NCBI GenBank assembly: GCA_040182905.1
Contig: JARQWU010000030.1
Coordinates: 1 to 63,496, forward strand
Source of the DNA: Barthelona sp. PAP020
Taxonomy: Eukaryota
Direction: 5' to 3'
DNA: 63,496 nt
The notes under the pieces are model-generated. The model searched no databases. It was not told where the DNA came from and was given only the letters and a program-made list of their open reading frames with translations. The translations under genes were made by a program, and so were the position numbers. Below are positions 1-63,496 of the stretch, piece after piece (within the stretch, counting starts at the first letter, position 1; the number at the start of each line of letters is the position of its first letter).

Positions 1-426
1 TGCGGGATGTGAAATACTGCATTACTAATTGCTCAAAAGAGCTTAAAGCTCCGATATTTTTAAAAATTTATCCTAATTGTGCAAGTTTTCATGCATTCAC
101 CATGGCAGATCAAAAATTTTGGGGTAGGTTAAGGAAAAATTCCGTACCTCGAGGGAAAAAGGAAGAATCGGAAAATTTCGATTCGCCAAAAATAATAGGC
201 TTGTGAACAACCCTCATTTTTTTATTTTTTATTAGTTGTAGAATTAGCCATTCAAGCAACGATTCTATCAAGCACAAGTGAAATATTGAAGATGAAAGGT
301 TGACAAATTTCATTTCAAAATGAAAAAGAAAAGAAAAACAAATGTAAAAGTTTTGACAAACACCTCATTTGTTTCAGGTTGATAAATTGGTTTGCATTTT
401 CCCATTGAACCTTTTTTGCAGTCTGT

Positions 427-1640
427 CTAATCATCATCATCATCATTATCATCATCATCATGAATGTCACAAGTTTTTTCATCCATAAATGAGCGCATGT
501 TACCACCTTTAATCTTATTGATGTCAGCAAGGTTTCAATATGTATCCCCAATCATCTTACACTCCTCTTTATTCATACAAATACCAGTAGTCACCAATTG
601 TCTGATTATTTGAGTGCTTACATTGATGGCAATAAGATTCACAACACATAACCGCAACCTTTTGACAATTCAATGAGTTTGGATTGTGAGGCGTCATATT
701 CAGGGCAACTGAATAAATTCTAACAACATCACCTTCACATCTCTCACAAAATACCTGCCTGTTATCAGGTGATATATCAAACGAAAAATTGTGTACCATG
801 CAATGACAATGAATCTTTTGAATAAACTCAAAACTATCCACATTGAAAGAAGTAATATAACCATCAACAGACATAATAAATAGGATGTTTGGACTCACGA
901 AATGAAGAGAGAAAACTGGACTACCATTTTGAATGTATAAAGGAGGGATCCATCATCCATGTTCCAGAGTTTAACCTTTTTCCACAAATCACTAGCAGCT
1001 ATGATTCTTCTTGTTTCATAAAAATCAATGGATTTAACAGGAGCATTTTGATTGAAGGTGCAAATTTTGGGGAAATTGTTAGTATTAACTAAATTTACAG
1101 TTTTATCATGACTACAAGTAAAACTTTATCTCCCATCTGAAGAAAGTTTTATTTTGCAAATATGTCTGGAATGTATTTTTTCTTCTAAGATAATGCTATC
1201 TTGATTATATCCCATTTCCTCACAGTTCCATCACCATCACAAAAATTTACAAAATTGGAACAGAAAACGAAATTTCATGAACACAAGCATTATTCACAAA
1301 TCTGCCCAAAATAGAGAAATCTAGAAGGCTATAAATAATGATAGAACAATCCAAGGAACATGTTGCCAACTTTTGTCCATCTGGTGAAAATGAAACACCA
1401 TAAACCCCGTTTGTGTGATCTCTCAAAGCACGATTTAGTCTTCCACTTGCAACATCAAATGCTAGTGTTTCTTGATAATTAATAATAAGTAAGTATTTGC
1501 CATCTGACAAGTATTTCAAATCGTTAAAATGCTCGGGAGGCAAACCTTGAATTAACATCACATTTTCCTCATCAATTTTAGTAGAAAGTATCTAAATAAT
1601 TGTTTTTCTCACTATTTTGCCTTCTGATTCAACACTTATA
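427..1640 (-). pseudogene. WD40-repeat gene of the 'WDLxDINE' C-terminal-domain family, disrupted by frameshifts and stops
   Basis: WD40 fragments (LRDHTNGVYGVSFSPDGQKLATCSLDCSIIIY) lie in several frames. Manual translation of 427-670 gives KLIELSK...IIRQLVTTGICMNKEE...Y*NLADINKIKGGNMRSFMDE plus a poly-D tail, homologous to the C-termini at 30428 and 42846. The 5' boundary is approximate. Confidence 0.8.
430..462. repeat. (TCA)n/(GAT)n microsatellite encoding the acidic tail of the WD40 pseudogene
   Basis: atcatcatcatcatcattatcatcatcatcatg. Confidence 0.85.
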
Positions 1641-1767
1641 GAAAGAATCTCAAAAAGATGGAAAACACAGAAAGACACAACATTACTATCTTCCTCTTGA
1701 GTCACTCATTTCTTGTTTATGAAAATATTTGTTAAATCTTTACCTTCTTTTTTTATTGAAAACTGAA

Positions 1768-3006
1768 ATGACAAGTGAAAGAATAGTAGGCTATGAAAGA
1801 AATCTTCAAAATAATATTAAGTACGGAATGTATCCAGGAAAAGCAGAAGAAGATCATATTGGAATGTGGGTTGCTGATCAAGATTTAGAGATAGCTCCCA
1901 TTATTACTAAACACCTGTGTGATCGTATTGTGGACATTCCCAATTATGGTTATGAGGCTGCTCCTGAAAGCTTTTACAATGCGATTTTACAAAACAGTTT
2001 TGAACATAATATCAAAGATATTGACCGAAAAAACGTTTTATTCGTACCAAATGTATTATCTGGATTGATTGCTTGTCTTAATGAATTGACAAGTGTTGGA
2101 TCAACTGTTGTTTTGGCAAATCCCATATATTTTTCGTTTATTCCTCATATTTTGAACATTGGAAGACAGGTTAAAACAGTTCCTTTGCAAAAAGATAGTT
2201 CTGGGCATTTCATATACGATTTTGAACAATTGGAAGATGTTCTGTCAAATGATGATGTAAGTCTTTTTGTGTTTTGTAATCCACATAACCCTGGTTTTAA
2301 AGTGTTTACCGTGGAAGAAACATTGAGAATTACTGAACTTTGTGAAAAATATGGTGTTGTTTTTGTGAGCGATGAGATACACTGTGATCTTGTTTTAGAT
2401 GGGAGCCAATTTAACAGCGCATTATCTGTGTATGATAAAGCTATCATTCTCACATCTGTTTCAAAAACTTTTAATTTGGCAATGATTGAAACTGCATGGA
2501 TTCTCTGTAAAGATACATATTTTTTGAAAAGATTGAAGAAATATTCAACTTCTCATGGATTTTTCCCTACACCTTTTGCTACTGTAGCTACGACAACTGC
2601 AATTAATTTGGCCCAACCATGGAGAATGGAATTGATCAAATTTATCAATCATCATTTGGACCTATTTGAGAACTTGGTTAAAAAGACAAACGAAAAGTTT
2701 GATTTGAATATTGTTTTTGTCAGGCCACAAGCTTCTTATTTATTTTGGATTGACCTTGATGAAGTTTCTCAAGGAAAAGTAAGTGGCGATACTTATCAAA
2801 GAATATTGAGGGATGATTATAATATTTCTGTTTCTTCAGGGGATTCCTTTGGTTCAAAAGGTCGTGGTTGCATGAGAGTTAATTGCGCAATATCTGATGA
2901 AAGGTTTAATGAAGCTTTAATAAGATTTGAAAAGTTTTTTGAATATATCGCTTTAAATAAGGAAGAATTAATTGAAAGTGAGTGTGAAAAAAGAAATAAA
3001 ATGTAA
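1768..3006 (+). CDS. MalY/PatB-family PLP-dependent C-S lyase (cystathionine beta-lyase-like), bacterial type
   Basis: Motifs MWVADQD, YGY, FCNPHNP, SDEIHCDL, SVSKTFNLA (PLP lysine), PQASYLFWID and MRVNCA. First ATG is at 1768. Confidence 0.9.
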   Translation: MTSERIVGYERNLQNNIKYGMYPGKAEEDHIGMWVADQDLEIAPIITKHLCDRIVDIPNYGYEAAPESFYNAILQNSFEHNIKDIDRKNVLFVPNVLSGLIACLNELTSVGSTVVLANPIYFSFIPHILNIGRQVKTVPLQKDSSGHFIYDFEQLEDVLSNDDVSLFVFCNPHNPGFKVFTVEETLRITELCEKYGVVFVSDEIHCDLVLDGSQFNSALSVYDKAIILTSVSKTFNLAMIETAWILCKDTYFLKRLKKYSTSHGFFPTPFATVATTTAINLAQPWRMELIKFINHHLDLFENLVKKTNEKFDLNIVFVRPQASYLFWIDLDEVSQGKVSGDTYQRILRDDYNISVSSGDSFGSKGRGCMRVNCAISDERFNEALIRFEKFFEYIALNKEELIESECEKRNKM

Positions 3007-3803
3007 AGATTTTACAAACATTTTTATAAATAAAACATGTATAACCCATATATAGGACAGTAGTTAAGATACAAGCATTACTCGGAGAGTTCAACAAAAG
3101 TCAAAGAAACTTCAGATAAGACCTCAAACATGGAGATGACGTCAACAAGAACAATTTTTTACTTCAAGAATCCTGAATTTAATCCTTTAGGTCGCATTCT
3201 TTTTTTTTTAGGCGTCGAACATCCCAAAATCTTCGTCATCGAAAAACTTCTAACTATACCAAACCCAACGCAATGGGTTAACATAAAAAAATAAAAGTCT
3301 TTTATATTTATGAAATTAAATGATAAATTGGATTGATTTCATACTATATTTTGAAGTTTATTTGTTCAAAATTATCGTTCAGAATTGCAAAAATGAAGAC
3401 AATAATTTATTCAGAATGTTTTTTGTTTGAAAATTGGTTCTAACATAAAAGTGTGCAGAATTCTTGATGTGCCATTCTCTATTTCACTGATTGTTGAAAT
3501 GTTGGTTTCTTCACATCCAAATTCTGAAAGGGGTTATCAACATAAATTGATGTTTTTAACAAATTTTCACATTGGTTAGAGATTATTTCCTTTAAATAAA
3601 TGCAATTTCTTCAAGCATTTGAAGTTTTGGTAATTTAGTGAGCGCATTTAATATAATTTTGCACCAATTATTGTTTTCTCATTCAAATCAGTTCAATTCT
3701 TTAAGTGATAAGTAACAGATACTTGAACTGCCAAAAAATAAAACAAAAAAGAATAAATAGTTTATAATCATGTAAAAATTGTGTTGTTAAGGGTAATTAG
3801 AAA

Positions 3804-6800
3804 CTAATTGCTTATTTCATCAATAAAATTTGCAACGATTTCGGGATGGTCAAATATGTGTTGATGATCACAATCAATCGTTTTGATTTCAATTGTATCA
3901 GCATTGTTAAAGAAAGTTGCTAAACCATTGTGAATTCCTTGATCCATTTCAACCTTTTCAGTAGCCTTTAAGAGATAACACCTGGTGTTAAGCTTGATAT
4001 CTATCAGATTATTCCAAATTCTGGACTGCATCAACAAATTGTCCAAAACAAACACTTCATTTCTGAGCTCAAGTGCAGTCTTTCGATTGTTCAACTCATA
4101 CGCTTCCATCACTTGTTTAATAATCTCTTCCTCACTGCCAACTGGTAAATGAGACTTAAGGTTGATTGGATTATGTGAATCAATGATAACAACAGAATCT
4201 ACAGCAGATCCAGTTTTTTCAAGTTGTTGAGCAACCAATAAAGCAGCATTACCACCAAAAGAATATCCTCCAATAAAATACGGTCCTGAAGGTTGAATTT
4301 CTAAAATAGTTTTCAGATAAGAATCAACCAGGGCTTTCATTGAAGCAAAATGCATTTCCTTTATGTTTCCAAATAAAGGATCAGCCAATGCAACGATATT
4401 GAAGTTTTGCACTTTGTCCAATAAAGACAGGTATTCAGTTGCAGTACCATTTCCAGAGTGAATTAAGAATAAGTTAGGTTTATTCACCAATCCTGAAGAA
4501 ATCACTGAAGTTTTGATTGGTTGATTCATATTTTCAGTGGTTCTATTCTTGATAATACCTTCAATTGTAGGTTCTTCATTGAATTTGTTAATACTGATGC
4601 TAATATTCAATTCGCGTTTTAATTGAGACAATAACTTCATGACTAACAATGAATGTCCACCAATGTGGAAGAAATTAGTGACAGATGAAATGTGTTTGAT
4701 TGGAACCCTCAATAATTTACTCATAATATCTCCAATCTTATAGTGATCAATGGAATTGAAACCATAATCTTCAATGATAGTTTCTTCAATGTTTAAGAGG
4801 TCCTTCACATCAGAAATAGCCACAAGTTGATAACTGTTATCGAGTCTTTGAATGACAGATGATGTTAAATGTTTAGTTAGAGTCTTGAATTCATCATCAG
4901 TTTTGATTGTAACATATCCTTGACAACCCTTAAACACTTGTTCCTCATTTAATTCAGATGTGACACCTATATATCTGACAACTTCCAAATGCTTTTTGTT
5001 ACCAGTCATTAAAGGGAAAATGTCATGGGCAACAACAACATGAATGCTGGAAGAAGGATATTTCTTTTCCATATGATTAACATCATCCAATGTAACATCA
5101 CCTACAAGGATAAAGTTGGCAATTTCAACATTAGAACTGAAATTTAAGATGTCATTTTTGAATAAAAGAACATTTGTGGCATTTTCAGTTATGTTTGTTT
5201 CAAATTGAACATTCTTTCCACTCAAAAGACAAGCAAATAACAAAGAAAGAACATCACTAATTTGGGATGCCACAATAAGGATTTGATTTCCTTCTAATTT
5301 AGCAAAAATCCTTTGATATTCATAAATGGCATAGATGTATCTTGACATGGATATTTTTGTATCTCCATGAATTATATGCTTGTTGCTGATCACATTCTTA
5401 TCAATTGTAACATCTTTTCCTTTGAGAATGTTTTGAAGAATCAAATTGATATTCTCAACATTAATGTCATTAGTAATAGCCACATTGTTATCAATGGAGA
5501 CTTTCTCATCAATCATTAACGATCCATCAGTCCATTTTACATACCCATGCATAGATTCAATAAGATCAGCAAATGAAGGTGTATTCAACAACGAATTATT
5601 GAAGTGATATTCTTCAAGCAAATCTTTCTTAATTTCATTGAAATTTTGTGCAGTTGGTATTCTATATAAAACATTCATGAATAAATCAAGAACATACTTG
5701 ACATATTCATCATTTCCTTCAATATATGTGGCTTTAAAGGTAATACCTTCTTCCATGCTTACAGATATAACAAGAGGGAATTCAGTACGATCTGCGCCAT
5801 CAATTACTTCAAAAGGTACATCAGAATTGGTTTGTTCTTCAACATTTGAAGCTCTTGACCCATCAAAGACTAATAATGTATCAAACAAACTGCCAATACT
5901 GACACCAGTTTTTCTTGCAAGATTCAAAACTTCAATTAACTCATCAGTACTATGAGCATTTAATTCTTGAATATCTTCATTAGTTTTATGTAATAATTGT
6001 CTGATAGAACCATTCAAATTGTCAGTAACCAATGGTAAAGTGTTGACAAATGGTCCAATGATTTTATCAATATCCACTAAATCAATGCTACGTCCAGATA
6101 ATGTCAATCCAAAAACAGGTTTGGCTGAAGTCAATAAAGCCAATGTGATGCTCCATGACAATACAATTGTTGAAGTTAGAGGAATTCCAAGATCAGTAAC
6201 AAGTGAACTCAAATCATTGAAAACTTTGGATGGCAGTTCATGAATGATGCGTTTATTGGTCACATTATCAGTTGGTTTTGCCAATAAAGGTAAATTACAG
6301 GGTGAAACATTGCTCATTTTAGGTTTCCAATAATCTACATCAACAATAGGCTTGCTAAATACATGTTTGATATAATCTCGATAATTGCTCATCGGTACAG
6401 TTAATCCAATTCCATTGTAGAAAGAAACAACGTCATTGAATAACAAGGATGTTGAGTAACCATCAATGGTAAGATGATGATGCAACCATAACATATACTT
6501 TTCTTTTTCAAAGTCAATGATCACGAAACGATGAAGAATCTTGTCTTTACGACGAAGGTCAAACTTTTCTTTAGCTTCTTCAAACATGCAATCATTAACA
6601 ATTTCAATAATATCGCTCTTTTCTGCTGCAGGTAATTTGATAACTTTCCAATCAAATGAAATGTTTTTACGAACATAAAACAAAGGTTCATCAAAATCAA
6701 TAAGATACTGAGATCTCAACATTGGATGAATATCAAAAGTTTGTATAAAAGCTTGTTTTAGTCTGACAAGATTGATATCATTACTTAATTTGAAGATACG

Positions 6801-9800
6801 TCTTTCAAAATACTCATCAGTATTGTTATTCATCAGGTATCTCAATATCATACCCTTTTGAATACTGCTAACGGGAGATATAATCTCAAGATCTTTGATT
6901 TCATCAAAGAATGATGTGAAGTCATTTATATTCATGGATAATTCGTCTAAAGTAAAACCAAAATCATTGGAAATCCATCCTTGTTTTGAAGCTGATTCAG
7001 TTAAAATACAAGAACAAATATCTTTGACAAAAAGCTTGGTTTCTTTAACTAACAATTTAGCTTCTTTTTCAGAAACTAATCTTGAGTTATAATTGACATT
7101 AATTGATAAAATTCCATTGAAAACACCAATGTTGAAATCAATAACATAAGGGAAAGTGTTCTTTTTGGAAACATCACTTCCAACACCACCAACAATTTCG
7201 AATTTATCAGAAGCATCGTCAGTGGTTTCATCGGTCAACACACCAAGATAATTGAATCCGATTTCTGTGATGGATTCAGCATTGACATATTCATCAGTCA
7301 AATATCTTAAATTTTGATATCCTATACCACCTTGAGGAACTCTCTTTAACAATTGTTTGATCATTCTAACTTTTTCAAACATCGAAACATTGGAAGACTG
7401 AAGTTCAACAAGAACAGGATAAATAGTAGTGAACCACATAACATTGTTAGAAACATCCATTCCTTCAAAATCTCTTCCATGACCCTCTAAATTAACTCTA
7501 AATTTGGAGATATCAAAGATTTTATTGAGTCCCAAAACAACAGCGGTAAATATGACATCCATAGGAGTAAATGCAGATATATTGGAGATATTGTTGACAA
7601 GTAATTTTGTTTCATCAACATTTAATGCTTCTTCAACAGCTGGGGCTTCAGCATAAGTGCACTTATTGATTGAATGTGCAATATGATCAACCTTTGCTAA
7701 AATAACTTCATGCCAGTATTGTTTTTCTGCAGCAGAAACCTTATACAAAGTCCATTCTTCCAGTTTTCTTCTCCATCCTCCAAGTGACACATTCAAAGCA
7801 ACATTTTTAGCCTTTTTAAAGGTAGACAATTCCAGATAAATGCGATTAATCTCAGGAATTAAAACATGCCATGATACAGCATCAACAATGAAGTGATGAA
7901 GTACTAAAGTCAAATAATCACATTCAGAAGTTCTCAACAACAAAGCACGAGCCAAAGGAGCCTCAGTTAGAATAATTTCAGTCTGAATTGTAACACCTTC
8001 ATTGATCAAATCTTCCTTTGTTGTTTCAATTAAAGGTAAATCAAAATAAACGTCTTTTGCTTCAGCAAATTTGAATGATTGCTGATCTTCACTCAATGAC
8101 ATTCTCAAAGATGAGAAACTAGAAATCAAAACTTGCAAAACATCTTGCATAATGGAATAATGGACATGTCCAGGACATCTGATCACAAAGGCTTGATTGA
8201 AATATTCTGGAACAGCATGCTTTTGTTCAAAGAACCACTTGTGAATAGGCCACAATGGCATCGTTGCATTTTCAGTCAAATCAGTTTTTTGATTCTCTTG
8301 AATTCGTGCTATGAGAGCCAAACGTCTCAAAACAGGATTTCTGAAAATATCTTGTGGAGTAATTTGAATATCAAACGCTCTTGCACGTGAAACAAGTTGC
8401 AAAGACAAAATCGAATCACCACCAAGTTTGAAGAAATTGTCATCCAAATTGACATTTGGAACTTTCAAAAGGTCCGACCAAATGCCTGCCAATACAACTT
8501 CATTGTTGGTTCTGGGTTTTTCACCGGTAGTAATAGGTTCAGCAGATGCAAACATATGTTGAGACAAGAAATCAGAGGAAGATAAAAGTTTTCTGTTTGC
8601 TTTTCCTGCAGGTGTCAATGGAATTGATTTCAATGTGATGATCAATGAAGGAATCATATATTCAGGCAAAGTTTTTCCAAGGTGTTGCCTAACAGCTTCA
8701 GAAGAAACATTTGCTTCACCAACAAGCAATAAATATGCAACAAGCCTTTGCCCCAATTCTTCATCTTTGTTGACAACAACAATAGTTTGTTGAACAACCT
8801 GCATAGAAGTGATAGCAACTTCAATTTCACCCAACTCGATTCTGTTGCCTCTGATCTTGACCTGTTGGTCGACACGACCGACGTAGACGAGGTTGCCATC
8901 ACGGGTCCAGTGCACGAGGTCACCGGTCTTGTACATGCGTTCTGATCCTGGGAAGGGACATGGGACGAAGCGAGATGCGGTGAGCTCTGGCTGTTTGTAG
9001 TATCCACGGGCCAAGCCATCACCGGCGATGTAAAGTTCACCAGCAACGCCAATGGCACAGAGTTGCATGTTCTTGTCCAAAACATAAAGTTGGTTGTTTG
9101 CGACTGGACGTCCAATTGGAGGCGCGACGCCAATGTTTTCAAGGGTGCAACGGAAGAATGAAGAATCGATTGTTGTTTCAGTGGGACCATACAAGTTGTA
9201 CAGTTCTGCATGTCCGAGACGAGTCAAACATGTTTGAGCAGTTGTTGAAGGCAATGCTTCACCTGATTGAACGATCAGACGAAGAGAAGGCAAGGAACCA
9301 GGCTCAACGAATTCAAGGAAGGCACCAAGCATAGAAGCAACGAAATGCATGACAGTGATCTTGTGCTGAGAAACAAAGCGAATTATTTCATCAGGGTTAT
9401 TTTGTGCACCTGCTGGAAGAAGACACAACGTGGCTCCAAATAAGAAAGGTGCAAAGAGCTCCCAAACTGAGACATCGAATGAATATGGAGTCTTTTGGAT
9501 GATGCGATCTTCAGCGCAGAAACCGAGGTTACGCTTCCAAAGTAGACGATTCACAACTGAACGATGTTCAACGCAAACACCCTTTGGTGTACCGGTTGAA
9601 CCAGATGTGTAGATAACGTACATGAGGTCATGTGTGTTGACGGGAAGGTTAAGATTCGATGAGTCGTTGTTTATCCATGCAGATGAATCCTCAATGTTAA
9701 TAAAGTTCATGTTCAATCCCTCAAATATGCTCATAAACTTGGGTTGACCGATAATCGTTGTGGTTTCCGAATGCTCCACGAAGTAGCGCAAACGCTCACT

Positions 9801-12800
9801 TGGATATGCAGGATCAAGTGGAAGATATGCAGCTCCAGATTTCAGGATAGCCCACAGCACAATTGGAAGATCAGCGCAACGTTCCATGCACACACCGACA
9901 GTTGTGTTGTTATTCAGCGTCTGCAAGTGACGGGCAAGGCGGTTCGCCTTTGCATTGGCATCCCTGTATGTGTAAGACACGTGGTCATCAGCAATCGCCG
10001 TTTTCTCAGCGTGCATATCAACAGCATCCTCAATAAGCCCGTGAATGGTCGTCTCAGGGAAACTTACAGGCAGAGGGTTGAAGGAATGAAGGAATAATTT
10101 TTCAGAACTTGGTAAAATGGCATAGTTCTTCACAGACATCAAATTGTCTTTCAGAATTTCATCGACCAAAACATTGAAACGTTTCATCATTGATTCAATA
10201 GATTGCTTGGAAAATAGTTCGTCAGAATACTCTAATTCGATCTTCATTTCCTTGTTTGGTTGTACCATACAAGAAAAAGTCATGTCCAATTTTGATCCAG
10301 CTTGACCAATATCACAAGGTGAAATTGAAAAACCATCAAACTTGGGCATTACATCAGTTTGCATTAACATATTAAACATAATATTAAAAACTGGATTTCT
10401 ATTTGAAACACGACTGTCCAATTTATCAACAATCTGATCAAAGAAAACTTGTTGATGTTTTAAAACACCAACATTTGCATCAATGACTTGTTTCAACAAG
10501 TTATTAAAGGATTGATTTTCATCAATCAGTACATCAATGGGTAAAGGATTAACAAAATACCCAACAGTATCATTAAATCTACCATCCCAACGACCATGGG
10601 TGGGAAGACCAAACAAAAGATCCTTTTGATTGGTATGCTTGTATAACCAAATGCAAAATATGGTCATCATAACCGAATTCAAAGTGGTGGAGTTTTGTTG
10701 ACAAATTCGTTCTAATTGGTGAACTGTTTGGGCCGATATATTGAAAAAAACACTTTCACCTGTAAATTTCAATTGTGTTGGTCTAACAAAATCTGTTGGT
10801 AATTCAGTAGCCTGTTTACCACTTATTCTATCAACGAAATAATCCAAAGAACTATTATCTTGAGTTACGGATGAACTGTAATCAATATAAGAGTATTGAA
10901 GTGGTTCAAGAACAACATTGTTGTATAATTTAGCCAAATCATCAAGAACAATTTGATCACAAGATCCATCAATACAAATATGATGTGTGACCATTAAAAA
11001 TTGTTGTGATGAAACATAAAACTTCATAATAGGTCCATTTTCTAAATCAACAGGCAAAGAGCGTAATTCACTAATTGCAAGTTTTTCACAGGACTCAAAA
11101 TAGAACATTTCATCAACTGGTTTTACAGTTTGAATTAATTTTCCATCTGAAGTTTGTTTATACAATGTACGGAATGAAGCATGACGTTCAATAAATTGTT
11201 TACATGCTTTTTCAAATCTAATAAAGTCTACATCTCCTTCAAAATTGAACAATGAACTGTAGTTGTAAAACGTAGAAGTTGGTTCAAAAATTTGCAAATA
11301 ATACAATGCAGCTTGGGATGGAGACAAACCTGAAGATAGTTTTGAACTCATAGCCAATGAAGTTTCTTCAACTTTAATCAAACTAGTACAATGAGCCGCA
11401 AGGACTTTCAACGAAGAAGCCAAAAAGACATCCGACACATTGACAGACAAACCAATCAAACTCAACTCATGAATCATCATCATGACCAAAACAGAATGTC
11501 CACCCAACGAGAAGAAATTATCAGACATGGAAATGACTTCATTATTCAACAGTTTTTTCACAATAGCAAGTACAGCTCTTTCATTATCAGTGATAGGTTC
11601 AACCAAATCTTTCCTAGCTGTAGTAGCACAATAATTATCAACATTGGGCAATTTTTTTCTGTCAACTTTGCCATTGTTAGTCAAAGGAATGGTATCAAGT
11701 TCAATAAAATAAGAAGGAATCATATAGAGTGGTAAATTCATTTTTAAATACTCAATAAAATTTTCTAAATCCAATTCATTGTGAGATACATAGTAGCATG
11801 CCAAATCAAGGGTTGTAGAGCCAGATTTAGTAACAGCAATGACAACAATGTCCTTAATATCAAGATATCTTGATGCAACAGCTTCAATTTCACTCAATTC
11901 AACACGGAAACCACGAATCTTAACTTGAGTATCATCTCTACCAACAAATATCAAATCTCCATCCCAGTTCCAGCTGGCTAAATCACCAGTAAGGTACATT
12001 TTACCCTCTTTGAATGGGTTATGCACAAATTTATCTCCTGTAAGTTCTTCATTGTTAATATATCCTTCAGATAAACCATCACCAGAAATAACTAATTGTC
12101 CGATAGTACCTACAGGACAACGGTTCATATTGTCATCTAAAATGTAACAAATTTGGTTGGCAAGTGGTTTTCCAATTGATAAATTAGCATCATCAATGGA
12201 CAAAACTTTAGCAGTTGTATCAACAGCAGCTTCTGTAAGTCCATAAGAATTAACCAATTTACCATTTGGAAATATGGATAAAAAGTGTTTTGCATCATCA
12301 ATAGACCAATAATCTGAACCACAAGCAACTCTACAAAGGCTTTTAAAAACTTTATTTGTCATTTTCAATCCACGTAAAACAGCGGGCACGAATTCAGCAA
12401 ATTGTGGTTGGATATCATCAATTAAAGAAGCCAATTTGGTTGAGTCTAACAAAAGTTCACGATCAACAATAATGAGATTACCACCGGAACCAAGAGATCT
12501 AACAATATCACCTGTACAAACATCAAAACTAAAAGAAGCCATTTGCAAATGCTTCCATTGTGGTTCAAGTCCATAGAAATGTTTCCAAGCAAAATATTGA
12601 TTGGTAATGGCCATTTGACCAACTTTAACTCCTTTAGGTTTGCCGGTGGTACCTGAAGTGAACAAAACATAGGCAAGATTTGCCACATCAATTTCTGGAA
12701 GATGAACATTTTTCATAACATCAAAAGAAATTTCAGACAAACAAAGGGTTTGAATGTTTTTAAAATACTTTGCAGTACTTTTACATGTAATAACTAAAGA

Positions 12801-14264
12801 AGAATTAGATTGTTCTAGAATTGAACTGATTCTTTCTTCAGGAAACTTGGAATCGATAGGTAAATATGTATTACCTGAAAATAATACAGCTAACATAGCT
12901 AGAATCATATTCACAGATCTATCAACACAAATACCAATAATCTCATTTCTGTTTGGAATAAGTGACACCAATTGAGCAACAAACAATTGTAATTCATTGT
13001 AAGTATATGATCCATTTTCGTCTGTGACTGCAATTTTATCAGCATACAATTCAAACGCCTCTCTAAACAAAGATGGCAATGAATGATGAGAACATTCAAT
13101 CTTTGGACCATTTTCAAAAGAATCAAGTAATTGCTTCATACCATCAGATAATAAAACAATGGAAGAAATTCTTTGATTCAAAAAGAAAGGATCAGACAAT
13201 TGAACAAGCAGATATTCATACATGTCCAATAGTTGTTCAATATCTTTGCTGAAAAGCTTTGAGGTTACCTTCAAAACAATTTCCTCCTCCTCGAAAATAA
13301 CTTCCAAAGAAAGTGGATATTCGCTTGAATTGGAATTAGCATTGAAAACAAACATGACTTGATCATATTTCTTGAATGATTCGTCATAAGGAGCTGTTGA
13401 ATTTTGAAGTCTTTGATAAGCATTTTTTACAGTTTCATTATTCATTGAATTGTACATATGAACAAAATTGGGAATATTGACAAGGAAATTGTTCATATTA
13501 AAAAGTTTGCTGAGCACAACTTCAAGAGATATCAAGCAAATCGAATTAGAAGAAATTTTCAAGGATTCGACTCCTTTTTGAATTATATTCAAAGAAATCT
13601 TACGTTCACAAACTGTGGTTTGATTGGTAAATCCATGCACTGGAATAATTTCCAAAGAATCAATGGAAGGATTCTTAAAGTCGCTTAAATTAAAGGGGTT
13701 TCCAAACAAAATACTTTGAATAGCATGATAAATAACAGCAAAATAACTTGTTTTTTCATATCGATGATGAGAATTAATTTGATTGCAAATCATTTGATGA
13801 GTTAATAATTGATACTCATCTTGATCAAAATACATGCAAAAACCATCATTTTCATTGTAATTTAGGTTTAAATTTGAATCATCAAACTCATTTAATCTGG
13901 AAAGATATTCATTTTCAAAAACACAAGTAACATCTTCATAAACATTACTTTCTTTGGTAAATAACAATTTAATAGAAGTATCAATTGGAATATTCCTTGA
14001 ATAAATGAATAAAGAAATAGCTTTACATTTTTGAATGCCAAATATTAAGGGAAAAAAATTAATATCAAAAAAATCCATATCAATACCCACCTTATCATCA
14101 ATACCAACATCTAAACTCATTAAATATCGGGCAATTTGATTAGATTTCTTGTTTAAATTATCAAAACTTAAAGTTTTTCCATAATCAATTATGGCATCAT
14201 TTTCACCATATTTTTTAATTTGTTCTTCAAACCCAGCGATAATATTAACAAAATTTTGGTTCAT
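3804..14264 (-). CDS. Non-ribosomal peptide synthetase: (degenerate A, partial C)-A-T-C-A-T-E-C-(degenerate A)-T-TE
   Basis: A motifs FTSGTTGKPKG and YTSGSTGTPKG, NxYGxTE, GRxDxQVKIRG. T motifs GGHS, GGDS, GGHS. C motifs HHICIDG and HHLTIDG. E motifs HHFIVDAVSW and NLEGHGR. TE motif GYSFGG. The ORF is uninterrupted; probable ATG at 14264. Confidence 0.96.
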   Translation of the reverse strand: MNQNFVNIIAGFEEQIKKYGENDAIIDYGKTLSFDNLNKKSNQIARYLMSLDVGIDDKVGIDMDFFDINFFPLIFGIQKCKAISLFIYSRNIPIDTSIKLLFTKESNVYEDVTCVFENEYLSRLNEFDDSNLNLNYNENDGFCMYFDQDEYQLLTHQMICNQINSHHRYEKTSYFAVIYHAIQSILFGNPFNLSDFKNPSIDSLEIIPVHGFTNQTTVCERKISLNIIQKGVESLKISSNSICLISLEVVLSKLFNMNNFLVNIPNFVHMYNSMNNETVKNAYQRLQNSTAPYDESFKKYDQVMFVFNANSNSSEYPLSLEVIFEEEEIVLKVTSKLFSKDIEQLLDMYEYLLVQLSDPFFLNQRISSIVLLSDGMKQLLDSFENGPKIECSHHSLPSLFREAFELYADKIAVTDENGSYTYNELQLFVAQLVSLIPNRNEIIGICVDRSVNMILAMLAVLFSGNTYLPIDSKFPEERISSILEQSNSSLVITCKSTAKYFKNIQTLCLSEISFDVMKNVHLPEIDVANLAYVLFTSGTTGKPKGVKVGQMAITNQYFAWKHFYGLEPQWKHLQMASFSFDVCTGDIVRSLGSGGNLIIVDRELLLDSTKLASLIDDIQPQFAEFVPAVLRGLKMTNKVFKSLCRVACGSDYWSIDDAKHFLSIFPNGKLVNSYGLTEAAVDTTAKVLSIDDANLSIGKPLANQICYILDDNMNRCPVGTIGQLVISGDGLSEGYINNEELTGDKFVHNPFKEGKMYLTGDLASWNWDGDLIFVGRDDTQVKIRGFRVELSEIEAVASRYLDIKDIVVIAVTKSGSTTLDLACYYVSHNELDLENFIEYLKMNLPLYMIPSYFIELDTIPLTNNGKVDRKKLPNVDNYCATTARKDLVEPITDNERAVLAIVKKLLNNEVISMSDNFFSLGGHSVLVMMMIHELSLIGLSVNVSDVFLASSLKVLAAHCTSLIKVEETSLAMSSKLSSGLSPSQAALYYLQIFEPTSTFYNYSSLFNFEGDVDFIRFEKACKQFIERHASFRTLYKQTSDGKLIQTVKPVDEMFYFESCEKLAISELRSLPVDLENGPIMKFYVSSQQFLMVTHHICIDGSCDQIVLDDLAKLYNNVVLEPLQYSYIDYSSSVTQDNSSLDYFVDRISGKQATELPTDFVRPTQLKFTGESVFFNISAQTVHQLERICQQNSTTLNSVMMTIFCIWLYKHTNQKDLLFGLPTHGRWDGRFNDTVGYFVNPLPIDVLIDENQSFNNLLKQVIDANVGVLKHQQVFFDQIVDKLDSRVSNRNPVFNIMFNMLMQTDVMPKFDGFSISPCDIGQAGSKLDMTFSCMVQPNKEMKIELEYSDELFSKQSIESMMKRFNVLVDEILKDNLMSVKNYAILPSSEKLFLHSFNPLPVSFPETTIHGLIEDAVDMHAEKTAIADDHVSYTYRDANAKANRLARHLQTLNNNTTVGVCMERCADLPIVLWAILKSGAAYLPLDPAYPSERLRYFVEHSETTTIIGQPKFMSIFEGLNMNFINIEDSSAWINNDSSNLNLPVNTHDLMYVIYTSGSTGTPKGVCVEHRSVVNRLLWKRNLGFCAEDRIIQKTPYSFDVSVWELFAPFLFGATLCLLPAGAQNNPDEIIRFVSQHKITVMHFVASMLGAFLEFVEPGSLPSLRLIVQSGEALPSTTAQTCLTRLGHAELYNLYGPTETTIDSSFFRCTLENIGVAPPIGRPVANNQLYVLDKNMQLCAIGVAGELYIAGDGLARGYYKQPELTASRFVPCPFPGSERMYKTGDLVHWTRDGNLVYVGRVDQQVKIRGNRIELGEIEVAITSMQVVQQTIVVVNKDEELGQRLVAYLLLVGEANVSSEAVRQHLGKTLPEYMIPSLIITLKSIPLTPAGKANRKLLSSSDFLSQHMFASAEPITTGEKPRTNNEVVLAGIWSDLLKVPNVNLDDNFFKLGGDSILSLQLVSRARAFDIQITPQDIFRNPVLRRLALIARIQENQKTDLTENATMPLWPIHKWFFEQKHAVPEYFNQAFVIRCPGHVHYSIMQDVLQVLISSFSSLRMSLSEDQQSFKFAEAKDVYFDLPLIETTKEDLINEGVTIQTEIILTEAPLARALLLRTSECDYLTLVLHHFIVDAVSWHVLIPEINRIYLELSTFKKAKNVALNVSLGGWRRKLEEWTLYKVSAAEKQYWHEVILAKVDHIAHSINKCTYAEAPAVEEALNVDETKLLVNNISNISAFTPMDVIFTAVVLGLNKIFDISKFRVNLEGHGRDFEGMDVSNNVMWFTTIYPVLVELQSSNVSMFEKVRMIKQLLKRVPQGGIGYQNLRYLTDEYVNAESITEIGFNYLGVLTDETTDDASDKFEIVGGVGSDVSKKNTFPYVIDFNIGVFNGILSINVNYNSRLVSEKEAKLLVKETKLFVKDICSCILTESASKQGWISNDFGFTLDELSMNINDFTSFFDEIKDLEIISPVSSIQKGMILRYLMNNNTDEYFERRIFKLSNDINLVRLKQAFIQTFDIHPMLRSQYLIDFDEPLFYVRKNISFDWKVIKLPAAEKSDIIEIVNDCMFEEAKEKFDLRRKDKILHRFVIIDFEKEKYMLWLHHHLTIDGYSTSLLFNDVVSFYNGIGLTVPMSNYRDYIKHVFSKPIVDVDYWKPKMSNVSPCNLPLLAKPTDNVTNKRIIHELPSKVFNDLSSLVTDLGIPLTSTIVLSWSITLALLTSAKPVFGLTLSGRSIDLVDIDKIIGPFVNTLPLVTDNLNGSIRQLLHKTNEDIQELNAHSTDELIEVLNLARKTGVSIGSLFDTLLVFDGSRASNVEEQTNSDVPFEVIDGADRTEFPLVISVSMEEGITFKATYIEGNDEYVKYVLDLFMNVLYRIPTAQNFNEIKKDLLEEYHFNNSLLNTPSFADLIESMHGYVKWTDGSLMIDEKVSIDNNVAITNDINVENINLILQNILKGKDVTIDKNVISNKHIIHGDTKISMSRYIYAIYEYQRIFAKLEGNQILIVASQISDVLSLLFACLLSGKNVQFETNITENATNVLLFKNDILNFSSNVEIANFILVGDVTLDDVNHMEKKYPSSSIHVVVAHDIFPLMTGNKKHLEVVRYIGVTSELNEEQVFKGCQGYVTIKTDDEFKTLTKHLTSSVIQRLDNSYQLVAISDVKDLLNIEETIIEDYGFNSIDHYKIGDIMSKLLRVPIKHISSVTNFFHIGGHSLLVMKLLSQLKRELNISISINKFNEEPTIEGIIKNRTTENMNQPIKTSVISSGLVNKPNLFLIHSGNGTATEYLSLLDKVQNFNIVALADPLFGNIKEMHFASMKALVDSYLKTILEIQPSGPYFIGGYSFGGNAALLVAQQLEKTGSAVDSVVIIDSHNPINLKSHLPVGSEEEIIKQVMEAYELNNRKTALELRNEVFVLDNLLMQSRIWNNLIDIKLNTRCYLLKATEKVEMDQGIHNGLATFFNNADTIEIKTIDCDHQHIFDHPEIVANFIDEISN

Positions 14265-14589
14265 TTGAGAAAGAAAAAAATAATAAATTTTCATTCAAAG
14301 GAATTTTGTGGACAATATTCAATCAAAAAAAAATTCCCATTTAAACACGAATAACGCAAAATATTGCCGTAAACGTCTTATTTATAAAAAAAAATAACGA
14401 AAAAAAGCTAAAAAAAAATCGTGAAATCAGAAAAATTGATTGCTAAAGTAACAACCTTAAAAAACTAAGGAAATAGGGATTTTTGCACCCAATAATTTGT
14501 TAGTTTATTATCATAAAGGTATAATGGACTTAGATCAATCTGAAAAGTGTGGCTTTGAACAGGGAAGAGAAAAAAAGGGCGAAGAGAAT

Positions 14590-16344
14590 TTATTGGTGCT
14601 TTACTAAGTTATTGATGAGCTTTAAAGTTCTGAAAGTGTGTTTTGAATCCTTTTGTCGTGATGAGAGTGCTGCACAGAAGAGGGTTTTTATTTTTTTAGA
14701 ATTTTGAAAGCAATTGTACAACACTCTGTTGAGAATGGAACTTTTGAAGGGTGAAGAGACGGTTTCACTATTTTGTACAAAATCAAAGAGTTCCAACAGG
14801 GCATTAAAATCTTGCTGAAGGTTGTCAGCGATTCTTTCATCATAATTGTCTGAATGATGAATTACATTCTCAAAATCTGTGCAAGCCAGATCGACAAAAG
14901 ACAACTTTGACTTTTGAAGAGATGACAGATTTTTTAGCTCAATACACAGAACAATATGGCTCAAAGCGCATCTGTTGCTATTTTCACTAGTTCTTTTGGT
15001 TCTGTGAACCATTATTGGTCGGATTTTCTCCAAAACATCTGTAAAACTGTACACAACTATTTTTTTCAAACCAGAAACAAAAAAGCCATTTGGACCGCTT
15101 TTTTTCAAGTGCTTTATCTGGCTATTGTCAAACAAATCAAATACCTGATTGTCAAACAATTCGATACAACTGATTTTCATCAGCATTCTCACATGATACT
15201 GCTCAATTAGATTGAAGACAGTTTCGAGACTACGCGTGCAGACCCCGCTTTGGTTCATTTCGTCACCAAAGAGGATGGCCGATCTTCCAATGTTGTTTTG
15301 CCCACAGGTAAATACATTGCAATTGAAGCCATTAAAAAGCAGCTTGATTGACTCCTCAAATTCCTTCACATACATATCCCGCTGGCTGAGGGAGTTGGGA
15401 ATGATTGAGCTGAAACGATACGAGCGCACTTCGTTAAACTCATTTTCGTAAGATAACCGACCATCGCTTCCATTTCCATTGTATCTCAAACAGGAAGTGT
15501 TGTTGTTGGTGTCGATCACAGAAATTCTCGGTAGAACTCTGACAGCACAGCCACCATGCTTAATTTCAATCAGATTCTGATGTATGCGAAGCGATTTTGT
15601 CTGTTCTTCACTCAGTTGAAGACCAATTTGCTTGTTTGCACGAACCAAGCGTGAAAGCTCCTTTTCCATGTCACTGATTTGTTTGAGTGATTGTTCGTAA
15701 TACTGAGAATACTGCAGAGGAGTCAACCCTTTGTTTCGATGGTGCTTGTCCATGATCACCTTTAAAGCCCTGTTTTCATCACTGAGACTCCTTTTCTTCT
15801 GGTCAAAATCATTTATAACGTTTATCAAATGATCATTTTCCTTGCATAAAAACTCATACTGCTTTGCCAGTGTATGGTCGTGTTCAATAGGCACAACCTC
15901 CGCAGTTTTATTCTTTAAATCGGTCAATTCGCGGTCCTTTATTTTGAATATATGCGCTAACACACCCAACTCAAATTGTTCCCGTGATCCAATCCGAACT
16001 TGCTCTTTGGAATTCACAAGCAACTTCTTGCTCGATTGAACTCCCGTGTAGCTGGTGGTTTCTGTATCTTGAACATTGGAACCATCAACTCTTTCCTTAA
16101 ACTCCAACACCAAACGAGTTCCATCAGTAAAATTCAATTGGGACGCAGTAACGTGTGATTCCAAAATCACGCTATTGTATGATATTTCAAAATCGTCAAT
16201 AGACACATTTTTCAACGCCTTCGACAAATCTCTTTTGATTTTGGAAATTTTCAATTTTGGCAGATCCTTTGACTTCGCTCCAATCTTATATGTTCGTTCA
16301 CTTTTCGGATTATAAACAAAAAAATTCAAAACATCACTGGTCAT
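14590..16344 (-). CDS. C-terminal kinesin-motor-like protein with degenerate catalytic motifs, N-terminal ubiquitin-like region and coiled coil
   Basis: Kinesin motifs GFNCNVFTCGQ, ISCIELFDNQVFDL, VSGL and SKLSFVDLA. The P-loop reads GQNNIGRS. Confidence 0.8.
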   Translation of the reverse strand: MTSDVLNFFVYNPKSERTYKIGAKSKDLPKLKISKIKRDLSKALKNVSIDDFEISYNSVILESHVTASQLNFTDGTRLVLEFKERVDGSNVQDTETTSYTGVQSSKKLLVNSKEQVRIGSREQFELGVLAHIFKIKDRELTDLKNKTAEVVPIEHDHTLAKQYEFLCKENDHLINVINDFDQKKRSLSDENRALKVIMDKHHRNKGLTPLQYSQYYEQSLKQISDMEKELSRLVRANKQIGLQLSEEQTKSLRIHQNLIEIKHGGCAVRVLPRISVIDTNNNTSCLRYNGNGSDGRLSYENEFNEVRSYRFSSIIPNSLSQRDMYVKEFEESIKLLFNGFNCNVFTCGQNNIGRSAILFGDEMNQSGVCTRSLETVFNLIEQYHVRMLMKISCIELFDNQVFDLFDNSQIKHLKKSGPNGFFVSGLKKIVVYSFTDVLEKIRPIMVHRTKRTSENSNRCALSHIVLCIELKNLSSLQKSKLSFVDLACTDFENVIHHSDNYDERIADNLQQDFNALLELFDFVQNSETVSSPFKSSILNRVLYNCFQNSKKIKTLFCAALSSRQKDSKHTFRTLKLINNLVKHQ

Positions 16345-17080
16345 CCAACATCACCACAAAAAAGAAAACTATTTTTCTCCTCCTCTCAAAATACCATTTT
16401 ACAAATAAAAACCATCACATTTATGTCTCGGCAAACCATACTTTCGCTGCAACCACCATATCAAAAGCAAATATTCCATTTGGACAGAGTTGACAGCGTT
16501 CCCCTTCACTTCAAATTTTCACACAGCAACATTCCTGCAATCTCTACAAACAGCAAAATAAAAAAATTATGGATTTACCAAAACACTCGCCACATGGAAT
16601 GCAAAAGGTCAGTAATTATTTCTTTGGTGATCAAACAGACTGCTGTAAAATTGCAACGGAAGCAACAAAAAATAACGCAAAAACATATTTAACAATGAAT
16701 AATAATTATTTTCTAAAAAAAAATCAATTAATTTAACTTTTTCAGGATAAAAATAGAAAAAATTGCAGATTTAAACTTGCAAACTGAGAAATCACTGCAA
16801 AACAATTGAAAAATTCTTTGACGGAAGAATCAGTAAAAAGATTATTTTCATGCAAAATAAACAATCATTTGGATATAATTATTTATATACAAAGCACAAA
16901 TTTCAAATTTTTCGGTTTGAAATTGTGTTTTTTGTGCGCCAGTTTTGGAAAGCAAAATTCAAATTGATTTGATGTGATTTTGATTTTTTTTGATTTACAG
17001 TAGATCAAGTCAGTTATTCAGTAATCAAATCAGTTAAATCAATATACAGTAATTATATATACAGTTTTTTCAAATCAATC

Positions 17081-17692
17081 ATGACAATACCAAAATATAT
17101 TCAGTCAAGAGATTTTTCAAATTCTGAAGGGAGAAAAGAAATTGAAAAATGGACACTCAGAATTCTTAAGATGTTTGATCAGTTAAGAACAAGAATGACT
17201 CGTGTTGAAATTATTATTCCAACAATGAATGATTTCTATCGGGACATTTGTTTGCCGCCTACAACAGATGCTTCCATCGTTGCAGAATTAAATATGCAAT
17301 TTACTGATTTTTTACAAAAATTTCAGGAATTAGCAGAACAGTCAATAGGTCAACTTCATTCAATACTGGATGAATATCAGTCAATAGCACCTATTGGTCT
17401 TCAACCTGTGGATTTTGAAGGACAAATTTATACTCTTTTAGACAGAAAGCTGCAAGCAGAATATCAAGAATTAGTCGCTCGTTCCAAACAAAGCTTAAAT
17501 CAAAGGGATGAATCAATATGCACAAATGATTCCTTTTCTTGTTCATCTGTAAATTCATTTGATGTAAGAGTAAGAGGAATGAGTGATTTGGATTTTGACT
17601 TTTCCAACAACCAGAGAGTAGGTTTCCCAAACAATTTTCCCATAAATCAAGTCAGACAATTCCCTCCAAATATAGAAAACAAATATTTTTAG
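17081..17692 (+). CDS. Hypothetical protein with weak resemblance to the Vps28 C-terminal domain
   Basis: ATG-initiated 203-aa ORF. SEGRKEIEKW, FDQLRTRMTRVEIIIP and PVDFEG recall Vps28-CTD motifs. Confidence 0.5.
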   Translation: MTIPKYIQSRDFSNSEGRKEIEKWTLRILKMFDQLRTRMTRVEIIIPTMNDFYRDICLPPTTDASIVAELNMQFTDFLQKFQELAEQSIGQLHSILDEYQSIAPIGLQPVDFEGQIYTLLDRKLQAEYQELVARSKQSLNQRDESICTNDSFSCSSVNSFDVRVRGMSDLDFDFSNNQRVGFPNNFPINQVRQFPPNIENKYF

Positions 17693-18216
17693 TTTGATTC
17701 TTGTATAAAATAAATAAGTTATCACTTTTTTTTAGAATGATTTGGATCATGCAACAATTTGGTGTTTCATCTTTCACATCAGAAGTTGATCAAATTTCAA
17801 GAAAAGAACAAACTCATCAGCAAACAAATTTGTTTCTACCCTTTTCTATTCTTCCTTTTCAAATTAATACAAACCATACTGTTTATTTACCAAGCTTTTT
17901 TGAGATCTCTAAGAATTAAATATGTCCTATTCAGTTGAAAATCATCAATAACAGGTAAATACACCACCAAAAAACACACAAACAAACAATAATTTCAAAA
18001 CTGGAACTCTCAAAGAAGCAGGCAAGAATTTACATCATGACAAAGAAATAATTGTCATAAAGTTTATTAAACCGCATTCAAACGGCATGAAATAAAAGTC
18101 TTTCCATTCTTTATTCCCTGCAGAACATCAAGAAGATAACCATCATCAAAGTATTTTTTTTTCTCAAAGATAAAAAACATTATGAAAACAACCCCTGGAA
18201 CCCCAGACTGAATATT

Positions 18217-19548
18217 ATGAATGAAGATTTCAATACAATACAATTATACGAGTTAAAACCTTTAGAATCAAAAGAAAGAAAACTCAATGTGGAAAATGAA
18301 GTTGAAAAAGATACCTCTGCATCTGTTGACTACTTTCGGATTGTTTTGATTATTTTAATGAGCATTACAGTTTTTCCTATTACTTTATACTACATACACA
18401 ACCGAATTTCATTTTTAATTTCTTTGTTCTTTAAGGATTCAAACATTGCTAAAACTAAAAAAAATCTTACTATTTTTATTGTTACATCCACTTTATTCGC
18501 TCTTTTCGGTATGCTTATGGTTTCTCACAGAGATAATTTTTTTATAAAGTTGATAACATTTTGGTCGTATATCTATATGGCCATTTATGTGATTACATTT
18601 TTGGGAATCTTGTTTTTGCATGTAATCGAATTAATAAGTGGATTTTTCTTGAAAATATGTACAAATTACGAATTGTTTACCCTTGTCAAAGTTAAAAAAT
18701 ACATTTATGGGGTTGGCATTATATTAATGATAGTATATCTGGTGATGATGTTAAGCATACGTTTGATATTTGTGCCCGGCATTTATCCAGGTTCTTTACA
18801 ATCCTTATCTTATCAAGATATCTCTTTAGAGTTGGAAGGCTTCAAAATTTCGCACATGGCTGATTTACATTTTGATGGGGTTTTTGGGCATGTTGGTTAT
18901 GCTCAAGGTTTAGCTGATGCAGTTAAAAGAGCTGATTCTGATCTTTGCTGTATTACTGGTGATATGGTTGATACTTCTTATGACCAAATTTTACCTTATG
19001 AAAACCAATTTATATCTTTGGGACAAGCAGCAACAAATGTTCTTGCTTGTACCGGAAATCATGAATACATGCCTTCTCGTACAGAAATCATTCAAAAAGT
19101 TCAATTTATTACTGGAAAAGGGGTTATCTTTCTGAATAATACCATTAATGTCATAGAACGTGGTAGTTCTAAGATTCATGTTGTGGGAATTGACGATACC
19201 TTCGCTTTCTCCAAATTTGAGCAATTATTTGTTGATTTGAATTTAAAGACATTGTCAGAAGATAGCAGTAATTTTATTATTGTAATGGTCCATAAGCCTC
19301 ACAATGGTTTGCTAGATTTAGCGAATAAACATGGTATACATTTGGTGTTGTGTGGTCATGTGCATAAAGGTCAATTTGCTCCTTTAAATCTTGTTGTTGG
19401 ATTTATGTGGCAATATTCTTATGGTTTGTATGAATTAGAAAATTCTAAATTGTATGTTACCAGTGGTGCAGGAAGTTGGGGACCTCCCCTGAGAAGTTTA
19501 ACCACAATGCCTGAAATACCTGTTTTTCAATTAAAACGAAAAGCATAA
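18217..19548 (+). CDS. Membrane-anchored calcineurin-like metallophosphoesterase (YkuE/TMPPE family)
   Basis: About four N-terminal TM helices. Motifs ADLH, TGD, GNHE, VH, CGHVHKGQ and YVTSGAGSWGPPLR. Confidence 0.9.
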   Translation: MNEDFNTIQLYELKPLESKERKLNVENEVEKDTSASVDYFRIVLIILMSITVFPITLYYIHNRISFLISLFFKDSNIAKTKKNLTIFIVTSTLFALFGMLMVSHRDNFFIKLITFWSYIYMAIYVITFLGILFLHVIELISGFFLKICTNYELFTLVKVKKYIYGVGIILMIVYLVMMLSIRLIFVPGIYPGSLQSLSYQDISLELEGFKISHMADLHFDGVFGHVGYAQGLADAVKRADSDLCCITGDMVDTSYDQILPYENQFISLGQAATNVLACTGNHEYMPSRTEIIQKVQFITGKGVIFLNNTINVIERGSSKIHVVGIDDTFAFSKFEQLFVDLNLKTLSEDSSNFIIVMVHKPHNGLLDLANKHGIHLVLCGHVHKGQFAPLNLVVGFMWQYSYGLYELENSKLYVTSGAGSWGPPLRSLTTMPEIPVFQLKRKA

Positions 19549-19932
19549 TGATTATTCATTTATCTCAAATTGCACTCTTTTCATGCATTTGAACAAAAAT
19601 AAAGTAAATAATTATTAATTTTCTTATAAAATGCAACAAATGATGTTCAATTGCAGATATATGAGTCTTCTGTGTGCTAAATTCGCTACAATCTTTGAAA
19701 ACTTTTTGACATGGAATGATTAATTTATGAGGCTGTTTGTTAAGATAAATACACTATGGTCTTCATAATTCTTCATTGGATTGTTGAAAAAAAAATTGAT
19801 TGATTGATTGTGTTCTTGATATACGCATAATATTTTCTTTCAACAATCAGTTTCTTGTTTTTTGGACAAATACATGCTTGTTTTAATATATAACCAACAA
19901 TAAAAATGATAATTCACTTTACATATTTTTAT

Positions 19933-20784
19933 CTATCGTCTTCTGCTTGAAAAACGGCGATTTGAATCTCTGTTATATTCTCTAGGATCTCTTTCCCTGA
20001 ATTCATTGTCACGTGAGTCTCTTGGTTCTCTGCTTCGATCGAAATTTCGATCCCAATCCCGATCCCGATTGTCTCTATCATCTCTGATATCTCTGTAGCT
20101 TCTGTCTCTATCCCTATCTTGATAATCATCTCTCTCTCTACTTCTATCTTGACGATCTCTTCTTGGCAAACGATCCATAGCTTTCTCTCTATAATCAACA
20201 TTGTCGTGATGATCATAATCATCTCGGAAAGTATGTCTCATATCAACATCTCGTTGTGAATGCAATCTGTCTCGATTCACTTCTGCATTCGTCTCTTCTC
20301 GCAGTCTAGTTGATGGTTCCTTGTTTCTGGGTACATTCCGATCTGAATCAGTGCTCCTATTACGTTCATTTACTTTAATTTCAAAAGATCGTTTCTTTTG
20401 GACGTTGCTACCGAATTTTTTCAAGGCAAACTCACGATAGCTCATGTATGTATCGTATGTAAAACCAAAATTAAAATAGTCTGCAGGATGATTTAAAAGT
20501 TCTTCTTTTGACACTGAATCAGCTGGGTCAACTTCAAAAATAGTATTTTCACCACGGTAGTCTAATTTACTAAATTTTGCCAATTCGGGCATTGATAATG
20601 CCAATAATATATTCTCCTTTGAATCTTCTTCAGTTTCACCAAATCGCTTTTGTGATACCGAATATACTCTTTTCTTTTCATTCGTGAAAGCAATTTGATT
20701 TGGAATTGATACTTCTTCTATTTTAAGATCTTCAAAATCATCAACATCTGTATCAAAACTTAAATCATCAACAACCAAATCCAT
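19933..20784 (-). CDS. FIP1: Pre-mRNA 3'-end processing factor Fip1
   Basis: Fip1 motif PADYFNFGFTYDTYMSY, acidic N-terminus and RD/RE-rich C-terminus. Confidence 0.8.
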   Translation of the reverse strand: MDLVVDDLSFDTDVDDFEDLKIEEVSIPNQIAFTNEKKRVYSVSQKRFGETEEDSKENILLALSMPELAKFSKLDYRGENTIFEVDPADSVSKEELLNHPADYFNFGFTYDTYMSYREFALKKFGSNVQKKRSFEIKVNERNRSTDSDRNVPRNKEPSTRLREETNAEVNRDRLHSQRDVDMRHTFRDDYDHHDNVDYREKAMDRLPRRDRQDRSRERDDYQDRDRDRSYRDIRDDRDNRDRDWDRNFDRSREPRDSRDNEFRERDPREYNRDSNRRFSSRRR

Positions 20785-21052
20785 GATAAAACACAAAAAA
20801 TGACTTTTTCCAAAATTCCTCCAAAATTTCTTTAATCCCTTTTATTTTGATTTTAAGAGAAATGATTGTGTCCAATAGAAATGTGTGAAGAGAAAATTGC
20901 ATTCATTAATTTCACCAAGACTTTTACAATTTTCTTTTTTGAAATAGTCCATTCAACAACAAATAAAACTTCTGATTTGTAAAAAAAAACCACAAAAAAA
21001 AGAAAAAACATCTAAATTTTTTTATTTTGTTACACATAAATACTATACTATT

Positions 21053-21677
21053 TTATTCGTCATTATGAACGCCAGGAGTTGGTACAAATAAACGGTAATC
21101 TTTTGGAAGATTAGTTTCATCATAAAGTTCATCGGCAAAATAGATACGACGAATACGGCAGTTAGCATGGACCTGAACGCGCAAAGTTTCAATGTAGTGA
21201 GTACCATAAGCACGCTTGGTGAAATCAGACAAGTTGAATTGGATTTGATTCCAACCATCATCAAGTCTCATGGGCATAGTACAAATAAAAGGTTTGACTT
21301 TCGTCATTGTTTGATAATTGGATGCTCTAAATCTTCTTCTTTCACCTCTATCATCCAAAATTTGAACTTCAAAAGAAAAGAACTTGTTCATAGATTTGAT
21401 AATCATGATCAAAAAGGGAAGCTTAATTCCCAAAACGTCTTGGGGGTTTTGAGGACATGAAATGTATGTGGTGGCAACATTTGTTCCCATGATTTCTAAA
21501 ACTAAGGATTGAATTTCAGGGTCAGTGATTCTCTTAATATGACCATTTTGAACTTGATGTTAGCGTATGCAACAATACATTGAAAAAAATACCATGTTTG
21601 TCCCAAATTTCCAAAGGCCTACTGCCTAATGAATACAAGATAGATAGAAATCCGCTTTGATATTGATTACGAAACAT
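21053..21677 (-). CDS. CFAP20: Cilia- and flagella-associated protein 20 (BUG22); 2 exons (21677-21593, 21552-21053)
   Basis: Spliced translation [54 protein letters not shown]...; C-terminal [15 protein letters not shown]. Confidence 0.96.
21553..21592 (-). other. 40-nt spliceosomal intron in CFAP20
   Basis: GTATTT...GCTAACATCAAG; removal restores the conserved WDKHVQNGH frame. Confidence 0.92.
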
Positions 21678-21788
21678 AAAAGAGAACTACAAAAAAAAAT
21701 TGATTTTAAAAAATTGGAAAGTCCTTTTTTTTTTCTTCACGTTGTTGCGTGTGAAAACGCACAAAAACAAAATACATGACATTTTAAT

Positions 21789-23063
21789 TTATAAATTGAG
21801 ATTCTGTTCCAACATTCGCTTCACTGCAGGGATGTGATGGTTGATCGACGTCATTTCGCTTATGTCGGAGACGAAGCTGTTAAACGAGTCCAAGTACTGT
21901 CTTGCTTCGCTTAGTCTTCCGCCATTGCAAAGAGTGACGGCATAGTTCAAGTGAATCAATGGATTGTCGGGGTCCAAATGAAGTGCTCTTTGAAACGCAC
22001 GACACGCGTTACTGAAATCAGACAAATGTGCGAGTGCAATTCCTAAGAACATCAAACCTGGTGAATATTTGCCATTTAAGGATGCCGATGCAGACAAATG
22101 GTGGAATGCAGAAGCGAATTGCTGCCTGTTGAGATACACAAGCCCAAGATTAAAATTTATTCTCCACTCAAACGGAGACAGACTCAATGCCTTCTTCAGA
22201 CAGGCAATAGCTGATATATAATCCTTTTTCAGGAAGAAACACATACCGATGTTGTTCCACAGCTGGGGAGATGCAGGGGAATTCACTGCGGCAATGCGGT
22301 ACTTCATCAGAGCAACATCAGCATCACCAGCGTTCTGTAAAATGGATCCTGCAGCCAAAATTGTTTCTGACTTGGAGGGATCAAGCGTCAGCGCATTACC
22401 AAGCGCGTCAAATGCCTCTGTTGGCTTTCCCATCTTTAAATACAACAAGCCCAAAGCAGTCAGCAAATCCGAACTATCGGGAGTAAACGCCAATGCATTA
22501 TTAAACGCCTCAAGGGCCTCGTCAAAACGCTCTTCTTCGATCAAAAGATATCCCAACTCTAGATAGAATTTGTTATGTTTGTCAAAGCTTAAAGCGGTCT
22601 CCAAACATTTGACGGCATCATCGGGTTCGTCCAAATAGCGGTAACACTGAGCTCTGAAATAGTGAATCTCTGCAGTGTTCATGCCCAATTTAATTGCTTC
22701 GTCAAATGTGACGAGGGCTTCTTCGTGTCGACCAAGAAGAAAAAGAGATCGTCCGATTTGCTTTAAACTCTCGATATTATTGGAATTCAGCTTGGACACG
22801 GTTCTAAAATACTTCATTGACTCTTCGATCTTTCCCTCTTTTCTCAATATCAGTCCTTTTGCATACAAAGCATACTCAGCTTTTCCCTCGCTCTCCTGCA
22901 ACACTGAATCTATCAGTTCAGAACATTTCTCGAAGTCATTGGTAACATACAAATGGTGGATCTCCCAATTGTACTGATAGTTGAAGTAATTTGGTCTTGT
23001 CAACAAGTTCTTCAACTGGGATGGAAAATCAGCTGGCAATTGGTCCTTTGATAATGAAAACAT
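21789..23063 (-). CDS. BBS4: BBSome TPR subunit BBS4
   Basis: TPR array with BBS4-type segments NWEIHHLY, LKQIGRSLFLLGRH, AFDALGNALTLDP, DVALMKYR and SPQLWNNIGMCFF. Confidence 0.92.
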   Translation of the reverse strand: MFSLSKDQLPADFPSQLKNLLTRPNYFNYQYNWEIHHLYVTNDFEKCSELIDSVLQESEGKAEYALYAKGLILRKEGKIEESMKYFRTVSKLNSNNIESLKQIGRSLFLLGRHEEALVTFDEAIKLGMNTAEIHYFRAQCYRYLDEPDDAVKCLETALSFDKHNKFYLELGYLLIEEERFDEALEAFNNALAFTPDSSDLLTALGLLYLKMGKPTEAFDALGNALTLDPSKSETILAAGSILQNAGDADVALMKYRIAAVNSPASPQLWNNIGMCFFLKKDYISAIACLKKALSLSPFEWRINFNLGLVYLNRQQFASAFHHLSASASLNGKYSPGLMFLGIALAHLSDFSNACRAFQRALHLDPDNPLIHLNYAVTLCNGGRLSEARQYLDSFNSFVSDISEMTSINHHIPAVKRMLEQNLNL

Positions 23064-23112
23064 CTGTAAATGATAATTCCTTTTTAATATTTTTTGACAA
23101 TATCATTGTTTT

Positions 23113-24991
23113 ATGGTTGACAACAATTCACCAAACCCCTTGTGGTTGAATGTTAACACTGCGATTGAAGAAGACAGACCGAACGAGGTCTTGAAGTACC
23201 TGAACAAAAGTATTCTCCACATTGACCGTATCTAACCGCGTAGTTTCCAAAAGCGAACCCACCAACATTAACATTCCAATTGTAAAGGTCACGTGTTATA
23301 TTTTATTGGATGAGATCAGCACAGCCCTCAAGACGATTGAAAGCAACAGCATTGCTGAGTTCGTACCCTTTGAATTAGCGTACTGCTTGTACAGGTTGAA
23401 TCGCTTTGAGGACTGTCTTGGTTTGTTTGACAGTATGGACGAAGAAGAAATTGATGAGGGACTGTTGAACATCAAAGCCCAGTGTTTTTACTCTTTGCAT
23501 CGTTACCAGGAGGCGTATGACCTGTATCAGGAGCTGATTGAAGGATTTGAACCAGAGGACTATTTGGACCAACCAGAATTGATAATCAATCTCTACGCAA
23601 GTTGTTTCTTGGGAGAAAGCAGTGGCCATTTATTTGATTTCGATGAAATGATGATTGAGTCTCATTCATTTGACATCATGTTCAATCAAGCCCTGTTGAG
23701 ATTGGAGGCTGGCAACTACGCTGCGGCAAAGCCAATTTTGGAAAACTCATTGGAAATTTTGGAAGAAGCAAACGATGGTGCATTGAAGAAGAAATATGAA
23801 TCCTCAATCCGAGGATGTTTGGCCTTGTGTGAATATCACGAGGGAAAGCACCTGGAGGCTTTACATAAATTGGCTGATATTAGAAAGTCAACGGACACTT
23901 CTGGTGAGCTAAAGTTGATTTCGGGCAATAACGAAGTTGCGATTCATAGTGGTGGGCACAATGTCATTAATGCATTGAGAAGAACCAATATTCAAAGCAA
24001 TATCAAGTTGAACCCACTGCAGAAGGACATCATTCTTTTCAATCGTGTAATCATCTTGTGTGAGTCGAATGAAGAAAAGAGAATCAAAGAGGCATATAGT
24101 TTGTTGGAAGATATCAAGAATAGCACATATCAGAATCTAGCCACCGCTTTGGTCCTGTATTCTGACCACAAAATGGTTAAGGCCGAGGCCCTTTTGAAGG
24201 AAAATGTTGATAATCAGGCCTTATCCCCTTACTTGATGCAGTTGTTGTGTTTGAAGGGTAATTTTGAAGAAGCAATCGAAGTTCTCGACAACAACAATGC
24301 AACATTGCTTAAATCTGCGGTTGGCATTGCAACCAAGGCAAAGTTGATTGAAATTAGCACAGAAGACCCAACGGCAGCCGCAACTTTCTTAATGGGAAAT
24401 ATAATTGAAGAAAACAAGTTGGAAATGATCGAAGAAGCCGCTAAATTGTTTGCACTTTCAAAAGAATTCCAGAAGGCAGTTGATTGCTATTCCTTATTGG
24501 ATTTTAACAAACTGCCCATTGAAGCAAAAGCCAGATTCATCGGTTATCTGTTAGACGCTGATTTGGATACAAGCAGCTACATCAACCAGATCGACGATCT
24601 CGACGTTTCAAAAGTTGATGTCAAAGAATTGGAACGTTTGCCCAGTCATCAGTTACCTCATTCAGTGCAGGTGGAAGGATTGAAGAGGGATTTGGTTGCA
24701 GAAAGTGAAAAAGTCAAAAAACCAAAAAATAAGAAGAAAAAGAAAAACAAACTTCCCAAAAACTTCAATCCTGACATTTCCCCTGACCCTAACAGGTGGT
24801 TACCAAAGTTAGAGAGAGATGCCTTGAAGAGAAAAGGCAAAGCTGGACGTCATCAAAAAGACCAAAAGTATTTCGCAGGAGCAATGCAAGGTGATGCCGA
24901 AGTTCAGAACGTCAATGCCGATAAATCTTCAAAAGCAACAAAATTCAAATCCAAAGGCAGAAATAAAGGCAGAATGAACAGAAGAAGATAA
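23113..24991 (+). CDS. SRP72: Signal recognition particle subunit SRP72; 2 exons (23113-23209, 23244-24991)
   Basis: TPRs (FELAYCLYRLN, LNIKAQCFYSL) and the SRP72 RNA-binding motif KKKKKNKLPKNFNPDISPDPNRWLPKLER. An upstream exon joins in frame through a GT-AG intron. Confidence 0.93.
23210..23243 (+). other. 34-nt spliceosomal intron in SRP72
   Basis: GTATTCTCCACATTGACCGTATCTAACCGCGTAG; removal joins the ATG at 23113 to the main ORF in frame (A|TT). Confidence 0.85.
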
Positions 24992-25223
24992 TCACTTTCT
25001 TTATAAACTCGTGTGTCAATTGTGTAAATTTTTTTTTTTTCTAAAAAGCAGTTTTACAAAATTTCAAAAGTAATTTAAAGAGAGATAATTAAAAACACTT
25101 CTTTCAAAACTAATGGTAACAAAAAGGTTGTGATTTTTCCACCAAACTGTGGTTTAATTTGTGGATAAATTAAAAGAGGAAAAAAAAAATTTGAATTTAT
25201 TTTTGATTTTAATTTTCTTCTAA

Positions 25224-25643
25224 ATGAATACCCCCGAATCGAAAGAGAGAAAACCCATATCTGGCGTTAAAGTAGTTAGAAAGCATGGAAAGAGCTACAT
25301 GATTACTGAAAAAAATCCCAATCGTTTACCAACTCCTCAAGAAAAAGCTCCAACATCTACATATCGTTCAGAATTCAAAAAATTTTCCACTTGTACATCT
25401 CATGATAAGCCTTTAGAACCATATAATCCTACTGCAGCAAGAAATTCAATACCACCAAAGGATGGAAAGAAAAGAAGTCGTTATGACACTTCTTTTAAAT
25501 TAGAGGATAAAAGTTTCAATCCTCGTTTCCAATTTACTACTACTTCCAGACAAACCTTTCAAGCACCTACCAATATTGTTGGGCAGGATAATCCAGCTAT
25601 TTTACAAAACAATTTAAACTTTTCACGTAGTATTCGCCGCTAA
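25224..25643 (+). CDS. Small basic hypothetical protein, possibly axonemal microtubule-associated
   Basis: 139-aa ATG ORF. STYRSEF and TTTSRQTF resemble microtubule-inner-protein-type repeats (weak). Confidence 0.6.
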   Translation: MNTPESKERKPISGVKVVRKHGKSYMITEKNPNRLPTPQEKAPTSTYRSEFKKFSTCTSHDKPLEPYNPTAARNSIPPKDGKKRSRYDTSFKLEDKSFNPRFQFTTTSRQTFQAPTNIVGQDNPAILQNNLNFSRSIRR

Positions 25644-26032
25644 ATTTTCCTTTCTGTAAATGATGAAACAATTCATTTTTTATCTGTTTAAATTCTTATC
25701 AAAAGTCTTTTTTCAGTTTGGTTAAATTCAGATTACATTTATATATACCACAATAAATAACCCTCTACCTCAAAAACATTCATTTTTGGAAGAAAATATT
25801 TTCAATAAATAAATGATTTCAACAAATTTGTTTATATTCTTTAATTGCAATGTTGTTTACATCTAAGTTTCAATTGAAGATTTATTGTCATTGATTGTAA
25901 ATATAATCTGTAAAAGAAGAATGATGTGATTTGATGTTTGCGAAACAAATGCTGCTTGATAAATCTATTAACCTAGTTACAGTTTATTTAAGTATATTGA
26001 AATATTGAAAAACTATTAAGTTTCAAAAGACA

Positions 26033-26485
26033 ATGCAAACTCATAATGAACATGAATTCTTTGAAGCTTTTGTGAAAAGGAAAAGGATTGTTTCTTTTCA
26101 ATGTTTTTCAATTTCTGCCAAATGTTACTCTTATGGCAATTTTCAAGAGGGCAGATTCTTTGAAAAGTTGTCAAAGAGATTTTATGATGATCTGCTTTTG
26201 TATTCAGAATTGTTTCACACAAATGAATTCTTCTTTCTAACTTCTACTGAAGAATGTTTAAACGCATTAAACACACAAATAAATGCTGAAGCAAATGAAA
26301 TATCCAAATATCTTTCCTTTATTTTAAAAGAACAAAAAACATTAATTCAAAAATTGCTAATGTGGATAAAAACAACAAGCAATTGGAATTTACAGTCAGA
26401 TTCAATATTTAGTCAAAAAATGACAACCTTATACAATATTGAAAAAAACAATGAACGAATGATAAAGAAAACGGTGCTTTTGTGA
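26033..26485 (+). CDS. Hypothetical protein
   Basis: 150-aa ATG ORF with no recognisable motif. Confidence 0.35.
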   Translation: MQTHNEHEFFEAFVKRKRIVSFQCFSISAKCYSYGNFQEGRFFEKLSKRFYDDLLLYSELFHTNEFFFLTSTEECLNALNTQINAEANEISKYLSFILKEQKTLIQKLLMWIKTTSNWNLQSDSIFSQKMTTLYNIEKNNERMIKKTVLL

Positions 26486-26689
26486 TGAAAAATCCCTTTT
26501 TCTTCATATTTTGTTTATTTTTACTTCTTGTTTTCAATTAACTTTCATTGAAACAAAAATTGTAAATAGTCAAATAGAATTTATTTTTCACAAAAAGAGC
26601 CACATTTTTCTCAACAAACGAAGTCACTGCAACCAACAAAAGTTTTATAAATCTAAAAAATTGAACAACATTCAAAATTGACGGAGAAT

Positions 26690-27172
26690 TCATCCCTCTT
26701 GAAATTCATTCCATTCTTCACGCAAAATATCCATAGAATCGTTTAATTCTCCAATGATTTCATCAATATTAGCTAAATATATTGATTTCAACTGACTTGC
26801 AACACTCATTGGAAGTGACAAATCTTCTTCTCTATTATTCTTAGAAATAACCCTTTGATAAATTGAATCATGGTATTCAACTGTATACTTAATTCTTTGA
26901 GCCTGCAAATTATTTATTAACTCCAAAGTTGGGACGAGTTCTAACAAATCTAAATTTTCACAGTTTTTTATATCATTAACCGTTTCTTTTAATTCCTTTA
27001 AATGTGAATGAACTCTTTCGGTACAATTTTTTCCTCTTCTTAAATATTCCTTTTCAAAGAGAATACCATTTTCCAAATATTCATTTAAAGCTTGATTAAA
27101 ATCTCTTATAGCGATTGATAATTGTTCGTGTAAAATAATACATTCTTTAAGAACACTGTTTGGTAAAAACAT
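26690..27172 (-). CDS. Helical protein, possibly REX1-B (required for excision 1-B) domain family
   Basis: Pattern FNQALNEYL...EY...LQAQRIKYT...IDEIIGELNDSMDILREE resembles REX1-B; recognised by eye only. Confidence 0.5.
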   Translation of the reverse strand: MFLPNSVLKECIILHEQLSIAIRDFNQALNEYLENGILFEKEYLRRGKNCTERVHSHLKELKETVNDIKNCENLDLLELVPTLELINNLQAQRIKYTVEYHDSIYQRVISKNNREEDLSLPMSVASQLKSIYLANIDEIIGELNDSMDILREEWNEFQEG

Positions 27173-27233
27173 CCGAAAAAAACTCTTGAAGAAAATTTTA
27201 CATTATAATCCTGATTAAATGGCAAATTAAAAG

Positions 27234-28463
27234 ATGAATGATGTATTTGCTGATTCAATAATTGGACCTATATTAAATGAAGTACTAATTGAAAAAGATT
27301 TTGATGAACCCTTTTCAATATTGTTGTTTGTTTCCATGGATGGAAAGACAATTTATCAAACATGTGAAAACTATTCCAAATTAACATATTCTGATGCTAT
27401 GGTATTGAAAGGAATGTATGATACCGCTATTGATAATAAATCTTTATTGTATATGATAAATAATCAAGCAATTAATATTATATTTAAAGAAATTGAACAA
27501 TTTACAGTGATTTTTATAAATAACATTAACATAAAAACAAAATATCTTATGTTTTTGGTTGATGTTTTTATTACAGTAACTACTTTGTTTGGATTTACCA
27601 AAAAACCCAATCAAAATATTTATATACAATGTGAAAGCATATTTAAATTGTTATTATCTCAGATTTATCCTTCTGCTTCTCTTATTGTACTATTCAATGC
27701 AATTCCTAGTTTATTTTCGACAGATGTAACCTCAAATAACTTAAATGAATGGCTTGTTCAAACCAAAAATTTGTTAATGTCTTTGGATTCAACCATTACA
27801 AAAGTATCTCTTTGGTTTCTTCCGAATGTGAGTTCTAATTTGTATTTGATCAGTGGAAAAGGATTTGAATATGGAGACAAAATAGATTTGGTGCTTTATC
27901 AAAAATTGCAGATGATTGCGACATCCATGATATCCTTTTGCTGCTTTGATTTTTATATTGATAATAAATTGAAGAAAATTTATGCAATATTTGTGGAAAA
28001 AAAAACGTTTCTCACATTCATTACAGATGTTGAAACAAAAAATGCAAAAAAAGGCAAAAAAATTCTTTCAACCAATATATCAGATATTATTTTAAGCAAT
28101 ACGTTGAGCATTAGCTCATTAAACAAATTAAAAAAACAATGGACATATGGTACAGCAGAACAATTGAGTTCAAAAGTTTTTTGGTACTTTTTAAAGAAAA
28201 ACAGCAACAATTTGACCAGATTAGGAATGATCAATTTGTGTCTTACAAAAGAAGCTTTGAATATGTTGGAAGAACTCGTTTGGGAAGGTGCTGATCTTCC
28301 TATTAAAGAAGAACTAACAATTGAAACAATAGACAATAAATGTTTGTGTCGAATTATCAAAAATGGTTATCTTTTTATTGTTTGTTTAAAAGAATTACCC
28401 TTTTATGTTTCAATTCAATATGTATATGATTTATTTGATCAATTTATATTAGACTTTTCATAA
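27234..28463 (+). CDS. Hypothetical protein, possibly tri-longin domain (Fuzzy/Mon1-like)
   Basis: 409-aa ORF. ILLFVSMDGKTIY resembles the longin beta1-beta2 start, and the C-terminal ELTIETIDNKC...LFIV is Fuzzy-like. The family call is weak. Confidence 0.55.
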   Translation: MNDVFADSIIGPILNEVLIEKDFDEPFSILLFVSMDGKTIYQTCENYSKLTYSDAMVLKGMYDTAIDNKSLLYMINNQAINIIFKEIEQFTVIFINNINIKTKYLMFLVDVFITVTTLFGFTKKPNQNIYIQCESIFKLLLSQIYPSASLIVLFNAIPSLFSTDVTSNNLNEWLVQTKNLLMSLDSTITKVSLWFLPNVSSNLYLISGKGFEYGDKIDLVLYQKLQMIATSMISFCCFDFYIDNKLKKIYAIFVEKKTFLTFITDVETKNAKKGKKILSTNISDIILSNTLSISSLNKLKKQWTYGTAEQLSSKVFWYFLKKNSNNLTRLGMINLCLTKEALNMLEELVWEGADLPIKEELTIETIDNKCLCRIIKNGYLFIVCLKELPFYVSIQYVYDLFDQFILDFS

Positions 28464-28553
28464 AGGAATAGTTATTTTTTCTTTTCAAATTGGAATTTTG
28501 TGTGAAAGAAGAGAAAAAAATTCAATAAATAATCTTTTTTTTCTTGTTTAAAC

Positions 28554-29075
28554 ATGTTATTAGAACATAATTATGGGGAAAAATCTCAAACACAACGATG
28601 GTTAGAAATGTTGTCTGCGGTTGCTTTATTAATTTTGTTTGTTTTATCCATTTATTTTTCTTTTCAAAAAATTGGTTGTGATTCAACCTTATTTTTTAAT
28701 ATTATCACAAATCTTGTTTTAGCTTCTGCATTTTTTATATTTTTAATGTGGTGGAAAGCTGAAACAAATATGGAAGATAAATGGTTTTATATTCTCATTC
28801 TTCTTGGGGTCACTTTGGCTGTTTCTTCATTAGGTACAATTATTACTGCAAAGAATGCTTGTCCAGCACCTAGATGGTGTCCAACTGATGGTTGTACTGA
28901 AAGTGATGTTTATGATATGGTTACTGGTTCATGCAAAACTCGTTGTGAAGGTCCTGTTCAATTATTTGAAATCAAAGATAACACTATGCGTGAGATTTTT
29001 AAGTGCAACGCCAAAGATTGTAAAGTTGATTGTCCCAAATCCAATTTGCTTAAGGAATTAATTAGATCTATTTAG
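28554..29075 (+). CDS. Three-TM membrane protein (TMEM243-like) with Cys-rich C-terminal extension
   Basis: YGEKSQTQRW...3 TM helices...MWWKAETNMEDKW, followed by 8 Cys. Confidence 0.65.
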   Translation: MLLEHNYGEKSQTQRWLEMLSAVALLILFVLSIYFSFQKIGCDSTLFFNIITNLVLASAFFIFLMWWKAETNMEDKWFYILILLGVTLAVSSLGTIITAKNACPAPRWCPTDGCTESDVYDMVTGSCKTRCEGPVQLFEIKDNTMREIFKCNAKDCKVDCPKSNLLKELIRSI

Positions 29076-29224
29076 TTTGTTGCAATTCTGTTGAATAAAA
29101 CATAATTTATCAATTAAATAAATACTTTGTGAATGTTTTTTTAGGTTGTTTCTTGATATTTTTTCATTTTACATTTTCATATTTGGCCAAATAAATTAAC
29201 ACACATATAATAAATCAAAGGTAA

Positions 29225-29398
29225 AATTGTTTCCAAGCCAAGAAGCACTGTGCGTATGAGTGAATGAAAAAGAATAGTGTTTATTTGGTTAAAGGTTTTC
29301 GAGGACCGATTGATCTGTTGAAAAACTTTAGATTTTCTGAGGAAAAGTTTAGACTTTGAAATTTTGCTTTTTGCAAAATTACAATAAATAAGAATGAA
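29225..29398 (-). repeat. Dispersed ~175-bp repeat, copy A (inverted relative to B and C)
   Basis: Approximate reverse complement of 29663-29836 (e.g. gaagcactgtgcgtatgagtgaatgaaaaagaatagtgtttat). Confidence 0.92.
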
Positions 29399-29549
29399 AA
29401 ATATAGTTGTTTCACAACTGGACCAAATTAGCTTTTGAATTAACAAAAAGAAATTATAATCAAATGAGAATTGAATTTTACAATTCTATTGAATCCATAT
29501 TGTAATTGATTAATTAAAAAATTGGTCAAGTTGTGAAACAACTATATTT
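29399..29549. repeat. ~31-bp inverted repeat pair nested between copies A and B
   Basis: aaatatagttgtttcacaactggaccaaatt (29399-29429) versus aaattggtcaagttgtgaaacaactatattt (29519-29549). Confidence 0.9.
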
Positions 29550-29662
29550 ATTTACAAAGAAAAAGCAATCAGAAAAAACTCATTTCATTAAATCTCAGCC
29601 ACAGAAAATAAGTGGCTGCAATTGAATCTTAATCATCAAGAATGAAAATTTTGGAAAAATTC

Positions 29663-29836
29663 TTCATTCCTATTTTTTTGTATTTTTGCAAAAGCAAAAT
29701 TTTAAAGTTTGAACTTTACCTTGGAAAATCTAAAGTTTTTCAACAGATCAATCGGGCCTCGAAAGCCCTTCACCACATAAACACTATTCTTTTTCATTCA
29801 CTCATACGCACAGTGCTTCTTGTCTTGGAAATAATT
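29663..29836 (+). repeat. Dispersed ~175-bp repeat, copy B
   Basis: gcaaaagcaaaattttaaagtttgaactttaccttggaaaatctaaagtttttcaacagatcaatc...ctcatacgcacagtgctt. Confidence 0.92.
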
Positions 29837-30427
29837 GCAATAATATTAATTCAAAGAACTCACTTAAATAAGTCAAAACCAAAGCGGAGAATTAAAGGAC
29901 TGAAATGTAACTTCGATGATCAAGTGGGAAAATTTGGTGAAATTTTCTTGTTCCCGTTCTTTGTATGAAATAAAAGCAAAATTTTAAAGATCTGACTTAC
30001 TTTTTTGAAAATTAAAAATTGAAGAGGTTAACATAGAAATATTGGTTGGTTTTGATCACTCTAAAAGAGAGTTGGAGCACATTTTCATTATTAAATGGCA
30101 CAACGAAAATTTCATGATGAACTCTTTAACAGTTACAACACAATATAGCACAGTAATTGCTCTTTGTTTTTAAAAAGAATTGTCCAACAAGGTATTTTCT
30201 GTTTTTTAGACACAGAATCTGAGTTTTGTGGGGAATGAAAGAGGAAGTTGGATGAGAAGCTAAAGTTCCTCAAATAAAACATTCCAAACCCTCTTCAAAT
30301 CACTCAGTTAGTAACAAACCTTTACCAATGGTTATATCAAAAAACAAATAAACTATAATTTATATGTAAAAAAAAATTATCCACAAAACATGAATGGCAC
30401 AAACATGTAACCACAAAAAAGACCTTT

Positions 30428-31912
30428 CTAATCATCATTGTCATCACTATCATCATCTTTCATCTCTTCATCAATATACTGACGCATATTGCCATCATTC
30501 CTTTCATTGATGTCAATCAAATCCCAACATAAGTTGATTGATATGTCAAAATCTCTTTGATTCATGTAGACTCCAGCACTGACAAATTCTCGGATGATGA
30601 CACTGTTCACATTCATTGCAACAAGAGTTGATAAAAGATAGCCCTCATTCTTTACCAATTCAATTAATTCAGCTTTGGACAAGTGCTCAAATTTCAAATC
30701 AGCAGGTTCACTACTCTTCAATTGTTGTTTTAAATTGGGACAGCTCAAAATACTGTATTTGTTCTTTTTCCATTGTTCATCACTTGTATACAATCTGTTG
30801 AAAAATAACAGCATATCTTCACTATATAGGTTTATTTCGGGACAATCTAGAAGCATCTTGGCAATATCAAGATAACCATAATAACAACTGACATACAATG
30901 GAGAAAATCCACCGTCCCTACACAAATTAACATCAGCTCCATGATCCAAGAGCATTTTGGCAACATCAAGATGACCATTTTGACAACTGATGTACAATGG
31001 AGAAAGATTAGCATTCCTGCACAAATTTACATCAGCCCCATAATCCAAGAGCATTTTAGCTACATCAAGATGACCAAGTTCACAACTGATGTACAATGGA
31101 GAAGCACCTTCATCCATACACAAATTAATATCAGTTCCATGATCCAAAAGTATTTTGGCAACATCAAGATGACCATTTTGACAACTGATGTACAATGGAG
31201 AACTACCATCATCAGGACACAAATTAACATCAGCTCCATGATCCAAGAGTATTCTGGCAACATCAAGATGACCATTTTGACAACTCATGTACAATGGAGA
31301 ACTACCATCATCAGGACACAAATTAACATCAGCCCCATGATCCAAAAGCATTTTGGCAACATCAAGATGACCATTTTGACAACTGATGTACAATGGCGAA
31401 AAATTTTCATTATTATTACCCAAATTAACATCAGCCCCATGATCCAAGAGTATTCTGGCAACATCAAGATGTCCATTTTGACAACTGATGTACAATGGAG
31501 AACTACCATCATCAGGACACAAATTAACATCAGCTCCATGATCCAAAAGCATTTTGGCAACATCAAGATGACCATTTTGACAACTGATGTACAATGGAGA
31601 AGCATTATCATTCATACTCAAATTAACATTAGCGCCAAAATCCAACAAAAATTCAATAACTTCTATATGCCCATTAAAAGCAGCTCCCCAAAGCGATGTC
31701 CTTCCTTCCTTGCCCTGTTTATTCACATCAACGCCAGCTTTGATACACTGCTTGACAACCTCAAGATTATCATCACATGCTGCATAATAGATCTTCTTTG
31801 GTCGACCATTATCTTCAAATCCATCCACATCGAACCCATCTGGAACAACAACTTTGTCCATGTTATACTTAACATAAGGGTCAGTTTCTTCAACCGCAGT
31901 GTTAACAACCAT
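30428..31912 (-). CDS. Ankyrin-repeat protein (about 10 repeats, 8 near-identical) with the 'WDLxDINE' C-terminal domain
   Basis: Eight SPLYxSCxxGxLDxAxxLLD units; C-terminus LIELVK...NLCWDLIDINERNDGNMRQYIDEE plus an acidic tail. Probable ATG at 31912. Confidence 0.93.
   Translation of the reverse strand: MVVNTAVEETDPYVKYNMDKVVVPDGFDVDGFEDNGRPKKIYYAACDDNLEVVKQCIKAGVDVNKQGKEGRTSLWGAAFNGHIEVIEFLLDFGANVNLSMNDNASPLYISCQNGHLDVAKMLLDHGADVNLCPDDGSSPLYISCQNGHLDVARILLDHGADVNLGNNNENFSPLYISCQNGHLDVAKMLLDHGADVNLCPDDGSSPLYMSCQNGHLDVARILLDHGADVNLCPDDGSSPLYISCQNGHLDVAKILLDHGTDINLCMDEGASPLYISCELGHLDVAKMLLDYGADVNLCRNANLSPLYISCQNGHLDVAKMLLDHGADVNLCRDGGFSPLYVSCYYGYLDIAKMLLDCPEINLYSEDMLLFFNRLYTSDEQWKKNKYSILSCPNLKQQLKSSEPADLKFEHLSKAELIELVKNEGYLLSTLVAMNVNSVIIREFVSAGVYMNQRDFDISINLCWDLIDINERNDGNMRQYIDEEMKDDDSDDNDD
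30845..31630. repeat. Coding tandem array of 99-bp units (one 102 bp)
   Basis: ggcaacatcaagatgaccattttgacaactgatgtacaatggaga recurs at ~99-bp spacing. Confidence 0.95.
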
Positions 31913-32660
31913 TGTCGGCAAAAAAAAAAAAAAATGCAAACCTGTAAAAATTTCTCATTTCTCTTTAGACATTCAATATTTATCCCTGAAATCAGGCATT
32001 ATTTTAGTTTAGTTGTTGGCAAAATGAAATTCGATAATTGATTGACTGGTTTGTGGAGAACTCTTCACAATATTAATTAATTCTTGAGACCTCCTTTTTC
32101 GAATTGATGCAGCGAATTGAACTTACGATATTGATTTAAACATTGTGAAAATGTCGCACAATTATGAAGGTTTGTCATAATGATGTTTGTTCTAATATTT
32201 TTTACAAAAGACATTGTTCCATTTCATTTTTGCAGATTTGTTGATGTAATGATGGTATTGACATATTTATACTCACGAAATTCACAAATTAAACTTGCAA
32301 GAGTGCGATATGCATTCACCAAATTTTATCTTTGTGTTCCATTGAAGAAACCTTTTTCATTTCTTCAATGAGCCTACAATGTTGTTAGTGTGACAACCTT
32401 CAATTTAATTAAATAAAGGCAACATCATTTATAATTGTTTTTTGTTCTTGTTGTGTTGGACTCCAACAATCGGTATGGTAACAACAAGAAAAGATAAAAG
32501 TGGCATGAGACTTTGGTGTAGTGGTGATGCAAACTAATACAGAGAAAGAAGACCAAAGAGTCATTTTGGGAAATTTTGGTCAAAATTCAGGGTGTGAGAT
32601 CCAGATTGAAAGTACATTGTGTATCCAGGTTGGGTCTTTGAAAAGAATTTCTGACCCTAC

Positions 32661-32815
32661 TTTTTTGAATTTTTGCAAAAAGCAAAATTTCAAAGTCTAA
32701 ACTTTACCTTAGAAAATCTAAAGTTTTTCAACAGATCAATCAGCTCTCGAAAGCCTTTAACCAAATAATCCAAATTCTCTTTTTATTCACTCATACACAC
32801 AGTGCTTTTTGGCTT
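32661..32815 (+). repeat. Dispersed repeat, copy C (direct to B, inverted to A)
   Basis: gcaaaaagcaaaatttcaaagtctaaactttaccttagaaaatctaaagtttttcaacagatcaatc...ctcatacacacagtgcttt. Confidence 0.9.
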
Positions 32816-32975
32816 TAAAATAAAAAGAATTTTATTTATTTAATTTCAGTCAATCTTCAATATATATTGTGAATTTTCAGAAAAAAAAAAATTTAATGAT
32901 ACAACATTCTATTAAAAGGAAATAATTTTCAACTGTTTTGTTGTCTCATTCAACCCAATGTATATAAAATTAGAA

Positions 32976-33047
32976 GCCGAAATAGCTTAGTGGTAGAGCA
33001 TCCGTTTTGTAAGCGGAAGGTCCGCGGTTCAATCCCGCGTTTCGGCA
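32976..33047 (+). tRNA. tRNA-Thr (anticodon TGT)
   Basis: Cloverleaf: acceptor GCCGAAA/TTTCGGC-A, D arm GCTTAGTGGTAGAGC, anticodon arm TCCGT-TTTGTAA-GCGGA, T arm CGCGG-TTCAATC-CCGCG. No encoded CCA; a TTTT run follows. Confidence 0.96.
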
Positions 33048-33059
33048 GTTTTGCATTTT

Positions 33060-36000
33060 CCTTTGCAAGACATAGGATCGAGTCTTTATAATGAGAAAAA
33101 ATTCCATTACTCAATAAGAAAAAAAAGAGCCTCATTGAATTCACGTTAGACGAAAGACAAATTCATGATGCAAAACAGAAAATGATTATAAAAGCTTTTA
33201 CAAGGATTATAGGATGAGAAGGTTGGCTAGTTAGTGTTTGTCAATTCCTGATCTGAGTTTAGTTCGTGAACTGAATGCCCAAAATCTTCACGAACTGAAT
33301 GAACGAACTCAGAACAAGCACAATAATGCTTTGCCATCTCGGTAGATTTCCATCCACCCAATACCTTTACATAGCTTATATCTCCTCCATACTTCTCATC
33401 CTTTCCCAAGAAAGCTTGCCTTGCTCTTCCTCTTCTGAAAGAGTGCAAGGTCAATGGTTGATTAAATCTTCGTAATTTGTTAAAGTCTCTCAAATGCTTT
33501 GCCAAATCGTTACATATCATATCTGTCTCCTTAGGCATTCTACTTAAACATAAAACCTCTGTATTCCGTAATCTCTTGGCAAATATCTTGAAAGTACCCT
33601 TCTTGTCATCTAAATGTTCCAATTCCTCCCAAAAGAGACTAACCTCCTTTGTATCTTCTACCTTTTGGCACCATATGTGCAAGACTGCAGTTTGCTTCCC
33701 AATATATAATGTCATATTTCCTCCGCAGATATCCGACTTCCTGCAACAGAAGAAGAACAGAGTATTTGCGGTATCGATCAGGTGGCTTCGATATGTCGCA
33801 TCGATTTCACCCCTCTTACATAACTCCCCTATGTAGTTACAAAAGTCGATTAATTGTTTGACTGTAATTGCTGTCCTTGTTCGGTGTTCCACCGTGTTTT
33901 CTGGCCTCATCTTGCGGCTCATCCTTTTCACCATCTGTGACATATGAATAAAGCCATCTGAGGGTGACCATCCCATACCTTTCCAGAAGAAAGTGACACC
34001 CGTGTACATACGCGCCAGCGTGTCCGCTCCCACCTTATACTTTCCTTGAGAGTTCACACACTTTCCTTCATCAATTATAAACTTATGGAGCATGTATTCC
34101 GTGTGATGGTTTAATTCTTCCCTATCATAACTGTTCCAATTCTTCATAGCAAACTTTTCAAATCTTGCTAGATATCCTGTGTACTGCTTCCATGTCGCAT
34201 CCGACAGTGATTTTTTCATTGTTTCAAGTATTAGTGGGTTACTAAGCGCATATACTTCTTGGATTTCTTCATCTAGATCCTCCACCTCGTGTTCCCTTTC
34301 GTTTGATCTTTCTTTTCGTATTTCTATCATATGTCTTCCTTCCTTTAAATCAACTAAAGCTATCCACGCCGGATAATCTGTCGCGCAAATGCCCGTCACT
34401 GTTACATTTCTACCAAACCGTTTCGCTCTTAACATTAAATCCAACACGATATCTTCTACAGTATCTTTATAATATAACTTAGACCCAATCTTCTGAACCC
34501 CGGCGTAAAACAATATCGATTCGAAGTTTTGTGCCCCAAAGTCTTCATCAGATGCCAATGTATCTATTCCATTTTGTGGAAGTGTTTCTTCTTGATCTGG
34601 TTCTATCATATCCATCAGGTCTTTCTCCCACAAATCTTCTTTCAACTCTTCGGGGAAAGAACCACTACGTATTCTTTCTCGGTCTGTCATCCTTCTAACC
34701 TGCCGAGACTTACCACTTAACAGCTTTCCTGTCCTATTTTTGAACGTTGGACACCATCTTAGAGAAGTGAAACTTGGATAACAATACGAAGGTACATCAA
34801 AGACCTCCGGACATAAACTTATGTCCGAAAACACCCCATTGTGCGGTAAAGACACCGTTTCTCCCCTTGACAACAAATCTGCCACCGTGTTTCTCTCTGA
34901 AGGGATCCATAACGGGTAAACGTGACAATTCAATTGTTTCAGCAGTTTCCAAATCTTTTGCGAAAGGTCTGCTAAACTATTTACTGTGCTCTTATTCTTT
35001 CTGAAGGCAGCTAAAGCGTTTTGGTTGTCAATTAACCATACCCAAGCACCGTCTTTAGCTTGTTCTGGATATGTTGTCAACGCTATTTTTAAAGCTTCCA
35101 GTTCAGCGAAAGCAATACCTTTCTTAGCTTTGGTTATTTTCTTTGTTGAACTAACACCAAGAAGCTTGTCTTCAATCACAATTCCTACACCTTCCAGTGA
35201 CGCATCAGTTGCAACCACACCAGTAATTACCTTTGGTGCTAAATTTCCTTTCACGTTTGTTTGGACGAAGGCAAGAATTCTTTCCTGTAGATCTTCAGAC
35301 AGGTTTACTTTTGCGAAACCATGTTTTGCTATTAATTGTTTAAAATCAGTGCACCCATATCTCATCTTTAAATGCGTGTTAACGTTAGCTACTTCCATTG
35401 CCAGTTCCCTGTAGTTTTGGGAGATGAGGGTATATGCTTGTAGTTTTCCTTGTAGGGACAAGGAATCTTTCACTGTTAGCATTGAGTTAACCATTCCAAC
35501 AATGTCATCCACTTTACTTGTTGGAAGGCTGATCTTTCTCTCTTTAGTGTTCAGGATAAAACCCAAATATTCCACCTCTTGTGATGGAAGTTGACTCTTC
35601 TCTTCTTTTATTTTAAACCCAACAAACTTTAATAATTCTTTCACTGAGAATAGGTTGAGTTCACATTCTTCCTTGGTGTTACCCCCAATTAGCAAGTCAT
35701 CCACATATTGCAGCACAAAAATGCCTTTTGCCCTTGCTGCTTCAACAGGAACTTGTAGAGCCATTCCAAACAATTGAGCTGAAATTGAAGAGCCGAAAGG
35801 TAGCCTCACTGCACCGTAGAACTTACCTTCCACCTCGATCGTGAGTTGCTCCTTCCAGTCATCACTCAGGGGGATATGTGTGTATCCACTCTTTATATCA
35901 ATGACAGCCACATAGGCTGGCAGAAAGGGAAAATACTTCACACAATTAATTTCGTGCGGCCAAATCTGGGTTACCACATTTAGTGGAGTGCAGTCTAAAA

Positions 36001-37530
36001 TGGGTCTTATGGTTCCATCTTTTTTTGGTACTGCTCCTAGAGCTCCGTTTCTTTTGCCTGGTTCTTGCACTTCTACCAGGACTCCTTCATCAATCCATTG
36101 GGTTAAAACTTGCTTGAGATGTTTTCCAGCCCAATGAGATACTTCTTTTGTAATGCCCGTTTCTTCATCCAGTAATGTGGGGGCGCCTTTGACAATTTCT
36201 TTGAGCAAGTCAATCTGGTCTTGTTTATAGTTGAGTTGTTCCGCCAACAACGTGAAGTTTTCGATTGACCATCCACTTGTCCCGTGTAATTTTATTGAGG
36301 GATTATCTACCTTAGGTGGGGGTTCTTTATTCCCTCTTTCCACCTCCTCAATTAGGATTTTCTCCGGTTTTTCTTCTGTTTCCTCCTGTTGTGCTTTCTC
36401 TCTTTTGATAGCACTTGTTTCTCTCTTTTTAATCCAGGACTTCAGGTCCCCAACGTCGCGTTGACGTTCTTTTACATCCACGCGAATATTTGCGTACTTT
36501 TCAATTTTCTTGTCAATGAGAGACAAGACACTTGATGTTGCTACTCCTTTTGAGTTTTCATTTAATAAAAAATAAGTTTCTTTTTTGTGTTTATTAGAAG
36601 AGAATTTAGCCTTCATCTCCGGCACTGGGAACGTAAAGCTAAATTTGGAGGACATCCACTGGTTTAGAGTTTGTGGAGAGCACTCCCAGGGTTCAGTTTC
36701 CAGGAATTTTTCTGTTACCAACTTTATGATTGGTAACAGAGCTTCCACCTCTGTTGTATGACCTCTTCTACAGCAAGTTTTTAGGAACTCACCTACCCAA
36801 AGCGCCATGTTGAGCGTGGAAATGCTCTTTTTGAATTGAAAATGACCGTCAGCATCCTGTTTCTTGGTCTCTCTAAATTTTATTCCTGAGAAGAGGTTTT
36901 GAACCCACTCTTCATACACAAAAAAATTTGAGCAATCCTTTGCGATTGCATCCTCTTCATTGGTGGTGCTCTGTAACACACCACCCTTTTTAATTAGACC
37001 CATAAGCTCAGTTAAGGTAGTCTTGAGCTGGTCCACGTCTTCTTTTAAAGAATCAACCTTTTGATGTTGATCTGTCATGTTTAAATTTTGGTTTAATTTG
37101 ATAACATCTTCCAATTTTGAAATTCCAACTTGTTCAGAAATGGCGGGAAAGTTTTTCCTGCGCCGGAAAACATTCTTTTCTCTTTTCCCGCAAAGTTCTT
37201 GTCGCAGGCTGAAACTTTGTAGGATTAATCTCTGATACTGGTTGATCTGGTGTAGGGAAACCGGCTAGCATATTGTGGGTTTTGCTTGACTCACACAAAC
37301 GCATCCAAACATTTTCTTGTTGTTGCTCTCTTATGAAATGCCCGCTGCGCTTCACAATTCTTTGAGTCTGGAAAGAAAAAAAAAAGTTCATATTTGTAAA
37401 GAGGTGTGGTCTTAAGGAAAATAAAATTCTTATTGTTTTGATATTCTCTTTTCCAGATTAAAAATTTTCATTCTTTTGGAATTATTAGCTTTATATACAG
37501 GAGTATCTTGGTCAGTTCTTCCTTTGCGTC
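33060..37530 (-). mobile_element. Tyrosine-recombinase (DIRS-order-like) retrotransposon; boundaries uncertain
   Basis: Contains the RT-RNase H-YR ORF and is less AT-rich than its flanks. No long terminal repeats were found by eye, so the ends are estimates. Confidence 0.75.
33227..37114 (-). CDS. Single-ORF polyprotein: coiled-coil/gag-like - reverse transcriptase - RNase H - tyrosine recombinase
   Basis: RT: VPKKDGTIRPILD, IDIKSGYTHI, LPFG, QYVDDLLI, EYLGF. RNase H: TDAS, AELEA, IDN, WIPSERNTVADLLSR. YR: LSDATWKQY, FCCRKSDI, HSFRRGRA, LGGWKSTEMAKHY. First ATG is at 37078. Confidence 0.95.
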   Translation of the reverse strand: MEDVIKLNQNLNMTDQHQKVDSLKEDVDQLKTTLTELMGLIKKGGVLQSTTNEEDAIAKDCSNFFVYEEWVQNLFSGIKFRETKKQDADGHFQFKKSISTLNMALWVGEFLKTCCRRGHTTEVEALLPIIKLVTEKFLETEPWECSPQTLNQWMSSKFSFTFPVPEMKAKFSSNKHKKETYFLLNENSKGVATSSVLSLIDKKIEKYANIRVDVKERQRDVGDLKSWIKKRETSAIKREKAQQEETEEKPEKILIEEVERGNKEPPPKVDNPSIKLHGTSGWSIENFTLLAEQLNYKQDQIDLLKEIVKGAPTLLDEETGITKEVSHWAGKHLKQVLTQWIDEGVLVEVQEPGKRNGALGAVPKKDGTIRPILDCTPLNVVTQIWPHEINCVKYFPFLPAYVAVIDIKSGYTHIPLSDDWKEQLTIEVEGKFYGAVRLPFGSSISAQLFGMALQVPVEAARAKGIFVLQYVDDLLIGGNTKEECELNLFSVKELLKFVGFKIKEEKSQLPSQEVEYLGFILNTKERKISLPTSKVDDIVGMVNSMLTVKDSLSLQGKLQAYTLISQNYRELAMEVANVNTHLKMRYGCTDFKQLIAKHGFAKVNLSEDLQERILAFVQTNVKGNLAPKVITGVVATDASLEGVGIVIEDKLLGVSSTKKITKAKKGIAFAELEALKIALTTYPEQAKDGAWVWLIDNQNALAAFRKNKSTVNSLADLSQKIWKLLKQLNCHVYPLWIPSERNTVADLLSRGETVSLPHNGVFSDISLCPEVFDVPSYCYPSFTSLRWCPTFKNRTGKLLSGKSRQVRRMTDRERIRSGSFPEELKEDLWEKDLMDMIEPDQEETLPQNGIDTLASDEDFGAQNFESILFYAGVQKIGSKLYYKDTVEDIVLDLMLRAKRFGRNVTVTGICATDYPAWIALVDLKEGRHMIEIRKERSNEREHEVEDLDEEIQEVYALSNPLILETMKKSLSDATWKQYTGYLARFEKFAMKNWNSYDREELNHHTEYMLHKFIIDEGKCVNSQGKYKVGADTLARMYTGVTFFWKGMGWSPSDGFIHMSQMVKRMSRKMRPENTVEHRTRTAITVKQLIDFCNYIGELCKRGEIDATYRSHLIDTANTLFFFCCRKSDICGGNMTLYIGKQTAVLHIWCQKVEDTKEVSLFWEELEHLDDKKGTFKIFAKRLRNTEVLCLSRMPKETDMICNDLAKHLRDFNKLRRFNQPLTLHSFRRGRARQAFLGKDEKYGGDISYVKVLGGWKSTEMAKHYCACSEFVHSVREDFGHSVHELNSDQELTNTN

Positions 37531-38540
37531 CTATTTCAGTGAAATTTTTGTTGTTGCCAAATTAATTTCACACGACAATAACAATAAATGTTTATAAAGA
37601 CCTTTATTGTTCTCGGTTAGAGTTTGGGGGTACTTGCAACTGAGTCGTTTTGCGTGGATGGTTCAGAACACTCTTTAAAAAAAAAGCAATACTTTAGGTG
37701 TGGATGGGGCAATTATTAAAATAAAAGTTCAATAATTTTTTCTTTCTTAACAATAAATTTTGATTGTTCTTCTCTAGATTTCCTTGATGAAGCCTTATAA
37801 TTCCTTGTTAACCTACTATGTACACTTGTATCCTTTTTATCATGAATTATTTGATTTTTTGCTGTCATTTCACTGTCAATTTTGATACAACAACTATTAG
37901 AAATTGCAAGAAGAAACCTTAAACACATTTATATTGTGTTTTCTGTAAATCAGTCATCTTCTTCTTTGTTGTGAAGACTTTTCCAAGCAAAGAACTATAT
38001 TAACAGTTTTCTTCCCTATTTATTAATATTAAATTAACAAATATCTTTCTTTACATTGATTTCAAAATTTCTTGAGAACTTGAACATGATTTTTTTTCAC
38101 GATTGATGGCATAAAATATGAAGAAACCACAAATATTTTTAATAATATCCTTCTGATGAGCTTCAGGATTGGTTTGTTGAATATTCACATCTTTGAACAA
38201 AAAGATGAAATATTCATGTGGTTTATATTTCAAAATTATAAAAATTCATTGTAAATAACAGATTTGAGTGAAAAATCTAATGTTTGAAGAAGATTGTTCA
38301 GAAAAACTTCAAAAGTATGCTGTGTCAGTTTGGTTGTTTATTTGGAGATTTTAAGTTTTTTTTTAAACCTCTTATTTTGAAAATAATAAAGAACACCTCA
38401 ATTATTTAAAAAAAAAAGAAAATATTTTAAATTCAATTTTTTTTTTATTAGATTTGTTGTTATGTCAACATATTATTGAAAAAATAATTAAACTAGGAAA
38501 AGTAATTAATTATATATATTTGTATATGTTTTAAAATTAA

Positions 38541-39016
38541 ATGTTGGTTGAAGTTGTACTAATATGTCGATTGAGTAGTGAAATACGTCGAATAAATGTT
38601 GAAGATATGAAAAATGTTTTTTCTACTTTTAAAAGTGATTCGAATCTTGTACGAACTGATTTTCATTTTAAAATTGAAGGGAAGACCAAAAAAGGTTATC
38701 GTAGAGTTGCACAATTTCATGTTTTTGCAGATTTTTCTGAAGGAAAGTTTCGTATTTATCAAGAAGATTTTGATCATCCCCCTCCTTTGGTTGAAAAAGT
38801 ATCTACCAATAAATTTTTAAATTTTGGAAAATTGGATGGATTAGACCTTGTTTTAAAACGAAACACATCATCGGAAGATATTGTTCAAAAAGAAAAACAA
38901 ATCCAAAAAGGAAAGGCAATAAAGAAACTAAAACAATTGCCTGTTTTTCAACAAGTGCAAGGGAATATCAATGATTTAGAGAAAAGAAATGTTTTTTTGA
39001 AAAGAAAACATAGTTA

Positions 39017-39047
<31 letters not shown>

Positions 39048-41339
39048 ACCATTGTCACAGTTAAAAAGAATGAAGACAATGGATCAATTGATGAATTTGA
39101 AAGCAATGCTAGTGATAGTTTACAAGACTTGACTTTTGAAGAATTTGATAATAATCAGTCTTTGTTTGTGGATTCCTTGTTAGATAATGGAAGTTATCCT
39201 GAAACGAAAGGTATTGTTGATGGTTCATTTGGTTCAAATGATGAAATAGGATGTGATCAAGAAGATTGTGAAAATTCAAATGTTGAAGATGATGTTGACC
39301 TTTTAATGAAAGAACACTTGGTTGAAAAGGAAGACTGTTCCTTTGTGATAAGGAATGAGGATGAAGATGACTTTTACCATCCAAATTCAAAATTCAAAAT
39401 TGAAAAAAAGATTAATAGGCGCATAGGAACATTTGAAGACCTGACAACAGATCATAGTCTTACTGATTACAGTGTGGTTGATGATAATGATGATTTGATT
39501 GTTGATCCTAAGGATAGGGTGAGTTTTCAACATGAAACTGTTGCAAATAGATCCACATTGGTAAACCTGTCCGACAGTTTTTTTGAAGAAGAGTATCCAG
39601 ACAATGATTGCAATTCTGCATTTTTAACTGAAAAAGCAGTAGTTTTTGAAACAGTACATGATAGTAGCCAAAACTTGGAAGTTCAGATTGAAAATATTCG
39701 TTGTGAAAATGATGACTTACTGTTAGATTCAGAGCATCTTTGGACTCGTTCTCCATTTTCTCCGAAAGATATCGAAACTGAAAGTAGTTTTAATGAAAGT
39801 ATTGATTTATCCTCCCCTAAACCTCCCAAATCTCCCAAATCTCCCAAATCAACCTTTACAACTTTTATTATTAACAATACTGCAGATGAGGCTTCTGAAT
39901 TGATACCAGACGTTGTTGATGCACATTTGGATGAAGAGGATGTTAATGTTGAAGTGGATCATGATGATAATGAGCTTTTAAATCCGTCTTTTGTGACAAA
40001 CAGTTCTTTATTCAGTGAAGATAACGGTGAGATTGTTGATATTCATGCTGTTAAAGATACCAATGAAGTTAACAACTCAAATTTTACTGAATCAATAAAG
40101 GAAAAGATGAGAAAAGCAGAGGATGAAGAAAAGGAATTGATAATTTCTGTTGATAAAAATCATGCTATATCATTAAAACCAAGGATGATGGATGAACCTA
40201 TTTTTGATACTGATAGTGTTGAAATTTCAAAAGTTTGTTTTGATTCAGATGTCAAAAAGAAGAAAAAAACCATAAAAAATAAAAGCATTGTTCTCAATAA
40301 AAAAGAAAAATTTGATGACCCAAATCATATGAACTTGAATCACTCAAATGATGCAAATGAGAAAGAAAACAAAAAAATAAGTTCAAAAAAACCTAACACT
40401 GCTGTTTCTAAAACTGAAAATTTTGAAAGTTTAAAAAGTCCAGTTCAAAAAGATTCAGAAAACCTCTTTGACAGAACGAAACAATTGATGACTCACACAT
40501 TGACAATGAAACCTTTTACCGATGATAAGTTTGTTCCAAATACACTTCATCAACGTAATAGGTTGTTTAGAATCAAATCTAAAGAGGAATTACCAACTTT
40601 TGCTGGTTTTGATGATATGAAGGACACATTTCGAGAAAATGATGATTTTTCCACAGATGTTGTTAATTTTAACCTGAAAGACAGAGATATTAAGCATAAA
40701 AATTTACCAGAGGAAGAAAATAACAATTTGATTGCTTCCATTTCAAAACAACGAAGCAATTCCAATGCTAACACAAATAACAAATCTTTTGTCATTGAAT
40801 CAACCGGAAAAACCAACACCATTGATCATATTGCAAAACTACCATTCAATTCTGGTTTAAAATCTGCAAATTTCACTCGTTTAACACAACAACTTGATGA
40901 TTTTGAAAAGATGGAGAATGATTACAGAAATAGACTTGTTGATTTGCAAAAGAATATTTACAGACCTGCTGAAGATTCCTTTTTAATACCAAGCTTATCA
41001 AAAGCTTTTATTTCTATAAATGAAGAATTTACCAAAGCAAAGCTCGAAGAAAGTTGCAATAGGGAACGAGAACATGCCAAAAATGAAGCTGCAAAATTTG
41101 AATCAACTTTATCACATTCAGACTTTTTATTGTCTAAAACAGTGTTGACTGAACCAAAATCAATGGTTGAAAGTGTGAAAAAACATTTGCTTGAGATGGA
41201 AAACAGGGAATTAGAAGAATTCAAGTTGTCTATATCTGTTCAAAATGTTTTAGAGGATTCGATAACAAATTTTCTTGATTCTTCAAATTTTTCAAATGAA
41301 TCAGATCTTTTCACTCCTTTAGATTGCCCTCCTTGGTGA
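38541..41339 (+). CDS. Large acidic low-complexity hypothetical protein
   Basis: 932-aa uninterrupted ORF, D/E/N/S-rich, with a C-terminal coiled coil and a (GAT)9 run at 39021-39047. Confidence 0.75.
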
Positions 41340-41526
41340 ATTGTAAATAATATTCAACTTTTTATTTATTTTTTTTTGTTTTGATGTGAATAATTAGAAT
41401 CCATTTGGAAAGAAGTAGAAATTCTGATTGAGGAATTTTGGATCCTTTCCAACAATTCTTTTTGATTTGATTGTTTAATTTTAATTTACAATATTTCTTC
41501 TTTGAATATATTTCATTCATGTGTTA

Positions 41527-42846
41527 ATGAAAAGAAAAATAAGAAAAAAAGTCGATTTTGAGAAAGAATTTTTACAAATTGTGTCACCAAGGATTGATGA
41601 ATTGAATATTGTTACAACTGAAGAAATTTACATCAATAAATCAGATTATTTGTGTAAATGTAATTTTTCAAATGATGGAAATTATTTTGTTTGTGTTGGT
41701 TGGGAAGGAACTGTAAAAGTATTTGATTCAACAACAAATTTGTTAATCAGGACTTTAACTTATCATTGTGGTATTGTTTATGATGTTAGATTTTCTTCGG
41801 ATTCAAAATGGATGGCAACAGTTTCAGAGGATGAAAGTGTGATTATTTATGATATGAAAACATTTATTTTTGACAAAATATTTTATCCATCAAGTCATGG
41901 TTTGCAATGCTGTTTTTCTAAATGTTCCAAGTATCTTTTTGTGTATAACTTTGATGGTACGTTTGATAAATGGAATTTAAAAGATTATAGTTGTTATTCC
42001 ATTCGTTTTTTGGGAGTAATAAAGGGAGCAACACATTTTTGTTTGGACTTGTCCAACGATGGTGATTACATTTATTTATTACAATCTGGTTTTAATTTTT
42101 CACGACTTAGTAAAATAAAAGCTTCTGACTTTGAACAAATTGAAGCAATTGATGTGCAGTTTTCTGCATTAGCATTTAAATTAATAATTAGTGATGAATC
42201 CAAGGTATTAATTGGTGGATATGATAACTCCACAAGTGAATCAAAGTTGGAATTGTTTTATGAGGGACAGAAAATGTCATCTTACAAATGTCCACCAAAA
42301 AGTGGTGCTATCAACGCCATTGAGTTATTAAATGGGAGTAATTTTATCGTAACAATTTCCCCAAGAAATTGTAATCCTGGTTTGATAGCCATTTTCAATA
42401 TCAACTATTCAAATGAAATTTCTGCCATAAATTGCAAGATTGATAATTTGCTGGCAGCAATGTGTATCTCTGATGACAAAGGGAAGTTGGTTGTTGGAAA
42501 AGTTAAGAAATATCATCTGTCTGTGATGAGTCTCTTTGACCCATTTTGTTTTGAAGAGGAAAAAAGTGACTGTATCAACAAATTGATTGAATTGTCAAAA
42601 ATCACTTCAGTGGTGGAAAATGAAAAAGGAATCATTTCTCTGGCACATCGGTATTGCAGGATGTTGAATTTTGATCTTGTAAAGACTCTGATATCTTTTG
42701 GTGTTTGCATGAAAAAAGAAGAATATTCATTGGTTTGTGACAATTATTGGGATTTGGTTGATATCAATGAAAGAAATGGAGGGAATTTCAAGCAATTGAT
42801 GAACGAATTTCAGCTTGTTGAAAACAATGAAATTGATGATGATTGA
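41527..42846 (+). CDS. WD40-repeat protein with the 'WDLxDINE' C-terminal domain
   Basis: WD40 units (FSNDGNYFVCVGWEGTVKVFD, HCGIVYDVRFSSDSKWMATVSED); C-terminus KLIELSK...LISFGVCMKKEEY...YWDLVDINERNGGNFKQ. Confidence 0.9.
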   Translation: MKRKIRKKVDFEKEFLQIVSPRIDELNIVTTEEIYINKSDYLCKCNFSNDGNYFVCVGWEGTVKVFDSTTNLLIRTLTYHCGIVYDVRFSSDSKWMATVSEDESVIIYDMKTFIFDKIFYPSSHGLQCCFSKCSKYLFVYNFDGTFDKWNLKDYSCYSIRFLGVIKGATHFCLDLSNDGDYIYLLQSGFNFSRLSKIKASDFEQIEAIDVQFSALAFKLIISDESKVLIGGYDNSTSESKLELFYEGQKMSSYKCPPKSGAINAIELLNGSNFIVTISPRNCNPGLIAIFNINYSNEISAINCKIDNLLAAMCISDDKGKLVVGKVKKYHLSVMSLFDPFCFEEEKSDCINKLIELSKITSVVENEKGIISLAHRYCRMLNFDLVKTLISFGVCMKKEEYSLVCDNYWDLVDINERNGGNFKQLMNEFQLVENNEIDDD

Positions 42847-43043
42847 ATTTCATAAATGATATGTTTTTTTTCTTTTTGTTCATTTTTGTTTTGTTAGAAA
42901 CAAGCAAAGCTTTCTTAAAAAATGTTAAGTTCTTTGTTGAATGATAATAAAAAACTATATGAAAACAATTTTTTTTGAAATATTTACAGGGATAAATGAA
43001 AAAATTATTGTAGCAAATGAAAAGAAAGCTTTAATATTCAAAA

Positions 43044-44402
43044 TTAAATTTCAAGGGCTAAAATTTCCAAAGTATCAATGACCTCTTCATCTTCAGATTC
43101 AACAAATGAGAATTTCAAATCATCATCTGATTCAGTTATAATATTGTTCTTTGCTTCAAGCTCTTCAGTAAATGGATCAAATTCCTTTTCAAAAGAACGA
43201 ATTTCAGTGGTGAGAGAAACAAAAATAGGTGAAGAACTATCTAATTCATCAGAAATACCTTCAACCAAACCATCATCAATCATGCATTGACATTCCTTCA
43301 TTATCTTTTCAGCCAAACAACGATACTCCTCCTCTTTATCAGGATATCTCTTGATCTTGTCCAATATTTCAAAAAACATCCAGTAAAGGGTGATAAATTC
43401 TTCTTTTTCTGACATTTGTAATGACATTTGAGAGAGACACTTGGCTGCCATTGAGGTTGTTCGAATTGAGGGATGAAATAACAGTTCTTGAAACTCTATA
43501 TCTTGAAATAACAAAACAGATACCAAATCTCTTATATAAATGGGGACTTTAGTCAGATCTTCTTCAGTTTGAACATCAACACCTAACATTTCAACAACAA
43601 TCTTACCAAGGGAATAAAGATCAGGATTCTTACCTTCATACTTCAAAAAGGCATTGTATTTTGTTGGTTGACAAAATGTACAATTAAACGATGGGTCATC
43701 CAACTTTACAATTACCTCGAAAAAATTGTTTTCTGATATTTCAGCTTCAAAACTTTCAAAATGATCAAAAGCAGGCAATTGAAGTAAAACTTGTTCTGGT
43801 TCTAATCGATAATAAGGGCGAAGCTTGCATTCATGTAAATGTAAGAGACCATTCAAAATTTGCCTGACAACAAAAAGAATGAATTCAACATCAAAAATTT
43901 CAAATTTATTCATTAACTGTTTTAAATTGCCTCCATTACAATGTTCTAAAAATAACTTGACGTTACCAGTTGAAATGTCATCATGAATAGAATATACAGA
44001 ACATATATTCATATGTTCTTTTAAAGAAGAATATTTGGTAATGTTTTCATGATAATTGTTGAAATTTTTATAAAGTTTTCGAGCATTCACTGAATTTACA
44101 TTTTTTAAACAAACCAAAGTTTCAGAATCAGCTAATTTTAAAATTGAAGTTATTGTGGATGATCCAACATGTAAATCTTGATCAAAAGTTATTTGGTCTT
44201 CTTGAATTTCTTCTAAACTTGGTGATTTCAATGAAGTTTTATCATAGTCTAAATTTTTAAATAATTTTTTCTCATTCATAACACAAAAATTCACATTTCG
44301 ACAATCAAATTGTGAAAAAAAAATTTGTTTTAATTTTATCACAGACCAGACAAACATTGTCAAAGCTTTTGATTCGCTTTCTTTTTCATACAAATGAATC
44401 AT
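43044..44402 (-). CDS. Protein-kinase-fold protein, probable pseudokinase
   Basis: LFLEHCNGGNLKQ, QILNGLLHLHE and DLYSLGKIVVEML are present. HRD reads YYR and DFG reads DDP. Start codon uncertain. Confidence 0.8.
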   Translation of the reverse strand: MIHLYEKESESKALTMFVWSVIKLKQIFFSQFDCRNVNFCVMNEKKLFKNLDYDKTSLKSPSLEEIQEDQITFDQDLHVGSSTITSILKLADSETLVCLKNVNSVNARKLYKNFNNYHENITKYSSLKEHMNICSVYSIHDDISTGNVKLFLEHCNGGNLKQLMNKFEIFDVEFILFVVRQILNGLLHLHECKLRPYYRLEPEQVLLQLPAFDHFESFEAEISENNFFEVIVKLDDPSFNCTFCQPTKYNAFLKYEGKNPDLYSLGKIVVEMLGVDVQTEEDLTKVPIYIRDLVSVLLFQDIEFQELLFHPSIRTTSMAAKCLSQMSLQMSEKEEFITLYWMFFEILDKIKRYPDKEEEYRCLAEKIMKECQCMIDDGLVEGISDELDSSSPIFVSLTTEIRSFEKEFDPFTEELEAKNNIITESDDDLKFSFVESEDEEVIDTLEILALEI

Positions 44403-44467
44403 AATAAATATATTGTTTCATATTTAAGAGTTTTTTAAAAAAAATAAAATTTCTTTATAAATGAAAA

Positions 44468-45142
44468 CTATTTCAACATGGATGATTCAATAATGATTTG
44501 GTCATTCAAAATAGGATTTCTTTTATAAGTGTTGCTTTCCAAATGTTTTTCATCATTACAATGATAGAAAAATTCATTTATTGGAACATTTTCCTCATTA
44601 CAATATTGACATTTCGTAAATTGCAAAAAATGACCATGATAAACTCTTTCTCTGTTTTGACGTTTCTTCAAATCCAAACAAAAGTGTTTGGCTTCTTCAA
44701 CTAAACGGATATCATCTTTTGAATCCAAAGAACTTTTGTTTTTTTGAGCACTCTGTGATGATTTATGATATTTGGTGGAAGTTCGAAATTGTTGATATTG
44801 TGGTGTAGTTTCAGTTATTCTCAATTCTTTTCCATAAAGTTCAAGACATTTTTTATTTAATCTATCCAAAAGACTATCTCTGTAGGAAATAGGAATATTA
44901 AGCTGTTTGCAGGCATTTTCAAAATCTTCATCCATACTATCAAGACTCTCAACAACCATCAATTTATATTCGGGATAAATAACAACATCATTTCTTTGAT
45001 CATATGTGAATACTATTGAACCAAACATATATAATAGTTTGGCTAGTTGTTGAGTTTTAGAATCTTTGGGCAAACAAAACAAACATATTTTTGCTTTGTG
45101 AAATATCTTGGTTGTATCATCGATTTTTTTTCTATGATTCAT
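44468..45142 (-). CDS. BRCT-like plus C-terminal CCHH zinc-finger protein, Dbf4-like
   Basis: N-terminal IFHKAKICLF...LLYMFGSIV (BRCT/motif-N-like); C-terminal CQYC-x11-HCNDEKH zinc finger. Confidence 0.5.
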   Translation of the reverse strand: MNHRKKIDDTTKIFHKAKICLFCLPKDSKTQQLAKLLYMFGSIVFTYDQRNDVVIYPEYKLMVVESLDSMDEDFENACKQLNIPISYRDSLLDRLNKKCLELYGKELRITETTPQYQQFRTSTKYHKSSQSAQKNKSSLDSKDDIRLVEEAKHFCLDLKKRQNRERVYHGHFLQFTKCQYCNEENVPINEFFYHCNDEKHLESNTYKRNPILNDQIIIESSMLK

Positions 45143-45323
45143 AGATGTTCATTTACTTGTTAATCATGAAAAAAAAAAATATTAAAAATTTGACATAAAT
45201 TTGTTTTATAAATTTTGTTTAGATATATACAATGTTTATTAAAAATAGAGAAATTTATTTAAGAAAACAAAAAAAGGAAACAGAATTATTTTTTTAATAT
45301 CGTGATTGAATGAATATGGGCCG

Positions 45324-46490
45324 ATGATATATAATTGGAAAATTATGACAATATTGTGTTTGTTAACAAGTTTGATGAATGTCCAAATGAAACCCTTTTT
45401 TCCAAATTCCAAATTTTTTGTTAATAAAGAAGATAGTGGAATATCTGAAGAATGTGAACTGTTAGATTTGAAATTTTCAGGAAGGTTTTTTTCTGCTCAA
45501 TCATCAAATGTTCCTTCATCGTTTAATTGGCTAAATTATTTGAATGAGCCGAATATTATTTCGCTTGGATATTGCAATGCATATTATGCGATGGCAAATG
45601 TCTATGCGTCGCAGTTAATCTATCAAAAACAATTTCAAAAGCAAATTTCCTTCAGTCTACAATCTATTATTAGTTGCATTGGAAAGTCTTCATGTAAGGG
45701 AGGTGACCCTTTTTTACCATGGATTTTGTCATCTTTATCACCCACATACAACAACCCTTATTATTATCATTTTGAATCCGACTTTCATTATATGGGGTCT
45801 GATACTATTCCTTGTCCTTCTGAGACAATTTTATCACAAAGAAGTAAAATACAGTGTTGGGGTATTGTTGGAAGTTCCATTGATCCTATTTTAGGATTAA
45901 CACCAGTAACGATAACCGATATTAGTCATTCTTTGTTGGAATATGGACCTTTATTAACCCAAATCAAGTGTTCTTTGTCAATTCCTGTGGAAATTTTGAC
46001 AAGTGAATTGTGTGGAGTTGAGAGAATTGATTTTGACTTAATCACAAACGTTAATGTGTTTCCAACCGTTATTTATGGATATGAATCGATTGAAGAGGAG
46101 TTATATTGGTTAATTCAAATCTTTGATGAAAACTTAGGAGGAAAATATAAAGTTTTAAGTTCAAACAAAGGATTTGGAGTTGGTGGTATTCGTTCTTTTG
46201 TTGCAACCGCATCTTTTGATAAAAATGAGTGTCCTTCTTTCAATCGTTTCTTATCTAACTATTACAATAAATGTTTACCATTATTTGATGAGGATCTATC
46301 CCCAATAACAACAAATGATTATGATTCAACAATATTATCAAATTTTTTGTTGTTTTTAGTTGTATTGTTCTTTGGTGTTACTTTTCATACATACATAATC
46401 AGTTTAAATAAATTTTCCAATGAAAAAAATAACATTTCCACTGTTTCCACTGCCACCATACTGGATGATTATGAAAGAGTTGAAGATTAA
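45324..46490 (+). CDS. Papain-family (C1A) peptidase homologue, catalytically inactive, with C-terminal TM anchor
   Basis: PSSFNW, GYCNAYYAM, SLQSIISC, SCKGGDP, YGPL and IYGY...YWLIQ. Catalytic Cys, His and Asn are replaced. Confidence 0.8.
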   Translation: MIYNWKIMTILCLLTSLMNVQMKPFFPNSKFFVNKEDSGISEECELLDLKFSGRFFSAQSSNVPSSFNWLNYLNEPNIISLGYCNAYYAMANVYASQLIYQKQFQKQISFSLQSIISCIGKSSCKGGDPFLPWILSSLSPTYNNPYYYHFESDFHYMGSDTIPCPSETILSQRSKIQCWGIVGSSIDPILGLTPVTITDISHSLLEYGPLLTQIKCSLSIPVEILTSELCGVERIDFDLITNVNVFPTVIYGYESIEEELYWLIQIFDENLGGKYKVLSSNKGFGVGGIRSFVATASFDKNECPSFNRFLSNYYNKCLPLFDEDLSPITTNDYDSTILSNFLLFLVVLFFGVTFHTYIISLNKFSNEKNNISTVSTATILDDYERVED

Positions 46491-46722
46491 AATAATATTT
46501 TTTTCCTTTCTTTTTTTGAATGTAAATAAAATAAATAAATAGTTTTTAAGTTTGATATTTCTGCTCTTTTTTTTTTGAAAGAAAAACTGAATTTTTTGAT
46601 GAAAACAAAAAAACAAAGGTTAGTAACTTTGTAAAGAGGAATCTATTATTTATTCACAGTTGATATCTTTATCATTAATTATATTACTTAAGTCATACTA
46701 AACATATTTATTCAAAAATTAA

Positions 46723-47211
46723 ATGAACAAACAAAAAGAATTTATACCATCATTTCTAAACAATGTTAATCATGATAATAACTCAAATACAAATGATAAT
46801 ATACCGTCTTGGGTTTTTATAGAACCACCAATGTTTAGAAAACAAGAAACAGTCGAGAAAGAAGTGGAAAAGGTTTGTACCACCAAAATTAGTGGATTTT
46901 TATGTTTCATATTTGTTGCTTTAATATTATGCTCAATATTATTAATAAGTACTCTTTATAATTATTTTGATTTGGATATGACAAATAAAGAAGATTCATA
47001 TGAACAGATGAATGTCTTCAAACCACCAGATTCAATCATTATTAATCATCCAATTGACGACCTATATTCAATAACAAAACCACAAGATAAACAAGAACAA
47101 ACTATTTACTTAAAGTTAAAAACCAGCACTACAACACTTAATAACAACAAAGAAAGCCAAATCAACATGAACAAACGAATAACGGTGAACAGAATGTTGC
47201 CAATTGTTTAA
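46723..47211 (+). CDS. Single-pass membrane hypothetical protein
   Basis: 162-aa ATG ORF with a hydrophobic helix GFLCFIFVALILCSILLISTLY. Confidence 0.55.
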   Translation: MNKQKEFIPSFLNNVNHDNNSNTNDNIPSWVFIEPPMFRKQETVEKEVEKVCTTKISGFLCFIFVALILCSILLISTLYNYFDLDMTNKEDSYEQMNVFKPPDSIIINHPIDDLYSITKPQDKQEQTIYLKLKTSTTTLNNNKESQINMNKRITVNRMLPIV

Positions 47212-50200
47212 TTGACATTTTTCAATTCATGTAGAAGAACGTATATTTTTTGAATAATTTGAGCCGAACCTAATAGAGTAAAATCATGTAAATTAGAGTT
47301 ATCCATCATTTTGAAATGTAAAATATTAGTCTTCATTTGATGATATGTCAGATTGATTGTTTTCAAAATATTTCTGTTTAGATGGATAATTCCGTTTGTT
47401 GTAAATAATGTCAATTTTGTAGAATCAATGCCACAAAATACTGGTTCACTATTGTTTAAACTATTTGAAGAAACACTTTTTATCACCAAATTACAAATAA
47501 AAAAATATTTGGTATTTCCAATGCATAAATATTTCCAAAGGTATTTTGTTTTAAAATATTGAATGTTTTCATATGTTTCAACCCTTGCTCTCACTTGATT
47601 TGATTCATTTGCAAGATGTGAATAATTTCTATTTGAAACAATATCATATCCATTGCTCCTTCCGCCAATTTTTTTTCCAAGACTGGCAAAAGAACCAGAA
47701 CCAAAAGACAAAACACCTGAAATGGGTTTTGCAATCGTGTGATAAATACCTTTCATAACACCTGTGACACCGCTCTTTATTGTGCCTTGCTTGAATCCTT
47801 CCTTTGAATCAACAACAACTGAAGTAAAACCACCAAGTACACCTCTTCCAAAAGATTTTAAACCATCAGCCATATTGTCAGAAGAGACATTTCTATCCAA
47901 AGTAATAGCTAAGGAATTACTAAATGATGCAGCTGTATCAAAAGTCACTTTTGACAATTGTTTGAACAAATTAAATACACCTGTTTCAGGATACTCTCTT
48001 AAAGCTTCTTTAACAACATGTAATATGTTAGAAGGTGCACCAAACAATTGTATATTCCCTAAAATTGAACTCCAATTTGTTTTTAAATTGTCAATATACT
48101 GATTTAAAACGTCATTAGAAAACTCTTCAAAACCAAATAACAAATGTGGTCTGTGATATAAAATAGGTAATTCAAACGTGATTGGCGCTAAACTTACATT
48201 AACTGGCAAATAAGGTATCAAACCACTTATTGTCAACTTAGTATCTTCAAAAGCTCTTAAGCGATTGAGAAAAATGATTGGATAATTTTTTTGTTTGTTT
48301 GAACCTTGATTAACATCTAACAAAGTTTTAAAAGTTTGAAAAAATGAATGGGTGTTTAAAAATTCAATTAATTCTCTGAAATAATTAGGAAAATTGACAT
48401 TTATTGCTGAACAATGAAAGAATAAATCAAAGTATAATCCATTAGATGTTAATAAATTGATAGAACATTGTGGAACATTTAAAATAGAATGATTACGTGA
48501 AAGACACTCAAAATTATTCATTTGAATACTGAATTGATTCCCATTAAAAGTAAACTTTGAACTATCAATAGTCAAATGAAGGTTGAAATCAGAAACACTT
48601 TGTTCCATTCCATTCTTTATATTTTCATCACTTGCAATACCTAAAAATAGTTTATCTATGTCGAAAATAATATCATTTTTGTTTTTATCAAATATTTTTT
48701 TTAAAACTTTCCAAAATTTTGAAAATTTTGTTTCTATAAAATTATTTGCCACAACATTTTTAAATCCTTCCAAATCATCTCCAAAAGTTTGTATTAGTTC
48801 CAAATCATCAAATATGAAAGATTTATCTTGTTTTATCAATCCTTCTATGTTTTCTTCAATATAATATCTTTCATCTGTTTTCATATGAGGTAAGCTTAAA
48901 AAAGCTCTATCTTTGCTAAACCTCCAATTTAACAAATATTTGTACTTAGCAATAATGGGATTATCAGTAAAGACTTTAAACAATTGCTGTTTTTGGGTTT
49001 TTGCTTCATCAAAATAAATGGCAGTAGCATGCTCACAATTCAAAAGTACACTGACAGGCATTTCAACAAATCTCATTTCTGATTCCTCGAATATCAAATA
49101 AAACCCAAAAGGAAATGTTTCATGAAGCAAAAGAATGGAAGAATTCATTGAAACAGATACATTATAAACGTTTTGGATATTTTTTTCGGGGAATGTTTCA
49201 CAAACACGAATTTGTACTGTGTTAGGCAGATAAAAAGTTGAAACACTATCATATGGGTTCAAAGAAACATTAAATGCAGAATTTTCAAAAATTATCGAAT
49301 ATTTAGTACTGTTTTTGATTGTATAATAAGTGTCAAAGGATAAAATTTTCTTTGGTTTGATAACCTTACGAAGTTTATCTGGAATGACACCAAATGAATC
49401 AACTGTTTGATTTGAAAATTCTTGTTCAATTTCTTGCACTGTTAAATCAACTTTAAACACAAATGAAGAATTTTCTTCGCTTTCAGTGATATTATATTCA
49501 AAAAGACCCATTGTGGGACCAAATTTATCAAGTTTCTCGGAATAAAAATTATACCTCAAATCGGATAAACCCTCAATGTCAAAATACAAAGAATTTTCAG
49601 TATTTGCAAGGATATATTTCTTGGACACCAAATCTTTATGCCATAATTGAATTTTTGGGAAATTTTTTGGAATTTTCACAAGAAGATACGAGTTGATTAT
49701 CACAAATATTCCGTATGCTTGATTTATAATTTCAACACTGACGTTGGGCGACAAAATTTGTTTAAACTTCTTTCTTTTGTGTAAAGGAACTGAAAAATCA
49801 AATATCATTGCTTCCTTTAAATCACAAATGCTTAAAGATATTGTATCATTGTCAGAAACAGTTGTTGATAATCCATCAATTTTAAATGCTTCAAAAACTT
49901 TAGCATTAATTTGAATGTAACTACTTGTACGATTAATAACAGTAACTGTCGGACAAATAAGTAAAACGTTCATGCTTTGCGTTCTTAAATTTGTTTGGGA
50001 AGCAGGATTTAAAATTTTACACAAAGAATGGTAACTTTCTCTCAAGAATATTGGACGATCCAACACTATTCCCATACCCTTTCGAATATTAATATTGTAA
50101 ATAGTGAGTGTTGGTCTTTCGAAAAATTGATGGTCAAAAGACTCAAGAGTTTCTTCATTAACCAAAAGAGAATGATCAAGAAGATTGAAAACACTCTTTT

Positions 50201-53084
50201 TGTTTGGATAGAAAATGGTCCTTTCAATGCCATTTGAAACAAGTTCCACTTTAGTTTCAGCTTTATCATTGAACTTTACAGTCTTTAAATGTTGTATCTC
50301 TTCTTCTGAGTAGATGACATCGATAAGGCTATTGGCTTGTACAATAAGATCATTAACTTTGATAGGTTCTCCTGTAGCATTCAAAAAGGTTGCATGATTA
50401 TCAAAGCCACCAAAAGGAGGAATAATTGCAACCACATGACCAATATGGAAAAGGCCATGCCATCCCAAATTTATATCACAAATATCAAGAAAATTAAACG
50501 AACATGCAGATAAGGGATCAATTAGATTCACACGAACTTTTGAAGATGAAAGCCCATTCTTACTTATCTTGGGTAAACTTACTGTGGTGCTTATAATGGG
50601 CAAATATTTTTTTAATATTTCAAGAGATATTTCTCCAATTTGAATGTTAATATGTTCTTTCAATTCAACCAACTTGTCAAAATAATCAATTGGTAAAGAA
50701 GAATCAGACATTGCCAATCCATTTGCTTCTTGACAATTAATTTCAAGGCCAATTTTAGGAGAATTAACGTGCAACTTTCCATCTAAAATCGAAATGTGTA
50801 ATTCATGTGGTTGAATCTGAAAATTGCCAAAACAAAAGTCTAATAAAGTTAATTTAGCATTAATTGAAGGAATTGGAATAATTTCTTTTTCTTTTAGCTT
50901 GAAATGAAACTCAGATTTAAAAGGTTCGAAAAAAGAAATATCAGATTTTCCAATTTCTAAAAATAACGGAGAATCTTCCTTTTTAATACTCAAATAAGCA
51001 AAGGATAATAAAAACAAATCCATTTTAAGGGAAAATACCCCTTCAATATCAAATATATGATGGTAGAACAAAACATTCTTTAAGTTGCAAGACAACGTGC
51101 TCATTTCATGACAAAAATCAAAAGAAACAAATTGATCATCTTTAGAAGAAGTGAATAAGACCACATCATTTTCAAAGACAATATTGACAATGAATTCATC
51201 GACAAATTCCAAATTATCGTCAAGCTCCGCCAACTTGATGCACTTAGGATAGGTTAATTTGTTCTCTGAGTTGAATAGAATTTCAAAGAAGGGTAAAAGT
51301 TTTTCCAATCCCATACGTTGACTGGGTGGATAATTTAATTCAACTATTTTGTTAATAAACTCACTCAAATTTCGATATCCTATTGTGGAACCATTTATCG
51401 AATCATCAATATTCATAGTTAAAGCAAAGTCTCTACTATTCAAGGTGAAGTTACTTAAAAAGGGCTCATATGCTTTAAAATCACGAATACTCAACTTTAA
51501 TTCCTCTTTAGAGCAAAATAATACAAGTTCATGACAAACAATCTCAACAATGGAAAAAAATTGCCCTGTTGTTACAAAACCTGATTGCACTGGTGGTTTA
51601 GGAATGGCCAAAAATCCATAGCCCAAAGTGGCCTAAAAAGCATCAGTAACAGCAACAATAATGTCTGAATAAAAATAACTATCATCTAATAACACTTGCA
51701 AGCTGTCATATTGAGCAAATCCCGACAAAAGAAGAGTGGGTTCGCTATACAAAAACTCTTTAGCAAACTTGGATCTACATTGCTCCTGAGGTAACAACAA
51801 GAGATCTATTACAAAATCAAAATCGTCGTTTTGTAATTGTAATTTTACTCGTTCAGTAACGACCATCTCAATTAAGGGAGATTGACATACCAAACTTTCA
51901 CATTTGATGAAGGAATCAGTTAATACAATAGACATGAGAATATTTTTGTCTTCTTTTACAGGTACAAATGAACTTCCAACATTGCTAATAAATAATAAAA
52001 CTTCATTCAACATGTTACAAATGGAATATCCCTGGTTCAAGTCAAAATCCATATGAAGACTGTTAACAATCAAATCTATCTGTTTTTCCGTCATGAAGAA
52101 CATTCCTGGATCATTGGACCAACATAATTCTTTGATGTCATTTTCCTTAATCTTCAAACCGCTCCATTGAACTTTTTGAATGTATTCATCCTGTTGAATA
52201 TCAATCTGATATTGCAACGAATCTGAAAGGAAACAGTTATCATCAAAATAAAAACTCAATACTGGGGCAATTATTAACACTTGTTTCAAATCAAAATTCT
52301 TCAGGAATATAATGACACTGTCACTATCATTTGAGTCAACACTTTCCACAGCTGATGGAATTACGCTAGAACTTCTTCTCTTCTCTTTAACAGTATCTAT
52401 ATTGGGTAAAAGCATATTGATCAATTTGGGAATTGTTTTGTTAAATAAATCAATCGAACTTTGACTAAAATGAGCAGTCAAAAAGGTATTAAGATCTATT
52501 CTCAAAGAATTTAACAAAAGTTCACCCATAAAATTGATAGGTTCAAACAAGGGCTGTGAATTTAACTTAAAACCACATGAATTAACAGCTAACTTTGTCC
52601 CATAAAAGACAGAATTCTTCATAATGGGCTCCAAAATTATTTCATCAATATTCAAACTAAATGTATCAGTTTCAGTTAGTTTAACATCAATTTGTAAATC
52701 ATTTACGTGATAATGAGTTTTATACAACAATTCTAACATTGAATTATTGTTATTAGAAGTACTAGGACTGGACGAATAAATAGCATTGGTTAATATAATT
52801 TCTGACTCTTCAGAAAAATCCAACTTTAATTTCATTCCTTTAGCTTTACAGATACATCCTCCAGAAAAAAGAGAACGCCAAGGAAAATCTAAGAAGAAAT
52901 ATGACACTTCTGCATTAACAACTGGAATACCTAAAAATTGTTGAAAAAATGAGGGTATCAAACAGATGTCTTCAAATTCTGCTTCAGCACCACTGAATCC
53001 AATCGATAAATTCTTTGTATCAAAATTCGAAATAACGCTGCCAAGCAATTTGTTAATTATTGGATTAACAGCTCTCTTTAACAT
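47208..53084 (-). CDS. VPS13: VPS13-family lipid-transfer protein, split into two in-frame ORFs by one TAG at 51633-51635
   Basis: The upstream ORF starts with a chorein-N domain (INKLLGSVISNFDTKNLSIGF...FPWRSL). The downstream ORF ends with the VPS13/ATG2-C region (ILGNIQLFGAP, GRGVLGGFTSVV, KGIYHTIAKPISG). Both are in the same frame. Confidence 0.82.
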
Positions 53085-53390
53085 CTAAATATCATGTTAT
53101 GTAAAAAAAAAAGTTTTTTTTTCTGTTTATGTCGATATTTAACAAATATAAAAGTCAAATCTGAACAAAATATTAACCATTTTATGATTTGGTAAGGAAA
53201 TCTAACTTCAATTGACAAGGTATACAAGAAGAAAATGCACATCAATAGGTTATTTTGACACTATCACAAAAAAAAAAGGAATATCTAATGGAGTTAAAGC
53301 ATAATAAAATGTATAAGTATGCAAAAAAGAAAATGAAATGAGAAATAAAACAAAAAAAAGAACACATTTTTTTGTCTATTTTATCATATT

Positions 53391-54848
53391 ATGCCTGATA
53401 TATCAACAAAAAATACGACATATCGAGCTAGTAGTTCAAGAGATTATGGAACATTGCATTCTATTATTGCTCAAGACAAATTTGAGGATTATAATCATCA
53501 TGAACTAAGATATTATGATACTATTGTTAATTCAGGTTCAAGAGGTGGTTTTTCATCATCGTCAGGATTTAGTAAAAGTTCGAAAGGTGGATTTGGGAGT
53601 AGTAAATCATCATTTGGATCATCTTCTTCATCATCTTCATCTGCTTTTTCAAAAAATAAATCTCCATCCAAATCAAGTTTTTCTTCCGATAAGAAAAAAT
53701 CTTCATTTTCTTCAAGTTCTTCAAAGAGTGGTGGACTTTTTGGAAAGAAGAAAGATGATGAAAAGAAAACTACTGGAGGTTTATTTGGAAGTAAATCCAA
53801 AGTGGAATCCAAAACCCCAACAAAACCGGCAATACAACAACAAATTACAACAATTTCACAACAACTCCAGATTGTTTCACCTGATTTAAATCCCACTAGT
53901 GCTAGTTCATCAGGACCATTTGGTAAAAAGTCGTCTGTTGGGAGTAGCAGTAGTAGTCGCCTTGGTGGTATGTTTAACAAGAGTAAAGTATCACAAACAA
54001 GTACTTCAACTGAAAAAAAATCAACAACATCACCAACTCCAAAAATTGTTATTTCTAAATTGAATATGGATAAATTCAAGAGTATTGCGCAAACACCCAG
54101 TTCAACTCATAGCATTTCTTTGAGTAAAACAGAAAAACCTGCTAAATTAACTCGTTCTGTATTTGTTGATACTCCACAACTTATGTCAACACATAGAACT
54201 CGAAAAACTTTAAGAATAACCCCCCGTACGGAACGTATTCAAACTACGAAACTCAATGATGATTTTTTAACCCCTTCTCGCGGTATGAATTCTAATTTGC
54301 TTATGCCTACTTCATCTTGGAGTGATACAACTGCTCAAGATATCCAACATACACCTTATAAGATTGGAATGTCCCCACAAAATTCGTTAAATATATTGTC
54401 AAGTTTTAGTACGACAAAAACTGTTAGTAAACCTTCAAAGAATCCTCCAATATTAACAAAGGCAAACTATGTTACAAAGCCTTCATTGAAGGAACTTCAA
54501 TCATCAACCGAAGAAGAGCTAGCCAAGGTGGAAAGTTTTTCCATCGAAAATATGTATGGAAGTATCAGGTGGATGGACACTGTTGACCTTAATAATGTTA
54601 ATTTGGATTCATGTGTTGAAATAAAGGATGCTGAAGTGATTGTATATCCTAATGAGGAGGAAAAGCCTCAAATTGGAGAGAAATTGAATGGTCGAGCTTT
54701 AGTCACTTTGTTTAATATTTTTCCAGAACCAAATCAAACTTCAGAAGAATTTGAAAAGCTTTTGGCATCAATTAATGAAGAGATCAATTGTCGTTTCGTT
54801 TCTTTTGATTCTGATGGCAAATGGTCATTTGAAGTTCCTCATTTTTAA
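53391..54848 (+). CDS. NUP98: Nup98/Nup116-like FG nucleoporin
   Basis: GLEBS-like SIIAQDKFEDYNHHELRYYD, GGLFG/FG repeats and a C-terminal autoproteolytic-type domain (YGSIRW, VYPNEEEKPQIGEKLN, GKWSFEVPHF). Confidence 0.88.
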   Translation: MPDISTKNTTYRASSSRDYGTLHSIIAQDKFEDYNHHELRYYDTIVNSGSRGGFSSSSGFSKSSKGGFGSSKSSFGSSSSSSSSAFSKNKSPSKSSFSSDKKKSSFSSSSSKSGGLFGKKKDDEKKTTGGLFGSKSKVESKTPTKPAIQQQITTISQQLQIVSPDLNPTSASSSGPFGKKSSVGSSSSSRLGGMFNKSKVSQTSTSTEKKSTTSPTPKIVISKLNMDKFKSIAQTPSSTHSISLSKTEKPAKLTRSVFVDTPQLMSTHRTRKTLRITPRTERIQTTKLNDDFLTPSRGMNSNLLMPTSSWSDTTAQDIQHTPYKIGMSPQNSLNILSSFSTTKTVSKPSKNPPILTKANYVTKPSLKELQSSTEEELAKVESFSIENMYGSIRWMDTVDLNNVNLDSCVEIKDAEVIVYPNEEEKPQIGEKLNGRALVTLFNIFPEPNQTSEEFEKLLASINEEINCRFVSFDSDGKWSFEVPHF

Positions 54849-55333
54849 GAAAATACTTTCAAAGAGCATTATTTTTTTTTTGTTGCATGTTTAAATGTGT
54901 TTATTTGTCTTGTTTGGATGTTAATCAATAATAAAGATTTAGTACACTTTTTTAACTTTTTTTTTGTGATATACTGTGTTGTTATATTACTTTTGATTGT
55001 TTTAACCAAAAAAAGAACATATATATGATATAAAATGAGGAGTAAGGTCTTTTGGTTATAAAATTTTAAATTTTGTTTGATTGTGAAGACCGTTTGGAGT
55101 TCCCAAAGATAAGCCGAATTATTCAGCAAAAATTAACTTTGATCTTTACTCATTTTAGGTTGGCAAGCTTTCTTAAAAAGAATATCTTAGTTTTAAGTCT
55201 TTAATTTCAAAAAATTAAAATGAATATTATTCACATTCTAAATTGTGATGGATGTAGATGTTTGAATTTTTGGATTTAAAAAAAAATTGAAGATTTTTGT
55301 TTTTTGCAAGTAATTTATTATTTATGATTTATT

Positions 55334-56547
55334 ATGTCTTCTGAGTCAAATTATGAATTAATAGAAAGAACTATTAATGATATGTTTTATCCAAAACTTG
55401 ATGAAAGCAAAGTGAAAAAAGTTGGAGATGCTTTCTGAGCCCATGATGAATATTGAGTACTCACCAGATTGTAAATATTTGATTGTTGCTAGTTATTTCA
55501 ATAGTACTCATGTAATTGATGTTGAAACTGGAACACTGAATCACATTTTTGAAGATAATACGAGTGGTGTTAACATTATTACCTTCTCACTAGACAGACA
55601 AAAATTTGCAACATGTTCCATTGATAAGTCTTTTATTGTGTGGAGCCTTTAAGATTTTTCTATTTTGCGCGTATTGAGCAATAATTCATTTTTTTTTGGA
55701 ATTTGTTTTTCCTATTGTTCTAACTATGTGTTTTCTAGTGATAATGATGGGAACCTTACGAAATGGGATATATATGAAGGTAATGTTGTTTTGGAAAAAA
55801 AACCACATTCCAGTTTGATTTTTTGGGTAAAATTTTCGTCACATGGGAAGAATCTTTTGTGTGACAGTAATGATAAAACTACTAAGTTGGTTGACCCTGA
55901 TAATCTCTCTGTTTTTCGTGGTTCAATCAAGGTGCTTGGATTAAAGTCTTGGATTTTCATCCAACCAAAAGAATAATTGCTGTTGGTGATGTGTCAAAGA
56001 AATTCACACTTTGGAACATGGATGATGGATCACAAATTCTTACATTTGATATGGGAGGTTCAGTGTATGACCTTCATTTTCTTACACCAAACATCATACT
56101 TATTATGTTTGATGATGGATACATTTCGTCATACAGTCTGAGTAGCTTTCAGCAAATTCAAAAGGTTCACTGTGATTGCGATGAGTACATATTTTCATTT
56201 GCTGTGTCACCTGAATCGAGACAACTGGCATGTGCAAAGTGTGAAGGTGATAATATCAAGGTTTCCCAATTGAAACTAGCTATTAGCCGTCTCGTCAGTC
56301 TGAACTCATTAAATTGTCAAAAAACGGTGGTTTTGTTAATGGAATCTCATGTCTCCGAATATAATTACTCTAATCATTAGACAATTGGCAGCTACAGGTA
56401 TTTGTATGAATGAAGAGGACCATTAACACTTGCTGGGATTTGACTTATATCAACGAAACGAATGGTAGTAATATGCAAATGTTTCTTAATGAACAGAGGG
56501 ATGAAAGTGATAATAATAATGATGATGATGAAAATTTGCTAAAATGA
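55334..56547 (+). pseudogene. WD40-repeat gene of the 'WDLxDINE' family, frameshifted
   Basis: ATG at 55334, then WD40 fragments in different frames. The tail translates as ELIKLSKNGG...IIRQLAATGICMNEED...TCWDLTYINETNGSNMQMFLNE plus D/N. Collinear with the 427-1640 pseudogene. Confidence 0.85.
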
Positions 56548-57049
56548 GCGAAGGATTTAAATCATCATTTTAGGGGTTTTTGTTCATTTTTTGAACCAAC
56601 AACCGTTGTTTTTCATTCTTAACTAATTATATGATCAACTTTTTCCATTCTTATTTACTTTTGCTTGGTATCCAGATTCCAGTAATTCTTTTTACAACGA
56701 AATGCCATCAATTATGACAACTTTGATGATTTCGTTAATCTTTTCATCGAGAAGTATGATTTGAAATTTTTATTGATGACTGAAGCAAATCCGACTGTGT
56801 ATTTTAAGTTGTTCTCTTTAACGAAATGATGTTTTGTCTTTGTGATTGCTTTGTTTGCAATGTAAATTGTGTTGTGTTTTTTTTTCTTTGACATTTTCCA
56901 CTATGTTTCAAGCATGAAACTACAGCTAGTGTTGACAAGAAATAATTAGCTAATCTGGGTTTCAGGGGCATGCTAATTTTGAGTTTCTATCCTACAGATA
57001 CATCCAACAAAAAAACAAAAACACACATTTATTGAATTAATTTTGCAAA

Positions 57050-58075
57050 TCAATATTTCCTATCAACAAATTGTTTGAATTGATCAATCAAAAAATTAGA
57101 AAATTCAAAACTTTCAATCTCCTCACAAAATTGATTCCACATTTCATCTTTGGTTTCTTCAAACAAACTTGGAATGTTGCACTTTTCAAAAGTATCTTTT
57201 ACAATTTTTACACACTCATCATCATCCTTCCCATAATTTTCACATAAAACTTCCATTTCACTTCCAAGTTCTTCAATACTGAAGCATTTACAAATTAACC
57301 AACTGCCTTTTCCTTCCTTAATATCATTACCAGTCTTGCCAATATCTTTTCCAAAGACATCTAAATAATCATCAACGATTTGGAATAAACAACCAATGTC
57401 AAGCACGATTCTTTCCATTTTTTCATCGAAATTCTTGTTGCTCAAAAAATATGCCAATTTTAAAGGTAAAACACAAGTATAATATGCAGTTTTTTTAAGA
57501 ATAATATCCATATAAGACTCCATTTGACAAAAATCTGGATCAATTTCCCCATCAACCATTTGATTCTTTCCAAAAATTAAATCCATTTCTTGTCCAAGCT
57601 TAGTGAACATGGAAACTTCTTGAAAAATATCAAAAATATTGAAATACTGTTCTCTGTTGAAGTTTCTTTTGGTGATTTGATAGATCAGGTTCTCTAAAAT
57701 ACATGCATCATTAATTGCAATATCTTTAACCTCTCCTTTTTTATACCAGCAAACTTGATTTCTTCTAGAAGTAGATTGATCCATGATATCATCCAAAATT
57801 AAAAAAAAAGCTTGCAACAATTCAATACACCATGCCAATAAAAATATTGATTTCTGATCCTCCTTTTCATAATTAAGAGTTATTGCAGTGAATTTTTCAT
57901 ATGTATTCAAAAAAAGTAAAGATCTAAGACATTTTCCAGCATTTCTAACATTATAATGGACGCATTCAATGATCCAATCAAGTACTTCAATATTGGTATT
58001 CTTTTCTTCCAAAATTTCACGAATTTCATCCTCTAAGAGATAAAAAGAATCAACAAATGTTTCAAGATTGAGCAT
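57050..58075 (-). CDS. FDPS: Farnesyl-diphosphate synthase (trans-prenyltransferase)
   Basis: GKCLR, LLQAFFLILDDIMD (FARM), RRNQVCWY, GQEMD, KTAYY, FQIVDDYLD (SARM) and GKTGNDIKEGK. Confidence 0.93.
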   Translation of the reverse strand: MLNLETFVDSFYLLEDEIREILEEKNTNIEVLDWIIECVHYNVRNAGKCLRSLLFLNTYEKFTAITLNYEKEDQKSIFLLAWCIELLQAFFLILDDIMDQSTSRRNQVCWYKKGEVKDIAINDACILENLIYQITKRNFNREQYFNIFDIFQEVSMFTKLGQEMDLIFGKNQMVDGEIDPDFCQMESYMDIILKKTAYYTCVLPLKLAYFLSNKNFDEKMERIVLDIGCLFQIVDDYLDVFGKDIGKTGNDIKEGKGSWLICKCFSIEELGSEMEVLCENYGKDDDECVKIVKDTFEKCNIPSLFEETKDEMWNQFCEEIESFEFSNFLIDQFKQFVDRKY

Positions 58076-58526
58076 TACACGGAAAAATAAAGTCAAAAAG
58101 AAAATAATAAATTTAATCTATCAAATATGTTTTCATTTACATTTATAGATGCCTTGATTATAAGAGTGGGTAAAGATAATCATGGACATTGACAGGGTTT
58201 CCATTATGGGAAGTGGTTGGAAAATTGTTTTGGAGAAGAATCTGCAAGTTTCATTTTCTGCTCTTTACAGGAAGCTTTCATTTTAATATTGCCTTTTTTT
58301 TAATTTAAGAAGGCTCCCCTCGACATCAACAGCACTCAAAACAAATCATCCGCTCAATAAAGCCCCAATGGAAACAAAGGCTTTGAAATAATAAAATATT
58401 ATCATTAATGAAAATGCTGTATTCTAAATTCAAATAAAAAAATAAATATTTATGTGCAATAGAAATAACAAACATATCAAAAAGAATAAAAACAAGAGTA
58501 ATTATCGTGATTAAAAAATAAAAGAA

Positions 58527-59567
58527 TTATACATCGCTATTTGACCTTTGTCTGCCAATGGCCTTTAATTCTGCCAAAGAATTAGAAAAAGAACTGCTGG
58601 GTTTTCTTCTGTTTTCAAAAGAGCCAGGAGAATATGAGGAACACTGATTTTTCTTTTTTTGAGAATGATTGTTCCTTCCCATTGGTTTATTTTTCAAATC
58701 ATTGGGTTTAGTTGAACTCAAATCCATAATTGGTTCACTCATAAATACATTTCCATCAACTCCTTTGTGCTTTAACTTGATGACGGGATTTCCATCAACA
58801 ACCTTTCGCAAGTGAAGAAGGTTGACTTTATCAGCAAAATTATGTACAAAATCATCAAGTGCTGGACTCAAATCATGTAGTTCGATGGGCCTTCCCTTGG
58901 GGTTTGCAGCTAAATTCAAAATTTTTTCAATTACACTCCTCTGTTCAATCTTTGACACACCAGGAATTGTATCAGCCATATAAGGTCGACTAATTTCAAC
59001 AAATTGATCAGGTATAGTTGATACTTTTGTTTGAGCCCGATTCCCAGAACCAGCCAGTGGTGATCTGGCAAGTGGAGACATCGTCAGCGATTGAACAAGG
59101 CTTTTTGGTGGCTTTTTGTTTAAACGTCCAAAAGCAGTCGTAAGAGAATCAGCCAATGTGGATTCCGCTTTTTGTTTCGGTACCTCTTGTTTGTTAAAAG
59201 AAGGAGACTTTGTTGATCCATTCAAAGGTGGCTTGGAACCTTTCAATATTTCAGCCATTGAACCCTTAAATACAGGCTTTTCTTTCAGTTGATTTTGTTG
59301 TTTTTCATCAAAAGAACCTTTATTTTCTGAGTTTAAAGCCTTATTACTAAAAATTGCAGTTTTTTCAACAGTTAATGCTTTATCATCTCTAGTTTCCACA
59401 TTTTTTGGTTTAAAAGGAAATTTCCAATTGGAACTTATTGGCGCTGAGTGAGCAAACTGATTGAAAGCAGTTGGCTTGTCAGATTTTTGGGAAAATTCTT
59501 CATATTTTGTATTATTATGCTGATTATCATCTTCCAAGATGTCATCAAAACTCAAATCAATGTCCAT
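58527..59567 (-). CDS. Hypothetical S/K/P-rich protein
   Basis: 346-aa ATG ORF with no recognised domain. Confidence 0.7.
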   Translation of the reverse strand: MDIDLSFDDILEDDNQHNNTKYEEFSQKSDKPTAFNQFAHSAPISSNWKFPFKPKNVETRDDKALTVEKTAIFSNKALNSENKGSFDEKQQNQLKEKPVFKGSMAEILKGSKPPLNGSTKSPSFNKQEVPKQKAESTLADSLTTAFGRLNKKPPKSLVQSLTMSPLARSPLAGSGNRAQTKVSTIPDQFVEISRPYMADTIPGVSKIEQRSVIEKILNLAANPKGRPIELHDLSPALDDFVHNFADKVNLLHLRKVVDGNPVIKLKHKGVDGNVFMSEPIMDLSSTKPNDLKNKPMGRNNHSQKKKNQCSSYSPGSFENRRKPSSSFSNSLAELKAIGRQRSNSDV

Positions 59568-59856
59568 TCGATTCTTTTTTAAAGAAAATTGGATTGATTT
59601 TTTGAGCTGAATTTCTTTTTAATTCCTCGCAGCAATTTTACTAGTTTTTTCATTCAACAACTAATTTAACAAAATATATTTCTAAAATTGTAAAATCTCA
59701 AGGATAATTAATTTTTTTTAAATTTTTTTTTATTTGTTCAATTATAAGCATTTAGTTCCTTAATAAATACCTTTTACAAGACAAAGAAAGAATTGTTTTT
59801 CAAAAACACAAAAAAAAATTTTGTCAAAATACCATTATAATTTTTCTTCATAATCA

Positions 59857-60687
59857 ATGCCTGAACTTATTGAAGTGGAATATGATTTATCAACTGGTAT
59901 TGAATGGCCTACAAATACCATAATTTCTGATGTTGGATTTGCAGAAGAAGCTAATGCTGCTTATCGTGAACAAATGGAAGATGCTCACGTTATGGGATAT
60001 ATGCCTGATGGTGAGTCTACTTTTTTTGCTGTTTATGATGGACATGGTGGTGTTGATGCTTCATTATTGGCTGAAAAGCATTTGCATAATGAATTTTTCA
60101 GAGCTTTAGCCGACAATAACACCATAAAAAATAGTTTTGAGATTGCTTTCAAGCGTGTTGATGATATTATGGAAAAAAAAGATATTCGTTACAAAGGTAC
60201 CACAGCAGTTTGTTTGTACATTCATAAAGATGCTTCCGACACCAAACGTTTGGATGTAGCGCATGTTGGTGATTCATTTGCCGTCGTTTTCTCTCAATTG
60301 GACAATAACAGAGGATATACTGCCAATAATTTGACTCCACCTCATCGTCCCAGTGATCCAGCTGAACGTACAATGATTACCCAACGTGGTGGTTACATTG
60401 TTTTTGATCGTGTTAACTCAATTTTATCTGTTACCCGAGCATTAGGAGATTTTGGTTTGAAACCACCAGTTTCTGGTGAACCTGTTCACTCTACATATGA
60501 AATAGGTCCCAATGATAAGTGGATTATTGTTGCTTGTGATGGTTTATGGGATTTTGTTGAATTTGAAGATGTTGCTGAAGTTTTAAAGCGTTGTAAAACT
60601 GCTTCTGAAGCTGCTTCAAGCCTTAAAGCTCTTGCGTTAGATAGTAGAACATCTGATAACGTTTCAGTTATTGCTTTGAAGTTATAA
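59857..60687 (+). CDS. PP2C (PPM) protein phosphatase
   Basis: MEDAH, VYDGHGG, GTTA, AHVGDS, VTRALGD, ACDGLWD and DNVSVI. Confidence 0.95.
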   Translation: MPELIEVEYDLSTGIEWPTNTIISDVGFAEEANAAYREQMEDAHVMGYMPDGESTFFAVYDGHGGVDASLLAEKHLHNEFFRALADNNTIKNSFEIAFKRVDDIMEKKDIRYKGTTAVCLYIHKDASDTKRLDVAHVGDSFAVVFSQLDNNRGYTANNLTPPHRPSDPAERTMITQRGGYIVFDRVNSILSVTRALGDFGLKPPVSGEPVHSTYEIGPNDKWIIVACDGLWDFVEFEDVAEVLKRCKTASEAASSLKALALDSRTSDNVSVIALKL

Positions 60688-60947
60688 TGAATTGTCAATT
60701 TCTGTCATTTTGTATATCAATAAATAGTTTTTTCACAATTGGTTTTTATTCATAAAACATTATAAATTGAAGGTTTATTAGTGTTTTTTTTAAGTTATCT
60801 GCTTTATGATTGATTGTTTTCAGTCTGAAAACAATCAAAGAAACTTAATAATTTTTCAAAGAATTAACTCAATTAATATTTCTTTGTGTGTTTTGCTCCT
60901 CAATAAATGTTTTTTTTTGGAAATACTTTTTTTTTGTTTTGAAAGAG

Positions 60948-61883
60948 ATGTCAAATAACAACAAACCTATTGTTGTAATTTGTGTAGGTATGGCAGGTGC
61001 TGGAAAGACTACTTTCATGCAAAGATTGAATGCCCATGTTCATGAAAATTCCATACCTTCCTATTTTATCAATCTTGATCCTGCTGTTTTAGAATTACCA
61101 TATAATTGTAATATCGATATTAGAGGTAGTGTTGATTATTCTGCTGTCATGAATGATTATCGTTTGGGTCCAAATGGTGCCATTATGACTTCTCTCAATC
61201 TCTTTGCCACAAAATTTGATCAAGTATTAGGAATTCTTAAACATAGGGCTGAAACTTCAGAGCTGAAATATATTTTCGTTGACACACCAGGTCAAATTGA
61301 AATGTTCACATGGTCTGCATCTGGTTCAATAATTACTGAATTATTGGCTTCAGAATTTCCAACTGTTATTTCTTATGTTGTTGATACACCAAGAGTTGTG
61401 TCTCCAATTACATTCATGTCTTCCATTCTTTATGCATGCTCTATTTTATATCGTTCAAAGCTACCTTTAATTCTCACTCTTAATAAATGTGATATTCAAG
61501 ATGGTGGATTCATAAGAGATTATCTCACTGATTACGATACATTGCATGAAGCTTTTGATAATGAACAATCTTATATGGCATCTTTATCCAGATCTATGGC
61601 TTTAGCTTTGGAAGAATTTTACACAACGCTGCCTTTTGTCGAATGTTCTGCTAAAACTGGTGAAGGAATGATTGAGTTCTTTGATGAACTTGATTTGCTC
61701 AGAAAAAAATATAATGAAGAATATTTATCATTTTTAGAGGATAGAAAGCAAAAAAAAGAAGAAGAAAAAGAAAAGGAAAAGCAACGGCAGTTGGAAAAGC
61801 TTGCAAATGATATACAAGGGATGCAAGAGCCGGTGAAGGAAGCATTGAAGCTACCTGAGGGCGATTTAGATTTGTTGGATTAG
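60948..61883 (+). CDS. GPN1: GPN-loop GTPase 1 (XAB1/Npa3)
   Basis: GMAGAGKTT, INLDPA, LGPNGAIMTSLNLF and DTPGQIEMFTWSASG. Confidence 0.95.
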   Translation: MSNNNKPIVVICVGMAGAGKTTFMQRLNAHVHENSIPSYFINLDPAVLELPYNCNIDIRGSVDYSAVMNDYRLGPNGAIMTSLNLFATKFDQVLGILKHRAETSELKYIFVDTPGQIEMFTWSASGSIITELLASEFPTVISYVVDTPRVVSPITFMSSILYACSILYRSKLPLILTLNKCDIQDGGFIRDYLTDYDTLHEAFDNEQSYMASLSRSMALALEEFYTTLPFVECSAKTGEGMIEFFDELDLLRKKYNEEYLSFLEDRKQKKEEEKEKEKQRQLEKLANDIQGMQEPVKEALKLPEGDLDLLD

Positions 61884-62080
61884 TCAATACATAAATATTT
61901 GTTTCACATATTATTTTTTTATAAAATATTGAAATACAAGTGTCAAAGGTAATAATACCAGAAATTGCAGAGAATTAACAGATGGGAAAAGAAGAAGATC
62001 AAACAAAAAAAAATAAAAAGTTGGAAAAATTGACAAAAAATATTTTTCTTTATTCTTTACATTAGAACGTTAGCTTAAAG

Positions 62081-62632
62081 ATGGTATGAAAATCAATTTA
62101 CTTATCTAATATTAAGTCCGATTCGAATCCTATGAGAGATATTGTCATTGAAAAACTTTGCCTCAACATTTGTGTTGGTGAAAAGGGTGATAAGGTTACA
62201 AAGGCCGCTCAAGTTTTAAAACAAATTTCCAATCAAGAAGTTGTCTTAGGTTCTGCTCGTATTACCCAAAAAGGTTGGGGTGTTCGTCGTTGTGATAAGA
62301 TTTCTGCTTATGTCACTATTCGTGGTGCTCTTGCCGAAGAAATTATGAAGAAGGGTCTCGCTGTTAAAGAATTCGAACTCCCTGCCGAAGCTTTCCATCA
62401 AGATGGTAACTTTGGTTTTGGTATTGAAGAACACATCGATCTTGGTTTACCTTATGATCCTTCTACTGGTATCTATGGTATGGATTTCATCGTTGTCCTT
62501 GCTCGTCGTGGTAAGCGTGTTCAACGCCGTAAACGTGCTCGCGCTAAAATTGGTATCCATCACAAAATCTCCGCTGATGAAGCCAAGGCCTGGTTTGTTG
62601 AAAAATTCGGTGGTCAAATCTATGGTAACTAA
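62081..62632 (+). CDS. RPL11: 60S ribosomal protein L11 (uL5); ATG-only first exon, then 62117-62632
   Basis: M-SDSNPMRDIVIEKLCLNICVGE...GNFGFGIEEHIDLG...YDPSTGIYGMDF. Confidence 0.96.
62084..62116 (+). other. 33-nt spliceosomal intron directly after the RPL11 ATG
   Basis: GTATGAAAATCAATTTACTTATCTAATATTAAG; the splice is in frame and restores the NPMR N-terminus. Confidence 0.85.
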
Positions 62633-62803
62633 TCGTTTATCTTCTCGTTTAAGTCATAAATACGGACATATGTTCTAGAATTTTATTTTGTTTTTTTATC
62701 TTTCTGTTGTCTGCTTTTTGATGGTTTTTAAGTGGATTATTTGATTTGTTTTTGGCGTCTTGGTATTTATTCCATTTTTTTTAATTGTTCTGACATGCAA
62801 TAG

Positions 62804-63175
62804 TTGATAACTAAAGCTGAAATTACAGCTTGTTTGCAGAATCAAATTCAAAAATTGAAAACCGAAGTTACAAAGATGTCAACACAAGTTTTTAGATTAA
62901 TAAACCAATCAAAAAAAATGCTTGAAAATAAAATCAAGTCAAATTGTATTGACCATTCAGAATTTTCATTTGAAACTGATGAAACAATAATGAACAATCA
63001 TTCAAGCTTGAATAAGTCGATTATATATGCAAGCAGTGCTTCTGTTGAAATTTTACTTGATTCTTCAGCAAATGAAAATTTTAAATTATTAGAGAGCTGC
63101 AAAGTTTTTATCCAATCAGACCAAATTGAAGCAAAATATGGTTTTGAAACCAAAAGAAACTTAAAGAATCATTAA
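62804..63175 (+). CDS. Possible small hypothetical protein, start uncertain
   Basis: 123-codon ORF with a non-ATG start and no recognised motif. Confidence 0.3.
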   Translation: MITKAEITACLQNQIQKLKTEVTKMSTQVFRLINQSKKMLENKIKSNCIDHSEFSFETDETIMNNHSSLNKSIIYASSASVEILLDSSANENFKLLESCKVFIQSDQIEAKYGFETKRNLKNH

Positions 63176-63496
63176 TTAGTTTATTTTTGTGCATTTGCAG
63201 ATTTATTCATTTTGTCGTTTGTAAACAAAACAATATTTTCTTTCAAGTTTTTTTTTTTCAAAGTTTACCTATCGTATTTAATAAATTAAAAGAAAAGCAA
63301 TCAAAAAATAAAAAACAATTTACAAAACAAATGTTTAAAAAATGTGAAAGTTGGAAAAGTAAAAAAAAAACAAATAAACAACTCAATGCTTTGGTAAATT
63401 CTCTTTCCACATTTTTTGCATCATATTGTACAAAGGAGTTGTCAAACCCATAAAATAGTGAGAAGAATTTGTAGATTTGAAAATTTTGGGATCAAA

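What the first reader, a model, noticed from the sequence alone, without database searches (positions are those of the whole stretch)
3804..14264. Multimodular NRPS with an epimerase in a protist genome; predicted Orn-type + D-Ser peptide
Seen: an intact 3.5k-aa bacterial-style NRPS embedded among eukaryotic genes. Reading specificity residues by manual alignment to GrsA gives A1 = DVGEAGSVD(K), close to the ornithine code DVGEIGSIDK. A2 = DVWHVSLID(K), matching the serine code DVWH(L/F)SL(I/V)DK. A2 is followed by T(GGDS) and an E domain, which implies D-Ser. Known: multimodular NRPSs are typical of bacteria and fungi and rare in heterotrophic flagellates. Inference: an undescribed D-amino-acid-containing small peptide (siderophore-like, antimicrobial or signal).
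Basis: partly seen in the sequence, partly recalled or inferred. Interest (0 to 1): 0.8.

Follow-up and report, generated by a model that had tools for sequence, protein, structure and literature searches.

The report
Peptide assembly line in anaerobic flagellate
An oxygen-shunning, bacteria-eating flagellate carries a transcribed, bacterial-style peptide assembly-line gene among its own genes, predicted to make a short ornithine/D-serine peptide that is possibly antibacterial; the gene was already listed in a paper's supplementary table but is not analysed in that paper's text.

Summary
Confirmed, with corrections. The 10.5-kb ORF is intact and sits among eukaryotic genes. Outside one block its codon use matches the host (r=0.96). 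No bacterial relative exceeds about 48% identity. An EukProt transcript of Barthelona sp. PAP020 (Parabarthelona vacuolata, an anaerobic metamonad) matches residues 852-3494 at 99.4%. Williams et al. 2024 list what appears to be this gene as an 'LGT NRPS' in a supplement, with no mention in the text.

Only two of four A positions look functional: A relic, C relic, A1-T-C-A2-T-E-C, A relic, T-TE. A1 (DVGEAGSVDK) groups with diamino-acid domains (Orn likeliest; Dab or Lys possible). A2 groups with Ser domains. E and the following D-specific C keep their catalytic motifs. The last carrier has no working A, so the product is likely a short Orn-D-Ser-X peptide, or the dipeptide. A siderophore is unlikely.

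New here: the Ser A-core (aa 1401-1820) has sharply different codons, bounded by the C-A linker and the A8 hinge. A second transcript joins a different N-terminal half at aa 1403, which suggests module shuffling inside this genome. Product, PPTase and role are untested, and short-read misjoining is possible.

The parts
3804..14294 (-). NRPS ORF, 3496 aa from Met1; 3486 aa from Met11 at 14264; no introns needed
   Evidence: Length 10461 nt from 14264 equals the published model PAP30g00040, and the first 400 residues shown read the same by eye
13761..14264 (-). A-domain relic (aa 11-178): N-terminal part of an A core with the P-loop missing
   Evidence: HMM 28.8 bits vs at most 3.6 in shuffles; hhalign probability 95%, 155 columns, gap at the TSGSTG loop
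13119..13727 (-). C-domain relic (about aa 190-392, C-terminal half, no HHxxxDG); bounds approximate
   Evidence: ESM Atlas Condensation cluster 0.95, 120 of 256 features shared, for aa 90-395; weak match to a C-domain end in LgrA
11619..13097 (-). A1, code DVGEAGSVD(K): diamino-acid (Orn/Dab/Lys) class
   Evidence: 20 of the 24 best non-self hits start DVG[E/D]; DVG clade support 99; Glu4+Asp9 = 'mode 2' of PMC12042044
11379..11582 (-). T1, GGHS, Ser934
10095..11330 (-). C2, HHICIDG, LCL-like
   Evidence: 58 of its 60 best hits are C domains not after an E; outside the DCL clade, own placement unsupported
8559..10067 (-). A2, code DVWHVSLID(K): serine
   Evidence: 22 of 23 best bacterial hits read DVWH; Ser clade support 96; pocket region hits FscH, Txo1/2, EntF
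8835..10094 (-). Codon-anomalous block, aa 1401-1820 = the A2 core, from the C-A linker to the A8 hinge; the second transcript joins at aa 1403 (nt 10088)
   Evidence: GC3s 0.44 vs 0.22, dLL 44 vs at most 11 in 30 shuffles; TTC/TAC/AAC/ATC 55 of 82 vs 165 of 721, p=2e-15, block chosen post hoc
8304..8507 (-). T2, GGDS, Ser1961 (E-associated carrier type)
6960..8264 (-). Epimerase domain, HHFIVDA (His2134) and EGHGRD (Glu2270)
   Evidence: (59 of 60 best hits are E)
5640..6884 (-). C3, D-donor (DCL) class, HHHLTIDG
   Evidence: 47 of 60 best hits follow an E; DCL clade support 99; best PDB hits SrfA-C and McyB
4770..5627 (-). ~290-aa insert, probably a decayed A core; no A catalytic motifs
   Evidence: Sequence tests not significant. 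Leads only: ESM 0.78 AMP-binding; top 5 VIA rows are acyl/aminoacyl-adenylate-forming-type chains (4 named as such), Z 4.7-5.9, on a pLDDT-38 model
4545..4757 (-). T3, GGHS, Ser3215
3807..4487 (-). Thioesterase, putative triad Ser3345-Asp3372-His3477; last 99 aa differ at 15 sites from the transcript version
14590..16344 (-). Upstream neighbour: kinesin-motor gene (host context)
   Evidence: exact sequence held by EukProt
1768..3006 (+). Downstream convergent neighbour: PatB-like PLP C-S lyase; no shown link to the NRPS
   Evidence: TIGR04350 256 bits, below the 340 cut-off; exact sequence held by EukProt

Best explanation
This is an intact, transcribed NRPS gene embedded among host genes of an anaerobic barthelonid flagellate, likely acquired long ago from bacteria, that is predicted to join a diamino acid (most likely L-ornithine) to serine, convert the serine to the D form, likely add a third residue on its last carrier and release a short cationic peptide, plausibly used against bacteria. 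Shown: ORF, domain order, retained catalytic motifs, A-domain clades, host-like codons, transcript over aa 852-3496. Inferred, in order: A1 loads Orn/Dab/Lys on T1; C2 forms the L-L bond on T2; E epimerises Ser; the D-specific C3 condenses D-seryl-T2 onto aminoacyl-T3; because the A of module 3 is dead, T3 is loaded in trans by A1, A2 or a paralogue's A domain; the TE hydrolyses the peptide or cyclises it via the Orn side-chain amine. The gene looks like a mosaic member of a host NRPS family whose Ser A-core was pasted in by recombination. My odds by step: nuclear gene 0.93; A2=Ser 0.9; A1=diamino acid 0.85 (Orn 0.55); E active 0.8; three residues 0.45 vs two 0.35; antibacterial role 0.4.
For: Host context and amelioration: RSCU r=0.96 between the NRPS outside the A2 core and 11 low-GC host genes; GC 0.34 in a window mostly 0.25-0.40. 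No close bacterial source: after the 99% EukProt hit, the other 119 listed hits are 27-33%. A1 found no relative in GTDB. A2's best hits are 45-48% in GTDB and metagenomes; the C3-TE part reaches at most 29% among 150 listed. Transcript P0002 is 99.4% identical over 2643 aa, and the published PAP020 RNA-seq was poly-A selected (PMC7542792 passages). A sister genus has a long-read-assembled NRPS gene, a 13,820-character protein cell with FPKM 15.76. Substrates. E/DCL pairing. C3, T3 and TE motifs survive while the A between them decayed, and the TE histidine motif is kept in both tail variants, which suggests selection on the last module. Mode-2 diamino A domains are described from gramicidin, bacitracin, polymyxin and paenibacterin.
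Against: No product, enzyme assay or PPTase shown; none of the 61 ORFs/frames scanned in the window is a PPTase, MbtH-like protein or exporter. In-trans loading of T3 has no direct support. No transcript-derived protein for aa 1-851, which holds most of A1, appeared among the best 120 shorter proteins. The A1 code differs from DVGEIGSID at two positions and A1 is only about 40% identical to its relatives. A source of ornithine in barthelonids was not found in the papers read (0 hits). Two different N-halves join at the same point in transcripts, and the published PAP020 assembly is Illumina-only at 29x, so the A1-A2 linkage rests on short reads. The antibacterial role is by analogy only.
Confidence: 0.45

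Rival explanations
1. Dipeptide or diketopiperazine synthetase: only A1 and A2 load. Orn-D-Ser is passed to T3/TE or cyclises, giving linear Orn-D-Ser or cyclo(L-Orn-D-Ser), much as GliP uses a terminal C-like domain and an extra T.
For: Only two catalytically complete A domains. GliP has 2 A, 2 C and 3 T domains and cyclises Phe-Ser with CT-T3; D/L dipeptides are released as DKPs off bacterial lines (PMC11610984 passages).
Against: C3 groups with ordinary DCL domains (support 99). Fungal CT domains were not in that tree. A full TE follows T3, which GliP lacks.
Confidence: 0.25
2. A decaying or misjoined paralogue: a truncated copy of a larger NRPS with no product of its own, or a short-read join across a repeated Ser A-core or 3' block.
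For: Relic domains at both ends. A second transcript (P0124, 4377 aa) is identical from aa 1403 on except 2 sites plus a 15-site TE tail. Both transcripts share a tail that differs from the window's. The other published PAP020 NRPS model has no start Met and, by its 18,772-nt/6,257-aa lengths, apparently no stop.
Against: A 10.5-kb stop-free frame in 34% GC DNA; all catalytic motifs of the seven core domains retained. The window and transcript P0002 agree on the C2-A2-T2 join. No second A2 copy with another 3' half among proteins under 1922 aa; a longer one could have fallen below the list.
Confidence: 0.17
3. Hydroxamate siderophore synthetase (Orn-Ser chelator).
For: Orn and D-Ser occur in many siderophores (recalled). 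A2's pocket resembles FscH and EntF, and P. aeruginosa NRPS P0057 has the same Ser code.
Against: A1 has the mode-2 code of cationic antibiotics, not the N-hydroxy-Orn codes I recall. No N-hydroxylase, acyltransferase or transporter among the ORFs scanned. Orn N-hydroxylases need O2, and Fe(II) is soluble in anoxic sediment (established knowledge).
Confidence: 0.05
4. Nocardicin-like chemistry: C3's extra histidine (HHHxxxDG) dehydrates the seryl donor to give a beta-lactam or dehydroalanine.
For: C3 reads HHHLTIDG and its donor is Ser. The NocB C5 motif is recalled; the paper was not held.
Against: 55 of 224 bacterial C domains after an E in my set have the same extra His, so it is not diagnostic. 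An intact E sits between Ser and C3.
Confidence: 0.04
5. Bacterial contaminant joined to a protist contig.
For: Cultures contain bacteria (PMC13087550 and PMC7542792 passages); Illumina-only published assembly.
Against: Host codon use (r=0.96); eukaryotic genes 296 nt upstream and no bacterial cluster genes; long, diverged branches; NRPS also in the long-read genome of a sister genus.
Confidence: 0.02

Closest known systems
[quoted passage not shown] 2024 (PMC11316075)
   Same: Same length (10461 nt, 3486 aa) and the same first 400 residues by eye: very likely this gene.
   Different: Only a table row. The main text and the preprint have 0 hits for NRPS or 'ribosomal peptide'. No architecture, substrates or recombination analysis seen; one large supplementary PDF could not be read.
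Bacterial linear NRPSs with mode-2 diamino-acid A domains (gramicidin S, bacitracin, polymyxin, paenibacterin; nearest here Paenibacillus alvei P0003, Brevibacillus P0185, Haliangium P0190)
   Same: A-T-C-A-T-E-C...T-TE logic, Glu4/Asp9 pocket, GGDS carrier before E, DCL after E, TE release.
   Different: Only 36-41% identity in A1. Two live modules instead of 5-13, dead A relics, no cluster of tailoring or export genes, eukaryotic anaerobic host.
GliP (gliotoxin; A-T-C-A-T-C-T)
   Same: Two A domains, three T domains, Ser as second residue, last carrier without an A.
   Different: Here an E domain, a bacterial DCL-class C and a TE. GliP ends in CT-T3 and makes an L,L-diketopiperazine.
Horizontally acquired NRPS/PKS of bdelloid rotifers (PMC11258130) and springtail ACV synthetase (PMC10531068)
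   Same: Bacterial-derived multimodular NRPS domesticated in a non-fungal eukaryote, duplicated, and proposed to recombine within the genome; the rotifer genes are induced by a pathogen.
   Different: Those are aerobic animals. This is an anaerobic metamonad with a 10-13 Mb genome. No orthology shown: the Adineta protein P0129 lies near the DCL pair only with support 84 and long branches.
Natural A-core exchange in bacterial NRPSs (Baunach et al. 2021, PMC8097286)
   Same: The anomalous block covers the A core and stops at the A8 hinge, leaving Asub and T native-like, the pattern that paper reports.
   Different: Seen here by codon signature and transcript junction in a protist; the donor copy is not identified.

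Membership tests
Multimodular NRPS | A, T and C domains in modular order on one polypeptide | tested here: met
Multimodular NRPS | A domains with P-loop, A4 Asp, YGxTE, TGD and A10 Lys | tested here: met
   A1 and A2 have all five; the two relics lack them
Multimodular NRPS | Carrier serines and release domain | tested here: met
   Ser934, Ser1961, Ser3215; TE Ser3345/Asp3372/His3477 by alignment
Multimodular NRPS | Phosphopantetheinylation by a host PPTase | not testable with these tools
   no genome held; none among the window ORFs scanned
Multimodular NRPS | Makes a peptide | not testable with these tools
   needs biochemistry or LC-MS
Strictly colinear NRPS (one A per module) | Every C-T pair has a working A | tested here: not met
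   aa 2890-3175 has no A motifs; C3-T3 spacing 606 aa vs 854 for C2-T2
Epimerase (E) domain | E clade, HHxxxD His, EGHGR Glu, preceded by GGDS carrier, followed by DCL | tested here: met
   the D-A variant also occurs in 27 of 282 bacterial E motifs counted
Mode-2 diamino-acid A domain | Acidic residues at code positions 4 and 9 | tested here: met
   Glu4, Asp9; chain length (Dab/Orn/Lys) not resolvable from sequence
Serine A domain | DVWHxSLxDK code and Ser clade | tested here: met
Hydroxamate siderophore NRPS | N-hydroxy-Orn-type A domain plus N-hydroxylase/acylase and uptake genes | tested here: inconclusive
   A1 code is of the antibiotic class and no such genes are in the window, but the rest of the genome was not searchable
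GliP-type DKP synthetase | Terminal CT-T3 without TE | tested here: not met
   C3 is DCL-class and a TE follows T3; it may still work like one
Nocardicin-type beta-lactam NRPS | HHHxxxDG C domain acting on a seryl donor (recalled) | tested here: inconclusive
   motif present, but so in 55 of 224 C-after-E domains; E intervenes
Laterally acquired nuclear gene | Host flanks, host codons, bacterial affinity, host transcript | tested here: met
   donor lineage not identifiable
Laterally acquired nuclear gene | Long-read support across the junctions | not testable with these tools
   no sequencing run was listed

The most novel reading that the evidence does not exclude
Barthelonids, anaerobic metamonads with some of the smallest free-living eukaryote genomes, keep a family of NRPSs (3.5k, at least 6.3k and about 13.8k residues) and diversify it by bacterial-style A-core exchange inside their own genome. 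They would make D-amino-acid, cationic peptides against prey or intracellular bacteria, with this gene a rebuilt short line that loads an A-less carrier in trans. This would be secondary metabolism in a lineage thought to have only reduced metabolism.
Probability: 0.35. Interest if true: 0.8.

Novelty: new variant of a known kind. Interest (0 to 1): 0.58.

Why it matters
Metamonads are textbook cases of metabolic reduction, and my searches of the held library found no paper that discusses NRPSs in them. A transcribed, epimerase-containing NRPS, plus a ~41-kb relative in a 10.2-Mb genome (about 0.4% of it), implies that a bacterivorous anaerobe pays heavily to make non-ribosomal peptides. Both strains have been kept in culture, so product and role are directly testable. 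The gene also looks like a natural A-core swap with sharp boundaries in a eukaryote, which bears on how NRPS lines evolve. The gene's existence was already tabulated; the anatomy, the substrate classes and the mosaic signal are what is added here.

Tried and rejected
No whole genome is held, so PPTase, ornithine supply and paralogue loci were not searched. No sequencing run was listed for window 5500-15400; this is no evidence either way, and read laying could not be used.

Recent bacterial origin of A2: not supported. Best bacterial identity is 45-48%, the branch is as long as A1's (1.01 vs 1.04), and codon use does not correlate with 6 sampled bacterial A domains (r -0.19 to -0.09). An unsampled donor is not excluded.

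The insert as an A relic by sequence alone: not significant. The HMM scored below shuffles; hhalign gave 18.4 vs a shuffle maximum of 20.2; a post hoc sub-profile was matched or beaten by 16 of 200 shuffles, and pairwise z was at most 2.2. AlphaFold without an alignment gave pLDDT 37.7, and Foldseek found nothing at E<=0.001.

The HMMER search of 50% representatives with C3-TE gave only multi-module NRPSs at 23-29% and no close eukaryotic relative in the 150 listed. The search with insert-T-TE among proteins of 1064-3035 aa gave 49 hits, none covering the insert apart from the PAP020 transcript. The giant PCE and PAP191g00010 proteins were not retrieved, and their supplement cells are cut at 400 characters, so their relation to this gene and to P0124 is open.

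The beta-lactam idea was dropped as non-diagnostic. No meaningful DNA repeats flank the gene. No earlier findings of this scan. The exact code DVGEIGSVDK is in no held paper.
Full report
OBSERVATION. Pfam gives three condensation-family stretches, three AMP-binding, three carrier and one thioesterase. The neighbours are eukaryotic and mostly long single ORFs: kinesin 296 nt upstream, CFA20, a TPR protein, SRP72, Nup98, PP2C, a GPN GTPase and an L5-family ribosomal protein. A PatB-like C-S lyase lies convergent downstream.

WHOSE GENE. The best hit among 2113 significant proteins is an EukProt Trinity protein of Barthelona sp. PAP020 (P0002, 2645 aa), 99.4% identical to aa 852-3494; the other 119 listed are 27-33%. 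The kinesin and PatB proteins are in EukProt letter for letter; 5 of the 7 exact look-ups, including the full NRPS, were not found. PAP020 is now Parabarthelona vacuolata, an anaerobic bacterivorous metamonad (PMC13087550, passages). The supplement of Williams et al. 2024 (PMC11316075; I saw passages, section 6, and spreadsheet rows cut at 400 characters) has three 'LGT NRPS' rows. One is PAP30g00040 (10461 nt, 3486 aa, same start by eye), one is PAP191g00010 (6257 aa), and one is g3506 of strain PCE (13,820 characters, FPKM 15.76). The main text and the preprint never mention them; one large PDF and one scanned PDF could not be read. So the gene was tabulated but, as far as I could see, not analysed. 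Library searches for NRPS with metamonad, Fornicata or barthelonid names returned no paper on the subject (listings only).

NOT A CONTAMINANT. Outside the A2 core, codon use correlates at r=0.96 with 11 low-GC host genes of the window. A1 found no relative in GTDB by exact patterns. A2's best hits were 45-47% in GTDB (78 loci listed) and up to 48% (partial) in metagenomes (78 loci). The C3-TE part reached at most 29% among 150 listed representatives. The published PAP020 transcriptomes were poly-A selected (PMC7542792, passages); that the EukProt entry comes from them is my inference, and such cultures carry bacterial RNA, so the transcript alone would not settle origin. The PCE genome, which also has an NRPS, is long-read assembled. 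No sequencing run was listed, so junction reads could not be checked.

ANATOMY. The order is A relic, C relic, A1-T1-C2-A2-T2-E-C3, insert, T3-TE.
- aa 11-178 match the start of an A domain but lack the P-loop. The rest of the N-terminus has condensation-like features without HHxxxDG.
- A1 reads DVGEAGSVD(K). Of its 24 best non-self hits among 1512 A-domain matches, 20 start DVG[E/D], and it sits in that clade with support 99 in a quick tree of 77 rows chosen partly for closeness to A1 and A2. Glu4 plus Asp9 defines 'mode 2' diamino-acid binding in gramicidin, bacitracin, polymyxin and paenibacterin lines and admits several chain lengths (PMC12042044, section 14). Two Paenibacillus proteins with near-identical codes show a five-module pattern consistent with paenibacterin's orn-val-thr-orn start (PMC4397504 passages). 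Hence diamino acid is secure and Orn is the best guess.
- A2 reads DVWHVSLID(K), groups with Ser domains (support 96), and its pocket hits FscH (solved with Ser-AMP), Txo1/2 and EntF among the top solved structures.
- T2 is GGDS, like 244 of 245 carriers before an E. The E keeps His2134 and Glu2270 and falls in the E clade (support 100). C3 falls in the DCL clade (99).
- The 290-aa insert has no A motifs and no significant sequence signal. ESM features (0.78) and the top five VIA rows on a poor model (Z 4.7-5.9, pLDDT 38) point weakly to a decayed A core.
- T3 keeps Ser3215, and the TE keeps a putative Ser-Asp-His triad.

MOSAIC. GC at synonymous third positions is 0.44 in one block versus 0.22 elsewhere (dLL 44; maximum 11 in 30 coarser-stepped shuffles). 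A codon-level scan puts the edges at aa 1401 and 1820, the C-A linker and the A8 hinge. The block prefers TTC/TAC/AAC/ATC (55 of 82 vs 165 of 721), CGY (19 of 22) and avoids TTA (1 of 43). It resembles the ribosomal-protein gene in CGY and CTY use but not in GAG or TAC, and correlates poorly with both host sets (r 0.32 and 0.27) and with 6 bacterial A domains. Three host genes also have GC3 near 0.45, so GC alone is not foreign. Independently, a second isoform (P0124, 4377 aa) has a different N-terminal half (partial A-T-E-C-A-T-C) and becomes identical at aa 1403. From there it differs at 2 sites up to aa 3397 and at 15 in the last 99 residues, a tail both transcripts share. Bacterial NRPSs mostly exchange A cores and spare Asub and T (PMC8097286, passages). 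The simplest reading is that the Ser A-core was pasted in by recombination and that at least two host loci share it or the whole 3' block. Against over-reading: Trinity can build chimeras across a shared block, the published genome assembly is Illumina-only at 29x, no second A2 copy and no transcript piece for aa 1-851 appeared among the best 120 proteins under 1922 aa, and the paralogous E, DCL and LCL domains are only 26-27% identical to this gene's and no closer to it than to bacteria by BLAST score (their pairing in the tree carries a long-branch warning). One or several acquisitions cannot be told apart.

HOW IT LIKELY WORKS. A1 loads a diamino acid, C2 joins it to Ser on T2, and E makes the Ser D. 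C3 is D-specific and needs an amine acceptor. With its own A dead but C3, T3 and TE motifs intact, T3 is most simply loaded in trans (precedents in fungal ferrichrome and yersiniabactin lines are recalled, not checked), giving Orn-D-Ser-X released by the TE. The close rival is a dipeptide or diketopiperazine, as GliP makes with 2 A and 3 T domains (PMC11610984, passages). The role is inferred only: mode-2 domains come from cationic antibiotics, the host eats bacteria, and horizontally acquired NRPSs of bdelloid rotifers are induced by a pathogen (PMC11258130, passages). A siderophore is unlikely in an anaerobe with no N-hydroxylase nearby. The extra His in C3 recalls nocardicin chemistry but occurs in 55 of 224 comparable domains. 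No PPTase, exporter or tailoring gene is among the window ORFs scanned, and the genome was not available.

VERDICT. A real, transcribed, long-domesticated NRPS in an anaerobic metamonad. It works like a bacterial D-amino-acid peptide line, is a member of the multimodular NRPS family by every sequence test I could run, and is not a strictly colinear one. Its existence is tabulated in print; its anatomy, predicted substrates and A-core mosaic appear not to be. New variant of a known kind, interest 0.58.

Noticed in passing
PMC11316075 supplement file 3, PCE sheet, g3506: A 13,820-character NRPS protein, about 41 kb or 0.4% of the 10.2-Mb Microbarthelona vorax genome, FPKM 15.76. Its first A domain looks by eye like the Ebony/beta-alanine type (recalled resemblance). 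No NRPS row appears in the three Skoliomonas sheets.
   Followed up: partly
P0124 aa 1-2283 (EukProt PAP020): A second NRPS half (partial A-T-E-C-A-T-C) with its own epimerase and an A domain with an unusual code, about DPL(C/I)LGGVQ, at most 34% identical to anything fetched. It may be the 3' end of the open-ended model PAP191g00010.
   Followed up: partly
window 1768-3006: PatB-like PLP C-S lyase, bacterial-type, host-like GC3, present in EukProt; convergent with the NRPS, 797 nt away. Possibly another lateral acquisition.
   Followed up: partly
window 563-1458 and 55516-56419: Two WD40-repeat sequences, 68% identical at DNA level and inverted relative to each other, both split over several frames (pseudogenes or intron-containing).
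   Followed up: no
window 33227-37114: A 1295-aa reverse transcriptase/RNase H-like ORF with GC3 about 0.4, probably a retrotransposon.
   Followed up: no
window 29225-29402, 29659-29836, 32656-32823: Three ~170-nt copies at 86-89% identity, the first two inverted, around an ankyrin-repeat gene; MITE-like.
   Followed up: no
window 14590-16344, 21789-23063, 23222-24991: Kinesin, the TPR gene and SRP72 have GC3 of 0.42-0.48 against about 0.22 for most neighbours: strong gene-to-gene compositional heterogeneity.
   Followed up: partly
PMC11316075 supplement file 3, PAP020 sheet: The 'mito-Cpn60' transcripts look by eye like bacterial groEL, one with a groES-like reading frame just upstream, so possibly from co-cultured bacteria.
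   Followed up: no
P0125, P0126, P0129, P0132: The closest TE relatives (30-39% identity) include a Logan contig, an ankyrin-fused NRPS, a bdelloid rotifer protein and a Legionellales protein; too weak to name a donor.
   Followed up: partly

Follow-up and report, generated by a model that had tools for sequence, protein, structure and literature searches.

The locus raises the question of whether a reverse transcriptase (RT), an RNase H (RH) and a tyrosine recombinase (YR) that share one frame belong to a genuine one-polypeptide retrotransposon of a separate lineage, to a copy joined by accident or to a host gene. In the window (the whole 63.5-kb stretch of DNA analysed here), a minus-strand frame is free of stops from position 37264 to the stop codon at 33227, which amounts to 1345 codons from stop to stop; the chance of a stop-free frame of this length at this base make-up is about 1e-41. 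A length of 1295 codons had been given in the first-pass annotation. The open frame was confirmed, but that count starts at a TTG codon (37114), whereas the first ATG of the element ORF is located at 37078 and yields 1283 amino acids. No long overlapping sense-strand frame was found within the element, no second copy of it was present within the 63.5-kb window, and Pfam profile searches of the ORF matched no protease or DDE integrase family.

Table 1. Coordinates of the element, its domains and the neighbouring tRNA gene in the window.
Feature	Positions	Strand	Evidence or remark
Single ORF, 1283 aa: N-terminal region, RT, RNase H, linker, tyrosine recombinase	33227..37078	minus	Colinear alignment of two complete ORFs derived from transcripts
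N-terminal region of ~260 aa (gag only in position)	36293..37078	minus	11-23% identity to relatives
Reverse transcriptase (D394; YVDD at 35707) with the conserved block that precedes it	35399..36292	minus	Pfam RVT_1, E 1.7e-21
RNase H with D625, E659, D684 and D734 intact	34853..35215	minus	RVT_3, E 2.3e-5 (domain searched in isolation); residues invariant in three proteins
Linker occupying the place of the DIRS methyltransferase, with an acidic spacer between two conserved blocks	34244..34852	minus	Alignment of relatives
YR core-binding (SAM-like) domain	33899..34243	minus	Structural matches: lambda-integrase, ALOG and Ndc10 core-binding domains
Catalytic domain of the YR with all of R-K-HxxR-W-Y	33314..33898	minus	Residues, predicted fold, PHROG integrase match
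Convergent tRNA-Thr(TGT) gene, 179 bp past the stop codon of the ORF	32976..33047	plus	Own T run follows

The RT and RNase H are of the DIRS-order type, as judged from profiles and RT-RH trees, and the RT core is 54-59% identical to that of the full-length relatives described below. By sequence, the YR of the window is weak (Pfam E 0.03-0.07; PHROG integrase E 5.8e-4); it is clear in the two full-length relatives (Pfam E 2e-15 and 1.2e-6), and none of the three full-length proteins has lost R1113, K1139, H1212-x-x-R1215, W1243 or Y1252. The predicted fold matched Cre in a structure search (E 5.4e-7), and structure comparison gave a Z of 12.5 for XerH (rmsd 5.9, 261 aligned) and of 12.0 for Cre. 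This predicted recombinase fold is Cre/Xer-like; the fold and the catalytic residues are common to Cre, XerA/C/D/H and phage integrases, but identity to these proteins is only 8-15% and the YR of the element is fused to an RT. These results bear out the first-pass annotation, in which one uninterrupted frame had been described as holding an RT with YVDD, an RNase H with intact D-E-D-D residues and a full YR, with neither protease nor DDE integrase. The gag label given to the N-terminus could not be confirmed: this region diverges strongly among relatives (Table 1), lacks a zinc knuckle and has no significant match in Pfam, NCBIfam or PHROG.

The single frame might have arisen in a DIRS or Ngaro copy with the usual multiple ORFs, through local mutation, assembly error or the joining of gene models. 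Joins of this kind seem common in databases: among the 147 next-best relatives, nine combine RT with YR in a single record, and in five of these nine the methyltransferase (MT) is truncated. However, the frame discussed here was read from raw DNA and has no intron, and the lack of a long overlapping sense-strand frame also argues against a join. Moreover, two complete and independent transcript-derived ORFs of Barthelona sp. PAP020 (1209 and 1208 aa) have the same layout and are colinear with the element through the junction, with 40% and 38% identity to residues 260-1283 at 96-98% coverage. Other copies with separate ORFs had been named in the first-pass annotation as a refuting observation; instead these relatives are single-ORF, no split-ORF relative was found, and none of 5863 candidates examined with a linker-plus-YR profile was a separate ORF of 282-940 aa. 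The three full-length proteins retain the complete set of catalytic residues of RT, RNase H and YR. A fourth, partial relative spans RT, RNase H and linker with 54% identity, and pairwise identity among the four members is 38-54%; divergent members in one species would be as expected for several retrotransposon families per genome. Because the two complete transcript-derived ORFs share the layout, the fusion is no accident of this one locus, and an origin by local joining is largely refuted and highly improbable. The same sharing of the layout by two distant relatives makes an old, separate lineage likely. No related loci with flanks were found in the metagenome contigs, viral contigs or prokaryote genomes searched.

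Between RNase H and YR, the conserved linker blocks (34679-34852 and 34334-34543) are 43-45% and 37-39% identical to the relatives, respectively. The ~200-aa linker had no match in Pfam, NCBIfam or PHROG and no usable structure match in the Atlas. Its pLDDT was below 50 in the alignment-based model, so that its fold is not to be called new, and a single-sequence fold from RNase H to YR was useless (pLDDT 34). An MT relic was considered as a candidate for this region and rejected: the linker can be aligned to the DIRS MT by eye, but both profile tests remained at chance (E 0.54 with 12 MT rows, 62 of 100 shuffles scoring as high; E 0.26 with 99 MT rows, 32 of 100 shuffles), and Pfam Dam had no match in the element ORF. 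The YCYPSF segment, previously put forward as a weak candidate for such a relic, is replaced by YVHETF in one full-length relative and by YTNETF in the other, and that proposal is not supported. The linker may still hold an MT relic that has diverged beyond recognition.

In RT-RH trees, the family forms a long branch on the DIRS-order side (support 100/100), apart from LTR/integrase elements (100/100). Domain architecture rather than element names served to class the reference rows, which included no named Ngaro or PAT element; among these unnamed rows no supported grouping of the family with MT-less, Ngaro-looking pols was observed, and the branch takes no supported position relative to DIRS and Ngaro. 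Of the 147 next-best relatives, 122 bear a DIRS-type MT, in line with the DIRS-order affinity. Read against references classed in this way, the family branch agrees with the distinct lineage proposed earlier, and our verdict from the sequence comparisons is that the element would represent a new deep lineage within the DIRS-order retrotransposons. A database record with the order RT-RH-linker-YR, P0145, was rejected as a family member (linker score of -2.9 bits; 320 shuffles as high) and occupies a separate deep branch in the RT-RH tree.

Compared with known YR elements, the order gag, RT-RH, YR without MT, protease or DDE integrase is that of Ngaro-like elements as far as the available sources describe them, with gag in the element assigned by position only; unlike them, the element is one continuous ORF that includes the N-terminal region and the conserved linker, and A1-B1-A2-B2 repeats were not seen in this copy. 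In DIRS1-like and PAT-like elements the MT lies where the linker sits and the YR is downstream in both (available parts of PMC3266345 and PMC4157794), but RT-RH identity to them is only about 25-30%. The element differs from DIRS1-like elements in having one ORF, no detectable MT, no ITR/ICR and no overlapping YR frame; as regards PAT-like elements, split direct repeats were not seen. Crypton has a YR without RT, whereas an intact RT is carried here in the same frame. According to the accessible text of PMC6681497, single-ORF copies of the VIPER-like TATE of Bodo saltans, a free-living flagellate, hold all three genes, with a gag without CH-box; the gene order tabulated there is gag-like, YR, RT/RH, and one copy has split direct repeats. 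In the element, by contrast, the YR follows RNase H at the C-terminus, and no proteins named VIPER or TATE were among the database matches. In fungal Ngaro, the YR ORF can share a frame with RT-RH (PMC3783388 and PMC8547959, portions available). The layout called atypical earlier is conserved, but its rarity had been overstated, because these TATE and Ngaro cases were already published; together with the nine joined database records, they limit the novelty of RT-YR joining. The papers matched by a literature search on such elements and barthelonid metamonads describe none by title or abstract, and the available parts of PMC12477816, PMC12220804 and PMC2685390 contain nothing on this layout.

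The element is probably an autonomous DIRS-order YR retrotransposon of a separate, old lineage that acts through one polypeptide. This protein would copy the RNA into cDNA and then recombine it into the genome. The fusion may have arisen once, when a recombinase ORF was brought into frame with pol, and the linker may have replaced the MT or descended from it. Since the element has no protease, RT and YR would be separated only if the acidic spacers were cleaved by a protease of the host. The cDNA would first become circular and double-stranded and then be inserted by the YR without target duplication, as proposed for DIRS. No terminal repeats (inverted, split-direct or tandem) were detected above chance at the element ends, the best inverted and direct matches between the flanks being reached by 177 and 43 of 200 shuffles, respectively; such repeats may have been lost in this copy or collapsed in its assembly. 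A loxP-like palindrome (37580-37611) with a 21/27 match at 33174-33200 was rejected as a pair of recombination sites: 17 such palindromes occur in the window, 43 of 200 shuffles match equally well, and no loxP-like site stood above chance at the element ends.

The lack of repeats at either end and of a protease would also suit a repeat-independent element. In this possible YR equivalent of retroelements such as R2, which work with one protein at a targeted site, the joined RT-YR would remain on the RNA that encodes it, make cDNA and pass it in cis to the recombinase, which would join it at a preferred site just downstream of tRNA genes. The retention of the fusion and of both linker blocks at ~40% overall identity is in line with this, as is the 179-bp distance between the ORF stop and the tRNA gene, the sole one in the 63.5-kb window, a spacing expected by chance in ~2.5% of cases for a feature picked post hoc. 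The adjacency, however, comes from one locus, and the opposite end of the element carries no copy of any part of the tRNA, such as an att-like duplication would leave. Cleavage by a YR leaves a 3'-phosphotyrosine and a 5'-OH, so that it cannot prime RT as the R2 endonuclease does. An A-ORF-B-A-B element whose B-A-B had been lost or collapsed to B would look equally repeat-less. In the available text of PMC7192593, DIRS-1 cDNA is mostly linear and single-stranded, in favour of repeat independence, but DIRS-1 transposition requires the internal complementary region, which counts against the autonomous retrotransposon favoured above. Targeting of tRNA genes has arisen several times in compact genomes (PMC5006619, in part), and no paper was found that links a DIRS/Ngaro YR to tRNA gene targeting. 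We regard this mode of action as unlikely. Slightly more doubtful is a fifth group of YR retroelements beside DIRS, PAT, Ngaro and VIPER, which would be defined by one polypeptide, no terminal repeats, an unassigned domain between RNase H and YR, cis-coupled reverse transcription and joining, and a preference, in compact genomes of metamonads, for insertion just downstream of tRNA genes.

An intact ORF without terminal repeats amid ordinary host genes, with transcribed relatives, might instead be an immobile host gene, domesticated from a YR retrotransposon to serve the host in RNA-templated joining of DNA or in recombination. Loss of the R-H-R-Y tetrad is typical of domesticated YRs such as those of the ZMYM family (PMC13465315, available portion), whereas full catalytic sets are present here in all three enzymes; one species carries two or more divergent full-length members, and the N-terminus diverges fast, in a gag-like manner. 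Domestication is thus improbable. The autonomous retrotransposon that we favour would extend the DIRS order to a barthelonid metamonad. For YR retrotransposons, the step from cDNA to insertion is largely a model, with the main experiments made on DIRS-1 and its overlapping ORFs (PMC7192593, as far as available). A natural one-ORF element with intact RT, RNase H and recombinase, in several divergent versions, would be a simple system in which to test cDNA insertion, and could reveal whether RT and YR need separating and whether terminal repeats are needed. Such a compact, recombinase-coupled RNA-to-DNA writer would also be of interest for genome writing if it is site-specific. The GC3 of the element ORF is 0.40, and 17 of the 20 other ORFs of the window lie at 0.20-0.29; codon make-up is a weak sign in favour of this reading, because three host ORFs have a GC3 of 0.42-0.48. 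One of the relatives is Trinity isoform i18, a label that hints weakly at several copies in an intron-poor genome.

The minus-strand frame of the element was free of stops from 37264 to 33227, and the probability of such a frame arising by chance was about 1e-41; the long open frame is not a chance feature. The uninterrupted frame described in the first-pass annotation was present, but the 1295 codons counted there start at a TTG, and the first ATG (37078) gives 1283 aa. The RT and RNase H proposed earlier were both matched by Pfam in the window protein (E 1.7e-21 for the RT; E 2.3e-5 for the RNase H, searched as an isolated domain). The tyrosine recombinase (YR), described there as full, was weak at the sequence level (Pfam E 0.03-0.07; PHROG integrase E 5.8e-4). 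A YR structure model built from a three-sequence alignment was confident in its catalytic part (pLDDT mostly 70-90). Cre was its top Foldseek match (E 5.4e-7), and a Foldseek-free search returned XerH (Z 12.5), a staphylococcal integrase (Z 12.2) and Cre (Z 12.0). The matches of this predicted model took in the core-binding domain as well, in agreement with a full YR. As had been noted, neither a protease nor a DDE integrase was matched in domain searches of the window protein.

Two candidates stood far ahead among 7994 scored (741 and 733 bits; next, 83). Both are complete Trinity ORFs of Barthelona sp. PAP020 (1209 and 1208 aa) carrying RT and phage-integrase domains. A search run without an index across 1.84 billion representatives yielded a third relative, a fragment of 508 aa that scored 738 bits (the next candidate, 180) and was 54% identical over the RT, the RNase H and the beginning of the linker. 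Pairwise identity among family members was 38-54%. Identity of the window protein to the two full-length relatives was 59 and 54% in the RT, 49 and 47% in the RNase H, 43-45% in one conserved linker block and 37-39% in the other, 28-33% in the YR, and 23 and 11% at the N-terminus. The catalytic residues of RT, RNase H and YR were all invariant in these three proteins; domestication of the element, to be weighed beside this invariance, seems improbable. The first-pass annotation had allowed that the fusion might be a local mutation, to be recognized by separate ORFs in other copies. No separate-ORF relative of 282-940 aa was found among 5863 candidates using the linker and YR profile, and the window protein and both full-length relatives were colinear throughout the RNase H-linker-YR junction. 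An artefact as the source of the single frame is nearly excluded, and the RT-RH-linker-YR fusion is a family trait.

In a 42-row RT-RH tree obtained by a careful method, which left out four rows without a clear YxDD match, one near-duplicate, four cluster members and one host protein, the family was supported at 100/100 on a branch of length 1.39. It fell on the DIRS-order side of the split from LTR/integrase elements (100/100), inside a starred 17-row set mixing pols with and without the DIRS-type methyltransferase (MT). In a 51-row tree, made by a quick method from a chosen subset of matches with four skipped, its support was again 100, and here it was placed beyond the remaining DIRS-order rows, a placement that carried no star. 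Since the family lies inside these rows in one tree and outside them in the other, it has no settled position relative to DIRS, PAT and Ngaro, named references of which are in neither tree.

The MT was present in 122 of the 147 next-best representatives. The linker occupies the MT position and is about as long, pointing to descent from this domain or to its replacement. The YCYPSF segment, earlier read as an MT relic, was not conserved, and comparisons of the linker with MT profiles stayed at chance (E 0.54, with 62 of 100 shuffles as high, against an MT alignment; E 0.26, with 32 of 100, in a second comparison). No fitting family was found for the linker in Pfam, NCBIfam, PHROG or Atlas, and the structure model was unreliable across it. 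Judged by sequence, it is a conserved region without a match to known families.

Three ORFs are the usual layout of YR retrotransposons (PMC6681497, PMC3266345). The former describes two Bodo saltans TATE copies with all three genes in one ORF, listed in the order gag-like, YR, RT/RH, whereas the YR comes last in the window protein. The YR ORF of fungal Ngaro elements can share the RT-RH frame, although the source (PMC3783388) does not state whether a stop intervenes; in SymbioDIRS and Cafeteria Ngaro the YR is kept separate. RT and part of a YR were joined in one record in 9 of the 147 next-best relatives (two with a complete MT, two without MT and five in which the MT is truncated; these five look like gene-model joins). 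One of the nine, P0145, is a 967-aa RT-RNase H-linker-YR protein without MT; it forms a deep branch in the 51-row tree, its linker is unrelated to that of the family, and it may represent another single-ORF lineage. No published description of the family was found in the paper searches, and Repbase, reviews (e.g. Poulter and Butler 2015) and supplements may hold precedent. The family is real, conserved and apparently undescribed, but it is a variant within a known order, for which single-ORF elements have already been published.

Around the ORF, inverted, direct and tandem repeats did not rise above chance, and the window copy showed the terminal repeats of neither DIRS nor Ngaro. An A-ORF-B-A-B element that recombination or assembly had trimmed to A-ORF-B would look identical. 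A loxP-like palindrome at 37580, with a partial echo at 33174, failed a shuffling test. By analogy, the element probably works like a DIRS-order retrotransposon. In steps taken over from the DIRS model, as given in PMC7192593 and PMC5006619, its transcript would be converted into cDNA by RT and RNase H, the cDNA would form a circular double-stranded intermediate, and this circle would be inserted through YR recombination without target duplication. Unlike in the DIRS model, one polypeptide would provide every function, in equal amounts, and RT and YR would stay joined, because a protease is lacking, unless the host cleaves acidic spacers.

The proximity of the tRNA-Thr gene to the element (about 2.5% by chance, a post hoc figure from one case) would fit a repeat-free, cis-coupled, tRNA-targeted element; no tRNA pieces were repeated at the far end of the element, and we regard this reading as unlikely. 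The tRNA gene lies between a repeat fragment and the retroelement.

Coordinates of the element and of other features in the window
Feature	Position	Strand	Remarks
Element ORF	33227-37078	-	
tRNA-Thr(TGT)	32976-33047	+	Only tRNA gene in window; convergent with element, 179 bp beyond its stop
Foldback element, MITE-like	29225-29836		Inverted arms of 178 nt (88%); inner arms of 31 nt
Third copy, partial	32647-32843		Ends ~130 bp upstream of tRNA-Thr
Ankyrin-repeat gene	30428-31912	-	Downstream of element; 99-nt units, 60-83% identity
Non-ribosomal peptide synthetase	3804-14294	-	Unbroken, 3496 aa
Aminotransferase	1768-3006		Adjoins the synthetase
Inverted paralogous stretches	563-1262 and 55716-56419		~70% identical, 55 kb apart

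AT-rich and gene-dense, the window has few introns, and its eukaryotic genes include those for a kinesin, a Nup98 domain, a VPS13-like N-terminus and the flagellar CFA20. Of 10 window proteins compared with EukProt, one had an identical sequence there. Together with the barthelonid origin of the two full-length relatives, this makes a barthelonid or a related metamonad flagellate the probable host. The non-ribosomal peptide synthetase, lying in the genome of a flagellated protist, contains three condensation, three adenylation and three carrier domains and one thioesterase, and is possibly of bacterial origin.
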